Part shown: positions 1 to 64,000 of the stretch, one piece after another
Layout of the letters: each line of letters begins with the position of its first letter
Position numbering within the stretch: position 1 is the first letter of the stretch
Origin: Squalus acanthias
Lineage: Eukaryota
DNA: 64,000 bases
Assembly (NCBI GenBank): GCA_030390025.1
Contig: CM059431.1
Location: 129,086,001-129,150,000 of the forward strand
Direction of reading: 5' to 3'
Translations under genes and position numbers: made by a program
Notes under the pieces: model-generated
What the model was told of the DNA's origin: nothing
Seen by the model: the letters and a program-made list of their open reading frames with translations, nothing else
Database searches by the model: none

Positions 1-510
1 GAAGAGAGATTCTCTTAAGCCATCCCTTCCCTCCCCATCACACCAACAGTCCCACCCACCTTCTGAATGCACTCAAACACTACTACCTCATGGGTGTTCC
101 TCTTACATAAATAAGAATATAAAGACCAACATTGTAATGTATTATCACATGGTTTGGTATGAGCATGCTCAGTTCGCTCTGGCCTAATAAAGCAAGCACA
201 TGAACTAGCAACTCATTGTGTCTCTGTCCTTCATTTGTTCTACACACATATATTACATTTTGATGACAAGGATGGGATCCCAAAGCCATTTTTAGGGATC
301 ATGGAAGGACAGTGTTCAACCTTCGAGTGGACAAGTTAAAGTGAATTTGTGGCACCTAAACAACATTTTTGCAATGTTTTACCGTTAATGCTGATGCAGA
401 ATCAACTGTGCTTCGCCTTCGGGCGTATGTATACACAGCAACAGCGGTGCTGATTCTCACATGTACACAGGTAGCGTGCTGAGTCACTGTTCAACGGGAT
501 CAGGATAATA

Positions 511-866
511 TTGGCCGCGTCTATGGGATTCATCGGAAGCCTCGGCCTGTATAACCAAGCTTGCAAACCATTCAGTTCTTACATTGAGCGGATGGAGATG
601 TTTTTTAGGGCCAATAACATTATTGAGACTGAAGGTGCAGATGAGAATATTCAAGCCCAAAATAAAGTAATTTGTGAATGGAAGAAAGCAATTTTTCTAA
701 CGGAGATTGGGCCAGATGTCTATGGAACGTTGACAAACCTACTCGCACCAGGGAAAGCAAAGGATGTGTCGTTTGAAGACATTGTCGAGAAACTCAAAGA
801 CAATTTTGACCCAAAGCTGTTAGAAATAGCAGAGAGCTATAGGTTTGGTACCAGAAACCAAAGTGA
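511..866 (+). pseudogene. Truncated Ty3/Gypsy-type gag N-terminal fragment
   Basis: ORF reads FSSYIERMEMFFRANNI...KKAIFLTEIGPDVYGTLTNLLAPGKAKDVSFEDIVEKLKDNFDP...AESYRFGTRNQSEG, typical of metazoan Gypsy gag capsid N-termini; similarity stops abruptly at ~866 where Harbinger sequence begins. Confidence 0.75.
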
Positions 867-1138
867 AGGAGGAAGTGCAACAGGAAGTGGAGGAACAGGA
901 AGAGGAAGTGAGACTACAACGTAGACTGTCCCTTTCTGCCTGGGCACTACGTGATTAAATAATTAATGAGTGATACAAATAACCTCAACCACACCTCTCC
1001 ATTCACATAACAGTCCCACACTCCTTACCTTCCTCTATCACTGACCATCACATCGTCCTCTTTCCGACAACACAAAAATAAAAAACACCAGAAAATGCAC
1101 ATTACAATCCAAATTTATAAATTCAATCATGACATAAT

Positions 1139-1867
1139 GGCCGTGAAATTCGGCTCCTATGCGCCTGCCGTTAGCATCTCCAGGGGGTGCTAACGGGGTG
1201 CAAAGGGCTTATCGCCTGGGCAGGGAGTGCCTCCCGAGAAATTTGGCAGGGCGCTGCTGCGGCGCTAGCCGATAGTGCCGCACCCCTGCTGGTAATGCAT
1301 CGGGTTACTGTGCCACCGGCGATGACGTCATTGCCGTGCATCGCAAAGCCTTACTACCCCGTGGCAGAATTCGGCTGTGCCCCGCGAGGCTGCTGCAGGC
1401 GATGTCTGCACCAGCCTCGCGGGTCACGAGCCGGGCCGACCTCCGCTCATGGGGCAGTAGTTAAAGGGAGGTGTGGCCGCAACCCGTGCCGCCTTTTTTT
1501 TTGGCCGACCTCCAGGTTGGTACTCCATAGCAGTCCTTGGCATGGTCGTGGCTGCCATCGTGCAGCCATGGCACCCCGCCGCCCTGGTGAGCTAGTGTGG
1601 GCAATTGAAGGCCCTACAGAGCTCGCAGCATCCCTCCCTTTTAACAGAAGGGGAGGGGCGGTGAAACGCGTCAGCGCTACGTGGAGCGGCCGCGTAGCAC
1701 TCTGGCACTACCGCGCTATGCGTCCCCGACACAGCCCCGAGAGGAAGTGGAGAGCCCGAGATAACGCTCCGCTTCCTTGCTGGGGCGGTAAGCCGAATTT
1801 AGCGGCTGGGGCTGATACTTCCGCGCTGGGCGCTAAATCTCGAGCGATAATTCAGAATTTCGCCCCC
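1139..1867. mobile_element. Harbinger-type MITE
   Basis: Ends GGCCGTGAAATT / AATTTCGCCCCC, 3-bp TSD AAT (1136-1138, 1868-1870), GC-rich non-coding interior. Confidence 0.75.
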
Positions 1868-3779
1868 AATCATTCAAAAATGAACTAATCACCCTTGTGC
1901 ATTGCCTTAGTGCCTGTCTTCCATGTGCCTTTGCCTCTCCTAGTGTTTCTACAAGGTGCTTCTCCAGTAGCTGCAGCATGGGTGGTGGAAAGCTGCTGAC
2001 ATCCAATTGAGGAGACTGAAGATGGCCTTTAAGGGTGACCACGAGCAGCTCTGGGCCCAGAAGGCCTGGCTTCAGAATGCACCATTTCGACCTGGGCTGC
2101 AGCAGCCTTGGCTGGCTGGCTGACAGGCAACAGCAAGGGCACTGGCGGAATGGCAGGGGTGGAAGCAGGAATGCTGTCATCCTGAGAGAGGAAAACAGGC
2201 TCATGCTCCATGGAGCCACGGCCACTCTCCCGGGGTGGTCACTCAGCAATCCTGGTGATCTGTTGGAAAACAGATTGATGGACTGCTGTGACCCCCCCTC
2301 GAAGCCCATTTGAACAGCGATATCAGAACCATGATGGCAGCAGTCTGTGTTTGCACAGCAGCAGTCTGAGCTACTATTGCAGCACTCAGACCTTTGTTGG
2401 AAGCTGTTTATGCTGCAAGGAAAACTGTTTTTGCTACAGACTGCACCATCTCGGCCTGGGCTGCAGCAGCCTTGGCTGCTGGCTGACAGGCAACAGTAAG
2501 GGAGCTGGCGGAGTGGCAAGGGTGGGAGCACCAATGCACATGCTGTCATCTGAAAAGATTAGGAGAGAAGTCAAAAAAACAATTAGGAAAGCAAAGAGGA
2601 ACTATGAAATAAATTATCAAGGAACATAAAACAAAATAGTAAAATATTTTACAGGCACATCAATAAAAAAGGATGGTTGGGATGGGAAAGGGCCATTAGG
2701 GATAGACAGGGTAATACCACAGGTAACAATAGAGAGATGGCAGAAATATTAAATCATTATTTTGCTTCAGTATTTACCAGGGAGCTAGAACAGGTGGACA
2801 TGACATTGGATGATGAGATTAGTAATGAGATAAGTGCATTTAAAATAAAATAAGGGAATATATTAAATAAACTAATCAAACTCAAAGAGGATAAAACCCC
2901 TGGACATTAAAAGAATCTAGGGAAGAGATAGCAGAGGCATTACTACACATATTTACTGGTGGATAGCTAACGTAATACCTATATTTAAGAAGGGGGATAG
3001 AACATGTTCAGGGAATTATAGACCAGTCAGCTTAACATCGGTGGTAGGAAAGATAATGGAATCCCTACTAAAGGAGAAAATAGAAGAACATCTAGAAACC
3101 AAAAGCATAGTTATGAATAGTCAGCATGGATTTCAAAAGGAACAGTCTTGCTTGACCAACCTCATTGAATTTTTTGAAGAGGTAACAGAGAGAGTAGACA
3201 ATGATAGTACAGTAGATGTAATTTATCTAGATTTTCAAAAGGCCTTCGATAAGGTACCCCATAATAGACTAATGAATAAGGTTAGAGAATGGAGAGTCAG
3301 GGGACAAGTAGCAGAATGGATAGCTAGCTGGCTTCAAGACAGAAAGCAGAGAGTAGGGGTAAAAGGTAGCTATTCACAGTGGCAGTGGTAGTGGCGTTCC
3401 ACAAGAACCAGTGCTGGGACCACTGCTGTTCACAATTTATATTAACGATTTAGAATTTGGAATCAAAAACACAATTTCTAAATTTGCAGATGACACCAAA
3501 TTGGGGAGGATAGTCAATACTAAGGAGGACTGCAACAAATTACAGGAGGACATTAATAAACTAGCAGAATAGGCATATAATTGGCAAATGAAGTTCAACA
3601 CAAATAAATGTGAGGTATTACATTTTGGTAGGAAGAATAGGGAAGTCACTTAATACTTGGAGGGTGCGAGTCTAGGTGGGGTAGAGGAACAAAGGGATCT
3701 CAGAGTACAAATACACAAATCACTAAAAATTGCGACACAGGTTAGCAAGGCCATTTTGGCATCAACGCCAGATTCATCA

Positions 3780-5664
3780 GCCGCACTCACAAGACAGTCC
3801 AGAATGTCACCCGAGCACAACACAACGCCATCCACGCTTTCAAGACCAACCGCAACATCGTCATCAAACCAGCGGACAAAGGAGGAGCCATCGTCATACA
3901 GAACAGAATGGACTATTGCAAAGAAGCATACCGACAACTGGACAACCAGGAACACTACAGACAGTTACCCGCAGATCCGACCAAAGAACACACCCGCCAA
4001 CTCAATAGACTGATCAAGACCTCGATCCAGACCTTCAAAGCATCCTACGCGCTCTCATCCCACGTACTCCCCGCGTGGGAGACTTCTACTGCCTCCCAAA
4101 GATACACAAAGCCAACACACCTGGACGTCCTATCGTATCAGGCAACGGAACCCTGTGTGAGAACCTCTCTGGATACGTCGAGGGCATCCTGAAACCCATC
4201 GTACAGGGAACCCCCAGCTTCTGTCGCGACACTACAGACTTCTTACAGAAACTCAGCACCCACGGACCAGTTCAACCAGGAACACTCCTCGCCACGATGG
4301 ACGTCTCGGCACTCGACACCAGTATCCCCCACGATGACAGCATCGCTGCGACAGCCTCAGTACTCAACACCAACAACAGCCAATCTCCAGACGCCATCCT
4401 ACAGCTCATCCGCTTCATCCTTGACCACAATGTCTTCACCTTCGACAACCAGATTTTTACCCAAACACACGGAACAGCCATGGGGACCAAATTTGCACCC
4501 CAATACGTCAACATCTTCATGCACAAGTTCGAGCAAGACTTCTTCGCTGCACAGGACCTCCAACCAACGTTATACACCAGATACATCGACGACATTTTCT
4601 TCCTATGGACCCACGGCGAAGAATCACTGAAAAGACTACACGATAACATCAACAAGTTCCATCCCACCATCAAACTCACCATGGACTACTCCTCAGAATC
4701 GGTTTAATTCTTGGACACACGTATCTCCATCAAAGACGGACACCTCAGCACTTCACTCTACCGCAAGCCCACGGACAACCTCACGATACTCCACTTCTCC
4801 AGCTTCCACCCTAACCACATTAAAGAAGCCATCCCCTATGGACAAGCCCTGCGAATACATAGGATCTGCTCAGACGAGGAGGAACGCGATGGACACCTAC
4901 AGACGCTGAAAGACGCCCTCGTAAGAACGGGATATGACGCACGACTCGTCGATCGACAGTTCCGACTGGCTGCAGCGAAAAATCGCATAGACCTCCTCAG
5001 AAGACAAACAGGGGACACAACCAACAGAGTACCCTACGTCGTCCAGTACTTCCCCGGAGCGGAGAAACTATGCCATGTTCTTCGCAGCCTTCAACATGTC
5101 ATCGATGACGACGAACACCTCGCTAAGGTCATCCCCACGCCCCCACTACTTGCCTTCAAACAGCCGCCTAACCTCAAACAAACCATCGTTCGCAGCAAAT
5201 TACCCAGCTTTCAGGAGAACAGCGACCACGACAGCACACAACCCTGCCACGGCAACCTCTGCAAGACATGCCAGATCATCAACACAGATACCATCATCAC
5301 ACGTGAGGACACCACCCACCAGGTACATGGTACATACTCAGGTGACTCGGCCAACGTTGTCTACCTCATACGTTGCAGGAATGGATGTCCCGGAGCATGG
5401 TACACCGGCGAGACCATGCAGACACTGCGACAACGTATGAACGGACACCGTGCAACAATCGCCAGGCAGGAGTGTTCCCTCCCAGTCGGGGAACACTTCA
5501 GCAGTCAAGGACATTCAGCTTCCGATCTTCGGGTAAGCGTTCTCCAAGGCGGCCTTCGAGACACACGACAACGCAAAATCGTCGAGCAGAAACTGATAGC
5601 CAAGTTCCGCACCCATGAGGACGGCCTCAACCGGGATCTTGGGTTCATGTCACGCTACATGTAA
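3780..5664 (+). pseudogene. Penelope-like RT + Cys-rich linker + GIY-YIG endonuclease (frameshift near 4020, one in-frame stop at 4705-4707)
   Basis: FYCLPKIHK, TMDVSALDTSIPH, GTAMGTKFAP, RYIDDIF; ORF 4711-5664 is in frame with 4075-4707; PCHGNLCKTC linker; NVVYLIRC...WYTGET...LRQRMNGH GIY-YIG motif. Confidence 0.9.
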
Positions 5665-5667
5665 CCC

Positions 5668-5812
5668 CACCTGATGTAGAGTCATCCAGACTCGAGTCGT
5701 CGTTGGCTTGTTCTCTCCACAAAGATGTGGCTGGACCTGCTGTGATTTCCAGCAAAAAAAGTTTTTTGTTTTCCATACAGACCCCAGCATCTGCCACATT
5801 TGACCCCTTGTG
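5668..5812 (+). repeat. Short insert with a degenerate hammerhead-like motif in the PLE 3' region
   Basis: ctgatgta-gagtc-atcca-gactc-gagt resembles CUGAUGA-stemII-GAAA with core mutations; flanked by near-direct repeats tgtaaccccacct (5660-5672) / tgtgaccccacct (5809-5821). Confidence 0.45.
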
Positions 5813-5995
5813 ACCCCACCTCATTGTCTTTGATGTAATGTTTTCCTGACTGAGCTGTTTGGACACCATCCACACCTTTGATTGCCGTGATTATCTCTCT
5901 GCCGAGGTGTGATAAAGGGCAGTTGGAAAGATTAACTGTAATCATCTGGCAGTGTTCTCTGACTATATATGTTGTGACTATATGCATCTCTTCAC

Positions 5996-6033
5996 TTCAC
6001 CTGATGAAGGAGCAGCTCTCCGAAAGCTTGTGA
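5996..6033 (+). ncRNA. Minimal type I hammerhead ribozyme of the Penelope-like element
   Basis: tcac-CTGATGA-a-ggag(cagct)ctcc-GAAA-gctt-gtga: stem I tcac/gtga, core CUGAUGA and GAAA, stem II ggag/ctcc, palindromic AAGCTT replacing stem III. Confidence 0.8.
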
Positions 6034-7912
6034 TTTCAAATAAAGCTGTTGGACTATAACCTGGTGTTGTGCGACTTCTCACATTTGTCCACCCCAGTCC
6101 AACACCGGCATCTCCACATCATTAAAAAAGTAAACTAAGTACTAGGGTTTATTTCTAGAGTTATAGAATTGAAATGTAGGGAAGTTATGCTAAACCTGTA
6201 TCGAACCTTGGTTAGACCACACTTAGAGTACTGCGTACAGTTCTGGTCGCCATATTATAAAAAGGATGTAGAGGCACTGGAGAGGGTGCAGAGAAGATTT
6301 ACAAGGATGATACTAGAAATGCGAGGGTATACCTATCAGGAAAGGATGAACAGGCTGGGTCTCTTTTCTCTGGAAAAAAGAAGGCTGCGGGGTGACCTGA
6401 TAGAGGTCTTTAAAATTATGAAAGGTTTTGATAGAGTGGATACAGAGAGAGTGTTTCCACTTGTGGGGAAGAGCAAAACTAGAGGCCATCAATATAAGCT
6501 AGTCACCATGAAATCCAATAGGGAATTCAGAAGAAACATCTTTACCCAAAGAGTGGTGAGAATGTGGAACTCGCTACCACAGGGAGTGGTTGAAGCGAAT
6601 AGTATAGATGCATTTAAGGGGAGGCTAGATAAGTATATGAGGGAGAAGGGAATAGAGGGTTATGCTGATAGAGTTAGATAAGGAAAGACGGGAGGAGGCT
6701 CAAGTGGAGCGTAAACGCCGGCATGGACTGTTTGGGCCGAATGGCCTGTTTCTGTGCCGTATATCTTATGTAATCCTATGTAATGTAATCCTGAGAGAGG
6801 CAAGCATGTTCGTACTCTATGGAGCCATTGCCACTCTCCCAGGGAGGCGCCTCAGAAATTCTAGCAATCTGTTGGTGAACAGATTGCTGGACAGCTGTGA
6901 TGCCCCAGAAGACCCTTTGAACAGTGGTTTCCAGAGCCATGATGGTAGCAGTCTGAGCTTCCACTGCCGCACTCAGACATTGGGTGGCTGCTGCTTGTGC
7001 TGCAATGGAAGCTGAGACCTCGGCCATCAGATGCTGCATCATGCTGGGTTCCACAGGTGTGCTGATGGAGGTGACCACCCGTTCCATGATGGAAAGGATG
7101 GACTCCAAGTCCTGTGCCTAGTTGGTGCTGGACTCCTCCATGCTCCTTGACATTGAGTGCAGGCTTTCTGGCAAGCTTTCCAGTGCAGCAAGCATTTGGT
7201 TATGTGCACCCATCAGCCTTCTTCTGTAGCCTGGCCCATCAAAGTCCTCATCTGAGTCCTCTATTGTAGAACTAGTGTGTGACCTCGCCATCCAGTGAGC
7301 TGGCAACTGCGCTATCCCTTCCCCTCATCCTGGCTCCTGCACACTGGTGCCTGGTGTCGCACCATGTGTCAATGAGTGTCGTGCAATATGTCTGGGTGAT
7401 GCAGCTGTCATGGTTGAATAGCTGCCAGTGTGTGCAAACTGTGAGTTGTGGGTGCAAGGCTTGCAGCAGTGCTAAGTGTGTGAGGGTGAGGTAAAACATA
7501 TGAATTGTAGGGTTGAATACTGATTGATAGAGATTGTTGGTAGGTGGGTGATGGGGTGTCGTGATTGAGCAGTGGATGAGGCTAGTGGTGCAGTTGATAG
7601 GATATGCCATTTGAAGATGAACTCCCTGACCTTGGCAACTCATGTGAGATTGTTAAATTTCTTCCTGCGCTGCATCCATGTCTCCATGTCCTTGGGTCAA
7701 CACTCCTGGCATTGACCTCTGCTGTCTCTTTTTTCCACTGCCAGCTGAGCATCTGTCTGAAGGGCCTCCAGCCCCGCTACAGATAGAGGATATCTCTCCT
7801 TCTTTCCACCTCTTCCACCAAGACCTCCAGTGCAGTGTTTGAAAACCTTGGTGCTCACTCTCTCGCTTGTTCAGCCATTGTTCAAAGTATCAGAGTGCAG
7901 ATTCAGGAGGAC

Positions 7913-9533
7913 TGTAGAATTCGCAAAATTATCGCGATTTTATAAAAATAAGAAGGAGACATAAAGTTTCGTATCAACAGCTTTATTTCAGCAGAATGCT
8001 GTCAGGTTTCAAAACGGACACAAACAGCCTGTAAAATGGCCGCCACGCCTCGTGGCAGAAAGTTCTAGACTTTCAGTAGGCAGACAAGATGGTGTTTCAA
8101 TAAACATTTCAGCAAGATCGAACAGGACTCAGCACATTTGAGATAATGACAAGACATGATGGGTTTGCATTTTAAACATAAATACTGAAATCGGTCTCCC
8201 AGGTGCAAACAAGGGCTATTGTACTGAGCGATCAAGGACCCATCCAAAGACATTAATATGCAAAATCCCCACGGCTCTACGATGAGAGAGCCGTTCGCGG
8301 GTACTCACAGCAAGCATTTGGAAGCCCCAAAACCCCTCCAGGGAGACTACTAGCCGGTTCCACAATGGGAGAAATATTAACGGGTACTCAGACAGTTACA
8401 AGTGTCACCGAAACCCATTAAAGACTGGGATCACCCCATACAAGAGGTTTGAGCGCCAAAACCCTAACAAAAGATAGACATTAAGATTGGGCGGGAAAAG
8501 AGGAATTACAGCACTATAACTGTAAAGTACAACCGTCCATTTCTCTCTTGCTGCTTTGACTCGCTGGAAGGCTGCTGAACTTTTATTCTTTTGCCTGACG
8601 ACCCTGGACTCTGATCCGCTAAGATCAACCTCGTGGCTTGCCGCGAAGATCTGTGGAGAACTGGGCTGTGAGGCCTGGAGGCGGGCGCACCATCCCGAGG
8701 AGTCGGTAAACGGTGTTGGAACCGAAGGCCCGAGAGGAGATGAGATGAGATGAGAAGAAGACTACACACGTGTCGCCGTGGTCAGTAAGCCCCGACCGCG
8801 CCTAAAAATATAAGGACCATTTTCGAATTCTATCGGCTGCTCCACAACTGGCCCGAGAAGACTATTCTTCGAGTTCTACCAACAACTGGTGTAGGACACA
8901 GGAAGACTCTTTTTTGAGTAGTATCAGAACTCCGAGGGCAACACAGATCTTCATGACAGCAGACGGTCCAGCCTGCTAGCCGGAGCAGAAGCGAGTAAAC
9001 AAGTGGGGTACAGAGACCCCTGATCAACACATGGATATTCAGGTGCTGCGGTAAACACATCCGAGCAGAGTTTCGGAATTCTCCGAGTTATCACGAGTGG
9101 TGAGCATGAGTCTCGATCCTACAAATCTAGATTAGGACAGGTATTGATAGGGGAGGGTTTAAGTTTTAAGGATAATTATAATGTGTGTCCCCTTTTACGA
9201 TGTGTCGTGTGCTCCTCGTTTCCCTAAAATTAGTTTCATAACTGTGTGTAAGATTGTACTGTCATTAATCTGTGCTTATGACATGTATCTCGTAATCTTG
9301 AATAATATGCAATAAAGATTTTCCATTTCGCACTATTCAACCGGGTCTACCTGAGTTTTCTCTGCATTATTGCTCTCGCACCTAAGTCCAGTGTCAGAAC
9401 CGTAAGGGCGAGTGGGTCGAACCACTCACAGGTGTCTAGTGTTACCAGGCTGGCTGGAGACCAGAACAGGCAACAAGGCCTAACCCCGCACTAGCACCCA
9501 GGCTAAGCACAGAGCCACACGTCACCCCTTACA
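7913..9533 (+). mobile_element. Solo LTR (1621 bp), diverged subfamily of the 14213-26339 element, opposite orientation
   Basis: TGTAG...TTACA termini; TSD GGAC (7909-7912, 9534-9537); reverse-complement similarity to the 14213 LTR (e.g. gtaagggcgagtgggtcgaaccactcacaggtg); TATA-like at ~8808, AATAAA at 9311. Confidence 0.9.
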
Positions 9534-10422
9534 GGACTCAGGGGGAAACTGCAGTACAAATAGTACAAATAGTAGCTCAAGAACAAACAAAAGGGAAGAG
9601 AGTAGAGTAGCAGTCAGAAATTGTGCTTTAGGCACTACAGGTAAAAGGAAAACTAAAAGATGAAAAGTGATTGAACCAGGAGAGAGAAATAAGAAACACG
9701 TGAGTAAAACATCAGAGCTGAAGGACAGGCTAGGGTGTGTGGCCCAAATAAGTGTTCTTTATACAAACGCACTGAGTATAAAGAATAAATTGAATGAACT
9801 GCAGGCACGAATTCAAATTGGAGGGTGCGACATGGTAGCCATTAGCGAGACATGGCTGCAAGACAGTCAGGACTGGGAACTAAATATACCAGGTTACAAG
9901 GTCTACAGGACAGATAGGGAAAATGGGAGAGGGGGAGGAGTAGCCTTCGTGATTAAGGATGAGATCAATGATAAGAGAGGATTTAAAGAGAGGTAAGCAG
10001 CCAGTAGAGACATCATGGGTTGAATTAAGAAATAGGAAAGGATCTAAGACTGTAATGGGAGTTGTGTATAGGCCCCATGGAAGCAGCTCTGAAGTGCTAG
10101 ATTGTATAAATGCAGAGATTAGACAAACGTGTAGTAAAGGCAGAGTGGTTTTAATGGGGGATTTTAACTTTCATATAGATTGGGAAAAGCAGACTAGCAT
10201 CTGTCAGAACGGTAGTGAATTTCTTGAGTGTGTCCAGGATAGTTTTCTGCAACAATACATCCTAGAAGCAACAAGGGGGCAAGCCATATTAGATTTAGTA
10301 ATGAGTAATGAGCCAGATTTAGTTAACAGCCTAACTATGCTTGAACATTTATCCAATAGTTATCATAATATGATCGAGTTCAACGTAGCGTTTGAAAGGG
10401 AGAAACGCGAAACAGCTACAAA
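9534..10422 (+). mobile_element. CR1 LINE 5' part (APE endonuclease); continues at 26770
   Basis: LYTNALSIKNKLNEL, VAISETWL, MGDFNF, ILDLVMSNEP; ...gaaacagctac joins taagattctagat at 26770 to give ETATKILDL. Confidence 0.88.
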
Positions 10423-10691
10423 GGCCGAGAATTTAATGGAGGAGGCGGGTTGGAGTCAGGTTGCCTGGTGGGCGGGTTCTGGTCCCGCTGCCGGTTTCAG
10501 CCACTCCCCAATCTAGATTTTCAGGTAAGTGGGCTCATTAAGCCCACAGTGCGCGCTATCCGGCCCAATGAGTGGGAGCGGGTCTGCTGCTCCCCTCTGC
10601 TGACATCACTCATTCAGTTGTTTTTAAAGGGCTCCATGTAGCCTTAGCTTCTCATTTCCTTTCTGCTGCTCTGGGAATCATCCAGCTCATT

Positions 10692-12606
10692 ATGACTGCT
10701 GCAAGGGCAAAGGCTTCTTAAAGGTTTGCTGAAGACTCCCTCCAAGCTCTTGTGGAGGGAGTAAGAGGGCGCAGGGACATCCTATTCCCTCGCGATGGCC
10801 GGGGGAAGCCTCCTCAGCAAACAAAGGCAGCCTGGCTGCGAATTGCTGAGGGGGTCAGCGCTAGGTCAGTTTGCTCACGCACATGGGTCCAGTGCCGAAA
10901 ACGCTTCAATGATCCTCTGCGATCATCAAAAGTGAGTATCACATCACACTTTACTTCAATCTGCTTCCCTTCTCTTCTCATCACCAGCACTCTGCATTGT
11001 CAGCCTGCTCCTCCACATCCCACCTTACCCTTACTTCCCTGGCACCCTTACCTATCCCTCTCTCTCTATGTACAGAATCACTTCACCATCCTACTATGAA
11101 CTCCTCACACTTGCTCTCACTGTTATGCAATGACAACAACTAACAACGCACAGGGAGGCTCCTTCCTCTTGGCACCTCACTCCATCTTGGCCTCCCTCTA
11201 AGCTTCTATGTTATGAATTCTTCACACTCACTCCATCAATCTCGATGAAACTCAACTAGTGTCCCTCCTTGCAGGAAAAGATAGCCCACAATAAGAGGGA
11301 GAGAGTGAAGACAGGAGGAGGGCCACCATCCCTTGCGACGTTGACTAGCGCTGAGGAGGCTGCTCAGGAGATCATGGGAGTTGGCGAGGAGCTGGAAGTG
11401 GGAGACGAAGAGACGGATGCATTAGATGAAGCTGGTGACAGAATCTATTTTAAACCCTCTCATTTAGATTTCATGATTAACTGAAATGGCAAATGATGTT
11501 GATAGAGATTGACTTTTGATCATCTGCACAATAGGATGTGTCTGCTACCTAAATATCGGATGACTGACTCATGCCTTTACTCTCCCACAGGACCATTGAG
11601 AGGCCCCCTCCCCACTGTCCAGGAGGAAGAGGAAGACGACTCCTCAGAGGAGCCTTCAGCCTCTGAGGGAGCAGTGTCACCAGAACTCAGTGCACCCAGC
11701 ACCAGCGCAGAGACGCACACCTCGGTGGATCCATCGACACATAGAGACATGTTGTCACCTCGTGTATCACAGCTCACAAGTGAGCATCAGCAGATGGTGG
11801 AGACAGCCACAGCAGTGGAGAGTCCTCGTTGGAGGTCGCAGGACTCTCCTAGCTCTGCTCAGCTGCATGCAGACACTGTGCCTCTGGGGCCATCCAGAAA
11901 GAGGTCGGTGCTGGAACTTCAGCAACAAGTGCAGGAGTCTCTGACAGGTTTTGCATCCACGGTAACTGCGAGTGTGCAGAGAATGGAGGAGTCTATCTCA
12001 AACATGAGCACTGCCATGGTGGAGGCAATCGCGCATAAACGTGCCACCATGGAGAGGGTGGCAACCTCCTTGGCGGAAATAACTCGTCAGACTCAACAGA
12101 GCATGGTGACTCTTCTAAATAGATGGTCTGCTATGGAGGATAGATGGGCATCTATTGAGGAGAGACACCAGAAGTACATGGACGTCACCGTTAAGAGGAC
12201 TGTCGGTACAGAGATGGGTCCTCATGGCCCCGCTGATATGCAGCAAGGTACTCTCGAGCCACTTGCGAGCAGTGAATTGCGGGTGACACATGAGTGGGAT
12301 GGTGGTGGCCGACAACAAGGAAGTGTGGGCTCCTCTCCAAGCGCTCACACGACCATGCCACTGCGGAGCCCTTGGTCAGAGCCCCAGATTCGGCACCCAA
12401 CTGAGATGGCCGTCTCAGCCCCTGCACAGCCGCAGGAAGAGCAGACTGTTGCGGAGCACTCCCAGGGTCCCAAACCCAGAGGACACCCGCCAAAGGCGTC
12501 TAAGCAGGCGCAGTATCAAAGTGAGCAAGCTGCCTCTACATCTGCTGAAGCCACAGGGGAAGCACCACGTAAAAGCACGTGTAAGAGGAAGTTAACATAC
12601 AAATAG
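10692..12606 (+). pseudogene. Harbinger Myb/SANT-like (MSANTD/NAIF1-type) gene, exons 10692-10931, 11275-11434, 11591-12606; premature TAA at 10719-10721
   Basis: AWLRIAEGVSARSVCSRTWVQCRKRFND; EKIAHNKRERVKTGGGPP; GT-AG introns of phase 0 and 1 keep the frame into the 11509-12606 ORF. Confidence 0.82.
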
Positions 12607-12892
12607 TCACAAGGGTAGTCACTTGGGTGTTTTATTGTGTGAAAAAGTACCGCTTGTCATCCAGATTGTGATTGCATTAAACCAAAGTGATGGCAAAGAT
12701 TTGAAGTATTGGCCTATGTGTGCTGAGAAATAGAAGTTGCACAGTGAGGGCTCAGGGCTACTTGCATTTGTAATGATGGTGGTGAGAGTGATAGGAAAGC
12801 ACCGTTTATTGGACAGATGATGTATGGCATGTTAAGCAGCTCGTCCTGACATTCATCTCCATCTGCCAGCCACCTGTGGTTGCAGCGTAAGC

Positions 12893-14110
12893 TTACGCAA
12901 ATCTGGTATGGATGAGTGCATCCCTTGCCTGACACCCAGCAATGTGGTCACGTGCTGCTGGATTGGTCACATCCAGCCCCACAAGGTGTGGCTCCTTGTC
13001 CTCCTCGTCCTCCTCCTCGTCCTCCTCCTCGTCCTCCTCCTCTTCTTCCGAGGAGGCTGTGCGCTGAGCCATGCTGCTGTATGATGTTGTGCAGGGCACA
13101 GCAGACCACCATGATTCTGGAGACCCTGGCTGGTGCATACTGCAGGGCTCCAGCTGATCTGTTGGGGCATCAGAATCGCATTTCAAGCAAGCCGATGGTT
13201 TGCTCTATGATGCTTCTGGTCAAAATGTGGCTCACATTGTACTGCTCCTCAGTTTCGTTTGATGGCCTCCTCATCGGTGTCATGAGCCACTTTTTCAGGG
13301 GATAGCCCTTGCCGCCAAGTTGCCATCCAGAAAGTTAGGTTGGCGGATTGAAGAGCTGAGGCACAGTAGATTGGTGCAGGATGAAGGAGTCATGGCAACT
13401 GCCAGGGTAGTTTGCGCAAACATGCATGATGATCTTCCTGTGGTTACACATCCGCTGGACGTTAAAGGAGCGGTTGACAAATACAGCTGGGTTGTGATGG
13501 GGTGCCATATTGGCCACATGTGTGCAGTCTACGATGCCCTGCACCCTTGGGAAGTCTGCCATTTTTGCAAAGCCAACCGTACGCGTGGTCGCACTTGGGC
13601 CATCATTGGAGAAGTGGATGTAATTGTGCGACTTTGCAAAGAGGGCATCAGTAACCTGTGTGATGCAGGTGTGTGCGGCCGACTGGGTGATGCCGCTGAT
13701 GTCTGCAGCTGATCCCTGGAAAGAGCCCAAAGCAAAGAAGTTTAGTGCAGTGGTGACTTTGACAGCCACTGGTAAGGAGTGTCCACACTCTCCTTTGGGC
13801 TCCAGGTGTTGGTGCAGCATTGCGCAGATGTCAGCAACTACGTCTCGCGAAAGTCTCAGCCTCCTTTGGCACTGCTGCTCAGTCATGTTGAGGAAGGTCA
13901 ACCTCGGCCTGTAAACCCTGTGTTGGGGGCATCTCCTGCAGCGAGGTGCAGCCCTGCACTGACGCCCTCTGCCCTGTGCATCATCAGGTGGCTGAGGAGA
14001 AGGTTGGCGCTCCTGCTGTTGGTGCTGCTGCTGTGCCTGGTTGCGCTGCTGCCGCGGCTGCTCTTCTCCGAATCTGACGACCAGGATGAGAGGAGATAAA
14101 TGGTTCCCAT
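12893..14110 (-). pseudogene. Harbinger DDE transposase (HARBI1-like), frameshifted
   Basis: [67 protein letters not shown], poly-Glu/Asp tail ending ARDALIHTRFA*. Confidence 0.88.
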
Positions 14111-14212
14111 ACTGCTGGTATATATCTCAGTTGAGGAATAGAGGTTGTTTGTGCTCAGACAAAGTGGCCAGAGGGTCTTCCAAGGAGGGCACACTGCAGA
14201 TGAATTTCAGCT

Positions 14213-15878
14213 TGTAAGGGGTCTGTGTCATGCTTGTATCCCAGACGGTGCTGGTGCGGGGTTAGGCCTTCATTGCCTAATACTATTGCTTGCTCTGGTC
14301 TCCGGCCAGCTTTGTTGCAATAAGCACCTGTGAGTGGTTCGACCCACTCGCCCTTACAGTTCTAACACTGGACTTAGGTGCGAGAGCAGTAATGCAGAGA
14401 AAAACTCAAATAGACCCGGTTGAATAGTACGAAATGGAAATCTTTATTGCATAGCATCCAAAATCATGAAGTACATGTCATAGGCGCAAATTAACGAGAG
14501 TACAAGTATACATACATTCATAAAGCTTGGTCTATGGTAATGAAGAACGCACGGCACATCGTAAAAAGGGGAACACATTATATTTTATCCTTAATAAAAC
14601 CACCCTCCCTTATCAATACCTACACTACATCTAGATTTGTAGGATCGGGAAACATGCTCACCACTCGTGATACTTCGGAGAATTTTAAAGTGAGGCACTC
14701 GGCTCGTTTCGCTGCAGCGCCTGACTGTCACGTGTTTGGAGGGGTCTCTGTACCCCACTTGTTTATCTTCGCTGCTGCTGCAAGCAGGCTGGGCTCCCCG
14801 TTGTCATGAAGAACTCGACAGAACTCGGACACGGTTCGAAGAAGACTCTTCCTGTGTCCGACACCGGTTGCCGGTAGAATTCGAAAAAGAGTCTTTGGCC
14901 AGTTCGTGCAGTAACCTGTAGAGTTCCAGAAATGGGTCGTATATTTTCGGGCGCGGTCAGGGTTTACTGACCGCGGTGGCACGTGGATTCTTCTCCTCTT
15001 CTTCTCGTCCCGTCTCGTCTCTTCGGGCCTTCGGGTCCAGACACCGTTTACTGACCCTCGGGATGGTGCACCTGGTCACCGGCCTTCGTCGAGGTGGCTC
15101 GTTCCGTTTGAGCTCCACCCAACATTCGAATAACCGTCCAGTGCGGCTAAAAGTCCAGAGCCAACAGTCCAGAGAAACAAGAGCACGAATCAAGCGAATA
15201 AGAGTCGAATCAAGAGCATCAGCCGAGATAAGAGAATAAGAGCCGATTCGAGCGAATAAGAGACCGATGGACATTTGTTGTCTACAGTTATAGTGCTGTG
15301 TTCCCTTATCTCCCGCCCAAATCTTAATGTTTGTCCTTTGTGAAATATTGGCGCTCAAAACTCCCAGCATGGGGTGATTCTTGTCTTCAACGGGTTTTGG
15401 TAGCACCTGAGACTGGCCAACTACCCGTTAATGTTTTCCCCATTGTTGAACCGGCACGGAGCCTCCCTGGCTGGGTTTTGGGGGCCCCCGAATACTTGTT
15501 TAATCACCCGAGAATGGCTCTCTCATTGTAGAGCCGTGGGGGTATTTGCGTAATGATGTGTCTGGATGGGCCTTCGATTGCCCAGTACAATGGTCCTTAC
15601 TTGTGCATGGAAAACGATTCCAGCACTCATATCTTTTGCTATTGTCACAAATGCAAACAGGTTGCATCCTGTCTTTATCAGTGCTTATCGAAAATGTTTA
15701 TTCGAACGCCATCTTGTCTGCCCACTGTACTTCTGGAAACTTCTGCCACGATGCGCGGCGGCCATTTTACAGGCTTCTGTGTCCTTTATATCATGACAGC
15801 ATTTCGTTTAAATAAACTGATCAAACGAATCTGCTTTTATCTTGTTATTTCGAATCACGATAATTGCGAAACTTTACA
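14213..15878 (-). repeat. 3' LTR (1666 bp)
   Basis: Direct repeat of 24674-26339 with roughly 30-35 substitutions counted by eye and equal length; AATAAA (-) at ~14443-14448; TATA-like AAAATATAC (-) at ~14940. Confidence 0.95.
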
Positions 15879-15890
15879 GTCCCTCCTGTT
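15879..15890 (-). promoter_or_regulatory. Polypurine tract
   Basis: Minus strand AACAGGAGGGAC directly abuts the TG of the 3' LTR; short. Confidence 0.65.
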
Positions 15891-16274
15891 GATGCGAATA
15901 ACTCCGCTTATCGTATCAATTAAAAGTGGTGGTGAGCAAAATTATCCCGATTCTCCACATCCAAACACTCCCTTAACTTAAACTATCTATGGCCTCTATG
16001 CCGTCCTCATTTCCCAGGGAAATTACATTGTTTGGACTTGGACAAACCGTAGGCAGTATTGCCTTTAAACTTACATTGCGTATACACCTTCGAGGTGCAA
16101 CAGGACGATGCCTGTTGCACCACCTGTATATGCATGTTTTTATTATACAAGGAAAAAAATAATCAAACAACCATTTTAAAAATACAAAGTTCTAAACTTA
16201 GTTACACATCTTCATAACTAACAATCAATTACAAAAACACACATGGTAAAATGGAGCGGCGTCATCCTGGCCGT

Positions 16275-19200
16275 TTACGCGGTACTTTCCTCGTTCACGG
16301 CACGTAACGTTAAACATAGAACATAGAAGAGTACAGCACAGTACAGGCCCTTCGGCCCTCGATGTTGTGCCGAGCATTGTCCGAGACCAAGATCAAGCTA
16401 TCACACTCCCTATCACTCTGGTGTGCTCCATGTGCTTATCCAATAACCGCTTGAAAGTTCCTAAAGTGTCCGACTCCACTATCACAGCAGGCAGTCCATT
16501 CCACACCCCAACCACTCTCTGAGTAAAGAATCTACCTCGGACATCCCTTCTATATCTCCCCCCATGCACCTTATAGTTATGCCCCCTTGTAACAGCTGCC
16601 TCTACCCGAGGAAATAGTCTCTGAACATCCACTCTATCTATCCCCCTCATCATCTTATAAACCTCTATTAAGTCGCCTCTCATCCTCCTCCGCTCTAAAG
16701 AGAAAAGCCCCAACTCCCTCAATCTTTCCTCATAAGACCTCCCCCCCAAACCAGGCAGCATCCTGGTAAATCTCCTTTGCACTCTTTCCAATGCTTCCAC
16801 GTCCTTCCTATAGTGAGGTGACCAGAACTGCACACAATATTCCAAATGTGGTCTCACCAAGGTCCTGTACAGTTGCAGCATAACCTCACGGTTCTTAAAC
16901 TCAAACCCTCTGTTAATAAACGCCAACACACCATAGGCCTTCTTTACTGCTCTATCCACTTGAGTGGCAACCTTCAGAGATCTGTGGATATGAACCCCCA
17001 GATCCCTCTGCTCCTCCACGTTCCTCAGAACCCTGCCGTTGACCCTGTAATCCTTATTCAAATTTGCCCTACCAAAATGAATCACCTCGCACTTATCAGG
17101 GTTAAATTCCATCTGCCATTTTTCGGCCCAGCTCTGCATCCTATCAATGTCTCTTTACAGCCTACAACTGCCCTCCACCTCATCCACTACTCCACCAATC
17201 TTGGTGTCATCAGAAAATTTACTGATCCACCCTTCAGTCCCCTCCTCCAAGTCATTGATAAAAATCACAAACAGCAGAGGACCCAGCACCGACCCCTGTG
17301 GCACACCGCTGGTAACTGGTCTCCAGTCCGAAAAAGTTCCATCCACCACCACCCTCTGCCTTCTATGAGATAGCCAGTTACTTATCCAATCGGCCAAATT
17401 TCCCTCTATCCCACAACTCCTTACTTTCTTCATGAGACGACCATGGGGAACCTTATCAAACGCCTTACTAAAATCCATGTATACGACATCAACTGCTCTA
17501 CCTTCATCTACACACTTAGTTACCTCCTCAAAGAATTCAATCAAATTTGTTAGGCAAGACTTACCCTTCACGAATCCGTGTTGACTATCCCTGATTAAGT
17601 TGCCCCTTTCCAAATGGTCATAAATCCTATCCCTCAGGACCTTTTCCATTATCTTACCAACCACCGAAGTAAGACTAACCGGCCTATAATTACCAGGGTC
17701 ATTCCTATTTCCTTTCTTGAAGAGAGGAACAACATTCGCCACTCTCCAGTCCTCTGGCACCATCCCCGTGGACAGTGAGGACCCAAAGATCAAAGCCAGA
17801 GGCTCTGCAATCTCCTCCCTTGCCTCCCAAAGAATCCTAGGATATATCCCATCTGGCCCAGGGGACTTATCGACCCTCAGGTTCTTCAAAATTGCTAAAA
17901 CATCTTCCCTCAGAACATCTACCACCTCCAGCCTATCCACCTTTATCACACTCTTATCCTCAAGAACATGGCCCCTCTCCTCGGTGAACACTGACGAAAT
18001 GTATTCATTCATCACCTCTCCTATCTCTTCTGACTCCATGCACAAGTTCCCACTACTGTCCTTAACCGGCCCTACCCTCACCCTGGTCATTCTTTTATTT
18101 CTCACATAAGAGTAAAAAGCCTTGGGGTTTTTCTTGATCCGACCCGCCAAGAACTTCTCATGCCCCCTCCTAGCTCTCCTAAGCTCTTTTTTTAGCTCAT
18201 TCCTTGCTACCTTGTACCCCTCAATCGACCCAACTGAACCTTGTTTTCTCATCCTTACATACGCTTCCTTCTTCCTCTTGACTAGACATTCAACCTCTTT
18301 TGTGAACCATGGTTCTCTCACTCGGCCATTTCCTCCCTGCCTGACAGGGACATACCTATCAAGGACACGCAGTAATTGCTCCATGAAAAAGCTCCACTTT
18401 TCGTTTGTGCCTTTCCCTGATAGTTTCTGTTCCCATCTTATACTCCCTAATTCTTGCCTAATCGCATCATAATTACCCCTCCCCCAATTATAAACCCTGC
18501 CCTGCCGTATGGCCCTATCCCTCTCCATTGCAATAGTGAAAGTTACCGAATTGTGGTCACTATCTCCAAAGTGCTCTCCCACATACAAATCAAACACTTG
18601 GCCCGGTTCATTACCCAGTACCAAATCCAACGTGGCCCCACCTCTTGTCGGCCTATCCACATATTGTGTCAGGAAACCCTCCTGCACACACTGTGCAAAA
18701 ACTATCCCATCCGAACTGTTTGACCTATAAAGGTTCCAATCAATATTTGGAAAGTTGAAGTCACCCATGACAACTATTCTGTGACCTCCACACCTATTCA
18801 TAATCTGCTTTGCAATTTCTTCCTCCACATCTTTATTACTATTTGGGGGCCTGTAGAAAACTCCTAACAACGTGACCGCTCCTTTCCTATTTCTAACTTC
18901 AGCCCATATTACCTCAGACGGCAGATCCCCCTCGAACTGCCTTTCTGCCGCTGTTAAACTATCCTTGATTAACAATGCTACTCCTCCGCCTTTCTTAGCA
19001 ACTTCCCTACTCTTACTGAAACATCTATACCCCGGAACTTCCAACAACCATTCCTGTCCCTGTTCTAACCATGTCTCCGTAATGGCCACCACATCGTAGT
19101 CCCAAGTACCAATCCACGCTCCAAGTTCTCCTACCGTATTCCGGATGCTCCTTGCATTGAAGTAGACACACTTCAAGCCATCTTCCTGTCTGCCGGTACA

Positions 19201-21542
19201 TTCCTGCGACCTTGATACCCTCCTCAGTTCTCTCCACTCTCCTGTGTTCTCCTGCTTTGTGAGGCGCTTGCCTCTTTTGCAGTGCACGACCAATAGGTAC
19301 ACTACTATTATAACTTGGCACACTACCAAAATGTGGGAGGCTATCCGGATCCATGAAGGAACTTCAACATTGGTGAACAGGTCCCACCACGGTGGGATTA
19401 CTATGTCCAAAATTTCTGTCCCTATTTCTACAGTCTTTTGTTCCAGGGTGTAAAAATGTTTTTGTGATACCGCGACGGCTTTCAAAAGCTTGGTAAGGTG
19501 TTCAGGGAGAGGGGGAATGATGTATCCGAAATGCGCGACGAATCGCTGCAAGTCGGTGAAATTCTCTTTTACTGTGAGATGAACAGTGGATGGTTCAGGG
19601 ATCGGGACAATTCGCTGTTGTGCCACTTGAACTTCAGCTCTGGGTTTAAAACAGAAACTGCTGTCACTCACCGGACACCGGCTGTGGATTCCATGCTGGT
19701 AGTGTTGCGCTGCAGTGGTAACGCAATATGTTCCACCCCCTATGTATGCCACCTGCGGAGGCACATGATCTTGTGTCATTGCTTCCATGGTGCAATTCAT
19801 GGGCTTCGCGCCAGCAGTTCTGAACCCGCATTGTGGTGTTAAAAAGGCATTCAAGTGCTGGGGACAGAGTATGATGTGTGCTCCCCGGCCACGACAACCC
19901 GATAGGTCGGTACCTGTCATCGTTTGCTCCCAGCGGATGACGTAAGGTGGGACCGCTGCGTAGCGAATGTGGGCTCCCCCCTGAATGACACCAATGTTCT
20001 CCACCCGATACACCGGGGCGGGCTTTGCTGTGTCGCCCAAAACCGGCATACGTAGTACTATACCCATGATGGTATGGTTTGACCGTCCGCAGTCCGCGGG
20101 GACTGGGTATGCCTCTGAGGCTAGCCTGAGCTGGCACGGGCTTAATGCATTCTGAAAAGGGTGGAGCGCCGCAGGTGTTTGTTACTTATCCAGGATGGGA
20201 CCAAACCTTGTTTTAAATCCTCTAAATTACTGCGGCCCTCGCCCAGTAACCACGCCCCGTATAGTACGCACACCTCGTTCTGCGCAGCTTGATCGGATGC
20301 GTTCCGATCTTCCCTGATCAGGGCATTTACCGTTCTCGCATGCTTCTCCAGCTCTGCTATAATTTCTTTTAAGTGTAACGTCATGGCCTGGTCCTCATGT
20401 AACTCAGACCCTACTACCTTGTTTTCGCTTGTGAGGATGCTTTTTAATTGTGTTTTTAAACCATTGATCTGGGTCTGCAGCTCCACGTTGTCTAGAGCGT
20501 TGACCACAGATGTTCCTGTATTAAAGGCAGTGAACGTATCGTTCACAATACCCCTTCTTTGTCTCCCCACCTGATCCAAAACTTCGTGTGGTGTGGTGTA
20601 CAAGCTTGTTTTGTCAATCTCTGCAAAATCAAACTCGTAGAATTGTCTGAACATGTTTGTCAACAGGACCTGGTACAATTGTTCCGTCTCTTTGGGGCAC
20701 CACTCTGGTAAACGCACCTCGGTGAGATTTAGAATCACCGAAGCCACCGCGTAATGTACCCCTTGAAATAGTATCTGGTCTGTTGGGACCAGTACCAAAC
20801 CATTCCCGGGCCCCTTAGTGGTTTTAGGGCACCCTTCCTCCTGAGCCAAAACCACCGGAATCGTGGGCGGAGCCTTGCGTGGGCGCTTGATGAGTTCAGT
20901 GGCGTTTACCGGGATCGGGGAGAATGGAGCTCCGCACCCCTTTGTGCTGACATCCCACCTCATCCCTTTCCTGTTATCCTGCCACTGGTGTACGAAAAAT
21001 ATGGATATACCCTTGGGGCAAACGTACTTCGATCCCCACATACAAACATATATTCCCTCATCCGGTTCCCACCATTTGTCCCAACAGACTTTCAATTGTC
21101 CGTTAGTCCCCGTAATTGTCCGATGGGTATTGTTACCCAATCGCTCCCACTGAACCGAGGAATTTCTCATAGTCTTGCTTAACTTCCGTAACCACCACCA
21201 TCGGCTCAATGGGACCTTCCCATTGCATGTCAAACAAATCCTTTTGCCGACGGTGACGCTGATTCTGGGTGCAATGATCCTCACTCTGGGGCACAGTAAA
21301 GAAGTCTCTTTGTAGGCAAATCCGGACGCGCTTGAGTATTCCGTTGAATTCGTTCCCAGCCATCCCGGCCACCTTCCCTTGTGGAAATAAGTGGCGGTCT
21401 CCTCAGCCTTTCGCTCCCCGGTCCCGTCCGTCGTGATGGGGCCCGTGTCCCCGGAGCAACCAAACACAACGACATCCTTGGTGAGGCCCCGATAGGCCAA
21501 TCCATATCCGATCGTTGCGAGCACTATCAGAATCCTTTCCAT
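16275..21542 (-). pseudogene. env: env-like glycoprotein (~775 aa reconstructed): signal peptide, Ig-like domain, furin site, class I fusion-like ectodomain, TM; 1-nt frameshift at ~20172 and CR1 insertion at 16314-19244
   Basis: MERILIVLATIGYGLA signal; VTVGKRICLTC...WWW...GQLKV...DEGIYVC Ig motif; RQRR at 20564-20553; heptads VELQTQINGLKTQL; restoring one base gives [27 protein letters not shown]...-[35 protein letters not shown] then KRGKR; probable tail LTLRAVNEESTA* beyond the CR1. Confidence 0.85.
16314..19244 (-). mobile_element. CR1 LINE with near-complete ORF2 (APE + RT), inserted into the env cytoplasmic tail
   Basis: [62 protein letters not shown]; one in-frame stop at 17155-17157, then ORF 16393-17139; (TTCTATG)n tail at 16314-16328. 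Confidence 0.95.
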
Positions 21543-21726
21543 CTTTCCTGGTTCCTGTGATCAGATAAAATGATGTAGCCAGCCTCCCAAGAGTCTCTGG
21601 CTTTTGTGAAGGGTGAGCGGGTCCCTTGACCTCGTCTCACGTAAAAAGACATGTATGCTGGATAGACTTTAACTATTCCTATCACTAAAACTCCCATCAC
21701 TTTACCATTTACCTTTTTATAAAATT

Positions 21727-21796
21727 AAACTACAAACTTACCAAACTTACAAACTTAAACTTAAACTTATAAACTTATAAACTTATAAACTTATAC
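21727..21796 (+). repeat. AT-rich tandem (AAACTTA[T/C])n between ORF2 and env
   Basis: aaacttac aaacttaaac ttaaacttat aaacttataa acttataaac ttatac. Confidence 0.8.
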
Positions 21797-21829
21797 TGTA
21801 CAGTGCCGCCCGTTCCCAGGGCAGCCTAC

Positions 21830-22869
21830 CTAAAGTCTGCGAAGGCTGCCACGAGCTTTTCCCAGTGGTGGGAGGGCACTGACCCCTTCCTTTGATCTGC
21901 CGCAGCCTGTTGCTGCTGCGCTGGGACTGGGATCTCCCTGGGCTGCCTTGACCTTGAACTTACGCCTGGGGGTGTACGGGGGACTTGACCACGGCTTCCT
22001 GGGCTGGGGTGTCCGACTTGACCTACGGAGGGCTACATTGGGCAAGATTTCCAGGGCCGACGGACCAGGAACCAAGACTTCCACCGTCACGGCCTGTGGT
22101 CCCACCACAGCCGCTGGCTCCGTCTCCCCTGGCTCCGCCTCCCTGAACTCGGGATTTGCAGCTTCTGGTTCCACCCTACTTGGCCCAGTATGTGGTCCTC
22201 CACTCGCAATCCCTACCTCCCCCAAGGGCAAGATTCCAGGGCTGACGGACCGGGTACCGAGACTTCCACCGTCACGACCTGTGGTCCTACCACAGCCGCT
22301 GGCTCCATCTCCCCTGGCCCCGCCCCCCTGGAATCGGGATCTGCAGTTTCTGACTCCACCCTGTGTGGATCTCCACTCGCAGCCCCTATCTCCCCTGAGC
22401 TTGAGTCGAGGACGAAACTTTCGTCCTCCGACTCCAGCACCTCTCCGATCGGGTCACTATCTTGGTCGAGCTCCTCGAGCTCTTCCTCATCTGAATAAAA
22501 GATCCTACACTTTTCTAGAATGTCCACTCCCCTCAAGCAGGCTGCTACCCTGGGCTGAGAGTCCCCACTCGCAGGTTTGGTCCCTCCCCTGAGACAGGCC
22601 ACCGCCCCTGCTTGTGCCTTCTGTGAAATCTCGCCTGCTGGAGGCTGCAGATTTCTATTCTGTTTTAAATCCTCATACTCCCTGCTCCTGGTTACCCTGT
22701 AGGCTGCTTTTATGTCTCTAAGCTGCCTTTCCAGCCTGTCTACCTTCCCCATTAAACGGGCGTTCTCCTCCCGCAAGGCCTGCTCTTTTAACCTGGCCTC
22801 CTTACAGGAGACCCCCTCCTGTGCGCGTCTTTCAAGGGGACACAGGTAGGCAGGCTGCACCGGTTCCAG
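21830..22869 (-). pseudogene. ORF2 in the pol position: coiled coil + acidic tract + 2 x ~60-aa repeat + basic tail; 1-nt frameshift at ~22232
   Basis: ORFs 22213-22860 and 21830-22231 join if one A is restored (ggaatcttgccc versus ggaaatcttgccc in the sister repeat); in frame with gag behind TGA 22872-22870; no D[ST]G, YxDD, HHCC or DDE motif. Confidence 0.75.
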
Positions 22870-24669
22870 TCAGAAGCCTGGGTTGTATGGGGCTGTTGCT
22901 ACCTCCCCGTGCGAAATCATAAGGGACCGTATAGCTCCCAACATTGATTCTATCGCATCGGGATGGATAGGCACACCAGCTCCTCTCTCAGAGACAGGCG
23001 CTTGTTTTCGGGCTGCGGGATTTTTATCCCTGGGGTCCTTCTAGGGGTTCCTACAGTTCTTATGCCAGTGACCTGTCTTCCCGCACCCGTAACAAGCACC
23101 ACTGGCTTGTGGGGCGCGGTTTCCCTCCTGATGCCAGTCCTTTTGAGCCGGGGCTGCGGGCCGTGCCTCATGCACCTTTCCCTTAAGGGGACGCGCTCCC
23201 GTGCTCCTAGTGTTCCGATACCCTATGGTGAGTCGATTTAGGACCGACTCCTCTGTTGTGGCGGGGTTAGTGGGATCAAACCACGCTTTGGCCTGCTCCC
23301 TGACGGCTGGCAAACTGTTGGCTACTAAACACCTGAGCCAGTGAGTTAAACCGGCACCGTTCAGATAGGTGCGCGCTGGCGCACCTGGGCAGCTACGCTG
23401 GTGTACTGGCCACAGCCTGTCGGCGAAAACCTTCGGGGGTTCTCCCTCCATCTGCAGGGTTTGACTCAATCTGACAAACGGACCTTCGTCATCCACCCCT
23501 AACACTTCTAGGACCTCGTCCCTTAACTCCTCATGGGTTTTATTTCCCCTCTTGCTCTCGTCTGAGAGACACTGGAGGATCGAGCTATCTAACGAGAACA
23601 GCAACATTTTGGTCTTTTCCTCATCGTCGCAGCCATTAATTGCTGCGGTCTGTTCTACCTCCCTAAAGTGTACGGAAGGGTCGTCTGATTCGGATAGCTT
23701 CTGTACATGGCTAATCATTGCTCTCAGCTGGTGTGAGCTGTGAGGCAATACGAGCTGGTTCAGGACATCCCCCTCTGCCCCATTTGCCCCACCCGGGCCT
23801 CTCTTGTGACCTCGGAGCGGACACATCGGTCCCGGTCTCGGCTCTACCTCCGGGGACTGTCCTACCTCGGGAACCTTCTTCTCTATTTCCACCACTTCCT
23901 CCCTTTCCCAGGTTGCCGAATAGCTGGGTGGCGCGGAGGGCGCAGTGGCAAATACCTCCTCTGCTTTGTCTGGTAGGGATTTTGGGAATTCCCTACCCAC
24001 CTGTGGCTGGTTTGCTGACGGGCTGATGAGGCACACCATGCCGTTTGCCTTATTCAGGGCCTCTCTTAGGTTCCCTATCTCCTTTTGGCAAACACTGTGG
24101 TCGGCTCCCTCATGCCTATCCTCGAGGGCCATCTTATATGCCGCCCTAACTCCCTTCAAGCTTTCTTCTTGGGCTTTTATCTGGTTAGCTAGGCGGATAC
24201 ACCGTTCTCTAATCCTACCCTCGTTTAATTTCGCTTCCATGACCTGACACTCTAGGTAATCAATTTTAGCCTCATGGTGGTTGGCTACTATCTGGCGTTC
24301 CTGATGTAACGCATTCAAGGATGCAATGAGTTTCTGTCCTCCCGTGACCTTTTCCTCCATCTCAACTTCCAATTCCCTGATCTGAGCTGCCTGTGCTACA
24401 ATGACCTGGTCCGAAAGTTGGACTTGCTTCTTGTAGCACATCAGCCAGACCGCTTTCTCTACCGACTTCTTATGCACTTTACTGCCTGTCCATTTGATGG
24501 CGGCGTCTAGCGGACGCTTATCCATCAGTAGGTCACTTATCCACCTTTTGGCTAAGTTAACCTTCCCAAACACATAGTCGGCTACCCTCTCATCCATCAC
24601 ATTTCGCCTATTCACACCAGGGTCTAAAATATTACTCTCTCGCTGCCAGAGTCCTGCCGCGGTCGCCAT
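22870..24669 (-). CDS. gag: gag-like polyprotein (coiled-coil N-part, late domains, capsid, one CCHC knuckle); TAG at 23043-23041 may be premature
   Basis: Open 24669-23041; PSAPPSY at 23940-23920; MHR-like LQMEGEPPKVFADRL; CYGCGKTGHWHKNC; the frame stays open for 56 more codons after the TAG up to TGA at 22872-22870. Confidence 0.88.
24649..24668 (-). promoter_or_regulatory. Primer-binding site complementary to tRNA-Arg(TCG)
   Basis: Plus strand GAGTCCTGCCGCGGTCGCCA equals the 3' end of vertebrate tRNA-Arg(TCG) plus CCA as recalled from memory; lies 5 nt (GAAAA) inside the 5' LTR end. Confidence 0.85.
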
Positions 24670-24673
24670 TTTC

Positions 24674-26339
24674 TGTAAGGGGTCTGTGTCATGCTTGTAT
24701 CGCAAACGGTGCTAGTGTGGGGTTAGGCCTTCGTTGCCTAATACTATTGCTTGCTCTGGTCTCCGGCCAGCCTTGTTGCAATAAGCACCTGTGAGTGGTT
24801 CGACCCACTCGCCCTTACGGTTCTAACACTGGACTTAGGTGCGAGAGCAGTAATGCAGAGAAAAACTCAAATAGACCCTGTTGAATAGTACGAAATGGAA
24901 ATCTTTATTGCATAGCAGCCAAAATCATGAAGTACATGTCATAGGCGCAAATTAACGAGAGTACAAGTATACATACATTCATAAAGCTTGGTCTATGGTA
25001 ATGAAGAACGCACGGCACATCGTAAAAAGGGGAACACATTATATTTTATCCTTAATAAAACCACCCTCCCTTATCAATACCTACACTACATCTAGATTTG
25101 TAGGATCGGGAAACATGCTCACCACTCGTGATACTTCGGAGAATTTTAAAGTGAGGCACTCGGCTCGTTTCGCTGCAGCGCCTGACTGTCACGTGTTTGG
25201 AGGGGTCTCTGTACCCCACTTGTTTATCTTCGCTGCTGCTGCAAGCAGGCTGGGCTCCCCATTGTCATGAAGAACTCGACAGAACTCGGACACGGTTCGA
25301 AGAAGAGTCTTCCTGTGTCCGACACCGGTTGCCGGTAGAATTCGAAAAAGAGTCTTTGGCCAGTTCGTGCAGTAACCTGTAGAGTTCCAGAAATGGGACG
25401 TATATTTTCGGGCGCGGTCGGGGTTTACTGACCGCGGCGGCACGTGGATTCTTCTCCTCTTCTTCTCGTCCCGTCTCGTCTCTTCGGGCCTTCGGGTCCA
25501 GACACCGTTTACCGACCCTCGGGATGGTGCACCCGGTCACCGGCCTTCGTCGAGGCAGCTCGTTCCGTTTGAGCTCCACCCAACATTCGAATAACCGTCC
25601 AGTGCGGCTAAAAGTCCAGAGTCAACAGTCCAGAGAAACAAGAGCACGAATCAAGCGAATAAGAGTCGAATCAAGAGCATCAGCCGAGATAAGAGAATAA
25701 GAGCCGATTCGAGCGAATAAGAGACCGATGGACATTTGTTGTCTGTAGTTATCGTGCTGTGTTCCCTTATCTCCCGCCCAAATCTTAATGTTTGTCCTTT
25801 GTGAAATATTGGCGCTCAAAACTCCCAGCATGGGGTGATTCTTGTCTTTAACGGGTTTCGGTAGCACCTGAGACTGGCCAACTACCCATTAATGTTTTCC
25901 CCATTGTTGAACCGGCTCGGAGCCTCCCTGGCTGGGTTTTGGGGGTCCCCGAATACTTGTTTAATCACCCGAGAATGGCTCTCTCATTGTAGAGCCGTGG
26001 GGGTATTTGCGTAATGATGTGTCTGGATGGGCCTTCGATTGCCCAGTAAAATGGTCCTTACTTGTGCATGGAAAATGATTCCAGCACTCATATCTTTTGC
26101 TATTGTCACAAATGCAAACAGGTTGCATCCTGTCTTTATCAGTGCTTATCGAAAATGTTTATTCGAACGCCATCTTGTCTGCCCACTGTACTTCTGGAAA
26201 CTTCTGCCACGATGCGCGGTGACCATTTTACAGGCTTCTGTGTCCTTTATATCATGACAGCATTTCGTTTAAATAAACTGATCAAACGAATCTGCTTCTA
26301 TCTTGTTATTTCGAATCGCGATAATTGCGAAACTTTACA
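24674..26339 (-). repeat. 5' LTR (1666 bp)
   Basis: Direct repeat of 14213-15878; followed on the minus strand by PBS and gag. Confidence 0.95.
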
Positions 26340-26769
26340 AGCTTGAACACTCACAAGATCAGTAGAGCTGCAAAATGTGTCCCAAAACCTCAAAGCACTA
26401 AGTTGTGGCATCTGAAACTCAGAGATGGTGCGGGACCACTTTTAAGCTGCTGAAGCAGCTGCCAACAATTCAGGTCCTCACTAAACCCGGCTCAATGCAG
26501 CTGGCGTGTTTGTTCGACGACGGGGAACACGCAGAAAAAGCTACAAAATCGCAACAGGCAGTTAAAATAAGATTATCCAGGCAGTTAACAAGCTGTTATC
26601 TGCCTTAAGTGCCTCTCCCACCGTTTGGTGTTGGGTCAGATCGGGACTCGCTGACCCGACACTTGTCAAAGTAGCATGGAGGTGGGATGGTGGCGAATTC
26701 GCAATCCGCCGTCAATCATTTAGATTTTCGCTACCGACCCGCCCTCTAAGCGCCGGCAAATTCGCAGCC

Positions 26770-28935
26770 TAAGATTCTAGATTTAGGTTAGGCCAACTTC
26801 AACGGGATGAGGCCGAGAATGTCCACAGTAAACTGGGCAAATCTGTTAATGGGTAAAATGACAGAACATCAGTGGGAGATGTTTAAAAAAGAATTTAATG
26901 TGATACAGAACCAGGTCATACCCCTGAGGGGCAAAAGCTCTACTTGCCAAAAAAAAGCCATGGACAACTAAAGAGGCAAAGGACAACATAAAACTAAAGG
27001 AAAGGGCATACAAAATTGCAAAAAATAGCACAAATCCTGGTGTATGGGAAAGATACAAAGAACAGCAAAGAGCTACAAAAAGGGAGTATGAAAAGAAACT
27101 TGCAAGGGATAGAAAAATCAATACGAAGAATTTTTAGTTACATTTGGAAAAGGATGGTGGTCAGGAGCGATGTTGGCCCCTTAAATACTGAAAGTGGTGA
27201 TATTGTCAATGACAATGCGGAAATGGTGGACATGTTGAATAATTACTTTGTGTCAGTATTTACAGTAGAAGAAGAGGATAGCATGCCGGAAATCCCAAAG
27301 AAACGGGATTTTATTGAGTCGGGGACAGGGACTCAATAAAATTAACGTAAGTAAATTAACAGTAATGAAGAAAATAACGGCATTAAAGAGTAACAAATCC
27401 CCAGGACCAGATGGTTTTCATCCCAGGGATTTAAAGGAAGTAGTTGAGCACATTACAGATGCCCTAACTATAATCTTCCAAAGTTCTCTAGATTCAGGAA
27501 CTGTCCTTTTAGATTGGAAAATTGCGCATGTCACTCCGCTATTTAAGAATGGCGAAAGAGGGAAACCAGGGAATTATAGACCAGTTAGCCTTACATCTGT
27601 TGTGGGGAAATTGCTAGATTCTCTAATTAAGGATAGGGTGACTGAACAACTTGAAAATGTCAATTGATCAGAGAGAGCCAGAATGGATTTGTGAAAGGTA
27701 GGTCATGCCTGACAAACCTGATTGAATTTTTTGAAGAGGTGTCTTAAGTAGTGGACAGGGGAATGTCTATGGATGTTATTTATATGGACTTCCAGAGGCA
27801 TTTGATAAAGTTCCACATAACAGACTGTTATCTAAGGTAGAAGCCCATGGAATTGAGGTCAAATTATTGACCTGGTTAGGAAAATGGCTGAGTGGCAGGA
27901 GACAGAGAGTAGGGATAATGGGCAGATACTCAAATTGGCAGGATGTGACTAGTGGTGTCCCACAGGGATCTGTGTTGGGGTCTCAACTATTAACGATATT
28001 TATTAATTCCTTAGATGATGGCATAGAAAGTCATATATCCAAATTTGCCGATGACACAAAGATAGGCGGCATTGTAGGCAGTGTAGATGAAAGCATAAAA
28101 TTACAAAGTGATATTGATAGATTAAGTGAATGGGCAAAACTGTGGCAAATGTATTTCAATGTAAGCGAATGTGAGGTCATTCACTTTGGACCTAAAAAGG
28201 ATAGAACAGGGTACCTTCTAAATGGTGAAAAGCTAAACACAGTGGAGATCCAAAGAGACTTGGGGGTCCAGGTACATAGATCATTAAAATGTCATGAACA
28301 GGTACAGAAAATAATCAAAAAGGCTAATGGAATGCTAGCCTTTATATCTAGAGGACTAGAGTACAAGGGGGTAGAAGTTATGCTGCAGCTGTACAAAACC
28401 CTGGTTAGACCACACCTGGAGTACTGTGAGCAGTTCTGGGCACCACACCTCAGGAAGGATATATTAGCCTTGGAGGGAGTGCAGCGTAGGTTTACCAGAA
28501 TGATACCCGAACTTCAAGGGTTAAATTATGAGGAGAGATTACACAAATTAGGGTTGTATTCCCTAGAATTTAGAAGGTTAAGGAGTAATCTGATTGAAGT
28601 TTTCAGGATATTAAGGGGAACAGAGAGAGAAACTATTTCCGCTGGTTGGGGATTCTCGGACGAGGTGGCATAGTCTAAAAATTAGAGCCAGACCTTTCAG
28701 GAGTGAAATTAGGAAATATTTCTACACACAAAAGGTGGTAGAAGTTTGGAACTCTCTTCCACAAATGGCAATTGATGCCAGATCAATTGTTAATTTTAAA
28801 TCGGAGATTGATAGCTTTTTGTTAACCAAAGGGGTTAACCATTAAGGGGTATGAGCCGAAGACAGGTCCGTGGAGTTAGGTCACAGATCAGCCATGATCT
28901 CATTGAATGGCGGAACAGGCTCGAGGGGCTGAATC
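26770..28935 (+). mobile_element. CR1 LINE 3' part (RT), degraded
   Basis: [41 protein letters not shown]; 3' UTR gatcagccatgatctcattgaatggcggaacaggctcgagggg. Confidence 0.9.
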
Positions 28936-30257
28936 ATCATCATTTTCCTGTTAACGTCATCATAGTTCCCACGATCCTGCCATGATGCATTAATTCTGTC
29001 TCAATTGTCTTCTCCTCAGGCAGTTTGAAACAGACAACATCTTGCTAAACTAGCTAATAATGAGAAAGTATCTGAACTCCCCTCATGTTATCATGTAATC
29101 CATGGATAGTTTTATGGTAAATTATGGATGTACAATCTTGTGGCCAATTGCAAATTATTTTTCAGTAACGTGCTGTTACATATCAATAACATGAGACATA
29201 CTTATAGATGGGAATGCGACTGATAGTCATTATTGGTACACTTACTAAAACAGAGTAAAAATGCACATAAATCTGCAACAGTATAAATTGGAGGCATTTC
29301 AAGGATTCATTCTTGGTCTATGACATTATATGGATTCCTAAATTGAATTATTAACTTGCCTTTTACTGAAGTTCAAGTTAGACCCAACATATGTGCACAT
29401 AACCAATAGTTCGTGAACTGTCTGCTTTGGAATCAGGCACCCACATTAAACAGCATGTTAATATATAGTAAATATGATATGTCATTCCACATCTAACAGG
29501 ACCACTACAGTTATCTAGGGACAGAAGATCATTGCAAGGCAGCAACATTTTCTCCACTTTGATTCTAGGTTGCATAGCCTGCATTTTCCATGGGAGAGCA
29601 ATGCTTGCCAGAAGTGTAACCAGACTTCTGCCTGCTGGCCAACAGACCGACTGCTAACCCCACCCTAACTTCTAGGTGCGGAGATGCCGGTATTGGACTG
29701 GGGTGGACAAAAATGAGAAGTCGCACAATACCAGGTTATAGTCCAAGGGGTAAAAATTCAGTTGGTTGCGCCTCCCGTTAGCGCCTTAAGAGGGCGCTAA
29801 TGGGGCGCAAAGCCGCTAACGCCCGGGCGCAGCGATGTTTGCGCCGCTCGAGAACTTAACTTGAGATTGTGCAGCGGCGCTAAAACTTACCGCTGCGACC
29901 ACCTGCGCGCGCAGATTATGACGTCATTCCATGGTGCAACGCCCTTGGGGCGCCCCGGAGCGGAAATTGAGTGGCGCCCCCTGCCTTACCGCCTGGCGCT
30001 TCCAACGACCGGAAGACTGGAACGCTATCAATCGGTGTGGGGCTGGGGGGGGCGCTATTTAAAGGGGGCCTCTTCCTGTCTTTTTCTGTGGTCGACATTT
30101 ATGCACCACTCGTTCTGAGAGAGAGAGAGAGATTCGGAGAGAGAGAGAGAGAGACTTCTACATTGACTCAACGCTTTGTGAGGTAGTTTTGCCTATTCAT
30201 CCTAACTTTGTTGCTACTTTAGTTGCTGTACCTCATTACTTTTCTGGCAAAGAGAAT

Positions 30258-31288
30258 ATGGGGGCTGCAATGATTGGGGGTGTCGTCCTGCTCCAGCTGA
30301 ATCGGAGGATACAGAGACGCAGACAGAGAGTGGCAATGATGGCCAGACGGAGGAGGGCCATCAGGCGCATGTACAGGAGAGCTTACCCTCCCAGGGTATA
30401 TCGTGAACAGCTCTCCTACATCCATATGTCCGAGGAGCTGTGTTTGCGAAGGCTGCGATTCAGCAAGGAGGTGGTCACTGAGCTCTGCCACCTGCTGCAG
30501 CCAGATCTGCAGCCTCAGCTGAGGTCCAGGACATCTCTGTCGGTGGCAGTGAAGGTCACAGTGGCTTTGAACTTCTACGTCACTGGCTCATTCCAAGCTG
30601 CTGTTGGGGACCTCGCCAATATCTCCCAGTTTGCGGTGCATCACTGCATCCGGCAGGTCACCAATGCCCTCTTCAGAAGGAGATGAGACTTCATCTCTTT
30701 CCCTATGACCCCAGACAAGCAGCGTGACCGTGCTCTGGGCTTTGCGAGGGTAGCGGGCTTCCCCATGGTGCAGGGCGCCATTGACTGCACGCATGTGGCT
30801 TTGCGTGCTCCGCGAGAGAATGCAGAGGAATTCAGGAACAGAAAGGGGTTCCATTCCTTGAATGTGCAGTTGGTCTGTGACCACAGACAGGTGATACTCG
30901 CTGTCAATGCCCACTATCCGGGCAGCTGCCACGATGCTTTCATCCTGCGCCAGACTACTGTGGCAGAAGTTTTCCAGGCACCGCATCAGCCAGTTGGTTG
31001 GCTTCTCGGGGACAAGGGGTACGCATTGAGCACCTGGCTGATGACACCGCTCCGTACGCCAAACACCCCTGCTGAGCTGCGGTACAATGAAAGCCATCAA
31101 GCAACCAGGAACATTATTGAGCGCACAATCGGCGTGCTGAAACAACGGTTCCGCTGTCTGGACCATTCCGGAGGAGCCCTGCAGTACTCGCCTGAGCAAG
31201 TTTCGAACTTCGTAGTCGTGTGCTGCATGTTGCACAACATGGCAATCCTCAGGACCCAGCCAATGCCACCAGGCCTTGTAGCACCACC

Positions 31289-31319
<31 letters not shown>

Positions 31320-31427
31320 GAAGAGGACGAGGACGATGATCATCAGCAGCACCAAGGCGGGAGGGCGGCGCACAATGGTCAAACTGCAAGGGCCGTCCGT
31401 CAACGGCTAATAGCAAGCCGCTTCTAG
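30258..31427 (+). pseudogene. Harbinger DDE transposase with a single in-frame TGA (30684-30686)
   Basis: ORFs 30189-30686 and 30705-31427 share a frame; GAIDCTHV, YPGSCHDAFIL, LLGDKGY, IIERTIGVLKQRFRCL, CCMLHN. Confidence 0.92.
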
Positions 31428-31721
31428 GGCCCCTGCCATTGCTACAAACACTAATCAACCCAGCACGCAACCTCTAAGCCGGCCAAGGCACCAATAATTC
31501 CAATCACCAGCCATGTATATTTTGAATACAGAAACTTATTTATTTTACAAACTCTGTGTGTGTCAATTCCTCATGACAAACTCATAGAAATAAACACAAA
31601 AAAACAGTCAATAACATAACTGGTTCTCACAACCTGGAGATAATGTCCAAAACACTAAACAAAAGTTGGACCATGAACCTCGGCCTTTAATAAAAAAATG
31701 ACCAGCATTTTGTCACACCTC

Positions 31722-33600
31722 CTACTTTTTGCCCTTCGAGGGTGATCTCCTTCCCTTGCGCACTTCCCCCCTTCTAACCCTACTGCTCCTCCGTAATGGG
31801 ACCTCAGTGGCTGCAGCAAGGCTGGTGGAAGGCTGCTGCTCGTCAGACCCTGACACTGCAGATGCCCCTGAAGGACGGCCTCGACCACTTCTGGGCCTGG
31901 AGGGCCCGGCTGCAGACTGCACCAACTCTGCATGGGCGGCAGCAGTCTGTCCTACAGGCGGTGGCAAGTGCAGTGGAGAAGTGACAGTGTTGGCAGCAGG
32001 AATGCTGTCATCATGAGAGAGGCCAGCAACTCCCTGCTCGCCCGACACACTGGCACTCCCATGGGGCAGCACTTCAGCATCCGGAGCAATCTGCCGGAGA
32101 ACAGATTGCTGGCCTGCTGCGGCGCGGTGACAGCCCCGGGGACATGTGCACGAACCATCGAGGTTGGCAGCAGTCTGTGCTCGCGTGGCCTCCATCTGAG
32201 TCTGTATGAGAGCAGTCAGAGGTGGGATCACGGCAGCCAGTGACTGAATTGCAGCACTAAGCGTTAGTGTGGCATCCGCCTGTGCTACAGCGAAGTGCTC
32301 CACACTCCTTGCCAGTGACTCAATGCATTCGGGCACCCTTCCCACTGCACCCATGAGCTCAGTGTGCATGCCCACCGCCTGGGTGTTCATTTCTGCAATC
32401 AGCCGCTCCTCCTCTGCGTCCATTGCAGTAGGAGTGTCTGGCATACTCTCCCTCTGGGGAGAAGGCCCCCGTTCTTCCCTACCCCCCCCCCATGGCGTTG
32501 CTGCAGCCCGCTGGGTCCTGGAGCTTCACCATCATCAGCCCCTTCCCACCTGCTCCCCTCCGGGGAAGGCGTGTTCCCAGTGTGGGCATGGGCTTCCTCG
32601 GGAGAGGGTGGCACTGATGCTCTGGCTTCCTCTTCCTCCTCAGCTGCAGCATCACTCCCAGTGGCAGCTTCAGGGCCCGTCTCCTCAGCTGGTGAATCAC
32701 CATCTGAAAGCAGGGAGGTACAAGAGTGGCTTTAGCGTGAGGACAGGGTGGCAGTAAGGGAGGAATAAGTGCAGCGAGTTAGCAAGTTGGATTGAAAGTG
32801 TCAAAGGCTGGTGTTGTGAGGGACAAGTGGAAGGACAGAGGACAAAAAGGTGATGACCTTACCATTGCTGTCCACAACGGGGTCGGCGTCTCCAGTGGCG
32901 ACGGGACCGATCACCCGGCTTGCCACAATCCTGTGGACGCGCTCCTCCAGATCGCTGAGGGGTTGCAGCTGAAGCCGCCCTCCACCTGTCCGTTGCTGCT
33001 GTCTCCTATTATGAGCCAGCTTAGCCTGCAAGTAAAAGGACAGCATCTGAGTAAATATACAGCCATGGTCTTGCCTGATGTGCCTCCCATAGGTGAATAG
33101 CCCTTACTGTATGCAGCCATGGTCTTGCCTGATGTGCCTCCCATATGTGAATAGCCCTTACAATATACAGCCATGGTCTTGCCTGATGTGCCTCCCATAG
33201 GTGAATAGCCCTTACTGTATGCAAAGTGTGGAATGTGTGTCTGTGTTTGATGAAAGGGCCATAGGTGTTGGATGAGTGTTGTGCATTGGGGTTTTAAGAC
33301 CCTCTGGCCATAGAGTGAGGTTGAGATGGAGGGATGGAGAGGTATTGAGAAAAAGCCACTCACCCTGACGACCCGAGTGAGGTCGTTGAACTTTTTGCGG
33401 CATTGAGTATGGGTCCTGGGCACCATGCTCCTGGAGGAGACGCTTTGAGCCACCTCCCTCCACACTCTTCTGAACTCGCGTGGCAAAGGCCTCCTGCCAC
33501 TCTCAGGGAAGAGCATACATCGTCTGCGCTCCACTGCGCCAACCAGAGCATCCAAGGCCCGCTCGGTGAAGCGATGAGCGCGTTCTCTCACCCTCTCCAT
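31722..33600 (-). pseudogene. Harbinger Myb/SANT-like gene, exons 33600-33364, 33025-32863, 32703-31722; frameshift at the G-run ~32482-32491
   Basis: RERAHRFTERALDALV...VWREVAQSVSSRSMVPRTHTQCRKKFNDL; AKLAHNRRQQQRTGGG; GT-AG introns phase 0 and 1, as in the 10692 gene. Confidence 0.85.
33056..33222. repeat. 3 x 54-bp tandem repeat in Myb intron 1
   Basis: agccatggtcttgcctgatgtgcctcccat... recurs at 33061, 33115, 33169. Confidence 0.9.
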
Positions 33601-36600
33601 GCTTGGCAGCAAAATGGATTCACAGGTCTCTCCAGGCTGAGATTCAAGGCTGCAATGAGCAGGGTGTGGCTGGGGAGCAAGTGGCCCCCCCCGCTTTAAG
33701 AAGTGTCCGGCGCCAGTGTGTCTGTGTTCCCTCGCTAACTGGCAGTAGCTGCGCTGCGCTCGCGCGCTGAGTTAGCGCCTCACTCCTTGGCCTTTGTGCC
33801 TTAAGACAGGTGTGCAGCGCCTGCTTTAGCGCTCCACTCACCTCCCGGGGCGGTAAAATTGAAGTTTCCTGTCAGTGCCGATAATTAGCGCCAGGCGCTA
33901 ATATTTGCGTCCAGACGTTATTTGCGCCCCAAATGGGGCGCGACCTAATTTCTACCCCCAACAGTTTTATTTGAAATTACGAGCTTTCGGAGCTCTGTTC
34001 CTTCGTCAGGTGCAGTGAGGGAATACGAATCAGTTACAAAGTATATATAGACAGAGAACAATGTTTAACTTCTAGGGTCAGTGTAATTTGCATAATTATG
34101 GCAAGCTCCAGTCATCAGATATGCCTGTCATTGTGAGCTGGATTTGTTAGTTCCAGGAAATACCTGCTGCTTCAAGACTTAAAGGTTTGCAGTAACTTAA
34201 CATTTTACAATTCTCTTCATCTAAAGGATAACAGTGCTCCTCCAGGCTCCACGAGGAAAGTTTAGGCCTCTCCTGCCTCAGGCTCTCCCTTACCCTCCCG
34301 AAACCAGTTCCCCACAACTTACCTTGTTGTAGGCAATCGTTTTCTTGGTTCTGGCCAGTGGCCTCCTGCTGCCCGAAATTCCGCTCACGTTTTTAATTGT
34401 GCACTGTGGTAAATATAGTCGACATTAAGTTCCACGGGCGTTCGCCTGCTCGTCAGCCGTACCTTCGGGAGAAGATCTGGGGGAAACACAGAGAAAATGT
34501 GCAACCGCCTAATGCTGTTTCTGCAGAATGTCTGCAGATTCTTCAGCAAAATGACAGCAAATGATCAGGAGAACCTCCCCCACAAATTCAACCCTAGTAT
34601 CTTGTGAAACAAAAGACTGAGAAGTTCTACATGGCAAAGGAAATATTAAAATGTAAGAATGTTGTACAAAATAGATGTCTTTATCTGATTAAATTCTTAG
34701 GGTCAGCCGCCCACCACCCCCTCACTCCCACCCGTGCCACACTAGACAGGTGCAGTGCAGCTGAGATGTGCTGCATCTGTGAAGCCTGCAGTCCATGGCC
34801 TGGATGCAGCCTCTGCACAGCCCCAACCCCTGGCACGGCCTTGTGCAAGGAACCAGGGTGGAAACAGGATTTTAGCTGCCGGCCTGGCCTGCTGGGGCCT
34901 TCTGGCTGCTGCTGAAAATCCCGAGACCTGAAAATCCTGCTGGGGAAGTAAAGTATTTACCTACCTGATTGGCACAAACCAGTTTTTTTGGAGTGCTTCT
35001 ACATTTGGGAGCCCCATAAACAAACATGGAGGAAATGAAGACCTGATTTCCCTAGCAGCTCCTAACCTATACCTTCGACAGGTACAGGCTCGGCCTGCCC
35101 ACTGGAGGAAGCCTTGCAACTTCCAAGGAAGCATAGTGGGGGTGGAGAATATACGTAGCCGGTCTCTGCCACCATTTCTTCTCCATAGCGTCTGAAAACA
35201 GCCTTCTCCATGAGCTGTGATGTGGAAAATTAGCCCTCTGATATTGGGCATTGAAACAGAGAATAAAAATAAAAAGCACAACACTAAATTGTTTTAGGGG
35301 ATCCTGAAACTGCCTTATAACAACCCAGAAAATAGAAATCTTCTCCTCTCCTGACAGAAAATAGCTAGTTGTACTGGTCAACACAATGGGAACAATGTCC
35401 AAACCTGTAGTTTCTGGCATCAGTGTTTGGACACACAGAATGCTAAAGATAATGATAGAGAACCTTTACCCTCAATGAGAAATAGTACAGTGCTGCTATG
35501 CAAAGCACATTCTACAATTCACAAAACGTGATGTTATTTCTATTTCATTTAGTATTCATGACATTGGGACTATTCTGTGTCATGTATGCCCTGGGAAATG
35601 CTAAGATTGGTAGCCTGCATTATTTCAAACCTGACAACTGAATTGCATCAGTGTCTAATGCACTGCAGGACTTTGCTTCTTTCCTGATAATTCGAGTAAA
35701 CGTCTTACTGCTCTGTGTAATGGAAAACATATTTGTTAAAGTCATCATTAATAATCTGGATATATATTTGGGCACTAAATTTTCCAAAAGACTGTTTGGT
35801 CCTATCAACATGTGCATATGCTAAAAATAAAATCAATTTTAGCTCTTCACCTCTGGGTACATCAACATTAGATATGGTTAATGAGGCATTATAAACACAA
35901 TGGCAAGAGTTCCATTTGAAACTCACAATTGTTACAAATCAATGAAAGAAGTTAAATTGGTTTCCATACTTTTTCACATAATATTAAGATTATTAAATAG
36001 CTTTTCATTACTCAATACATTTTAACAAAAAACAATGAGAATACAAAACTATTCCTCACATGACTGATTTGGACATAACATATAAATAAGCTGGAAAACT
36101 TCATTACAGAACAAATGTCTTTAACGTTCCATGATTTATTTTGAATCAAGAGAAATGGCACAGCTTGGCCTTGCTGTTATAAACACCTGTCTGTGTCCTC
36201 TATGGATCCGAATGCTGTTGATAGCTGGCTCTGTTACTGTTGCTTGGTAGTTATGTTGAAGCAACATGCAGGATCGGTAGCTCAAGAACAGGTGTTCTTT
36301 TCCATTCTATAAGATGTTGAATATCCCCTGCTGACTAATCTATAATCTATATCTTTACAGCACTGTTCCTCCCCCTTACATGTTCCAACACAGAGAAGCC
36401 AGTGCCAGAATAATTAATATTTCCTCATCAAAATACAAGATTGGGATGAATTACTGCAATGAAGAGTAAAATGCTTAAGACTAGTTTATCTCAGGATCCC
36501 TTTGTCCTTCCCTACCCAAAGGATAAACTTCTAAAAATATTTTGGTGATTGTTCTTTTGTGTTCTCCTGATGAGGAATGCCAGCAATGGGAAATGTTGAA

Positions 36601-37674
36601 CAACCTTCCTGAGCCCCAACCTTAGAAAACCAGCCCCTACTGCATGAGAACCACATTTCCCACATCAGCCATCTTGTGGCCTCTCTGAGGGGTAGAACCT
36701 CCTGTTTAACACATTTAGATGATATTTCTGTGTTTGCCATTTTCACAGAATCAATTGTCCAGTTAAAGTACAATAAATTCCACCACTGAGTAAGATAACC
36801 AATTTAATTCCGTTAGTTTAGGAACAGTTTTGTGCTGTTAGACAATGCCCACTAGGACCTGTGTTAAAAGTGGCCAAACTCCTTACAGAAAGGACTCTTG
36901 CAGACTTTCATCCCATTAGTCTGGACTTGATTTGAAGCCAAATCTAAGAAATGAAAGAACAATATGTTAATCCATTGCACACCCAGCCTCCCAAAACAAC
37001 TTTTTTAAAATGGAACAATGAAAGGTAAACGCATCATAAAAGCTGGGGAGTTGATAGGGGTGAAATTGGTCTTGTTCGTAGCCAAAACATTTGATAGCAA
37101 ATCAACAGCCTGTTTTACACCCCGTCCAATTTTCTTTTCCATTGAAGTCAAATGAATGCTACCTGCATTTGTGTACTCATATTTGGTTAACTATCCCCAC
37201 CCTGCCCATATCTCCTGCAGGGACAGGGATCCAGAAAAGGGGTTCACTGTTGGATTTCACATTCGCTAAAAAAAAAACAATCAAAAACACTTAAAGACTC
37301 ACACACACACACTGAGTTGAGGCGTTGGTGCAATGTTTCCAAGCATGTGCAACTAGAAATCTCCGCCTGCTGCTTTTTTGACCCTCAGTGGTGCCACATG
37401 TAAGATGGAGATGTTTTTGCAGTTTCAACACTCACACAAACTCCATTTGTAGGGGATGCATTAGTGTTTATTGATCAATCTGATTGTTCACCAGAGTTGA
37501 AGCAGAAAACTTTTCAAGTGTACCTAATTCGAAAGTTGGGGTTGTGAAAAAAGAGTACCTGGATATGAATACCAAAAAGGAGATGCCTTTTAACACAAGT
37601 TTTACCAGGCAACAGCCATAGAAATCAATTTGTAAGATTATTGTTGGACATTTAGGATGTGATCAATATTGGAA

Positions 37675-39640
37675 AAATTAAACAGCGATTTACTTGTATT
37701 TCTTTCAATTTAGTATACTGTATTCACTGCTCACGATGTGGTCTCCTCTATATTGGGGAGAGCAAACGCAGATTGGGTGATTGCTTTGCAGAACACCACC
37801 GTTTGGTCCACAAGAGTGACCCTGAGCTTCCAGTCGCTTGCCATTATAATTCTCTGCCAAACTCACACTCTGACCTCTCTGTCCTTGACCTCCTACACTG
37901 TTCTAATTGTAAGGGTTTGGGAATGTCTCTCAGTGACAGTGCTGGTGCGAGGTTAGGCCTTCGTTGCCTAATACTATTGCTTGCTCTGGTCTCCGGCCAG
38001 CCTTTTTGCAATAAGCACCTGTGAGTGGTTCGACCCACTCGCCCTTACGGTTCTAACACTGGACTTAGGTGCAGGGAGCAGTAATGCAGAGAAAACTCAA
38101 ATAGACCCGGTTGAATAGTACGAAATGGAAATCTTTATTGCATAGCATCCAAAATCATGAAGTACATGTCATAGGCGCAAATTAATGAGAGTACAAGTAT
38201 ACATACATTCATAAAGCTTGGTCTATGGAAATGAAGAACGCACGGCACATCATAAAAAGGGGAACACATTATACCTTAACCTTAATAAAACCACCCTCCC
38301 TTAACAATACCTACACTACGTCTAGATTTGTAGGATCGTAAAACATGCTCACCACTCGTGTTACTTCGGAGATTTTAAAATGAGGCACTCTGCTTGTTTC
38401 GCTGCAGCGCCTGACTGTCACGTGTTTGGAAGGGTCTCTGTACCCCACTTGTTTATTTTCGCTGCTGCGACAAGCAGGCCAGACTCCCTGTTGTCATGAA
38501 GAACTCGACAGAACTCGGAAACGTTTGTAAAATTCAAAGAAGAGTCTTCCTGTGCTCGACACCAGTTGTCGGTAGACTTCAATGAAAAGTTCTTTATTTA
38601 TATTTTCGGGCGCGGTCGGGGTTTACTGACCGTGGCGGCACGTGGATTCTTCTCCTCTTCTTCTCGTCTCATCTCGTCTCTTCAGGCCTCCGGGTCCAGA
38701 CACCGTTTACCGACACTCGGGATGGTGCACCCTGTTACTTGCCCTTGTCGGGGCGGCTCGTTCCGATTGAGCTCCACCCAACATCTGAATAACCGACCAG
38801 TGCGGCTAAAAGTCAAGAGTCAACAAAGTCCAGCCCTAAAGAAGAGCTTCAGCCAACGATCGAGCGAGTCAAGGGAATAAGAGACCGATGGACATTTGTT
38901 CACTGTAGTTATAGTGCTGTGTTCCCTTATCTCCCGCTCAAATCTTAATGTTTGTCCTTTGTGTAATATTGGCGCTCAAAACTCCCAGCATGGGGCGATT
39001 CTTCTCTTTAACGGGTTTCGGTAGCACCTGAAACTGGCCAACTACCCGTTAATGTTTTCCCCATTGTTGACCCAGCCAGGATGTGTACGAATCGTCTCCC
39101 TGACTGGTTTTGGGGGCCCCCGAATACTTGCTTAATCACCCGTCGATGTCTCTCTCATTGTAGAGCCGGGGGGGTATTTGTGTATTGATGTGTCTGGATG
39201 GGCCTTCGATTGCCCAGTACAATGATCCTTACTTGTGCATGGAAAATGATTCCAGCACTTATATCTTTGCTATTGTTCCAAATGCAAACAGGTTGCATCC
39301 TGTCTTAATCAATGTTTACCGAGTATGATCCAATCTTATATTGAATGTTTATTCGACGCCATCTTGTCTGCCCACTGTATTTCTGGAAGCTTCTGCCACG
39401 ATGCACGGCAGCCATTTTACAGGCTTCTGTGTCCTTTATTATCAGGACAGCATTTCGTTTAATAAAACTGATCAAACGAATCTGCTTCTCTTATGTTATT
39501 TTCGAATCGCGATAATTGCGAAACTTTACATAATGAAGCTCAACAAAGCTCGAGGTACAGCACCTCATCTTTCGATTAGGCATTTTACAGCCTTCTGGAC
39601 TCAACATTGAGTTCAACAATTTCAGATCATAACCACTGGT
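37675..39640 (+). mobile_element. Penelope-like GIY-YIG 3' fragment split by a solo LTR
   Basis: QRFTCISFNLVYCIHCSRCGLLYIGESKRRLGDCFAEH; LHCSN at 37907 rejoins EAQ...HLIFRLG-like sequence at 39535. Confidence 0.8.
37908..39530 (-). mobile_element. Solo LTR (1623 bp), same family as the 14213-26339 element
   Basis: TGTAA...TTACA; TSD TAAT (37904-37907, 39531-39534); colinear with 14213-15878 apart from indels in the middle. Confidence 0.95.
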
Positions 39641-40298
39641 CCTATTTTTTCAAACAGCAGTTGCCGGTAGTGATTGTGCTTTTGTCATTTGCAGTTCCTC
39701 TGGACCCATCTTCTGTTTCTTTTATTGTCCCTTTACCACTCCCTTTTGCCTTGCACCATTATCCCTTTTGTCATTTAATTACTCCTTCCTTCCACCCTAT
39801 CACAGACCTTCCCTTTTGTTCTTTCCGCCAGTGCAGGACATTCTGAGGGGGGGAGGGTGAACTGCCAGAGGTCGTGGTCCATATCGGTATCAACGATACA
39901 GGTAGAAAGAGGGATGAGGTCCTTCAGGCAGATTTTAGGGAGCTAGGAAAGAGATTAGAAAGCAGGACCTCAAAGGTAACAATCTCTGGATTACTCCCAG
40001 TGCCACAAGCTAGTGAGTATAGAAATAGGAGGATAGAGCAGATGAATGCGTGGCTGGCGAGATGGTGCAGGAGGGAGGGTTTCAGATTCCTGGGGAATTG
40101 GGACCGCTTCTGGGGGAGGTGGGACCTGTACAGGCCATACGGGTTGCACCTCAACAGAGCTGGGACCAATATCTTTGCGGGGTGTGGGGGGGGGGGGGTG
40201 GCGGTTGTGGTGGGGGTTGCTAGTGCTGTTGGGGAAGGTTTAAACTAATTTGGCAGGGGGATGGGCACCAGGATGTAGCATCAGAAAGGAGAAACAAG

Positions 40299-40700
40299 GG
40301 GCTGGATTTTCATTGACCCGTGGAGGTGGGTTTGGAGGCGTGTGGGGGGTTAAAATTGCGAAAACTGGCAGGCGGGCACAAGTCTGCCTCTATCCCGCCT
40401 CCACGCAATTTTCATTAAATCGTGTCTGCTGGTCCCGACTCCGTCCCGGGATTGGCTGTTAAGGCCCTTAACAAGCACTAAATTGCCTCTATAATGCCAT
40501 TTTGAAAGGCCTTTGTGATTTTAACCCTTGTTCTACGTGAAGCACGGCCTGTTCTGAAGCACGAATGTGAAACCTGGTGGGAGCACATTTCGAAAGCTGA
40601 CTATCAGCTGCAGGTCCACTATTACAATGGAAAAGTAGTAGTAGGAAAAATATCTGGGAGCAGACCTAGGGCGGCTGCTGCTGCTCATATTTTTCTCTCT

Positions 40701-40739
<39 letters not shown>

Positions 40740-41007
40740 TAGAGCTGCTGCTCATTTTGCATCCAGGTCCTCTCACAGCAAAGGCCAGGCAGTCTCTGAA
40801 GACCTTCAATGCAGCAGCAATGATGACATCATCAAAGGTGACTTTCAGACTCAAAACATTAATTGGTTCATGGGTTCCCACATGCTGAACTCAATTGCCC
40901 AATTAGGTGAAAATTGCATCAATCTCCCACATCCAATTGCAGTCGGGTGGATAACACGAAAAGCAGATGACACGACCCCAACCCGCCCCAGTATCAAAAT
41001 CCAGCCC
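40299..41007. mobile_element. Harbinger-type MITE
   Basis: TIR GGGCTGGATTTT / AAAATCCAGCCC; TSD AAG/AAT; internal (CT)n. Confidence 0.75.
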
Positions 41008-41261
41008 AATGTGTACTAAGGATTGGGAGAGACAGATAGCACTAGAGTAAGAAAAAGTACGGTATTAGAGGTGGGGTCAGACTAAGAGAGAATACAAGAA
41101 GGTCTAAGAGAGGTTTACAGTGCATGTGTGTAAACACACGAAGCGTGGTAAATAAGGTTGATGAGCTGCAGGCGCAAATAGCCACATGGGAATATGATGT
41201 TGTGGCGATAATGGAGAGCTGGTGCAAAAAAGGGCAGAATTAGGTACTAAATATTCCGAGG

Positions 41262-42140
41262 TGGGGAGAAATTTGGTATCGCCCCGTTTGGGGCACAATT
41301 ATCGGCCGGGTGCAAAGTTTAGCACCTGGCACTAATCATCGCCTCCGACTGCAAACTTGGCTTCTATCGCCCCGGAGGTGATTGGAGCACTAAATCAGGT
41401 ACTACACACCTCTCTTAAGGTGCAAATGCCGAGAAGCGAGGTGCTACCTCAGAGCACTGGCGAAGCTCATGTGATGTCAGTCAGCAATGGAACAGAGACA
41501 CACTGGCGCCGGCCAGTTCTTAAAGGGGTGGGTCAATCTTGCTCTCCATCCACACCCTGCTCATTGCAGCCTTGAATCTCGGCCTGAAGAAACCTGTACA
41601 TCAAATCTACTGGAAAGAACAATGGAGAGAACCAGGGAAAGATCTCAGAGTGCAGCCCCCACAATCTCTTCTAAATCGATACAAGGAAGGGCAAATCAAA
41701 ATGAACCTGCAAGGTGCTGCTCAGTACCCAAAACTCTTTCACACAGCGTTGAATCTCTCCAGAAGTCTCTCTCTCTCTCTCAGAATGCGTGGTGCAAAAA
41801 TGTCGCCGACAAAAAAAGGCAGGAAGCGGTCGCCTTTAAATAGCGCTCCCCCAGTCCCTTCCCGACTGCAAAACGCTCCCCTCAACCTGTCATTGCTAAA
41901 GGCAGGTGGCGCCACTCAATATCCGCTCTGGGGCGCTACCGGGGCGTTGCACACTCGACTGATGTCACGATCTGCCGGCGCTGGAGATCATGGCGGTAGT
42001 GTTTAGCGCCGCTGCAAAATGTCTAGTTAATTTCGTGAGCGGCGCAAACATCACCGTGCACGGGCGCTAGTTGCTTTGCGCCCCATTAGCGCACTCTTAA
42101 GGTGCTAACGGGAGGCACAAACCAACTGAATTTTTCCCCC
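41262..42140. mobile_element. Non-autonomous Harbinger sharing both ends with the 29747-33958 element
   Basis: Starts ggggagaaatttggtatcgccccgtttgggg, ends aaccaactgaatttttccccc; second copy at 58836-59730; no clean TSD. Confidence 0.85.
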
Positions 42141-45100
42141 AAAAGAATATTAATCATGGGGGATTTCAACTACCCCGATATTAATTAGACAAAAGAGGGG
42201 ATAAGGGAATGGAGTTCCAACAATGTGTACAGGACTCCTTTCTAACCCAATATGTAAAAAGCCCAACAAGGGAGGATTCGCTATTGGATCTAGTAATGGG
42301 GAATGAACCAGAGCAGATAAGAGAAGTAAAAGTAGGGGAACATCTGGGCAAATAGTGGCCATAATATAACACGCTTTAAGATGATAATTGAGAAGGACAT
42401 AAGTATGATGTAAAATTGGTAAAATAAAGTAAGATTTGTAAAAAGCTGATTTTGAGGGGCTGAGAATAGAACTTGGGGAAAAAATGGGCAACAATATTGG
42501 CAAACAACGATGTAGAATAGCAATGGGAAACATTTAAAACGGTGTTCAACAGAGTGCAGGAAAAATATATTCTGCTATAAGGAAAGAACAAACTAAACAA
42601 TAATGAGACTCCATGGATGAATAAAGCCATAAGGGAACAATTGAGGCTAAGGAAAGAGTCATATATTAAGTACATAGACAGCAGGAGACTGCATGATAAG
42701 GGAGAATACGAAAAGATTAGGAGAGAAGTCAAAAAAACAATTAGGGAGGCAAAGAGGAACTATGAAATTAAATTATCAAGGAACATAAAACAATATAGTA
42801 AAATAGTTTATAGGCACATCAATAAAAAAGGATGGTTGGGATGGGAATAGGGCCATTAAGGGATAAACAGGATAATATCATAGGTAACGATAGTGCGATG
42901 GCAGAAATATTAAATAATTATTTTGCTTCAGTATTTACCAGGGAGGTAGAACAGGTGGACATGACATTGAATAATGAGATTAGTAATGAGATAAGTGCAT
43001 TTAAAATAAAAAAGGGGATATATTAAATAAACTAATCAAACTCAAAAAGGATGAAACCCCTGGTCCGGATGGATTGCATCCACGCATTTTAAAAGAATCT
43101 AGTGAAAAGAAAGAAGAGGCATTACTATGCATATTTAATAATTTGTTCGAAAAAGGTGTAGTGCCAGAGGACTGGCGGAAAGCTAACATAATACCTATAT
43201 TTAAGAAGGGGAATAGAACATGTCCAGGGAATTATAGACCAGTCAGCTTAACATTAGTGGTAGGAAAAATAATGGAATCCCTACTAAAGGAGAAAATAGA
43301 AGAACATCTAGAAATCAAAAATATAATAATGAATAGTCAGCATGGATTTCAAAAGGGAAAGTCTTGCTTGACCAACCTCATTGAATTTTTTGAAGAGGTA
43401 ACAGAGAAAGTAGACAATGATAATGCGGTAGATGTAATTTATCTGGATTTTCAAAAGCCCTTCGATAAGGTACCCCATAATAGACTGATGAATAAGGTCA
43501 GAGAATGCTGAGTCAGGGGACAAGTAGCAAAATGGATAGCTGGCTGGTTTCAGGACAGAAAGCAGAGAGTAGGAGTAAAAGATAGCTATTCAAATTGGCA
43601 GAAGGTGGGTAGTGCTGTAGTGGTGTTCCACAAGGATCAGTGCTGGGACCACTGTTGTTCACAATTTATATTAACGATTTAGACTTTGGAATCAAAAACA
43701 CAATTTCTAAATTTGCAGATGACACCAAAATGGGGGGGGTAGTCAATACTGAGGATGACTGCAACAAATTACAGGAGGACATTAATAAACTTGCAGAATG
43801 GGCATATAATTGGCAAATGAAGTTCAACACAAATAAATGTGAGGCATTACATTTTGGTAGGAAAAATAGGGAGGTCACTTATCACTTGGAGGGTGCGAGT
43901 TTAGGTGGGGTAGAGGAACAAAGGGATCTCGGAGTACAAATACACAAAACACTAAAAGTTGCGACACTGTTTAGCAAGGCCATAAAAAAAGCAAACCAAA
44001 CACTAGGGTTTATTTCTAGAGGTATAGAATTGAAAAGTAGGGAAGTTATGCTAAACCTGTATCGAACCTTGGTTAGACCACACTTAGAGTACGGTGTACA
44101 GTTCTGGTTGCCATGTTATAAAAAGGACATAGAAGCACTGGAGAGGGTGCAGAGAAGATTTACAAGGATGATACTAGAAATGCGAGGGTATACATATCAG
44201 TAAAGGATGAACAGGCTGGGTCTCTTTTCTCTTGAAAAAAGAAGGCTGAGGGGTGACCTAATAGAGGTCTTTAAAATTATGAAAGGTTTTGATAGAGTAG
44301 ATACAGAGAGAGTGTTTCCACTTGTGGGGAAGAGCATAACTAGAGGCCATCAATATAAGGTAGTCACCAAGAAATCCAATCGGGAATTCTGAAGAAACAT
44401 CTTTACCCAAAGAGTGATGAGAATGTGGAACTCACTACCACAGGGAGTGGTTGAAGCGAATAGTATAGATGCATTTAAGGGGAGGCTAGACAAGCATATG
44501 CGGGAGAAGGGAATAGAGGGTTATGCTGATAGATTTAGATGAGGAAAGACGGGAGGAGGCTCGTGTGGAGCATAAATGCCAGCATGGACAGGTTGGGCTG
44601 AATGGCCTGTTTCTGTGCTGTATATCCTAAGTAATCTTATGTAATCCTATGTAAAAGGAAAATTTGCAGGGCTATGGGAAAGAGCAGGGGAGTGGGACTA
44701 ATTGGATAGCTGTTTCAAAGAGCCAGCATAGGCACGATGGGCCAAATGGCCTCCTTCTATGCTGTATGATTCTATGAACACAGAAAGTTGTCATTTCATC
44801 CAAACTACAGAAAATTGACGATACCTAATTTGTAATATACATACGCCTCTCAAAATTGATTGACACTTTGCAAGGGACTTGTTTTACCCAATTAATCATT
44901 CTTAACTGGACACTAAGGTTTGTACCTGGAAACAGGGTCTGTCAGTGAAATTTAGATATAAAAAGGTCTATTCTTTTTCCCCAGCCCAATCTGTCAGCTA
45001 AGGCAGAAGTCAGCAAGTCAGTCAGCCTCCAGAGTAAGCAGACCATTAGCAATTGCAAGCAGTCAGGTTAATCAAACACAGATTCAGGCAACACCAAGTT

Positions 45101-46855
45101 GAAACAGCCTACAGTCGGTAGGGTCAAGCCAGAAAGGAAAGCTTAAAGACCATAGAGCTGAGGTTGTAAGGTGAATAGAGGTTCTCTATTCAGCTGACAA
45201 AAATAAAATAGAAGTATAGCATGACAGTATTTAATCTCATGTCTCTGAGCACGGTGTGAGGTTTAGGCATAGTGCCACAGTATCAAGAAAGCATTTGCCA
45301 GTTACCTGAGGCAGGAAGAAACAAAGATGAAGCAGAGAGATGTCTACAGATGGTGAAGCACCACAGGTCTCCACAGAACCAATCTGTCAAAGGACCAAAT
45401 GATTATTGGGTTTAGTAAATCATACAGTGACCTCAGATTGAACCTTTCTCAACTACGACTGAAGCACAGTATGATTTAAAGTTCATTTGCACTAGTCAGA
45501 TGCTTTGGTGATTTATTAATCTTTACCTAAATGCACAATAGCATTATCGACTTTAAACTAAATGTGTAACATAATGCTGATTGTAAGCTTATTGCTAATT
45601 GAATGCCTGCACCAAACTAAATGTTTCACAAATGCTTTCTGTAAATGGAAGGCCTAACTAAATGCTTCTTGTTATACTGACGCTTTATCTTATTAAAATA
45701 TTAGCTGTGTTAACATAGCTGTTGATTAATGTTAGTATAGTTATGTCTTTGTCTGACTTTATCTTTAATAACTCTAGAAAATTATTCTGGACTGGTTATG
45801 TAAGATGGTTCAGAGCAAGATGAATTGGCATTTATAAACCTTAGATATAGATGGTAGAAATCTGATCTACTTTGTGTGTACATGGGAGGAGAAAGGACAA
45901 AGGTTGTTCTAATACCTTGGTGTATTCAGACCAAACATTGGAAGTTCCAAAAGTTTATTCGAAATGCACAAGATGCATTCTATCATCTACACTGTTACCT
46001 CACAGGGTGGGGGTAGACAATAATATTGTGCAGGTGAAGGGATGCAATCTTGTTGACAGATAGGATGTGGAGTTTAAAACTCATCTCAGAATTGAACAGG
46101 ATACTCAGATTGGATCCGATCGAATTTCTAGACCATCCAGTCGACATGACATAATTTCCGACAGGGAGGAATAGACATTATAAAGATTAAACTTTGACCT
46201 CTCTGTTAGTTGCTACATATTTAGGCACTTGAAAAATATTTTCCTATTTATGTGTATCTATAATATTTAACACTAACTAAGGTTACTCGACTGATACAAA
46301 TGTCACAAGAGTACATGGGGTAAATAGAAACTGTTTACATAGTTATTTGTCTAGTTGCACATTTACAAATATTTCAAGTATATATCCTAGCCCTGTATTT
46401 TTCATAAACGTATATGTTTTTATAAATATGCAATTCAGTGTATAATTATAATGTAAAATAAATAATTTTATGGTTTAAGGCAAAGTTTATTTTTACATTG
46501 ACTGCTTTAAAACATATATGTAAGGTTTAAAACTTCTTCAACATCAAACTATATCAAATCATTTAAAGTCCCCACAAATTCTGATTGACACAAATGCTCA
46601 TAACAGGCTTGTGGTATCAGCTAATCGGAAAACAGCAGCTGGCTCCTTTTAAAAACAGATTATTATCATATTAGCTGTGCTGACAAAGAGCATACTGATT
46701 TGTTACTACCCAACAGGAGCCATTCACATCTTAAATTACAGTCTGATGTTGCACAGCGATCTCTAATATGACGCGAGATATGCCTGAAAGTCTTCTCACT
46801 GCAATCAGATACTTCCTTCTGGGGCCTGTGTGTGTGACTAGGAATTAGAGACAAT

Positions 46856-47585
46856 GGCCCAGAAATTGATCTCGCTCTGTTCCCGCGGGGGTAAGGCTTC
46901 CCCGCGATCTCTCACCTCGCTTGTGCTTTTTCAGATCCAGCTCGCATGAACTTGATGTTCCAGACATCAGCTGTGCTGGGCTTGCGTATCCCAGCGGCGT
47001 AGTGAATTTGTGCGAGCTGTGGAATCACGTGACTCAGTTAGAGCCAATCTTCCATTCATAAGTTTCACATACATGCTGTGAAATCTATGAATCTTACACC
47101 CCCCCAAAATAACAGCTAAACCTCAATTAAATTTAAAAAAAAACCATCACATTAATAAAATAAGTATAGTTAATTAAATTAACCATTTTAAATAAAAAAT
47201 TAAATTTTTGAAAAAATTTAAAATCTTTTAAAAAGTTATAAAAATAAACTTACCTGTCTTTAAAGTCTCTAAAAAAGATATACCTGTTAAAAAAAATTCA
47301 AAAAAATACTTAATTCACTACTTACCTTCTTAAAAGTGGGTCTTACTCCTCCTTTTTACATTTCTAAAATCTTCAGTACTTACCTGCGCGTCCAAAGCAT
47401 GAAGTGCACAGCGTGCGCGCAGCCTGTAGCGCGCACGCGATGCACCGAGGAACCGCCCCCTTTTCCAAAGAGCAATTGCCGGTTTTCAGCGCATGCGCAG
47501 GGCATGCAGAAAACCGGCAATTGGAGTGGGAATACGCGAGAGTACGCAGTGCGTACTCTCGCGTCGCGGGATCAATTTCTGGGCC
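46856..47585. mobile_element. MITE with 16-bp perfect TIR and AT-rich core
   Basis: GGCCCAGAAATTGATC / GATCAATTTCTGGGCC; flanks AAT/ATT. Confidence 0.85.
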
Positions 47586-47799
47586 ATTGGCACGGATGAG
47601 AATCTATGAATGTTTTACAAAAGATCATTTTATATGTAGGAAACTAAAGCCAATGATGAGAAAAAGGTGGAGGAAAAATGTTATTGAACAAGCTGAACGT
47701 ACTCCAGTTCACAGTGAGATCTGTCCAATACTGCATTGGCTGCACTCTAATAGCTTAACAATACACAGAATTCACTGTTAGTGTGATGACACAATGGAA

Positions 47800-50700
47800 T
47801 TGATTTTGGTATAGAGTGCAGATTGGGTGTGCAGTGGGCAGGACGCCTGATTGATTTTGGTAGCCGGGCCTCGTTTAAATAGAGCAGATGAACTGCCAAT
47901 GCTAATCATACTGCTTATAGGTAGATCGCCATTTCGGAGGGCTGGAAATTTGATGGGCCTGCCACCACTTAAAGGCAACAGGCAGCTCTAAAAGGGAAGA
48001 TGCACTTTTCAAAAGTGCTCAATGGACAGTGCATTACTGAGACAGCAGGTAGCATGACATCGGCCAGAACACCCTGATTCTACAATGCAGCCATGGAGGT
48101 CCTCATGGAGCAAGTGAGGAATAGGAAGGTGCTACTATTTCCTTCAGATGAGAAACGAGTGCCCTAGAGAATTATTCAGCAGCAATGGGGAGAGGTGTCT
48201 GGGTAGGTCAATGCCAGCAGCATAGTTCCTAAGACCTGGCTGCAGTGCATGAAGGAATTTAGTGACCATACCAGAATTGTTAAGGTAAGACTCATTTTCA
48301 CATAATTCTTACTCTCTACATAACTCTGCAAACCAGACTTTGACCCCAGCATGAGCAATCCCTCCCGTCCCTGCTTCACAAGCCTCTCGTCCAATATCAA
48401 CAGGACACTTCACTGTACTTCCTTCTGCTTGCACTAAACACTCAACACCTGCTACTGCCCTCACAATGACTTCCTCCTCTTGCCCACACTCACTGCTTCA
48501 TCCTCTCAGCACGTGCACTAAGCTGTTTCATGCATCTTCAGAATCCTTCAACAGGCCACACACTAACCCACTCCCATTCTTTTTGCAGGAGCAGAGACAC
48601 ACAATTGGAGGAAGACCTCAAGAACAGGAAAAGGTCCCACTAGATTACAAACTTGACTCCAATGGAAGAAAATACCATTGTCATCACTGAGGGATGACAC
48701 ACAGCATTGGCGATGGAGAGGCTCAAGGCCAATCACAGCAGGGTGTTTGGGCATCTTCCATTCCTTTTATCTTTCCACTTAACTCTTTAGCTCACAAACA
48801 CAGCATGACAGCCTAGGGCTATATTGTATTGCCACTCATCTGCTATTACTTATCCTTGCCATTTTTTGCTAGCCCTTTTTCCTCTATCCTTTTCTAGGTT
48901 CTTTCAATGATTTTGGTCCTGCAGCCATACTGATGGAGGGAGACAACACTCCTAAAGAAGTACTGTCATTCACTCTGATCCTAACAAGCACCAGTACAAA
49001 GATTGCCACCCCACATCGTATAGATAGTGAGTTAGATAGCCCTGCACAGGATGATTTACGGAGCACAAGTTAGTAGGTGCAGGTGGAAAGGTAAGCCCAG
49101 GAAATCTCTCACTGGACGTCAAGCTCGGGGACTAACTCTGCTGAAGAGGACAGAGATGCAGACTTTAGAGGACCAGTCTTCAAAAAGAAAATACTTTCTG
49201 TACACCAGCAATTGCTGAAGCATTGAACTGCCTGCCAGGGAGCTATCGGAGATGATGAAGGAGTCTACTATTAACTTGTGTAAGGTTTTTTTTGTTGCTG
49301 TTGTTCTGGTGCATGACATCAACACTCTGCAGTCAACCAGAGAGCCTGTGGTCACCTCAATAGACAATGCATCTGGGGCTTTGCAGGAGGCTGTGACACT
49401 AGTAGTAGTATCTCTCTAGGACCATGCAGCCCATGGGCTGAAATCATCTACTCCATGTTGGACAGGCTGGAAGACAACAACAACAACTTATATTTATATA
49501 GCACCATTAACTTTGCAAAACATCCCAAGGCGCTACACAGGAGTATTATAAGACAAAAACTTTGACACCGAGCCACATAAGGAGAAATTAGGGCAGGTGA
49601 CCAAAAGCTTGGTCAAAGAGGTAGGTTTTAAGGAGCGTCTTAAAAGAGGAAAGAGAGGTAACGAGGCGGAGAGGTTTAAACATAGAAACATAGAAACATA
49701 GAAGATAGGAGCAGGAGCAGGCCATTCAGCCCCTCGAGCCTGCTCCGCCATTCAATGAGATCATGGCTGATCATCCAAATTCAGTACCCTGTCCCTGCCT
49801 TCTCTCCATATCCCTTGATCCCTTTAGTTTTAAGAAATATATCTAACTCCTTCTTGAATATGTTTAATGAATTGGCCTCTACTGCCTTCTGTGGTAGAGA
49901 ATTTCACAGGTTCACCACCCTCTGGGTGAAGAAATTCCTCCTCATCTCAGTCCTAAATGGCTTATCCCTTATCCTTAGACTATGACCCCTGGTTCTGGAC
50001 TCCCCGGCCATCGGGAACATCCTTCCTGCATCTAGTCTGTCTAGTCCTGTTAGAATTTTATAAGTTTCAATGAGATCCCCTCTCATTCTTCTAAACTCCA
50101 GTGAGTATAAGCCCAATCGACCCAATCTCTCCTCATACGCCATTCCTGCCATCCCGGGTATCAGCCTGGTGAATCTTCGCTGCACTCCCTCCATGGCAGG
50201 GAATTCCAAAGCTTAGGGCCTAGGCAACAGAACGCACGGCCACCAATGGTTGAGTGATTATAATCGGGGATGCTCAGGAGGGCAGAATTAGAGGAGCACA
50301 GATATCTCGGGGGGTTGTGGGGCTGAAGGAGATTACAGAGATAGGAAGGGGTGAGGCCATGGAGGGATTTGAAAACAAGGATGAGAATTTTGAAATCGAG
50401 GCGCTGCTTAATCGGGAGCCAATGTCGGTCAGTGAGCACAGGGGCAATGGGCGAACGGGACTTGGTACGAGTTAGGACACAGGCAGCCGAGTTTTGGATG
50501 ACCTCAAGTTTACGTAGGGTAGAATGTGGGAGGCCAGCCAGGAGTGCATTGGAATAGTCAAGTCTAGAGGTAACAAAGGCATGGATGATGGTTTCAGCAG
50601 CGGATGAGCTAAGGCAAGGGCAGAGATGGACGATGTTACGTAGGTGGAAATAGGCGGTCCTTGTTATGCTGCAGATATGTGGTCAGAAGCTCATTTCAGG

Positions 50701-52680
50701 GTCAAATATGACACCAAGGTTCAGCCTCAGACAGATGTTAGGGAGAGGGATGGAGTCAGCGGCTAGGGAACAGAGTTTGTGGTGGGGACCGAAAACAATG
50801 GCTTTGGTCTTCCCAATATATAATTGGAGAAAATTTCAGCTCATCCAGAACTGTATGTCGGATGAGCAGTCTGACAATTTAGAGACCGTGGAGGGGTCGA
50901 GAGAAGAGATAGTGAGGTCGAGCTGGGTGTCATCAGCGTACATGTGGAAACTGATGCTGTGTTTTTGGATGATGTCGCCAAGGGGCAACATGTAGATGAG
51001 AAATAGGAGGGGACCAAGGATAGATCCTTGGGGGACAGCAGAGGTAACGATGCGGGAGCGAGAAGAGAAGCTGTTGCAGGTGATTCTCTGGCTACGATTA
51101 GATAGATAAGAATGGAACCAGGACATGATGAGCGCGGAGAGGTCATCAGGGGAGAAACTGGAGAAAGATGTGAGTTCAGGGCTAGGGCTGGGGGGAACCT
51201 TAGAGGAAGTTTGGCCCAGTGGGCTAGGGGACGTGTCAGAGGCAGCTGAACCAATTGTCTCAATCTTAGAGACAAAGAAGTCCATGAGCTTCTCACACTT
51301 GTTGTCGGAGGTGAGGGTGGAGGAGACAGGGGAGAGGGGTTTAAGAAGTCGGTTAGCAGTAGAGAATACGAGCCGGGGTTAATCTTTGCATTCCAGAATG
51401 ATTCTGGAATAGTGAGCAATTTTGGCAGACAGAAGCAGGACCCGATAATGCTTTATGTGGTCCAGCCAGATCTGGCGTTGAATGGCTAAACCAGTTGTCC
51501 GCCATATCCATTCAAGTCTGCGTCCCTTGGACTTAAGGACTTAAGACGGAATGGATGGGGTCTTCACTCGGATCACGGATCTCCTGCAGTCAGCTCTCCC
51601 ACAGGTCAGTGGGTGTTCTGAGCCGCAAACCAATAGCAGGGGCAATCGTTCAATGTGAGTGGAAGGTGTTGCCCTTTTTTAGAATGGTGGCATTTCTGCA
51701 CTCTTGCCACTCCCTCAACCATTGCCTACCCTGACGCCAAAATCCAGCTGTGCCACACTGCCCCAGCAGCTGCCAAGTTGCTGCAGTCTCCAATTGGGCC
51801 TTTGCAGTCATGAGCTTCAAGAGGTTTGAGCTACAGGAGCGTTTCAGCTCCTGGGGGACCAGTTCGAAGGAGCACTAGAGTAGATAGGAGAGCACTTAAG
51901 ACAGGTATTAGGGATTCATACCAGGGTGATAATTAGTCTGCTGAGATTTGTATAAGCCAGTATTATTATAATTCTTTTTGATGTGTTCTATAATAGCTGG
52001 TGACCCTGAAATGTTGGCCTTTGGGCAGATGTCATTTATTGGAGGGTGGAAAGACTGGGACAGATATTGGACATGACTATAAATACAGGGAAGCAGGGAT
52101 TGCTCAGCTGAAATGCTCTTTAATGAGCTGCTGTGGAACAGCTCTGGCTGCAGGCAAATGTTTCTTCACCATCCTCTATATCATCAGTGTCGCCTTCCTC
52201 ATCATGATGAATGTCCTCGTCCAATGCTTGCTCTATGTGTTGTCCACATTGCAAAGCAAAGTTATACAACATACAGCAAACCACTATCATATGGGACAAA
52301 CTTTCAGGCTGTATTGGAGGAAGGCAACAGACCTGTGCAGGCAGTGGAGTCATTGCTTAAAGACTCCAATATTCTGATGAGGGCTCTAGCTGACACTTGG
52401 ATCTGATTGTAGCACAGTGCAGCCACCGAACATGGGTTGCTGAGAGGAGTCATGAATGAAGTGTGAGGAGCTAGCCCTTGCCCCCATGCAGTTAGCCTGT
52501 CACTTGTTGTGCATAAGCAAAGAGTCAGGGGATGGAGGATTGCCGAAATATAAATACATCATTGCAGCTGTCAGGAAAGCGGGAATGGGCCTGCCTATTG
52601 TGCCACTGGTTATCATAAACCTGTTACATATTACTGGAGTGAAAGCTCTTGCAATTCATGAAAGCAGCAGGCTCATCTGA
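47800..52680. mobile_element. Highly degraded Harbinger (Myb on +, transposase remnant on -) interrupted by L2
   Basis: 48050-48290 resembles Myb exon 1 (QWGEVSG*VNASSIVPKTWLQCMKEFSD); 52120-52350 (-) SHMIVVCCMLYNFALQ plus acidic tail. Confidence 0.6.
49473..51540 (-). mobile_element. L2 LINE 3' portion, with a CR1 3' fragment inserted at ~49678-50198
   Basis: VPQGSILGPLLFLIYMLPL, HMYADDTQL, HWLPIKQRLDFKIL; (TTG)n tail at 49473; the insert has EGVQRRFTRLIPG and a (TTTCTATG)n tail. Confidence 0.88.
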
Positions 52681-53420
52681 ACATAAGAACATAAGAAATC
52701 GGAGCAGGAGTAGGCCATTTGGCCCCTCGAGCCTGCTCCGCCATTCAATAAGATCATGGCTGATCTGATCTTGGCCTCAACTCCACTTTTCTGCCCGCTC
52801 CCCATAACCCTTGACTCCCTTATCATTCAAAAATCTGTCTATCTGCACCTTAAATATATTCAATGACCCAGCCTCCACAGCTCTCTGAGGTAGAGAATTC
52901 CAAAGTTTCACAACCTTCTGAGAGAAGAAATTCCTCCTCATCTCCGTTTTAAATGGGCGACCCCTTATTCTGAAACTAGACCCCCTAGTTCTAGATTCCC
53001 CACAAGGGGAAACATCCTCTCTGCATCTACCCTGTCAAGCCCCCTCAGAATCTTATACGTTTCAATAAGATCACCTCTCATTCTTCTAAACTCCAATGAG
53101 TATAGGCCCAACCTGCTCAATCTTTCTTCATAAGATAACCCCTTCATCTCAGGAAACAACCTAGTGAACCTTCTCTGAACTGCCTCCAATGCAAGTATAT
53201 CCCTCCTTAAATAAGGAGACCAAAACTGTACGCAGTACTCCAGGTGTGGTCTCACCAACGCCCTGTACAGTTGTAGCAAGACTTCCCTACTTTTATACTC
53301 TATCCCCCTTGCAATAAAGGCCGACATTCCATTTGCCTTCCTAATTACTTGCTGTACCTGCATGCTAACTTTTTGTGTTTCATGTACAAGGACCCCCAGA
53401 TCCCTCTGTACCGCAGCAAA
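52680..53420 (-). mobile_element. CR1 LINE 3' fragment
   Basis: LYRALVRPHLEYCVQFWSPYLRRDILALEAVQRRFTRL; (TTCTTATG)n tail. Confidence 0.9.
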
Positions 53421-55139
53421 TTGAATATCATACATTCAAGTAATAAAGGCTGTAATGTTTAATCTCCAGCACAAGACAGCAGTAAATATAATTCAATGGT
53501 ACAATTTAATTGAGAGAGCTGAAATTTTTTGATATCAGAGTGAACTCAAATTCAGTGTCAGGTTCTGTGACCCTAATTGTTTATATACATACAAGAGAAT
53601 GGCAACAATTTCATTTTAAAATCTTTAAATTTAATGATATTACCAAGAATGATTTATTATGCATAAATCAATGGTAAGCTAAGGTAATTACAATGTGATG
53701 TGAGCCAATGTGATACAATTCTCCGGTTAGAAAAACACAGGTTGAACACTTCAAAATTACCTGACCTTCAGTACAAATACACACAGGAGGGGAAACAGCT
53801 ATTTTTGTGGCTCCAATCACTGGCCAATACTTCTTGAAGTAACAAGATCATTTTGACTGACAACGTCTATTTTAACACAAGAGCTGAGCAAATCTACTAC
53901 AGAGAAGTCAAATTGGGTGGGGTAGAAAGGTAATCTCCCTGGCAATCAAAAATACTCCATTTATTTTTCTCCCATGTTAGAAATTTGCCAGAATTATACA
54001 TTTACACAAAAATTCCATCAGGCATTCACTCAATTTTTTTTAAATTAGAAAACTTGTAGCAAACAGATTTGTTTGTTCTGTAAATTAACAGAAGATTTTA
54101 CATGGATGTAATCAATTCTACCTCCGGATGTGCACTGGCTGGTCACTGTAAATTTAATCTTCTCTTGGCTCCTTCTGCTGCTCAGTGTCTCAAACGTTTC
54201 TGTTTAGTCCAAGATTCCCCCATTTTAATTAACCTAAGCTATTTTGTTGAAGATATTACTGAATTAATAATACATATATATTAGGAGGATAAAAATCAGT
54301 TTATGTCTATTGAATTCTCAAAAATATAATTCCCATGTGTATTTTAAGAAGCCATGAGTATTTTGATTCCACACTGTTGATAAGAGCAGAATATTGATAC
54401 ATCCAGGTTCCTTGGTACAACTGTGCTTGCACTCAGAGGAATGTTGATCGGGGGCTGAGACAGTGCGCTGGAATTTAGTCTTTTAGCCTGGAAGTTAATC
54501 TGCTGGAGTGGATCGCCTGCCCATTATAGAACCCCTCCGAATTTCTCTCTGCCTCAAGTGTCCCCACGTCCATGATTGTCTCCCTCCTTACTGCCAGCCA
54601 GGTCGGACTCCGGGCCACCTGACTTTGCACCGCCTGGAGTCGGACAGTCGCCTGATGGTTAAAATCTATCCCTAAGTGTATGTTAAGGTAAATAGCTGCA
54701 TATATGGCACACCACCACATTCTCAAGGGCAATTAGGGATGAATAATAAATGTTGGCCTTGCCAGCGACGCCCACATCCCATGAATGAATAAAACAAAAT
54801 ATGGGGATACAGTAATGGGGAAGAGAGAGCATACCATCCCTCCCTTGACATTCAATAGCATTACCATCGCCGAATCCCCCACCATCAACATCTTGAGGGT
54901 TACCATTGCCCAGACGCTAAACTAGAGCAGTCACGTGAATACAGTGGCTACTAGAGCTGGTCAGAGGCTGGGTATTCTGCGGTAAGTGGCTCATGTCCTG
55001 ACTCCCCAAAGCCTCCCGACCACCTCATAGATCTCATGGAATCTAGGAGCAGGAGTAGGCCATTCGGCCCGTCGAGCCTGCTCCACCATTCAATACGATC
55101 ATGGCTGATCATCCAAATCCAGTACCCTGTCCCTGCTTT

Positions 55140-55455
55140 AATTCCCACAGTACACATATCCCACCCTACCCCCGTAGCCCCACGTATTTAATTCCCCCTA
55201 ACATATCCCATCCTATCCCCATAACCCCACATATTTAATCCCCCCCTAACACTAAGGGTTAATTTATCATAGCCAAATCAACCTAACCCGCACATTTTTG
55301 GACTGTGGGAGGAAACCGGAGCACCCGGAGGAAACCCACGCAGACACGGGGAGAATGTGCAAACTCCACACAGACAGTCACCCGAGGTCAGATTCGAACC
55401 CAGGTCCCTGGCGCTGTGAGGCACCAGTGCTAACCACTATGCCACCGTGTTGCCC
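55140..55455 (-). mobile_element. tRNA-derived V-SINE (HE1-like)
   Basis: Minus strand head gggcaacacggTGGCATAGTGGttagcac...GGTTCGAATC (A and B boxes), then V-domain gtggagtttgcacattctccccgtgtctgcgtgggtttcctccgggtgctccggtttcctcccaca. Confidence 0.85.
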
Positions 55456-55691
55456 ATAATGCACAAGTCAGTAGTATGATCGACTATGCTCCACTTACCT
55501 CAATGGGTACAGCTTCAACAACACTGAAGAAGCTCAATACTAACCAGGACAAATCAGTCCAACCACTGGCTTAAACATTCACTCCTTCGACCATCAGTGT
55601 ACCGTGGCTGCAGTGTGCACTACCTACAGGATGCATTGCAGCAACTCGCCAAGGCTTCTTCAGCAGTACCGCCCAAACTCACGATCTCCAT

Positions 55692-57129
55692 TGTAAAGGA
55701 AATAGCCATATTCCAAGAGATACACCATCCTATGAACGGAATTTTGACTTTATTAAAATATGACAAACTGGGTTTAAAAAATCTAAAAGCCTCGACGATA
55801 CAGGCTGCAAACAGAATACAGGCTTCTGAGATAAGATCAGTTGCTAACAAAAGTTGTAAACACCACACAAGCTTTGAAATGGGAAATGGTTGTAAATACT
55901 AAGACAATGGCCCCATTGAAACAGAGGGTTGTAGGTTCCAAGGAGTCTGCAGTTTGGAACCAACACAATAGCAATGCCCAAGTAAAGTGTTAAAAGCTAA
56001 CACTTCGAACAGTAACACAGAATATTAAAAAACCATGTGCCTTTGTAAAAGTAACATCAAATGGAACAGGATACACGATTATATATACAACCAATTGAAG
56101 TAGCTAAGAAATGCAAAGAACACCCTGGTTGAAGTGGTTTTGATTTACATATTGTAAAAGCTACACAACAGAACACATTGAAAATATTACATCAATAGAT
56201 GTACCAAGCAATCACATTCTTTATGAGTTGAACTTGGAACACAAGGAGACGAGAAGTCTGTAATACAAGCAGTTAAGCCAATATTAAGAATTGAATGGGA
56301 GACCTTCGTAAGAATGGCATCAAATAGATAAATCTGTTATTTTATGATAAAATTCGAACACCTAAATGTAGAGACAGAATTCTGCAAGTTAACAGCTGAA
56401 CTGACAGTAAGAATAGAAAAAAGTCAACAGAGGTATGGCTAGAGATAATTATCTTACATCAGCAGAAACTTCAAAGAATATACCACTAAAAAAGAGTATA
56501 AAAGATAGGATTTTCAAATGAGAAAACAGAAGTCGCTGGAAGGGGCAGAGCGATTCTCACCTTCAGAACCACTCTATAGGCCTACAACTCTTTGAGTCTC
56601 GGGTAATCAAGGTATTTGATTTTGGTGGATCTTCTGGATTAAGAATAAGTAGAAGTGTGGAAATGTAACGAAGTTAAGATTTGAGAATAAGGATCTCTGA
56701 TAAGAAATGTAAGCTATTTGTATTTTGAACTGTTAAAGTTGCGATTGAATCAACATCTGTTAGCTGAATGTCGGTTCTTTAATAAATCTATATATTTTTA
56801 GAATTGTCTCACAGAGTAATTTTGTATCAACCTCGCAAACTCAATTTCTGTACACTCTTTTGTAAGGAGTTGCAGAATTCTGGGGGGTTTTCCGGACCCT
56901 CAATATCCGGAAGGTTACAGTCTAGTTAAACTTGTTAAAAGTGCTATCCGGAGAATGGTAACATCTTCAGGCCATTCCTTCCCTTTAGGGAGAGATAGTC
57001 TGACCTTTAGAACCAATTAAGCGTCTCTAGGATTCGGCTACCGCTAACTTTAGTTGAAGGTGAACGTCTGGGGAACACGCCTGATCTGGTGTAGCCCGAA
57101 AAGGACTAGGACTTGTAATTATCCCTTCA
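55692..57129 (+). mobile_element. Probable solo LTR of a second long-LTR family (1438 bp)
   Basis: TGTAAAGG...CCCTTCA ends; TSD CCAT/CCAC; interrupts a LINE 3' fragment whose halves rejoin; AATAAA at ~56781. Confidence 0.65.
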
Positions 57130-57416
57130 CCACCACCTAGAAGGACAAGGACAGCAGGGGCTAGGGAACACCATCACCTCCAAGTCCCCCTCCAAGTCAC
57201 ACATCATCCTGACTTGGAAATATATCGCCGTTCCTTCATTGTCGCTGGGTCAAAATCCTATAACTCCCTCCCTAACAGCATTGTGGGAGTACCTTCAGCA
57301 CACGGACTCCAGCGGTTCAAGAAGAAAGCCCACCACCACCTTTTCAAGGGCAACTAGGGAGAGGCAATAAATGGCAGCCTTGCCAGCGATGATCACATCC
57401 TGAGAATGAATAAAAA
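57130..57416 (+). mobile_element. LINE (L2/CR1 group) 3' end; earlier part at ~54830-55691, related tail at 54660-54795
   Basis: Shared tail caccaccaccttttcaagggcaactaggga...aataaatggcagccttgccagcga...atgaataaaaa. Confidence 0.6.
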
Positions 57417-58007
57417 TATATATATTGTTTGAGCCTTTGTAAAGCTTTAAATGAACTGGCCAGTCTTTGTCAAGGCTGGTAGGATAGGTGGGTGTGGGAG
57501 AGTTGGGGCTAGGGGAAGAATTGCCAGGAAAAATGAAGTGAAAAGAAAACCCAATATGGAGATACAAAATTGATTCTATGGGAAAATGAGAGAGTGGAAC
57601 AGCACCTGATCCACTGTCTAATGGGTGTCAAAATGAATGTTCAGCTACATGAGCTAGGTGCAAGAAGCATTTCCCTGTTTGACACTTCAGGCAACCCTCC
57701 TCAGAGAACAGTATGACACAATTCTTGGCAACAGGTGGTGACCAGGCACAGTGCTGTGTAAACTACCTTCAGAACCTAGGAACAGATGCACAAGAAGAAG
57801 GCACACTTTAAAGAATGTGACAAGGTAAAACTTCACACAGGAGAAAGTATCAGATAGACAGCCCAAGAATGCATGCGACAAGTGTTGCTTGTCAATCTGT
57901 TCCACATTTACTGTTGACCAATCCCAAGCCCTCACACAACTTACAGCCCTTTTTTTTCTGCGCGGTCCCTTTAACTAGCTACGCAGCCCATTCAAATTTT
58001 TGCGCAT

Positions 58008-58835
58008 GTGCAGGACATAGAAAGGCTAGCAGACTGGGCAGACAAGTGGCAGATGGAATTTAATACAGAGAAGTGTGAGGTGATGCATTTTGGCAGAAGG
58101 AACAAGGAGAGGCAATATACACTTAATGGCACAGTTTTACAGAGTGTGCAGGGACAGAGGGACCTGGGAGTTAATGTGCATAGATCCCTGAAGGTGGCAG
58201 GACATATTGAGAGAACGGTTAACAAATCACATGGGATCTTGGGATTCATAAATAGAGGTATTGAGTACAAAAGTAGAGAAGTTATGCTGAACCTTTATAA
58301 AGCGCTGGTTAGGCCACAACTGGATTATTGCGTCCAGTTCTGGTAACCACACTTTAGGAAGGATGTGAAGGCCCATGAGAGGGTGCAGAATGGTTCCAGG
58401 GATGGGGGATCTTAGCTACAAGGACAGGTTGTAGAAGCTGGATTTGTTTTCATTAGAGCAAAGTAGGTTGGGGGGTGATTTGATAGAGGTGTACAAGATT
58501 ATGACGGGTTTGGACAGGCTGGACGGGGAAAGGCTGTTCCCACTAGTTGATGGTGCAAGGACTAGGGGACACAGATTTAAGGTTTTGGGCAAGAGATACA
58601 GGGGGGACGTGAGGGAAAACTTTTTTAAGCAGCGAGTGGTGAGGACGTGGAATTTACTGCAGACGGAAGTGGTGGAAGCGGAGACACTGAATGTTTTCAA
58701 AGGGAGACTGGATAGGCACATGAGGGAAATAAACTTGCAGGGCTGCGGGGATATAGCGGGGAACTGGATTGCTCTACAGAGAGCTGGCATGGACTTGATG
58801 GGCCAAATGGCCTCCTTTTTGCCGTATGACTCTAT
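58008..58835 (+). mobile_element. CR1 LINE 3' fragment
   Basis: WADKWQMEFNTEKCEVMHFG, LYKALVRPQLDYCVQFW, GDLIEVYKIM; (TATGACTC) tail. Confidence 0.9.
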
Positions 58836-59730
58836 GGGGGAGAAATTCAGTATCGCCCCATTTGGGGCGCAATTATCGGCCGGGCGCAAAGATTAGCGCC
58901 TGGCGCTAATTATCGGCACTGACTGCAAACTTGACTTTTATCACCCCTGGAGGTGATTGGAGCGCTAAATCAGGCGCTTCACACCTGTCTTAAGGCGCAA
59001 AGGCCGAGGAGCGAGGCGCTACCTCAGAGCGCTGGCGAAGCTCATGTAATGTCAGTCAGCAATGGAACACACACACAATGGCATGGGCCAGTTCTTAAAG
59101 GGGATGGTTAATCTTGCTTTCCATCCACATCCTGCTCATTGCAGCCTTGAATCTCGGCCTGGAGAGACCTGCACATCAAATCTGCTGGAAAGAACAATGG
59201 AGAGTACCAGGGAAAGAGCTCAGAGTGCAGCCCCCACAGTCTCTTCTAAATCGATACAAGGAAGGGCAATTCAAAATGAACCTGCAAAGTGCTGCTCAGT
59301 ACCCAAAACTCCTTCACACAGCGTTGAATCTCTCCAGAAGTCTCTCTCTCTCTCTCTCTCAGAATGCGTGGTTCTAAAATGTCACCAACAATAAAAGGCA
59401 GGAAGCGGTCGCCTTTAAATAGCGCTCCCCCAGTCCCTTCCTGACTGCAAAACGCTCCCCTCAACCTGTCATTGCTAGCGGCAGGCGGTAAGGCAGGGGG
59501 CACCACTCAATATCCGCTCCGGGGCGATACCGGGGCGTTGCGCACTCGACTGACGTAACGATCTGCCGGCGCAGGAGATCGTGGCGGTAGTGTTTAGCGC
59601 CGCCGCAAAATGTCTAGTTAATTTCGCGAGCGGCGCAAACATCGTCGCGCCCGGGCGCTAGATGCTTTGCGCCCCATTAGTGCCCTCTTAAGGCGCTAAC
59701 GGGAGGCGCAACCAACTGAATTTTCCCCCC
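58836..59730. mobile_element. Non-autonomous Harbinger (second copy of 41262-42140)
   Basis: GGGGGAGAAATT / AATTTTCCCCCC ends; colinear with 41262-42140; inserted in the CR1 tail. Confidence 0.88.
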
Positions 59731-59832
59731 ATGACTCTTCCATGCAAAAGCCGGTGAGCGGCCTGCGTGGGACTTCCAGTCCGCTGCGCGTAGCTTAGTG
59801 GGAATGATGTAACTCCTTCAAAATTCAATGTA

Positions 59833-60251
59833 GGCCGAGATTTTCCTTACCTCGGCGGGTCCGGGGTGGGCGATGTGGGTGGCGGGTTGCGGCCCCGCTG
59901 CTGCCTCCATCCCGCTCTGGAAAATGAATTTACATTAATAGGGCTTGTTAAGCCTGCCCAGTGCGTTTCCAAGTCCAATTAGAAGCAGCGTGTCTGGTGA
60001 TGTCATTCATGACGCATTTTGAGCTAGTTTCCTCAAAGGGACCATGGCCAACTTTCTTTTGACATTTCTGCTGTCAGTTTTCTACAGCATTGAAGTGCTG
60101 CATACACTGACAATGACTGCACAGAGGTGCAGGGCTACACCCAGGTTCTCCCATGATTCCCTTCATATTCCCAATCCGCTGTAAAAAAAAAACATTTTCC
60201 CGCCCGACCCACCACCGATCGCGCCTGCTACCACCCCGGAAAATCTCGGCC
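59833..60251. mobile_element. Harbinger-type MITE
   Basis: Perfect 14-bp TIR GGCCGAGATTTTCC; TSD GTA; end resembles the TIR of the 10423 Harbinger. Confidence 0.85.
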
Positions 60252-60364
60252 GTAGAATCGAAAGCTTTGTCGCACTTGCTTTACCAAGGGTATCATAAAT
60301 CATACTAAAACAATTTAGCTGCTTAATGCATGGTCACTTACTGATGCCCATCTTAGCCTGCAGG

Positions 60365-60560
60365 TTGTATATACATCAATAAAACAGATTATATGGTCAT
60401 TATCACATTGCTGTTTGTACAAACTTGCTGTGCACAATTTGGCTGCCGCGTTTTCTACTTTACATCAGTGAATACAGTTCATTCGCTGCAAAGCGCTTTG
60501 AGATGTCCTGAAGCCATGAAAAGCACTGTGTAAATGCAAGTTTGCTTTTTCTTTCTTCAT
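60365..60560 (+). repeat. Probable SINE 3' fragment (DeuSINE/SacSINE-like)
   Basis: cattgctgtttgt...cttgctgtgcacaatttggctgccgcg...aaagcgctttgagatgtcctga...taaatgcaagt; family assignment from memory only. Confidence 0.45.
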
Positions 60561-61326
60561 ATGTCTGTAAATTTGCAGGGCTATGGGGAAAGAGCAGAGG
60601 AGTGGGACTAATTGGATAGCTCTTTCAAAGAGCCAGCAAAGGCATGATAGACTGAATGGCCTCCTTCTGTGCTATATGATTCAATGATCTCAATAGTATT
60701 TTTCTGATTGTACAATAACATGGCACATCAAGAGCACAATCCTGATCAGCAAGGTTTTGCTGGTGAAGCATAGATAGCGAAGGTACATTTTCTCTAATAA
60801 GCACAAGCAGCCCTGGCCTCAATTGAATGATTGGCAATGGACGGGTAGATACACTGAAGGATTGGAGATGAAGGGACATTATAGTTGGCCGTAACAGGGC
60901 CCCGGGAGGACAGGCGTCTGAACCCGTCGCCTGCAGAGAGCACCGGTGAGCCGGCCTCGCACTGGGTCCCGGTTCCAGTCCCGTGTGCCCCGCCACCATC
61001 TGCTCGGCGCTGCCCCGCTCCGACTGCTGCTCCCGCCCGACACTCCCTCACATGGAGGGTAACTCAGGAATGGCCTGAAATAGGCTGCATTTTAATTTAA
61101 TTTAAATTTAGCACATGCATTTCTTAAAAAGCTGCATTTAATATAACTTTAGTCTATGCATCTTTGCAAAAAGCTGCATTTTAATATAATTTTAATATAA
61201 CTTGAATATAATATAATATAATATAAAAGGGGGAGGGGAGCTGAGAAGGTGGGGCTGTGAGGGAGAGCGGACGGAGGGAGGACCGGGTTTAGTGGGACTG
61301 TGTGTGTGTGTGTGTGTGTGTGTGTG

Positions 61327-64000
61327 CTAAGCCCATGCAGCAGTACCTGGTCTCCAATTGTCCTGGGTTTCCTTGCCATTGGACCAAGATCTTGCTCTGT
61401 GAAGCTCGTGTAGTAGCTGGCGTGCAACGGCCACCCCACATTAAAAGAATTCATGCACAGGCATCTTCCACCCCTTTAAATTGAAGTTTGGGACCTGAAA
61501 CATCAGGACCCTCATGGATAACCCCAATAGCGACAGACCTGAACGTCACACTGCTATCATAGCCCAGGACTCAGACACTTCGACATCGACATCGCTGCCC
61601 TGAACGAGACACGGTGTGCAGGAGAAGGCCAGCTGAAGGAACAAGGTACTGGATACACCTTCTTCTGGAAAGGCAAACCAGAAGAGGAATGCCGTCTCCA
61701 TGGGGTTGGCTTTGCCATCAAAAATGAGTTAGTTTGGCATCTTAGAGATTCCCCTTGTGGGATAAACGAACGCCTCATGACCCTTCGGCTCACTCTAACC
61801 CAGAATCAATACGCTACAGTTGTCAGTGTGTATGCCCCAACCCTGGAAGCTATGGACGAGGAACTCTACAAAGAGGAATTCTACTCCAGCATTGAACAAT
61901 CCCTGTCTCGAGTTCCAATGGGTGACAAGCTGATTCTCCTCGGCGATTTTAATGCCAGAGTTGGAAAGGACACAAACCTCTGGAGAGCTGTGATTAGCAG
62001 GGCAGGAGTGGGAAAAACCAACTCCAACAGAATTCTTCTCCTGACAAAATGCTTAGAACATGGTCTTGTCATAATCAACACCTTGTTTCGTCAGAGAGAT
62101 AAGTACAAGGCCTCATGGCAACACCCTCGCTCCAGGCATTGGCATCTGTTGGACTACGTCATTGTCCGAGCGAGCGACCGCAAGGATGTCTGCATCACCC
62201 GCGCCATGACAGGAGCGGACGACTGCTGGACTGACCACCGCCTAATCAGTTTCGTTATCTCAATCAACCTAGCCTCAAAATGGTGGCAGCAACAGAAACG
62301 CTGCCGCAGAAAAATCAACGCTGAAGGACTCGAAGACCCTGCAAAGAAAGCCTTATTCAGTCAATGCCTCACAGCTAACCTGACGACTCCCAATGAACCG
62401 GAGCCGCAGAGTGTCAATAGTGCCTGGTCTGCCCTTAAGTCCACCATAATTAGCATCTGTGAAGAGACACTTGGTTACTCTACCAGAAAACATCAAGACT
62501 GGTTTGATGAGAACGACCAGGAGATCCAGGAGCTAATAAATCATAAACGTAAGGCATTCTTGAATTGGAAACATTATCACAACTCGAGGGAAAGGAGACA
62601 GATTTACAGACAACTGAAGGTCGAGGTCTTAGACATAGAAACATAGAAGATAGGAGCAGGATTAGGCCATTCGGCCCCTCGAGCCTGCTCCGCCATTCGA
62701 TGAGATCATGGCTGATCATCCAAACTCAGTACCCTGTACCTGCCTTCTCCCCATATCCCTTGATACCTTTAGCTTTAAGAAATATATCTAACTCATTCTT
62801 GAATATATTTAATGACTTGGCCTCAACTACCTTCTGTGGTATAGAATTCCACAGGTTCACCACTCTCTGGGTGAAGAAATTCTTCCTCATTTCTGTCCTA
62901 AATGGCTTACCCGTTATCCTTAGATTATGACCCCTGGTTCTGGACTCTCCAACCATCGGGAACATTCTTCCTGCATCTAGTTTGTCCAGACCTGTCAGAA
63001 TTTTATATGTTTCGATGAGATCCCCTCTCATTCTTCTATACTCCAGCGAGTATAAGCCCAATCGACCCAATCTCTCCTCATATGTCATTCCTGCCATCCC
63101 AGGTATCAGCCTTGTGAATCTTCGCTGAACTCCTTCCATGGCAAGAACATCCTTCCTCAGATAAGGCGACCAAAACAGCACACAGTACTCAAGGTGTGGT
63201 CTCACCAAGGCCCTGTACAAACAAAAAACATACCTAAAGATCAGATGGTGGGTGAAAAGAGTGCAGGAGATCCAGCAACTAGCCGACAACCATGACGTGC
63301 GTGGATTCTTTAGCGCAGTCAAGACCATCTACGGCCCAAGCACCCAAGGACCTATCCCGCTGAGAGCTAAGAACAATGAGGTGCTCAACAAGGACAGAGA
63401 GGCAGTCAGTGACCACTGGAAGGAGCACTTCGAAGATCTCCTCAACCAAAACTCCGTCTTCGACGTGAGTGTCCTTGACTCCATCTCACAGCATGCTATC
63501 CCGCCACTATCTCAACACAATCCCAGCCCGGCATGAGGTTGAAAAGGCCATCCGACAGCTGAAGAATTTCCGGGGCAGATGAAATCCCCGCTGAAGTACT
63601 AAAGCATGGCGGAGAAGTACTCTTGGCATGAATCCATGACCTTATCTCTCTTATCTGGAAGGAGGAGAGCATGCCAGGGGATTTCAGAGACGCCGTAATC
63701 ATGACCATCTTCAAAAAAGGAGACAAGTCTGATTGCAGTAATTACAGCGGAGTTTCCCTGTTTCTGCCACAGGGAAAGTCATTGCAAGAATCCTCCTCAA
63801 TCATCTCCTCCCAGCAGCTGAAGAGCTCCTCCCAGAGTCACAATGTGGATTCCGCCCACTAAGAGGCACAATGGACATGATTTTCACTGTGCGACAAATC
63901 CAAGTAAAATGTATGGAGCAGCATCAACCTCTGTACATGGCCTTTTTTGACCTCACAAAGGCCTTTGACTCTGTCAACCAAGAGGGATTATGGAGTGTCC
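61327..64000 (+). mobile_element. RTE-clade LINE (APE endonuclease and start of RT), degraded, runs off the window; CR1 3' fragment inserted at ~62632-63218 (-)
   Basis: IDIAALNETR, ATVVSVYAPT, LILLGDFNARVG, SWQHPRSRHWHLLDYVIVR, CWTDHRL, DWFDEND, MAFFDLTKAFDSV. Confidence 0.9.

Follow-up and report, generated by a model that had tools for sequence, protein, structure and literature searches.

A pol-less endogenous retrovirus family that keeps gag and a predicted F-type env and is probably mobilised in trans by resident pol-bearing relatives

The window, a stretch of 64,000 nucleotides, contains on its minus strand a degraded member of a high-copy endogenous retrovirus (ERV) family, here called class A (Table 1). 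The two LTRs differ by 33 mismatches and no gaps (98.0% identity, K2P 0.020), and the cis signals for reverse transcription and integration are all present, namely TG...CA LTR ends, a tRNA-Arg primer site and a polypurine tract (PPT). The complement of the primer site plus the T-arm motif was matched 398 times across the host genome, and ARAGORN called tRNA-Arg(TCG) at both of the loci fetched from these 398 matches. The gag ATG (24667-24669) overlaps the primer binding site, and the internal region spans 8795 nt, or 5880 nt once a nested LINE of 2915 nt is subtracted. All frames are broken in this copy: gag carries one in-frame stop at 23041-23043 (unbroken copies end at TGA 22870-22872), ORF2 is frameshifted by a 1-nt deletion (218 + 207 aa), and env is shifted by a 1-nt deletion near 20150-20180 and interrupted by the LINE 32 nt before its stop.

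Table 1. Features of the class A provirus and its nested insertion, in window coordinates
Feature	Position	Strand	Remarks
Target-site duplication AGCT	26340..26343	-	Upstream of 5' LTR in element orientation
5' LTR, 1666 bp, TGTAAAG...CCTTACA ends	24674..26339	-	98.0% identity to 3' LTR
Primer binding site TGGCGACCGCGGCAGGAC	24651..24668	-	Complementary to 3' end of host tRNA-Arg(TCG)
gag	22870..24669	-	N-terminal coiled coil, helical capsid-like part, CCHC knuckle
321-nt patch in pro-pol slot	22586..22906	-	91-95% identity to class C; contains diverged gag-coil copy
ORF2, pol frame	21830..22869	-	12 pro codons + patch + post-integrase pol tail
Two tandem units within pol tail, acidic, proline-/serine-rich	22049..22362	-	129-nt repeat, 88%
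env, predicted F-type class I fusion protein	19227..21542	-	Motifs in translation + fold
Nested LINE	16312..19226	-	Endonuclease + reverse transcriptase, CR1/L2-like tail repeat
Final 32 nt of env + stop, 3' untranslated region, PPT	15879..16311	-	
Polypurine tract AGGAGGGA	15880-15887	-	
3' LTR, 1666 bp	14213..15878	-	
Target-site duplication AGCT	14209..14212	-	Downstream of 3' LTR

An earlier note on this DNA had described 1666-bp LTRs of ~98% identity, a 4-bp target-site duplication, a tRNA-Arg primer site, a PPT, gag and env, with neither protease (PR), reverse transcriptase (RT), RNase H (RH) nor integrase (IN), and this description was borne out, the strand (minus) being a detail that the note had left unstated. 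Among the element ORFs of at least 150 aa in the window, Pfam recovered LINE domains only, and a tblastn search of the window with the whole pol of a relative returned a single 13-residue match in the tail and nothing else. The LINE has an endonuclease and RVT_1 (Pfam) as well as a short CR1/L2-like tail repeat. Since it is missing from all six other class A copies aligned, its RT was rejected as the source of the enzymes.

The first gene was called gag because of its position, a weak CCHC knuckle and capsid-like fold matches short of significance. In class B, the pol-bearing relatives described below, gag precedes an in-frame stop and protease, which supports the call by position. The knuckle fell below the Pfam cutoff (E 0.059 in the window copy and 0.0026 in an unbroken copy), and matches in a PDB sequence search with gag were confined to it. 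The fold search, made with a model of pLDDT 47, placed capsids on top (Arc, HIV-1 CA and the C-domain of MLV CA), none at E <= 0.001. A skate protein that opens with MATTKG has the same Met start.

The env frame, 789 aa long in the family, encodes a signal peptide, an RQRR cleavage site, a fusion peptide, a long helix, a beta-rich domain, a second helix and a membrane anchor. Read in translations, RQRR is a basic cleavage site with a hydrophobic fusion peptide, GIVND(T/M)FTAFNTGTSVV, immediately after it. By sequence, env had no PDB match and no Pfam family, PF00523 being unmatched up to E 5 in one search and 0.1 in others, and one distant relative gave a weak Baculo_F match (E 0.0011); the fold search alone succeeded. 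Foldseek on the env model (mean pLDDT 62, rising to 85-97 over most of residues 240-320 and 430-660) had the hPIV3 F protein 1ztm as its top match (E 8.8e-12) among 238 matches at E <= 0.001, and the matches listed were all F proteins. This confirmed that the predicted overall fold is that of paramyxovirus and pneumovirus F, the fusion peptide being followed by a long central helix, with beta-rich domains, a second heptad helix and an anchor. Of the Ig/fusion env proposed earlier, the F-like part therefore stands by fold, and the Ig part does not (Ig_3 E 0.27, in a region of low model confidence).

Between gag and env, a 321-nt patch occupies the place of 3757 nt of pro-pol in pol-bearing relatives. 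ORF2, which the earlier note had taken for a novel ORF in the pol slot, proved to be pieced together in frame from 12 pro codons, a diverged piece of gag and the part of pol that follows integrase, and not new coding matter.

The question raised earlier, whether the gag-ORF2-env layout recurs at independent loci with different duplications, was answered in the affirmative. A 5424-nt internal stretch was collinear at 15 other loci out of 33 scored candidates, a small insertion dividing the match at 3 of them, and all 40 scored matches to the patch were 95-100% identical. All six complete class A copies have distinct flanks and 4-bp duplications (AGCT, ACCT, CTCT, CTCA, TCTC and GTTC); a seventh is truncated in its 3' LTR, and the junctions are identical across all seven copies aligned. 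A 30-mer over the class A-specific junction had 446 matches at <=3 mismatches in the 3.7-Gb assembly, on at least 25 contigs, against 0 for its reversed control, and an RT 30-mer had 2213 matches; these counts are rough, as tandem and segmental arrays are included and the two probes differ in conservation. The aligned copies (seven of class A and four of class B) were picked among the loci that scored highest against the window copy and form a small, biased sample. Among the class A copies alone, in comparisons of non-independent pairs, dN/dS was 0.42 for gag (shifted frames, 0.98 and 0.93) and 0.30 for env (shifted frames, 1.04 and 1.02), so that both genes show constraint against shifted frames at ~1.

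Pol-bearing elements sharing the LTR termini and primer site, which the earlier note had proposed to look for, are abundant in the same genome. These class B elements are ~12.7 kb long and have LTRs, primer site, gag, env and duplication length in common with class A, with 93% identity across LTR and gag and 96% across the pol tail and env. At all four loci fetched upstream of env-only matches, we found RVP, RVT_1, RT_RNaseH_2, RNase_H, Integrase_H2C2, rve or SH3, in the order PR-RT-tether-RH-IN; at five more env-only loci, a pol match lies directly upstream by coordinates. RT_RNaseH_2 or RT_RNaseH followed by RNase_H represents a dual RNase H, with a degenerate tether plus a second RNase H, and the nearest solved polymerases by sequence were gammaretroviral (217 bits) and foamy (194 bits). 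Class A had been considered unplaceable without RT, but it can be placed via the pol of these near-identical full-length relatives. Two complete class B proviruses carry the class A LTR ends, primer site and PPT, with 4-bp duplications GGAG and GGCT and LTR divergences of 1.45% and 1.37%. With 1.4% in class B against 0.9-4.9% in class A, LTR divergence indicates that the autonomous partner would have been active together with class A. In gag and tail-plus-env trees, classes A and B are intermixed in a star-like pattern, with 0/7 and 0/8 inner branches strongly supported. Because the trees are unresolved, we draw no claim of ongoing exchange between the classes from them; they neither show nor exclude it.

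A further pol-less family, class C, is older and carries LTRs of its own (0.93 kb) and a gag-ORF2-env layout. Its gag is 68% identical to that of class A and its patch 91-95% identical, and the backbones of the two families sharing this module differ by ~30%. One crossover lies in homologous sequence at the gag end and the other at a GGGGCCA heptamer, common to both, just past integrase. The patch was copied from class C, and class A is therefore a B x C recombinant. A broader possibility, which we advance tentatively, is that the pol-less state is a portable module: a short gag-derived junction cassette would have arisen first in class C and then recombined onto the then-active pol-bearing backbone to give class A. 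The outcome would be a satellite retrovirus lineage that is helper-dependent for enzymes only, retains working genes for capsid and F-type envelope, is infectious in its spread, and outlasts each helper by exchanging all of its cis and structural parts.

Class A is very probably a non-autonomous, helper-dependent derivative of a lokiretrovirus-like ERV mobilised in trans, with the proviso that lokiretrovirus membership is defined by RT phylogeny. Helper dependence is the best reading because the layout recurs at independent loci and pol-bearing relatives are abundant in the same genome. Class A RNA would be packaged into particles made with class B Gag-Pol, and class B enzymes would copy and integrate it, yielding hundreds of germline copies with 4-bp duplications. 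Under simple trans-complementation, class A gag and env should be free to decay, and the selection signal needs either cis-preference or recombination with class B. Because that signal is seen in gag and env even among class A copies, class A may, as a weaker part of this proposal, have spread via particles and probably re-infection, or exchanged gag and env with class B by recombination. The earlier suggestion of a satellite lineage borrowing enzymes in trans is thus retained for helper dependence; as to a separate lineage, class A appears instead to be a deletion-recombinant morph of a resident ERV family.

Other explanations account less well for these observations. The chance that pol is missing because of a deletion or misassembly confined to this locus is negligible; no observation favored it, and it is ruled out by recurrence, the distinct duplications and the 446 junction matches; the junctions are the same in all aligned copies, and the patch-tail junction (22585/22586) is also bridged by short contigs, of uncertain kind, from two other studies. 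Multiplication mainly as DNA, through segmental or tandem duplications in place of reverse transcription, is suggested by regular arrays of the patch, six on one contig at 6417-nt spacing and three on another at ~19.39-kb spacing, but we regard it as highly improbable for the family, since the six complete copies lie on six contigs or regions with unique flanks and unique duplications, and the junction matches are spread over many contigs.

A different reading takes ORF2 for a functional protein, translated by read-through as a Gag-ORF2 fusion whose gag-derived coiled coil enters or disturbs helper particles; the pol-less families would then be active parasites, as opposed to passive deletion morphs. 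ORF2 lies after the gag TGA in the frame used by pro-pol in class B, and the replacement of pro-pol keeps frame (length difference 3435 = 3 x 1145 nt), but in classes A, B and C the predicted folding of the 83 nt past the gag stop was no stronger than that of shuffled sequence (z -0.45, -0.05 and -1.14; pseudoknots not scored). ORF2 is uninterrupted, at 350-359 aa, in 4/7 class A copies and uninterrupted in 2/3 class C copies, although a frame still open in roughly half of the copies is compatible with neutral decay after insertion. Its N-terminal part is a diverged gag coiled coil (Smith-Waterman 81 versus 34 +/- 5 in 2000 shuffles; 43-45% identity to class C gag, E 2e-19 to 4e-18), carried in a module common to two families of dissimilar backbone, yet ORF2 has no Pfam family, a word-indexed protein search with residues 1-110 found zero relatives, and an Atlas search gave no usable match (best 0.84). 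Moreover, dN/dS was 0.68 for the whole ORF2 (shifted frames, 0.78 and 0.86), 0.49 for the patch alone (0.62 and 1.47) and 0.69 for the pol tail (0.90 and 0.64), and clear purifying selection was not seen. We therefore consider a working ORF2 unlikely.

Hundreds of proviruses in this host genome escape RT-based screens. The A/B pair differs by exactly pro-pol and is therefore well suited to asking which viral genes are required in cis. The chimeric origin of class A is direct evidence that a single particle once contained both a pol-less and a pol-bearing genome. Together with the older class C, the pair offers a clean natural system for studying how parasites of parasites behave in an ERV group whose fusion protein is paramyxovirus-like.

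Replication-defective, helper-dependent exogenous retroviruses such as Friend spleen focus-forming virus resemble the proposed class A cycle: a defective genome that retains structural or env-derived coding is packaged, and the enzymes of a helper copy it. These viruses are somatic isolates from the laboratory or the field, acutely pathogenic and in many cases carrying captured host genes. Class A, unlike that type, is a germline family of hundreds of copies with no host gene.

Deletion-recombinant morphs of resident ERV families have been reported before, from mouse, koala, cattle and zebrafish. Non-autonomous morphs and their autonomous partners include bovine ERVK[2-1-LTR] D-type/C-type, ETn/MusD, IAP I-delta-1/IAP and recKoRV/KoRV-A (PMC10924933). 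As in the morphs described there, LTRs and flanking gag and env are kept, both morphs occur in one genome, the shorter form has many independent insertions, and morphs recombine. Unlike the bovine D-type, described as having no full-length ORFs, class A drops exactly pro-pol, in frame, with complete gag and env frames that carry a selection signal, and, unlike the morphs of that account, its swapped-in piece comes from another pol-less family. Class A is also a minority by the rough probe counts, whereas the bovine D-type makes up 85%, and its mobilisation is deduced from sequence.

Like the lokiretroviruses ('lokiorterviruses') as described in PMC7947760 and PMC9040795, class B has gag, PR-RT-tether-RH-IN and env between LTRs, and its env combines a signal peptide, basic cleavage site, fusion peptide, coiled coils and membrane anchor with a predicted F-like fold; unlike them, it shows no PF00523 match and has gammaretroviral and foamy enzymes as its nearest solved polymerases. 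The main texts of these two papers do not name cartilaginous fishes as hosts, and the present case represents an expansion of dual-RNase-H ERVs with F-type env (thousands of probe matches) in what its nearest annotated proteins suggest is a member of that group. The zebrafish BHIKHARI elements Bik-1 and Bik-2 are non-autonomous lokiretrovirus relatives, and Bik-2, as Bik-1, is described as encoding gag and neither pol nor env (bioRxiv 10.1101/2024.03.25.586437). Unlike these gag-only elements, classes A and C keep env. By description, class A resembles Bik as an LTR element lacking pol, related to viruses with F-type env, in which an N-terminal Gag coiled coil is followed by a capsid domain (in class A, a capsid-like part), and the 617-aa Gag of Bik-1 equals the class A stop-to-stop gag frame in length.

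The element in the window retains all the cis-acting signals of a provirus and lacks all the retroviral enzymes (see the table for feature positions). Its two LTRs differ by 33 mismatches and no gaps (98.0% identity; K2P 0.020), begin with TGTAAAG and end with CCTTACA, and an AGCT target duplication stands on either side of the element. The primer site, TGGCGACCGCGGCAGGAC, starts five bases past the 5' LTR, and a polypurine tract, AGGAGGGA, lies just before the 3' LTR. The gag start codon overlaps this primer site, at a distance of just 5 nt from the LTR, so that gag follows with no leader; an annotated skate relative protein begins at the same Met. A pattern made of the primer-site complement and the T-arm motif (25-nt 3'-end motif, exact) gave 398 matches in the host genome, and both loci fetched among them were tRNA-Arg(TCG) genes (ARAGORN). 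These genes occur in large tandem arrays with 1623-nt spacing on host contig C26 (~38.99-42.22 Mb; locus L049), with tRNA-Ser nearby. No retroviral enzyme domain was detected by Pfam in window ORFs of at least 150 aa, and the sole tblastn match of a close relative's complete pol to the window covered 13 residues of the pol tail, which bears out the absence of pol motifs reported in the earlier note.

Positions of features in the window
Feature	Window position	Strand	Remark
5' LTR	24674-26339	-	1666 bp
3' LTR	14213-15878	-	1666 bp
Nested LINE, 2915 nt	16312-19226	-	endonuclease and RT domains
Long open frames of nested LINE	16393-19226	-	across endonuclease and RT
gag ATG	24667-24669		overlaps primer binding site
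Open frame in U3 of 3' LTR	14957-15427	-	156 aa
Frame overlapping env	19664-20185	-	172-173 aa
DDE_Tnp_4 transposase fragment	13335-14126	-	Harbinger type; adjoins 3' LTR
Myb/SANT-like ORF	32911-33771	-	
LINE fragment	4009-4707	+	RVT_1 and endonuclease
LINE fragment	27735-28673	+	RVT_1 and endonuclease
LINE fragment	61543-62646	+	RVT_1 and endonuclease

Once the nested LINE is removed, the internal region of the window element measures 5880 nt. This LINE looks like a young insertion, and its frame is fused by chance to the env frame, giving a 1008-aa stop-to-stop ORF. The window copy has one in-frame stop in gag, a 1-nt deletion in ORF2 (the frame between gag and env), and a 1-nt deletion in env in addition to the LINE, which was inserted 32 nt ahead of the env stop. 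Moreover, ~25-27 nt of pol tail are missing near 22546 (element positions 3994/3995), a stretch present in another copy of the same pol-less family (class A) and in its pol-bearing relatives (class B). The open frame in U3 of the 3' LTR is interrupted in the element's 5' LTR, and the window as a whole is repeat-rich.

Searches of the 3.71-Gb host assembly revealed that the pol-less form has integrated many times, independently. The window LTR gave 40 scored matches with 89-100% identity, and a 5424-nt internal stretch was collinear at 12 other loci and at three more split by a small insertion (33 candidates scored). All six further class A copies fetched showed the gag-ORF2-env order, and none of the six carried the LINE. 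Unique flanks and different 4-bp duplications were found in 6/6 copies with two complete LTRs (window copy included; LTR-LTR divergence, 0.9-4.9%), a seventh with a truncated 3' LTR being left out of duplication scoring; the layout thus recurs at independent loci.

Another 17 loci matched only the 3' part of the internal stretch, from query position ~2006-2452 on. Protease, reverse transcriptase (RT), RNase H-like tether, RNase H, and integrase domains lay upstream in all four fetched, while by coordinates a pol match stood immediately upstream in five more. The match of class B to the window element was ~93% in the 5' segment (LTR, primer site, and gag) and ~96% in the 3' segment, which spans the pol tail and env. 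Two complete class B proviruses, each ~12.7 kb, agree with the window family at both LTR ends and in primer site and polypurine tract. Their duplications (GGAG and GGCT) are 4 bp long, and their LTR divergences are 1.45% and 1.37%. The host genome thus holds contemporaneous pol-bearing relatives that match class A in these ends, in the primer site, and in the length of the duplication. In class B, pro-pol follows in the same frame past the gag TGA; the UGA-C context, as after gag here, is leaky in other viruses. The frame continues for ~290 acidic, repeat-rich residues beyond the integrase SH3 domain and stops ~260 nt ahead of env. Compared with solved polymerases, the class B RT scored 217 bits for gammaretroviral, 194 for foamy virus, 141 for Ty3, and ≤59 for HIV.

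Classes A and B differ in length at one place, with 3757 nt in class B and 321-322 nt (the patch) in class A, a difference of 3435 = 3 x 1145 nt. Class A copies with unbroken frames encode a gag of 617-644 aa (stop to stop) and then an in-frame ORF2 of 350-359 aa. ORF2 begins with LEPVQPAYLCPL and class B pro with LEPAQPVYLCPL, while the C-terminal part of ORF2 is 94% identical to the class B pol tail across 264 aa, with the same end residues. The ~83 residues between these parts include a coiled-coil segment similar to the gag coiled coil (Smith-Waterman score, 81; 2000 shuffles: mean 34, sd 5, maximum 69). The pro start, gag-like coil, and pol-tail match together indicate that ORF2 was assembled from parts left over from pro, gag, and pol; thus, the organised ORF noticed earlier in the pol slot is real, but alignments to class B reveal remnants rather than a novel gene.

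A second pol-less gag-ORF2-env family (class C) was defined from three variant patch loci and one complete element (L045-L047 and L050; contigs C1 and C2). Its 0.93-kb LTRs are 97.6% identical to each other and gave no match when compared with the class A LTR. The ends of the element read TGTAAG...CTACA and its duplication is ATTG; the primer site is of the Arg type, with two differences, and the polypurine motif is shared with classes A and B. Its gag and env are 68% and 72% identical to those of class A, and pol is absent. The class C ORF2 (298 aa), in which the patch is native and accompanied by 138 nt missing in class A, shows 43-45% identity to class C gag (E 2e-19 to 4e-18) and 38% to the gag of classes A and B. 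The class A patch shows 91-95% identity to class C over a stretch that starts shortly before the gag stop and reaches a GGGGCCA heptamer, which also occurs in class B just beyond integrase. Class A is therefore of recombinant origin, a class B backbone with a class C junction cassette.

The env frame (789 aa) encodes a signal peptide, long helices, and a membrane anchor, together with an RQRR motif that precedes a hydrophobic peptide. Sequence methods found no match for env. A structural model (mean pLDDT, 62), for which 38 natural relatives were used, matched 1ztm best (E 8.8e-12), with 238 matches at E ≤ 0.001, and all the fold matches listed were fusion (F) proteins of paramyxovirus/pneumovirus. 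Of the Ig/fusion env described in the earlier note, the F-like part is therefore borne out, and the Ig-like N-terminal part is unconfirmed. The upstream frame is called gag on the basis of position, a weak zinc knuckle, and nonsignificant capsid matches. The nearest annotated relatives are uncharacterised skate proteins and sawshark gene models, with skate identities of 77% across 49% of the query for env and 58% across 97% for gag. The frame overlapping env, found in 10/13 env-bearing pieces listed, may have arisen by chance or be a gene that overlaps env; in the shifted frames, dN/dS across the entire env was ~1.

Pairwise Nei-Gojobori estimates, from nonindependent pairs and with copies covering <70-80% of a region left out, gave true-frame dN/dS values within class A (n = 7) of 0.42 for gag (0.98 and 0.93 in two shifted control frames), 0.30 for env (1.04 and 1.02), and 0.68 for whole ORF2 (0.78 and 0.86). 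With class A and B copies together, the values were 0.42 for gag and 0.29 for env. The patch gave 0.49 (controls, 0.62 and 1.47) in 6/7 class A copies, one with low coverage being dropped, and the pol tail, with class B copies added, 0.69 (0.90 and 0.64). The gag (10 rows) and tail+env (11 rows) trees were star-like, with classes A and B mixed and no strongly supported branch in either.

The window element is well supported as a member of a nonautonomous ERV family that is ordinary in kind and cleanly documented, unusual in retaining a complete gag and F-type env and marked by its origin through recombination with an older pol-less family. Class A RNA would be packaged with class B Gag-Pol and then reverse transcribed and integrated by class B enzymes. 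In the established model, templates are switched between two RNAs of one retroviral particle; the recombinant origin of class A implies that pol-less and pol-bearing genomes were once copackaged. Bovine ERVK C/D, MusD/ETn, and KoRV/recKoRV, in which a central segment was replaced by a piece of another retroelement, are described in PMC10924933, and the window family resembles them in its central swap with gag and env flanks retained. In zebrafish, the BHIKHARI elements, which are related to lokiretroviruses, encode gag only, and their Gag contains a coiled coil (bioRxiv 10.1101/2024.03.25.586437). Lokiretroviruses have in common with the present elements the F-like Env and, with class B, the dual RNase H (PMC7947760, section 5; PMC9040795); membership would hinge on RT phylogeny. 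The main texts of both papers, figures and supplements aside, do not name cartilaginous fishes, and among the literature matches listed no paper joined lokiretroviruses with such hosts.

Rough copy counts, based on 30-mer matches at ≤3 mismatches and with regularly spaced arrays counted in, were 446 for the class A-specific junction, 745 for the patch (class A plus class C; many of a two-mismatch variant), and 2213 for the class B RT motif, with 0 for every reversed control. Six patch-bearing units lie at 6417-nt spacing on host contig C3 (64285992-64318104) and three at ~19.39-kb spacing on C1 (115478918-115517726), regularity indicating that proviral DNA was duplicated in tandem or segmentally. 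The 19.39-kb spacing was also seen for class B RT matches.

Follow-up and report, generated by a model that had tools for sequence, protein, structure and literature searches.

A conserved, putatively Ig-like head on the Env protein of an endogenous retrovirus in Squalus acanthias

Retroviral Env heads are the chief determinant of host range, and those outside mammals and birds are, to our knowledge, almost unknown. In a 64,000-nucleotide stretch of the Squalus acanthias genome (contig CM059431.1, positions 129,086,001 to 129,150,000; here referred to as the window), an env open reading frame (ORF) carries, near its start, the residue signature of an immunoglobulin (Ig) domain. We ask whether this part of Env is an Ig domain, what it would do there, and whether it was captured from a host gene of the Ig superfamily (IgSF), as an initial annotation of the window had suggested. 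A full-text literature search, covering the main texts of papers, found no description of an Ig-like head on the env of an endogenous retrovirus (ERV) of cartilaginous fishes.

The provirus and its env frame

The env ORF lies within an LTR provirus that has lost pol and whose env tail carries a LINE (Table 1). With TG...CA LTRs and a flanking duplication, with gag and env, and with the pol set seen in another copy (L034, in which PR, RT, RT_RNaseH_2, RNase_H, Integrase_H2C2, and rve stand upstream of the same env), the provirus is of the Retroviridae type. In the window copy, pol is absent; the RT of pol-bearing copies has an MLV-type RT as its nearest PDB match (E 7.5e-57). The gag-like ORF begins at an ATG 5 nt past the LTR, within a PBS-like TGG... 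stretch, and its zf-CCHC match (E 0.057) falls under the cut-off. No Pfam family matched the 179-aa ORF between gag and env, and no tRNA genes were found in the window. The env family is large and young; at least 91 env copies were scored in the genome, 40 of which list a 789-aa open frame, and the window env is 95 to 98% identical to the 90 other scored copies. By BLAST of the provirus ends, the two LTRs share 98.0% identity across 1666 bp, and LTRs of the family are 98 to 99% identical.

Table 1. Features of the provirus and of its env frame, with positions in the window and env residue numbers
Feature	Position	Strand	Remarks
LTR provirus, 12.1 kb	14213..26339	-	pol lost; env tail carries LINE
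5' LTR	24674..26339	-	1666 bp, TG...CA; flanking AGCT target-site duplication at 26340-26343 (termini and flanks read)
gag-like ORF, 542 aa	23041..24669	-	N-terminal half coiled-coil-looking; CCHC knuckle C-terminal
Small ORF, 179 aa	22213..22752	-	Between gag and env; overlaps 129-nt direct repeat
129-nt direct repeat, two copies	22049..22177 and 22234..22362		
env ORF as standing in the window, 466 aa	20142..21542	-	N-terminal subunit and start of fusion subunit
Putative signal peptide, residues 1-17	21492..21542	-	Hydrophobic N-terminus read by eye
Conserved N-terminal head segment, residues 18-84	21291..21491	-	C29, C84, GRWPGWLG motif
Putative Ig-like domain, residues 85-185	20988..21290	-	Takes in the annotated peptide at 21030-21290
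Pro-rich hinge KRPRKAPPTIP, residues 219-229	20856..20888	-	Read directly
Start of conserved env core, residues 238-326	20565..20831	-	From CPKTTKGPGNG...; common to env lineages with other heads
Furin-type site RQRR, residues 327-330	20553..20564	-	R-x-R/K-R kept in relatives
Putative fusion peptide, residues 331-350	20493..20552	-	From position after the cleavage site and conservation in other lineages
env remainder, out of frame	19227..20170	-	Predicted long helix, Cys-rich region, predicted second helix and membrane anchor
LINE insertion	16312..19226	-	Endonuclease and reverse transcriptase; at env codon ~773 of 783
3' LTR	14213..15878	-	Then AGCT at 14209-14212

Two lesions interrupt the frame. 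Compared at the DNA level with an intact copy (L002, 783-aa ORF), the window env has a 1-nt gap near 20171 (codon ~458), and homology with another provirus copy stops at 16311/19227, the borders of the LINE, whose Pfam matches are Exo_endo_phos (3.7e-21) and RVT_1 (2e-28). A 970-aa ORF at 20067-17155 is a chance fusion of the LINE with the shifted env frame.

The initial annotation had set the Ig-like domain after a signal peptide and before a Pro-rich linker. It does follow the putative signal peptide, but a conserved 67-residue segment (residues 18-84), unmentioned earlier, intervenes; C29 and C84 of this segment are each kept in 21 of the 22 rows of an alignment of relatives. The Pro-rich motif follows the domain as claimed, the RQRR site comes after it, and Pro/Thr-rich stretches stand at the equivalent position in other env lineages. 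An AlphaFold2 model of the full-length 783-aa Env, built from 11 rows, gave helices at 352-444, 681-703, and 730-763 with a mean pLDDT of 36.8; being unusable past these rough helices, it was left out of the fold search.

The Ig signature and its conservation

The annotated peptide and its Cys, Trp, and D-x-G-x-Y-x-C signature are real: on the minus strand, positions 21030-21290 translate to PRVRIIAPRISVTVGKRICLTCNGKVPLSRWWWLRK...DEGIYVCMWGS, residues 85-171 of the 466-aa ORF, and the plus strand is interrupted by stops. The pattern C-x(9-16)-W-x(35-75)-D-x-[GA]-x-Y-x-C has a single occurrence in the env ORF, at residues 103-167. Composition-preserving shuffles of the ORF produced the full signature in 6 of 20,000 cases, a rarity that is overstated since the pattern was devised post hoc, and D-x-G-x-Y-x-C alone in 30 of 20,000. 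C106 and C167 align to the Cys columns of host Ig domains as the B-strand and F-strand cysteines of a putative disulfide, W117 lies 11 residues past C106 and aligns to the invariant host Trp of strand C, and the F-strand motif reads DEGIYVC in the window. From this register, the strands are predicted at residues 102-107 (B, with C106), 115-121 (C, with W117), 141-146 (D, with R141), 149-154 (E), and 164-170 (F).

Loss of the two Cys and the Trp from related copies, which the initial annotation had named as grounds for abandoning the domain, was not what we found. C106 is shared by 21 of the 22 relatives in the alignment and W117 by all; in strand F, C167 and Y165 each occur in 19 of 20 rows and G163 in every one, and position 161 is Asp in 4 of the 20, as in the window, and Glu in 16. 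The head as a whole has eight conserved Cys. The Ig-like part is under strong purifying selection, with dN/dS about 0.1 (0.08 to 0.12 wherever dS was computable), and its dN of 0.13 to 0.29 is the lowest among the N-terminal segments. The head is also the most conserved N-terminal part of this Env, an uncommon pattern in a receptor-binding domain that faces host pressure and a point against such a role.

Fold and origin of the head

Among sequence families, Pfam Ig_3 was the only one matched by many members (16 of the 22 relatives, best E 0.0011). By itself, the domain of the window copy matched it with an E of 0.059 over residues 92-167 (profile positions 7-74 of 78), and scores of 11.1 to 14.3 bits did not reach the Pfam gathering cut-off of 30. 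In a phmmer search of the PDB, 4 of the 13 weak matches were antibody light-chain V domains (best E 0.21), and the best match placed C106, W116/117, and DEGIYVC on canonical columns. When the env domain was aligned by hhalign to eight host Ig_3/I-set exons, with 20 of the 22 env rows kept, the score was 21.8 (E 0.0016, probability 16%), and the alignment spanned 73 columns, i.e., the whole domain, in canonical register, with 29% identity to the closest of the eight (L077). A score as high arose in 1 of 320 column shuffles, although shuffling removes strand periodicity and any beta-protein may outscore such controls. Alignment to eight host V-set exons gave an E of 0.19, a probability of 0.3%, and 17 columns, and under relaxed settings 10 of 400 shuffles did equally well or better. 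A profile of the 22 relatives had no PDB match at E ≤ 10, a profile of 11 relatives matched DIP Ig1 (E 0.11) in a differing register, and an Atlas search with the head yielded no usable match.

Compared with host I-set and Ig_3 domains (PF07679, PF13927), the env domain has the same register of B-strand Cys, C-strand Trp, and F-strand D-x-G-x-Y-x-C. It differs in 10 extra residues inserted after strand C and ahead of strand D, an unusual load of Trp (WWW, WDKWW), and a second conserved Cys pair (C103 and C153) that places a CxxC on strand B; it also scores under the gathering cut-off and is without a recognized G-strand motif.

Other viral glycoprotein heads have Ig-like topology without IgSF ancestry, and this head could likewise be a beta-rich viral domain whose Cys, Trp, and Tyr-x-Cys arose by convergence or simply come with a sandwich held together by disulfides. 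The sub-threshold scores of every Ig-family sequence match are in keeping with such a history, as is an exhaustive HMMER search of 1.84 billion proteins, whose 14 matches included no vertebrate IgSF protein. Two of the 14 were bacterial PKD/SprB-type beta-sandwich repeat proteins (E 6e-6 and 2.5e-5, residues 156-220), so generic beta-sandwich likeness can arise. Against such a history stand the full-domain alignment to host I-set exons and five conserved hallmarks in canonical order and spacing (B-strand Cys, C-strand Trp, D-strand Arg, D/E-x-G-x-Y-x-C, and E-strand Leu/Val), and we regard a head of non-IgSF descent as unlikely, if by no means negligible.

Structure models also point toward the Ig fold, at low confidence. 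An AlphaFold2 model of residues 18-228 (mean pLDDT 40.8, pTM 0.43) has strands at the positions expected of Ig strands B to F and shows no strand G. The best 50 matches listed by VIA-align are all V-type Ig domains (Z 6.1 to 7.0), led by TREM2 (Z 7.0, rmsd 2.3 Å over 85 residues), and by the aligner's own caveat a Z below 8 can mean a shared arrangement. The structural alignments to V domains begin at env residue 31 (residue 14 of the model). The best 50 Foldseek matches in the PDB are nearly all Ig V domains at E values of 0.05 to 0.16, with none at E ≤ 0.001. A BFVD fold search of the head gave nothing clear (best E 0.025 with TM 0.2), one weak row being an Ig-like protein of a gammaherpesvirus (E 0.26).

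Could such results come from a Trp/Cys-rich segment with no stable Ig fold, its chance resemblance amplified by antibody-heavy structure libraries? The model is of low confidence, BFVD is without a clear match, and antibody chains dominate the PDB, so that weak beta-rich models tend toward them. However, the VIA-align matches are uniformly V-type despite the clustering of that library at 40% identity, the Ig_3 matches are consistent, the alignment to host I-set exons keeps the canonical register, and the hallmark residues are conserved under strong purifying selection. A head lacking the fold is, in our estimation, improbable.

We consider an I-set/V-like Ig-like domain at residues ~85-185 the best reading, and an Ig-like beta-sandwich as the fold of the head has moderate support. 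All lines of evidence agree with the annotated domain (the conserved hallmarks, Ig_3, the I-set register, and the V-type fold matches), but each falls under its formal threshold and the structure model has the low pLDDT given above. The sandwich would be closest to the I-set but longer, as V domains are, from strand C to strand D. In full, these residues probably form an Ig-like beta-sandwich that, with the conserved 18-84 segment, makes up the lineage-specific and probably receptor-binding head of the N-terminal Env subunit; an IgSF origin is plausible but would be old, and the searches turned up no donor.

The proposal that the domain was captured from the host was not borne out by the search of 1.84 billion proteins. 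Word-index protein searches gave three and two matches, every one from an elasmobranch. The domain is common to at least three sublineages and is also present in relatives from skate, sawshark, and whale shark; since synonymous sites are saturated between the domain-bearing sublineages, any capture would have been an old event. A recent capture from a host IgSF gene, with the domain acting as an immune decoy or borrowed ligand, might draw on the exchange of domains implied by modular heads on the env core and on a host genome rich in Ig exons (at least 150 scored V-set and at least 150 scored Ig_3 matches). That the protein searches returned no close host protein, that identity to the eight sampled host I-set exons peaks at 29%, and that saturated sublineages and other elasmobranchs share the domain all argue against it, making a recent event very improbable; nothing observed supports recent capture or use as a decoy.

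A modular head and its relation to known Env and Ig systems

By hhalign, the env matches three other env lineages of the same genome (L068, L066, and P0011) at E values of 1e-11 to 6e-13, with homology starting only at the core, and none of the 104 genome matches of P0011 extends into its first 93 residues. The head is thus a lineage-specific module, because other env lineages of the same genome keep the core with unrelated heads. This bears out in part the initial remark that an Ig-like domain is not standard in a retroviral surface subunit (SU), but gamma-type Env, too, normally has a beta-rich receptor-binding domain at its N-terminus and a Pro-rich hinge after it (PMC9967133).

As judged by position alone, receptor binding is the most likely function of the head. 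The layout suggests that the signal peptide would be cleaved off first and that a furin-type protease would cleave after RQRR330. The membrane-distal head of the N-terminal subunit, made up of the Ig-like domain and the conserved 18-84 segment, would then engage a cell-surface receptor from its Pro-rich hinge. Engagement may free the C-terminal subunit (fusion peptide, long helix, Cys-rich domain, second helix, and anchor), which would drive class-I-type fusion.

A more specific history is possible, and we offer it tentatively: an ancient retroviral lineage of cartilaginous fishes may have acquired an I-set-type domain out of a cell-adhesion-like IgSF gene of its host and set it on a Pro-rich hinge, as a receptor-binding head, before an F-type rather than gamma-type core, while sister lineages set unrelated heads there. 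If so, this would be a natural system in which receptor-binding modules plug into one retroviral fusion machine, possibly with the first genuine IgSF domain in any retroviral Env. Should fold and origin hold, the family would be a tractable case in which a single fusion core takes modular receptor-binding domains, and an example of a retrovirus making use of the IgSF in the oldest jawed vertebrates; should they fail, it is merely one more uncharacterized ERV env head.

The SU of gamma-type Env consists of an N-terminal beta-rich receptor-binding domain, a Pro-rich hinge, and a part contacting the fusion subunit, and the shark env shares this head-hinge-core order, with a furin site ahead of the fusion subunit (PMC9967133). 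As read in the 783-aa ORF, however, the core does not fit the gamma-type pattern: the fusion subunit has neither CX6CC nor adjacent CC, the C-domain of SU is without a CXXC of the CWLC type, and the fusion subunit is far larger (~450 aa), with a Cys-rich globular part between two predicted helices. The motif CLTC was considered as a gamma-type isomerase motif and rejected; it has no CX6CC partner and is the only CxxC, inside the Ig-like domain. Solved Env structures in the PDB gave no sequence match, with none for the fusion subunit alone and one irrelevant match (E 1.8) for a core profile.

With F-type class I proteins (paramyxovirus F, baculovirus F, gypsy/errantivirus Env, and lokiretrovirus Env), the shark env shares a small N-terminal subunit and a furin-type site and, as predicted, a fusion peptide, a long helix, a Cys-rich domain, a second helix, and an anchor. 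Paramyxoviruses carry receptor binding on a separate protein, and we know of no F protein with an Ig-like head before F2. Language-model neighbors of residues 230-783 in the Atlas fall in clusters with Gypsy, Baculo_F, and Fusion_gly (0.93 to 0.95), which serves as a lead only. A match of lokiretrovirus Env to PF00523 has been reported, in a study whose abstract does not name cartilaginous fishes among the hosts (PMC7947760). Membership of this env in that group, compared by description only, is not established (PMC7947760). Neither PF00523 nor PF12259 matched the 783-aa protein or five relatives at E ≤ 10, and genome scans with both, the first pass of which was strict, found nothing.

Viral use of the Ig fold has precedents in herpes simplex gD and in IgSF genes of poxviruses, herpesviruses, and adenoviruses, which have a V-like Ig core or captured IgSF domains. 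These carriers are large DNA viruses, several with recognizable host donors, whereas no donor was found here and the protein is a retroviral Env. In both settings, the use would be the same: a surface-exposed, V-like binding module put to work by an enveloped virus.

A pol-less provirus and its env family

The env gene lies in an LTR provirus (table) whose 1666-bp LTRs are 98.0% identical and end in TG...CA, with AGCT flanking the element on either side. No pol is present in the window provirus. The start codon of its gag-like ORF falls 5 nt past the 5′ LTR, within a TGG-initiated stretch at the expected primer-binding site (window 24650-24673, minus strand); there are no tRNA genes within the window. 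In its N-terminal half, the gag-like protein resembles a long coiled coil, with no Pfam match. A similar coiled-coil piece stands immediately ahead of the env start in a whale-shark gene model (P0009), and an smc-like gene is reported for some lokiretroviruses (PMC7947760). Between gag and env is a 129-nt direct repeat (22049-22177 and 22234-22362; 88% identical), the layout of which varies among family copies.

Features of the provirus and its Env protein
Feature	Env residues	Window position	Strand
LTR provirus, contains the env ORF		14213-26339	minus
gag-like ORF, 542 aa, CCHC knuckle at its end		23041-24669	minus
179-aa ORF without matches		inside provirus	
Hydrophobic N-terminus	1-17		minus
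CLTC	103-106	21225-21236	minus
WWWLRK	115-120		
RTITG	141-145		
DEGIYVC	161-167		
Pro-rich KRPRKAPPTIP	219-229		
RQRR	327-330		

Relative to the intact 783-aa env ORF of copy L002, one nucleotide is missing from the window env near 20171 (codon ~458). Comparison with another copy placed a 2.9-kb LINE (endonuclease and RT) at 16312-19226, at env codon ~773 in L002 numbering, about 10 codons upstream of the env stop. The Ig-like part is within the undamaged N-terminal stretch. The LINE and the frameshifted env remainder form a chance fused 970-aa ORF (20067-17155, minus strand), and other LINE fragments occur on the plus strand at 27918-28673 (RVT_1, E 5.4e-7) and 61777-62646 (Exo_endo_phos_2, E 1e-4).

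A search of the 3.7-Gb assembly returned 9,018 first-look env candidates, a figure that is not a copy number. The 91 matches that were scored had 95 to 100% amino-acid identity; 40 contained a 789-aa open frame, 35 of them with no stop within the match. In one copy (L034), protease, RT, RNase-H-like tether, RNase H, and integrase precede the same env. Because other env copies have these pol domains upstream, the env family is retroviral, and the provirus in the window is a derivative that lacks pol. In the PDB, the closest match to the RT of pol-bearing copies is MLV-type RT (E 7.5e-57), with foamy virus and then Ty3 next. Many same-env copies part from the window provirus upstream of its sense position 3794, and at least one has PR-RT-RNase H-IN there (comparison with copies L005 and L034), so a gag-env derivative without pol was itself copied.

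Protein relatives with a named source came only from elasmobranchs, including skate, sawshark, and whale shark. Several are gene models joining env pieces to host genes, namely, Niban 1-like, ZFP2-like, and cadherin-related 5-like genes in sawshark and an uncharacterised protein in skate (P0002, P0003, P0015, and P0006). These are probably annotation chimeras and possibly exonisation.

Signature, conservation, and predicted fold of the Env head

The initial annotation had proposed an Ig-like domain at the Env N-terminus, and translation of 21030-21290 on the minus strand reproduced its quoted peptide exactly, as residues 85 to 171 of a 466-aa ORF (21542-20142, minus strand); the plus strand of this interval has many stops. 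A combined pattern (Cys, Trp 9 to 16 residues on, D-x-[GA]-x-Y-x-C another 35 to 75 residues on) occurs once in the ORF, at residues 103 to 167, and was found in 6 of 20,000 composition-preserving shuffles, a rarity that is overstated since the pattern was set after the fact.

Across 22 env relatives (35 to 74% identity), the Cys pair and Trp named in that annotation are conserved: C106 in 21/22, W117 in 22/22, and C167 in 19/20, together with G163 (20/20), Y165 (19/20), and D or E at position 161 (20/20). Six more conserved cysteines (29, 84, 103, 153, 175, and 203) bring the head to eight. The CLTC motif, a CxxC, sits on the putative B strand; C103 is present in 22/22 rows and C153, with which it probably pairs, in 20/20. 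It may reflect an additional disulfide between strands, or else a redox motif. Synonymous sites are saturated between three sublineages of this genome. Of the N-terminal segments compared among them, the Ig-like one shows the lowest dN (0.13 to 0.29), and its dN/dS is 0.08 to 0.12 where dS was computable.

Pfam Ig_3 (PF13927) aligned to residues 92 to 167, at E 0.58 with the whole ORF as query and at E 0.059 with the head alone. It was the sole family matched repeatedly (16/22 members; best E 0.0011), and none of the 22 reached its 30-bit cutoff. With phmmer against the PDB, antibody light-chain V domains made up 4 of 13 weak hits, and the best of these (E 0.21) lines up at the canonical residues; an 11-relative profile matched DIP Ig1 at E 0.11 in a different register, and a 22-relative profile had no PDB match.

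AlphaFold2, given residues 18 to 228 and the 22-row alignment, produced a weak model (mean pLDDT 40.8, pTM 0.43; blocks of 57 to 66 around strands B and D to F). Its strands at 89-93, 102-107, 115-121, 141-146, 149-154, and 164-170 follow the expected A′ to F order, and it contains no G strand. Foldseek found no PDB match at E ≤ 0.001; nearly all of its best 50 rows were Ig V domains (E 0.05 to 0.16). Among 48,161 representative chains, all 50 rows listed by VIA-align were V-type Ig domains, including TREM2, TREM-1, antibody and TCR V, CD8, BTLA, CD79b, and a shark UrIg2 V domain, at Z 6.1 to 7.0 and rmsd 2.3 to 3.3 Å over 85 to 97 residues, where the tool cautions that Z below 8 may reflect a common arrangement. 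The hallmark residues are conserved, but no search or structural comparison reached its formal threshold, and the model has low confidence. Independent weak lines concur on fold and register, none of them decisive, and the head probably has an Ig-like fold.

Origin of the head

The same annotation saw in the head a captured host domain for receptor binding or use as an immune decoy. An exhaustive HMMER search with residues 1 to 336 against 1.84 billion representative proteins recovered 14 proteins: 11 env relatives, two bacterial PKD/SprB-type repeat proteins, and one CCCH zinc-finger repeat protein, with no vertebrate Ig-superfamily member among them. The bacterial proteins (P0012 and P0013; PKD/SprB/CHU_C repeats) each match env 156-220 in 8 stretches (E 6e-6 and 2.5e-5), probably as summed weak beta-sandwich repeat similarity.

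We also compared the head by hhalign with host Ig exons from the same genome. Eight V-set exons gave a probability of 0.3% (E 0.19, 17 columns); relaxed settings scored 16.4, equalled by 10 of 400 column shuffles. Eight Ig_3/I-set exons aligned over the whole domain (73 columns; score 21.8, E 0.0016, probability 16%), placing C106, W117, and D-x-G-x-Y-x-C167 on invariant host columns, with 29% identity to one exon. Only 1 of 320 shuffles matched this score; because shuffling destroys strand periodicity, the result indicates an Ig-like register and is not proof of common descent. Recent host capture is unsupported, since the searches yielded no closely related host protein and divergence among the head-bearing sublineages is deep; a decoy role is likewise unsupported. 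Descent from the Ig superfamily long ago is plausible if the fold is real, though overall we regard it as less likely than not.

Interchangeable heads on a shared core

The conserved core begins after head and hinge at CPKTTKGPGNG (residue 238). Downstream are RQRR and then a peptide, likewise conserved, at the new N-terminus. Intact copies continue with a long helix, a Cys-rich stretch (~200 residues), another helix, and a membrane anchor, the helices coming from a poor model. Env copies L066/L067 and L068 of this genome and a sawshark protein (P0011) share the core (hhalign E 1e-11 to 6e-13), and homology begins only there; their N-terminal domains neither align to the Ig-like head nor match Ig_3. 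These constitute at least three more env lineages with the same fusion core and unrelated Cys-rich heads. Of 104 genome matches to P0011, none extended into the 93 residues at its N-terminus. L067 and L068 both have an integrase C-terminus immediately upstream. Because lineages with a common core differ in their N-terminal domains, the head is a module that can be swapped, set on a hinge rich in Pro/Thr.

Full-text literature searches turned up no account of a cartilaginous-fish ERV whose env carries an Ig-like head. What we describe is a retroviral Env with a putative modular N-terminal binding domain, its key claim resting on sub-threshold evidence. Head, hinge, and core follow the order of receptor-binding domain, Pro-rich region, and C-domain in gamma-type Env (PMC9967133), and by this layout the head would be a receptor-binding domain. 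Gamma-type Env has CX6CC, whereas direct reading of the fusion subunit here shows none; CLTC is without a CX6CC partner there. The core had no Pfam or PDB sequence match, and genome scans with PF00523 and PF12259, a strict first look, were empty. Language-model neighbors of residues 230 to 783 fall in clusters with Gypsy, Baculo_F, and paramyxovirus Fusion_gly (scores 0.93 to 0.95), which is no more than a lead, albeit one consistent with the architecture. Lokiretrovirus Env is reported to be similar to paramyxovirus F (PMC7947760).
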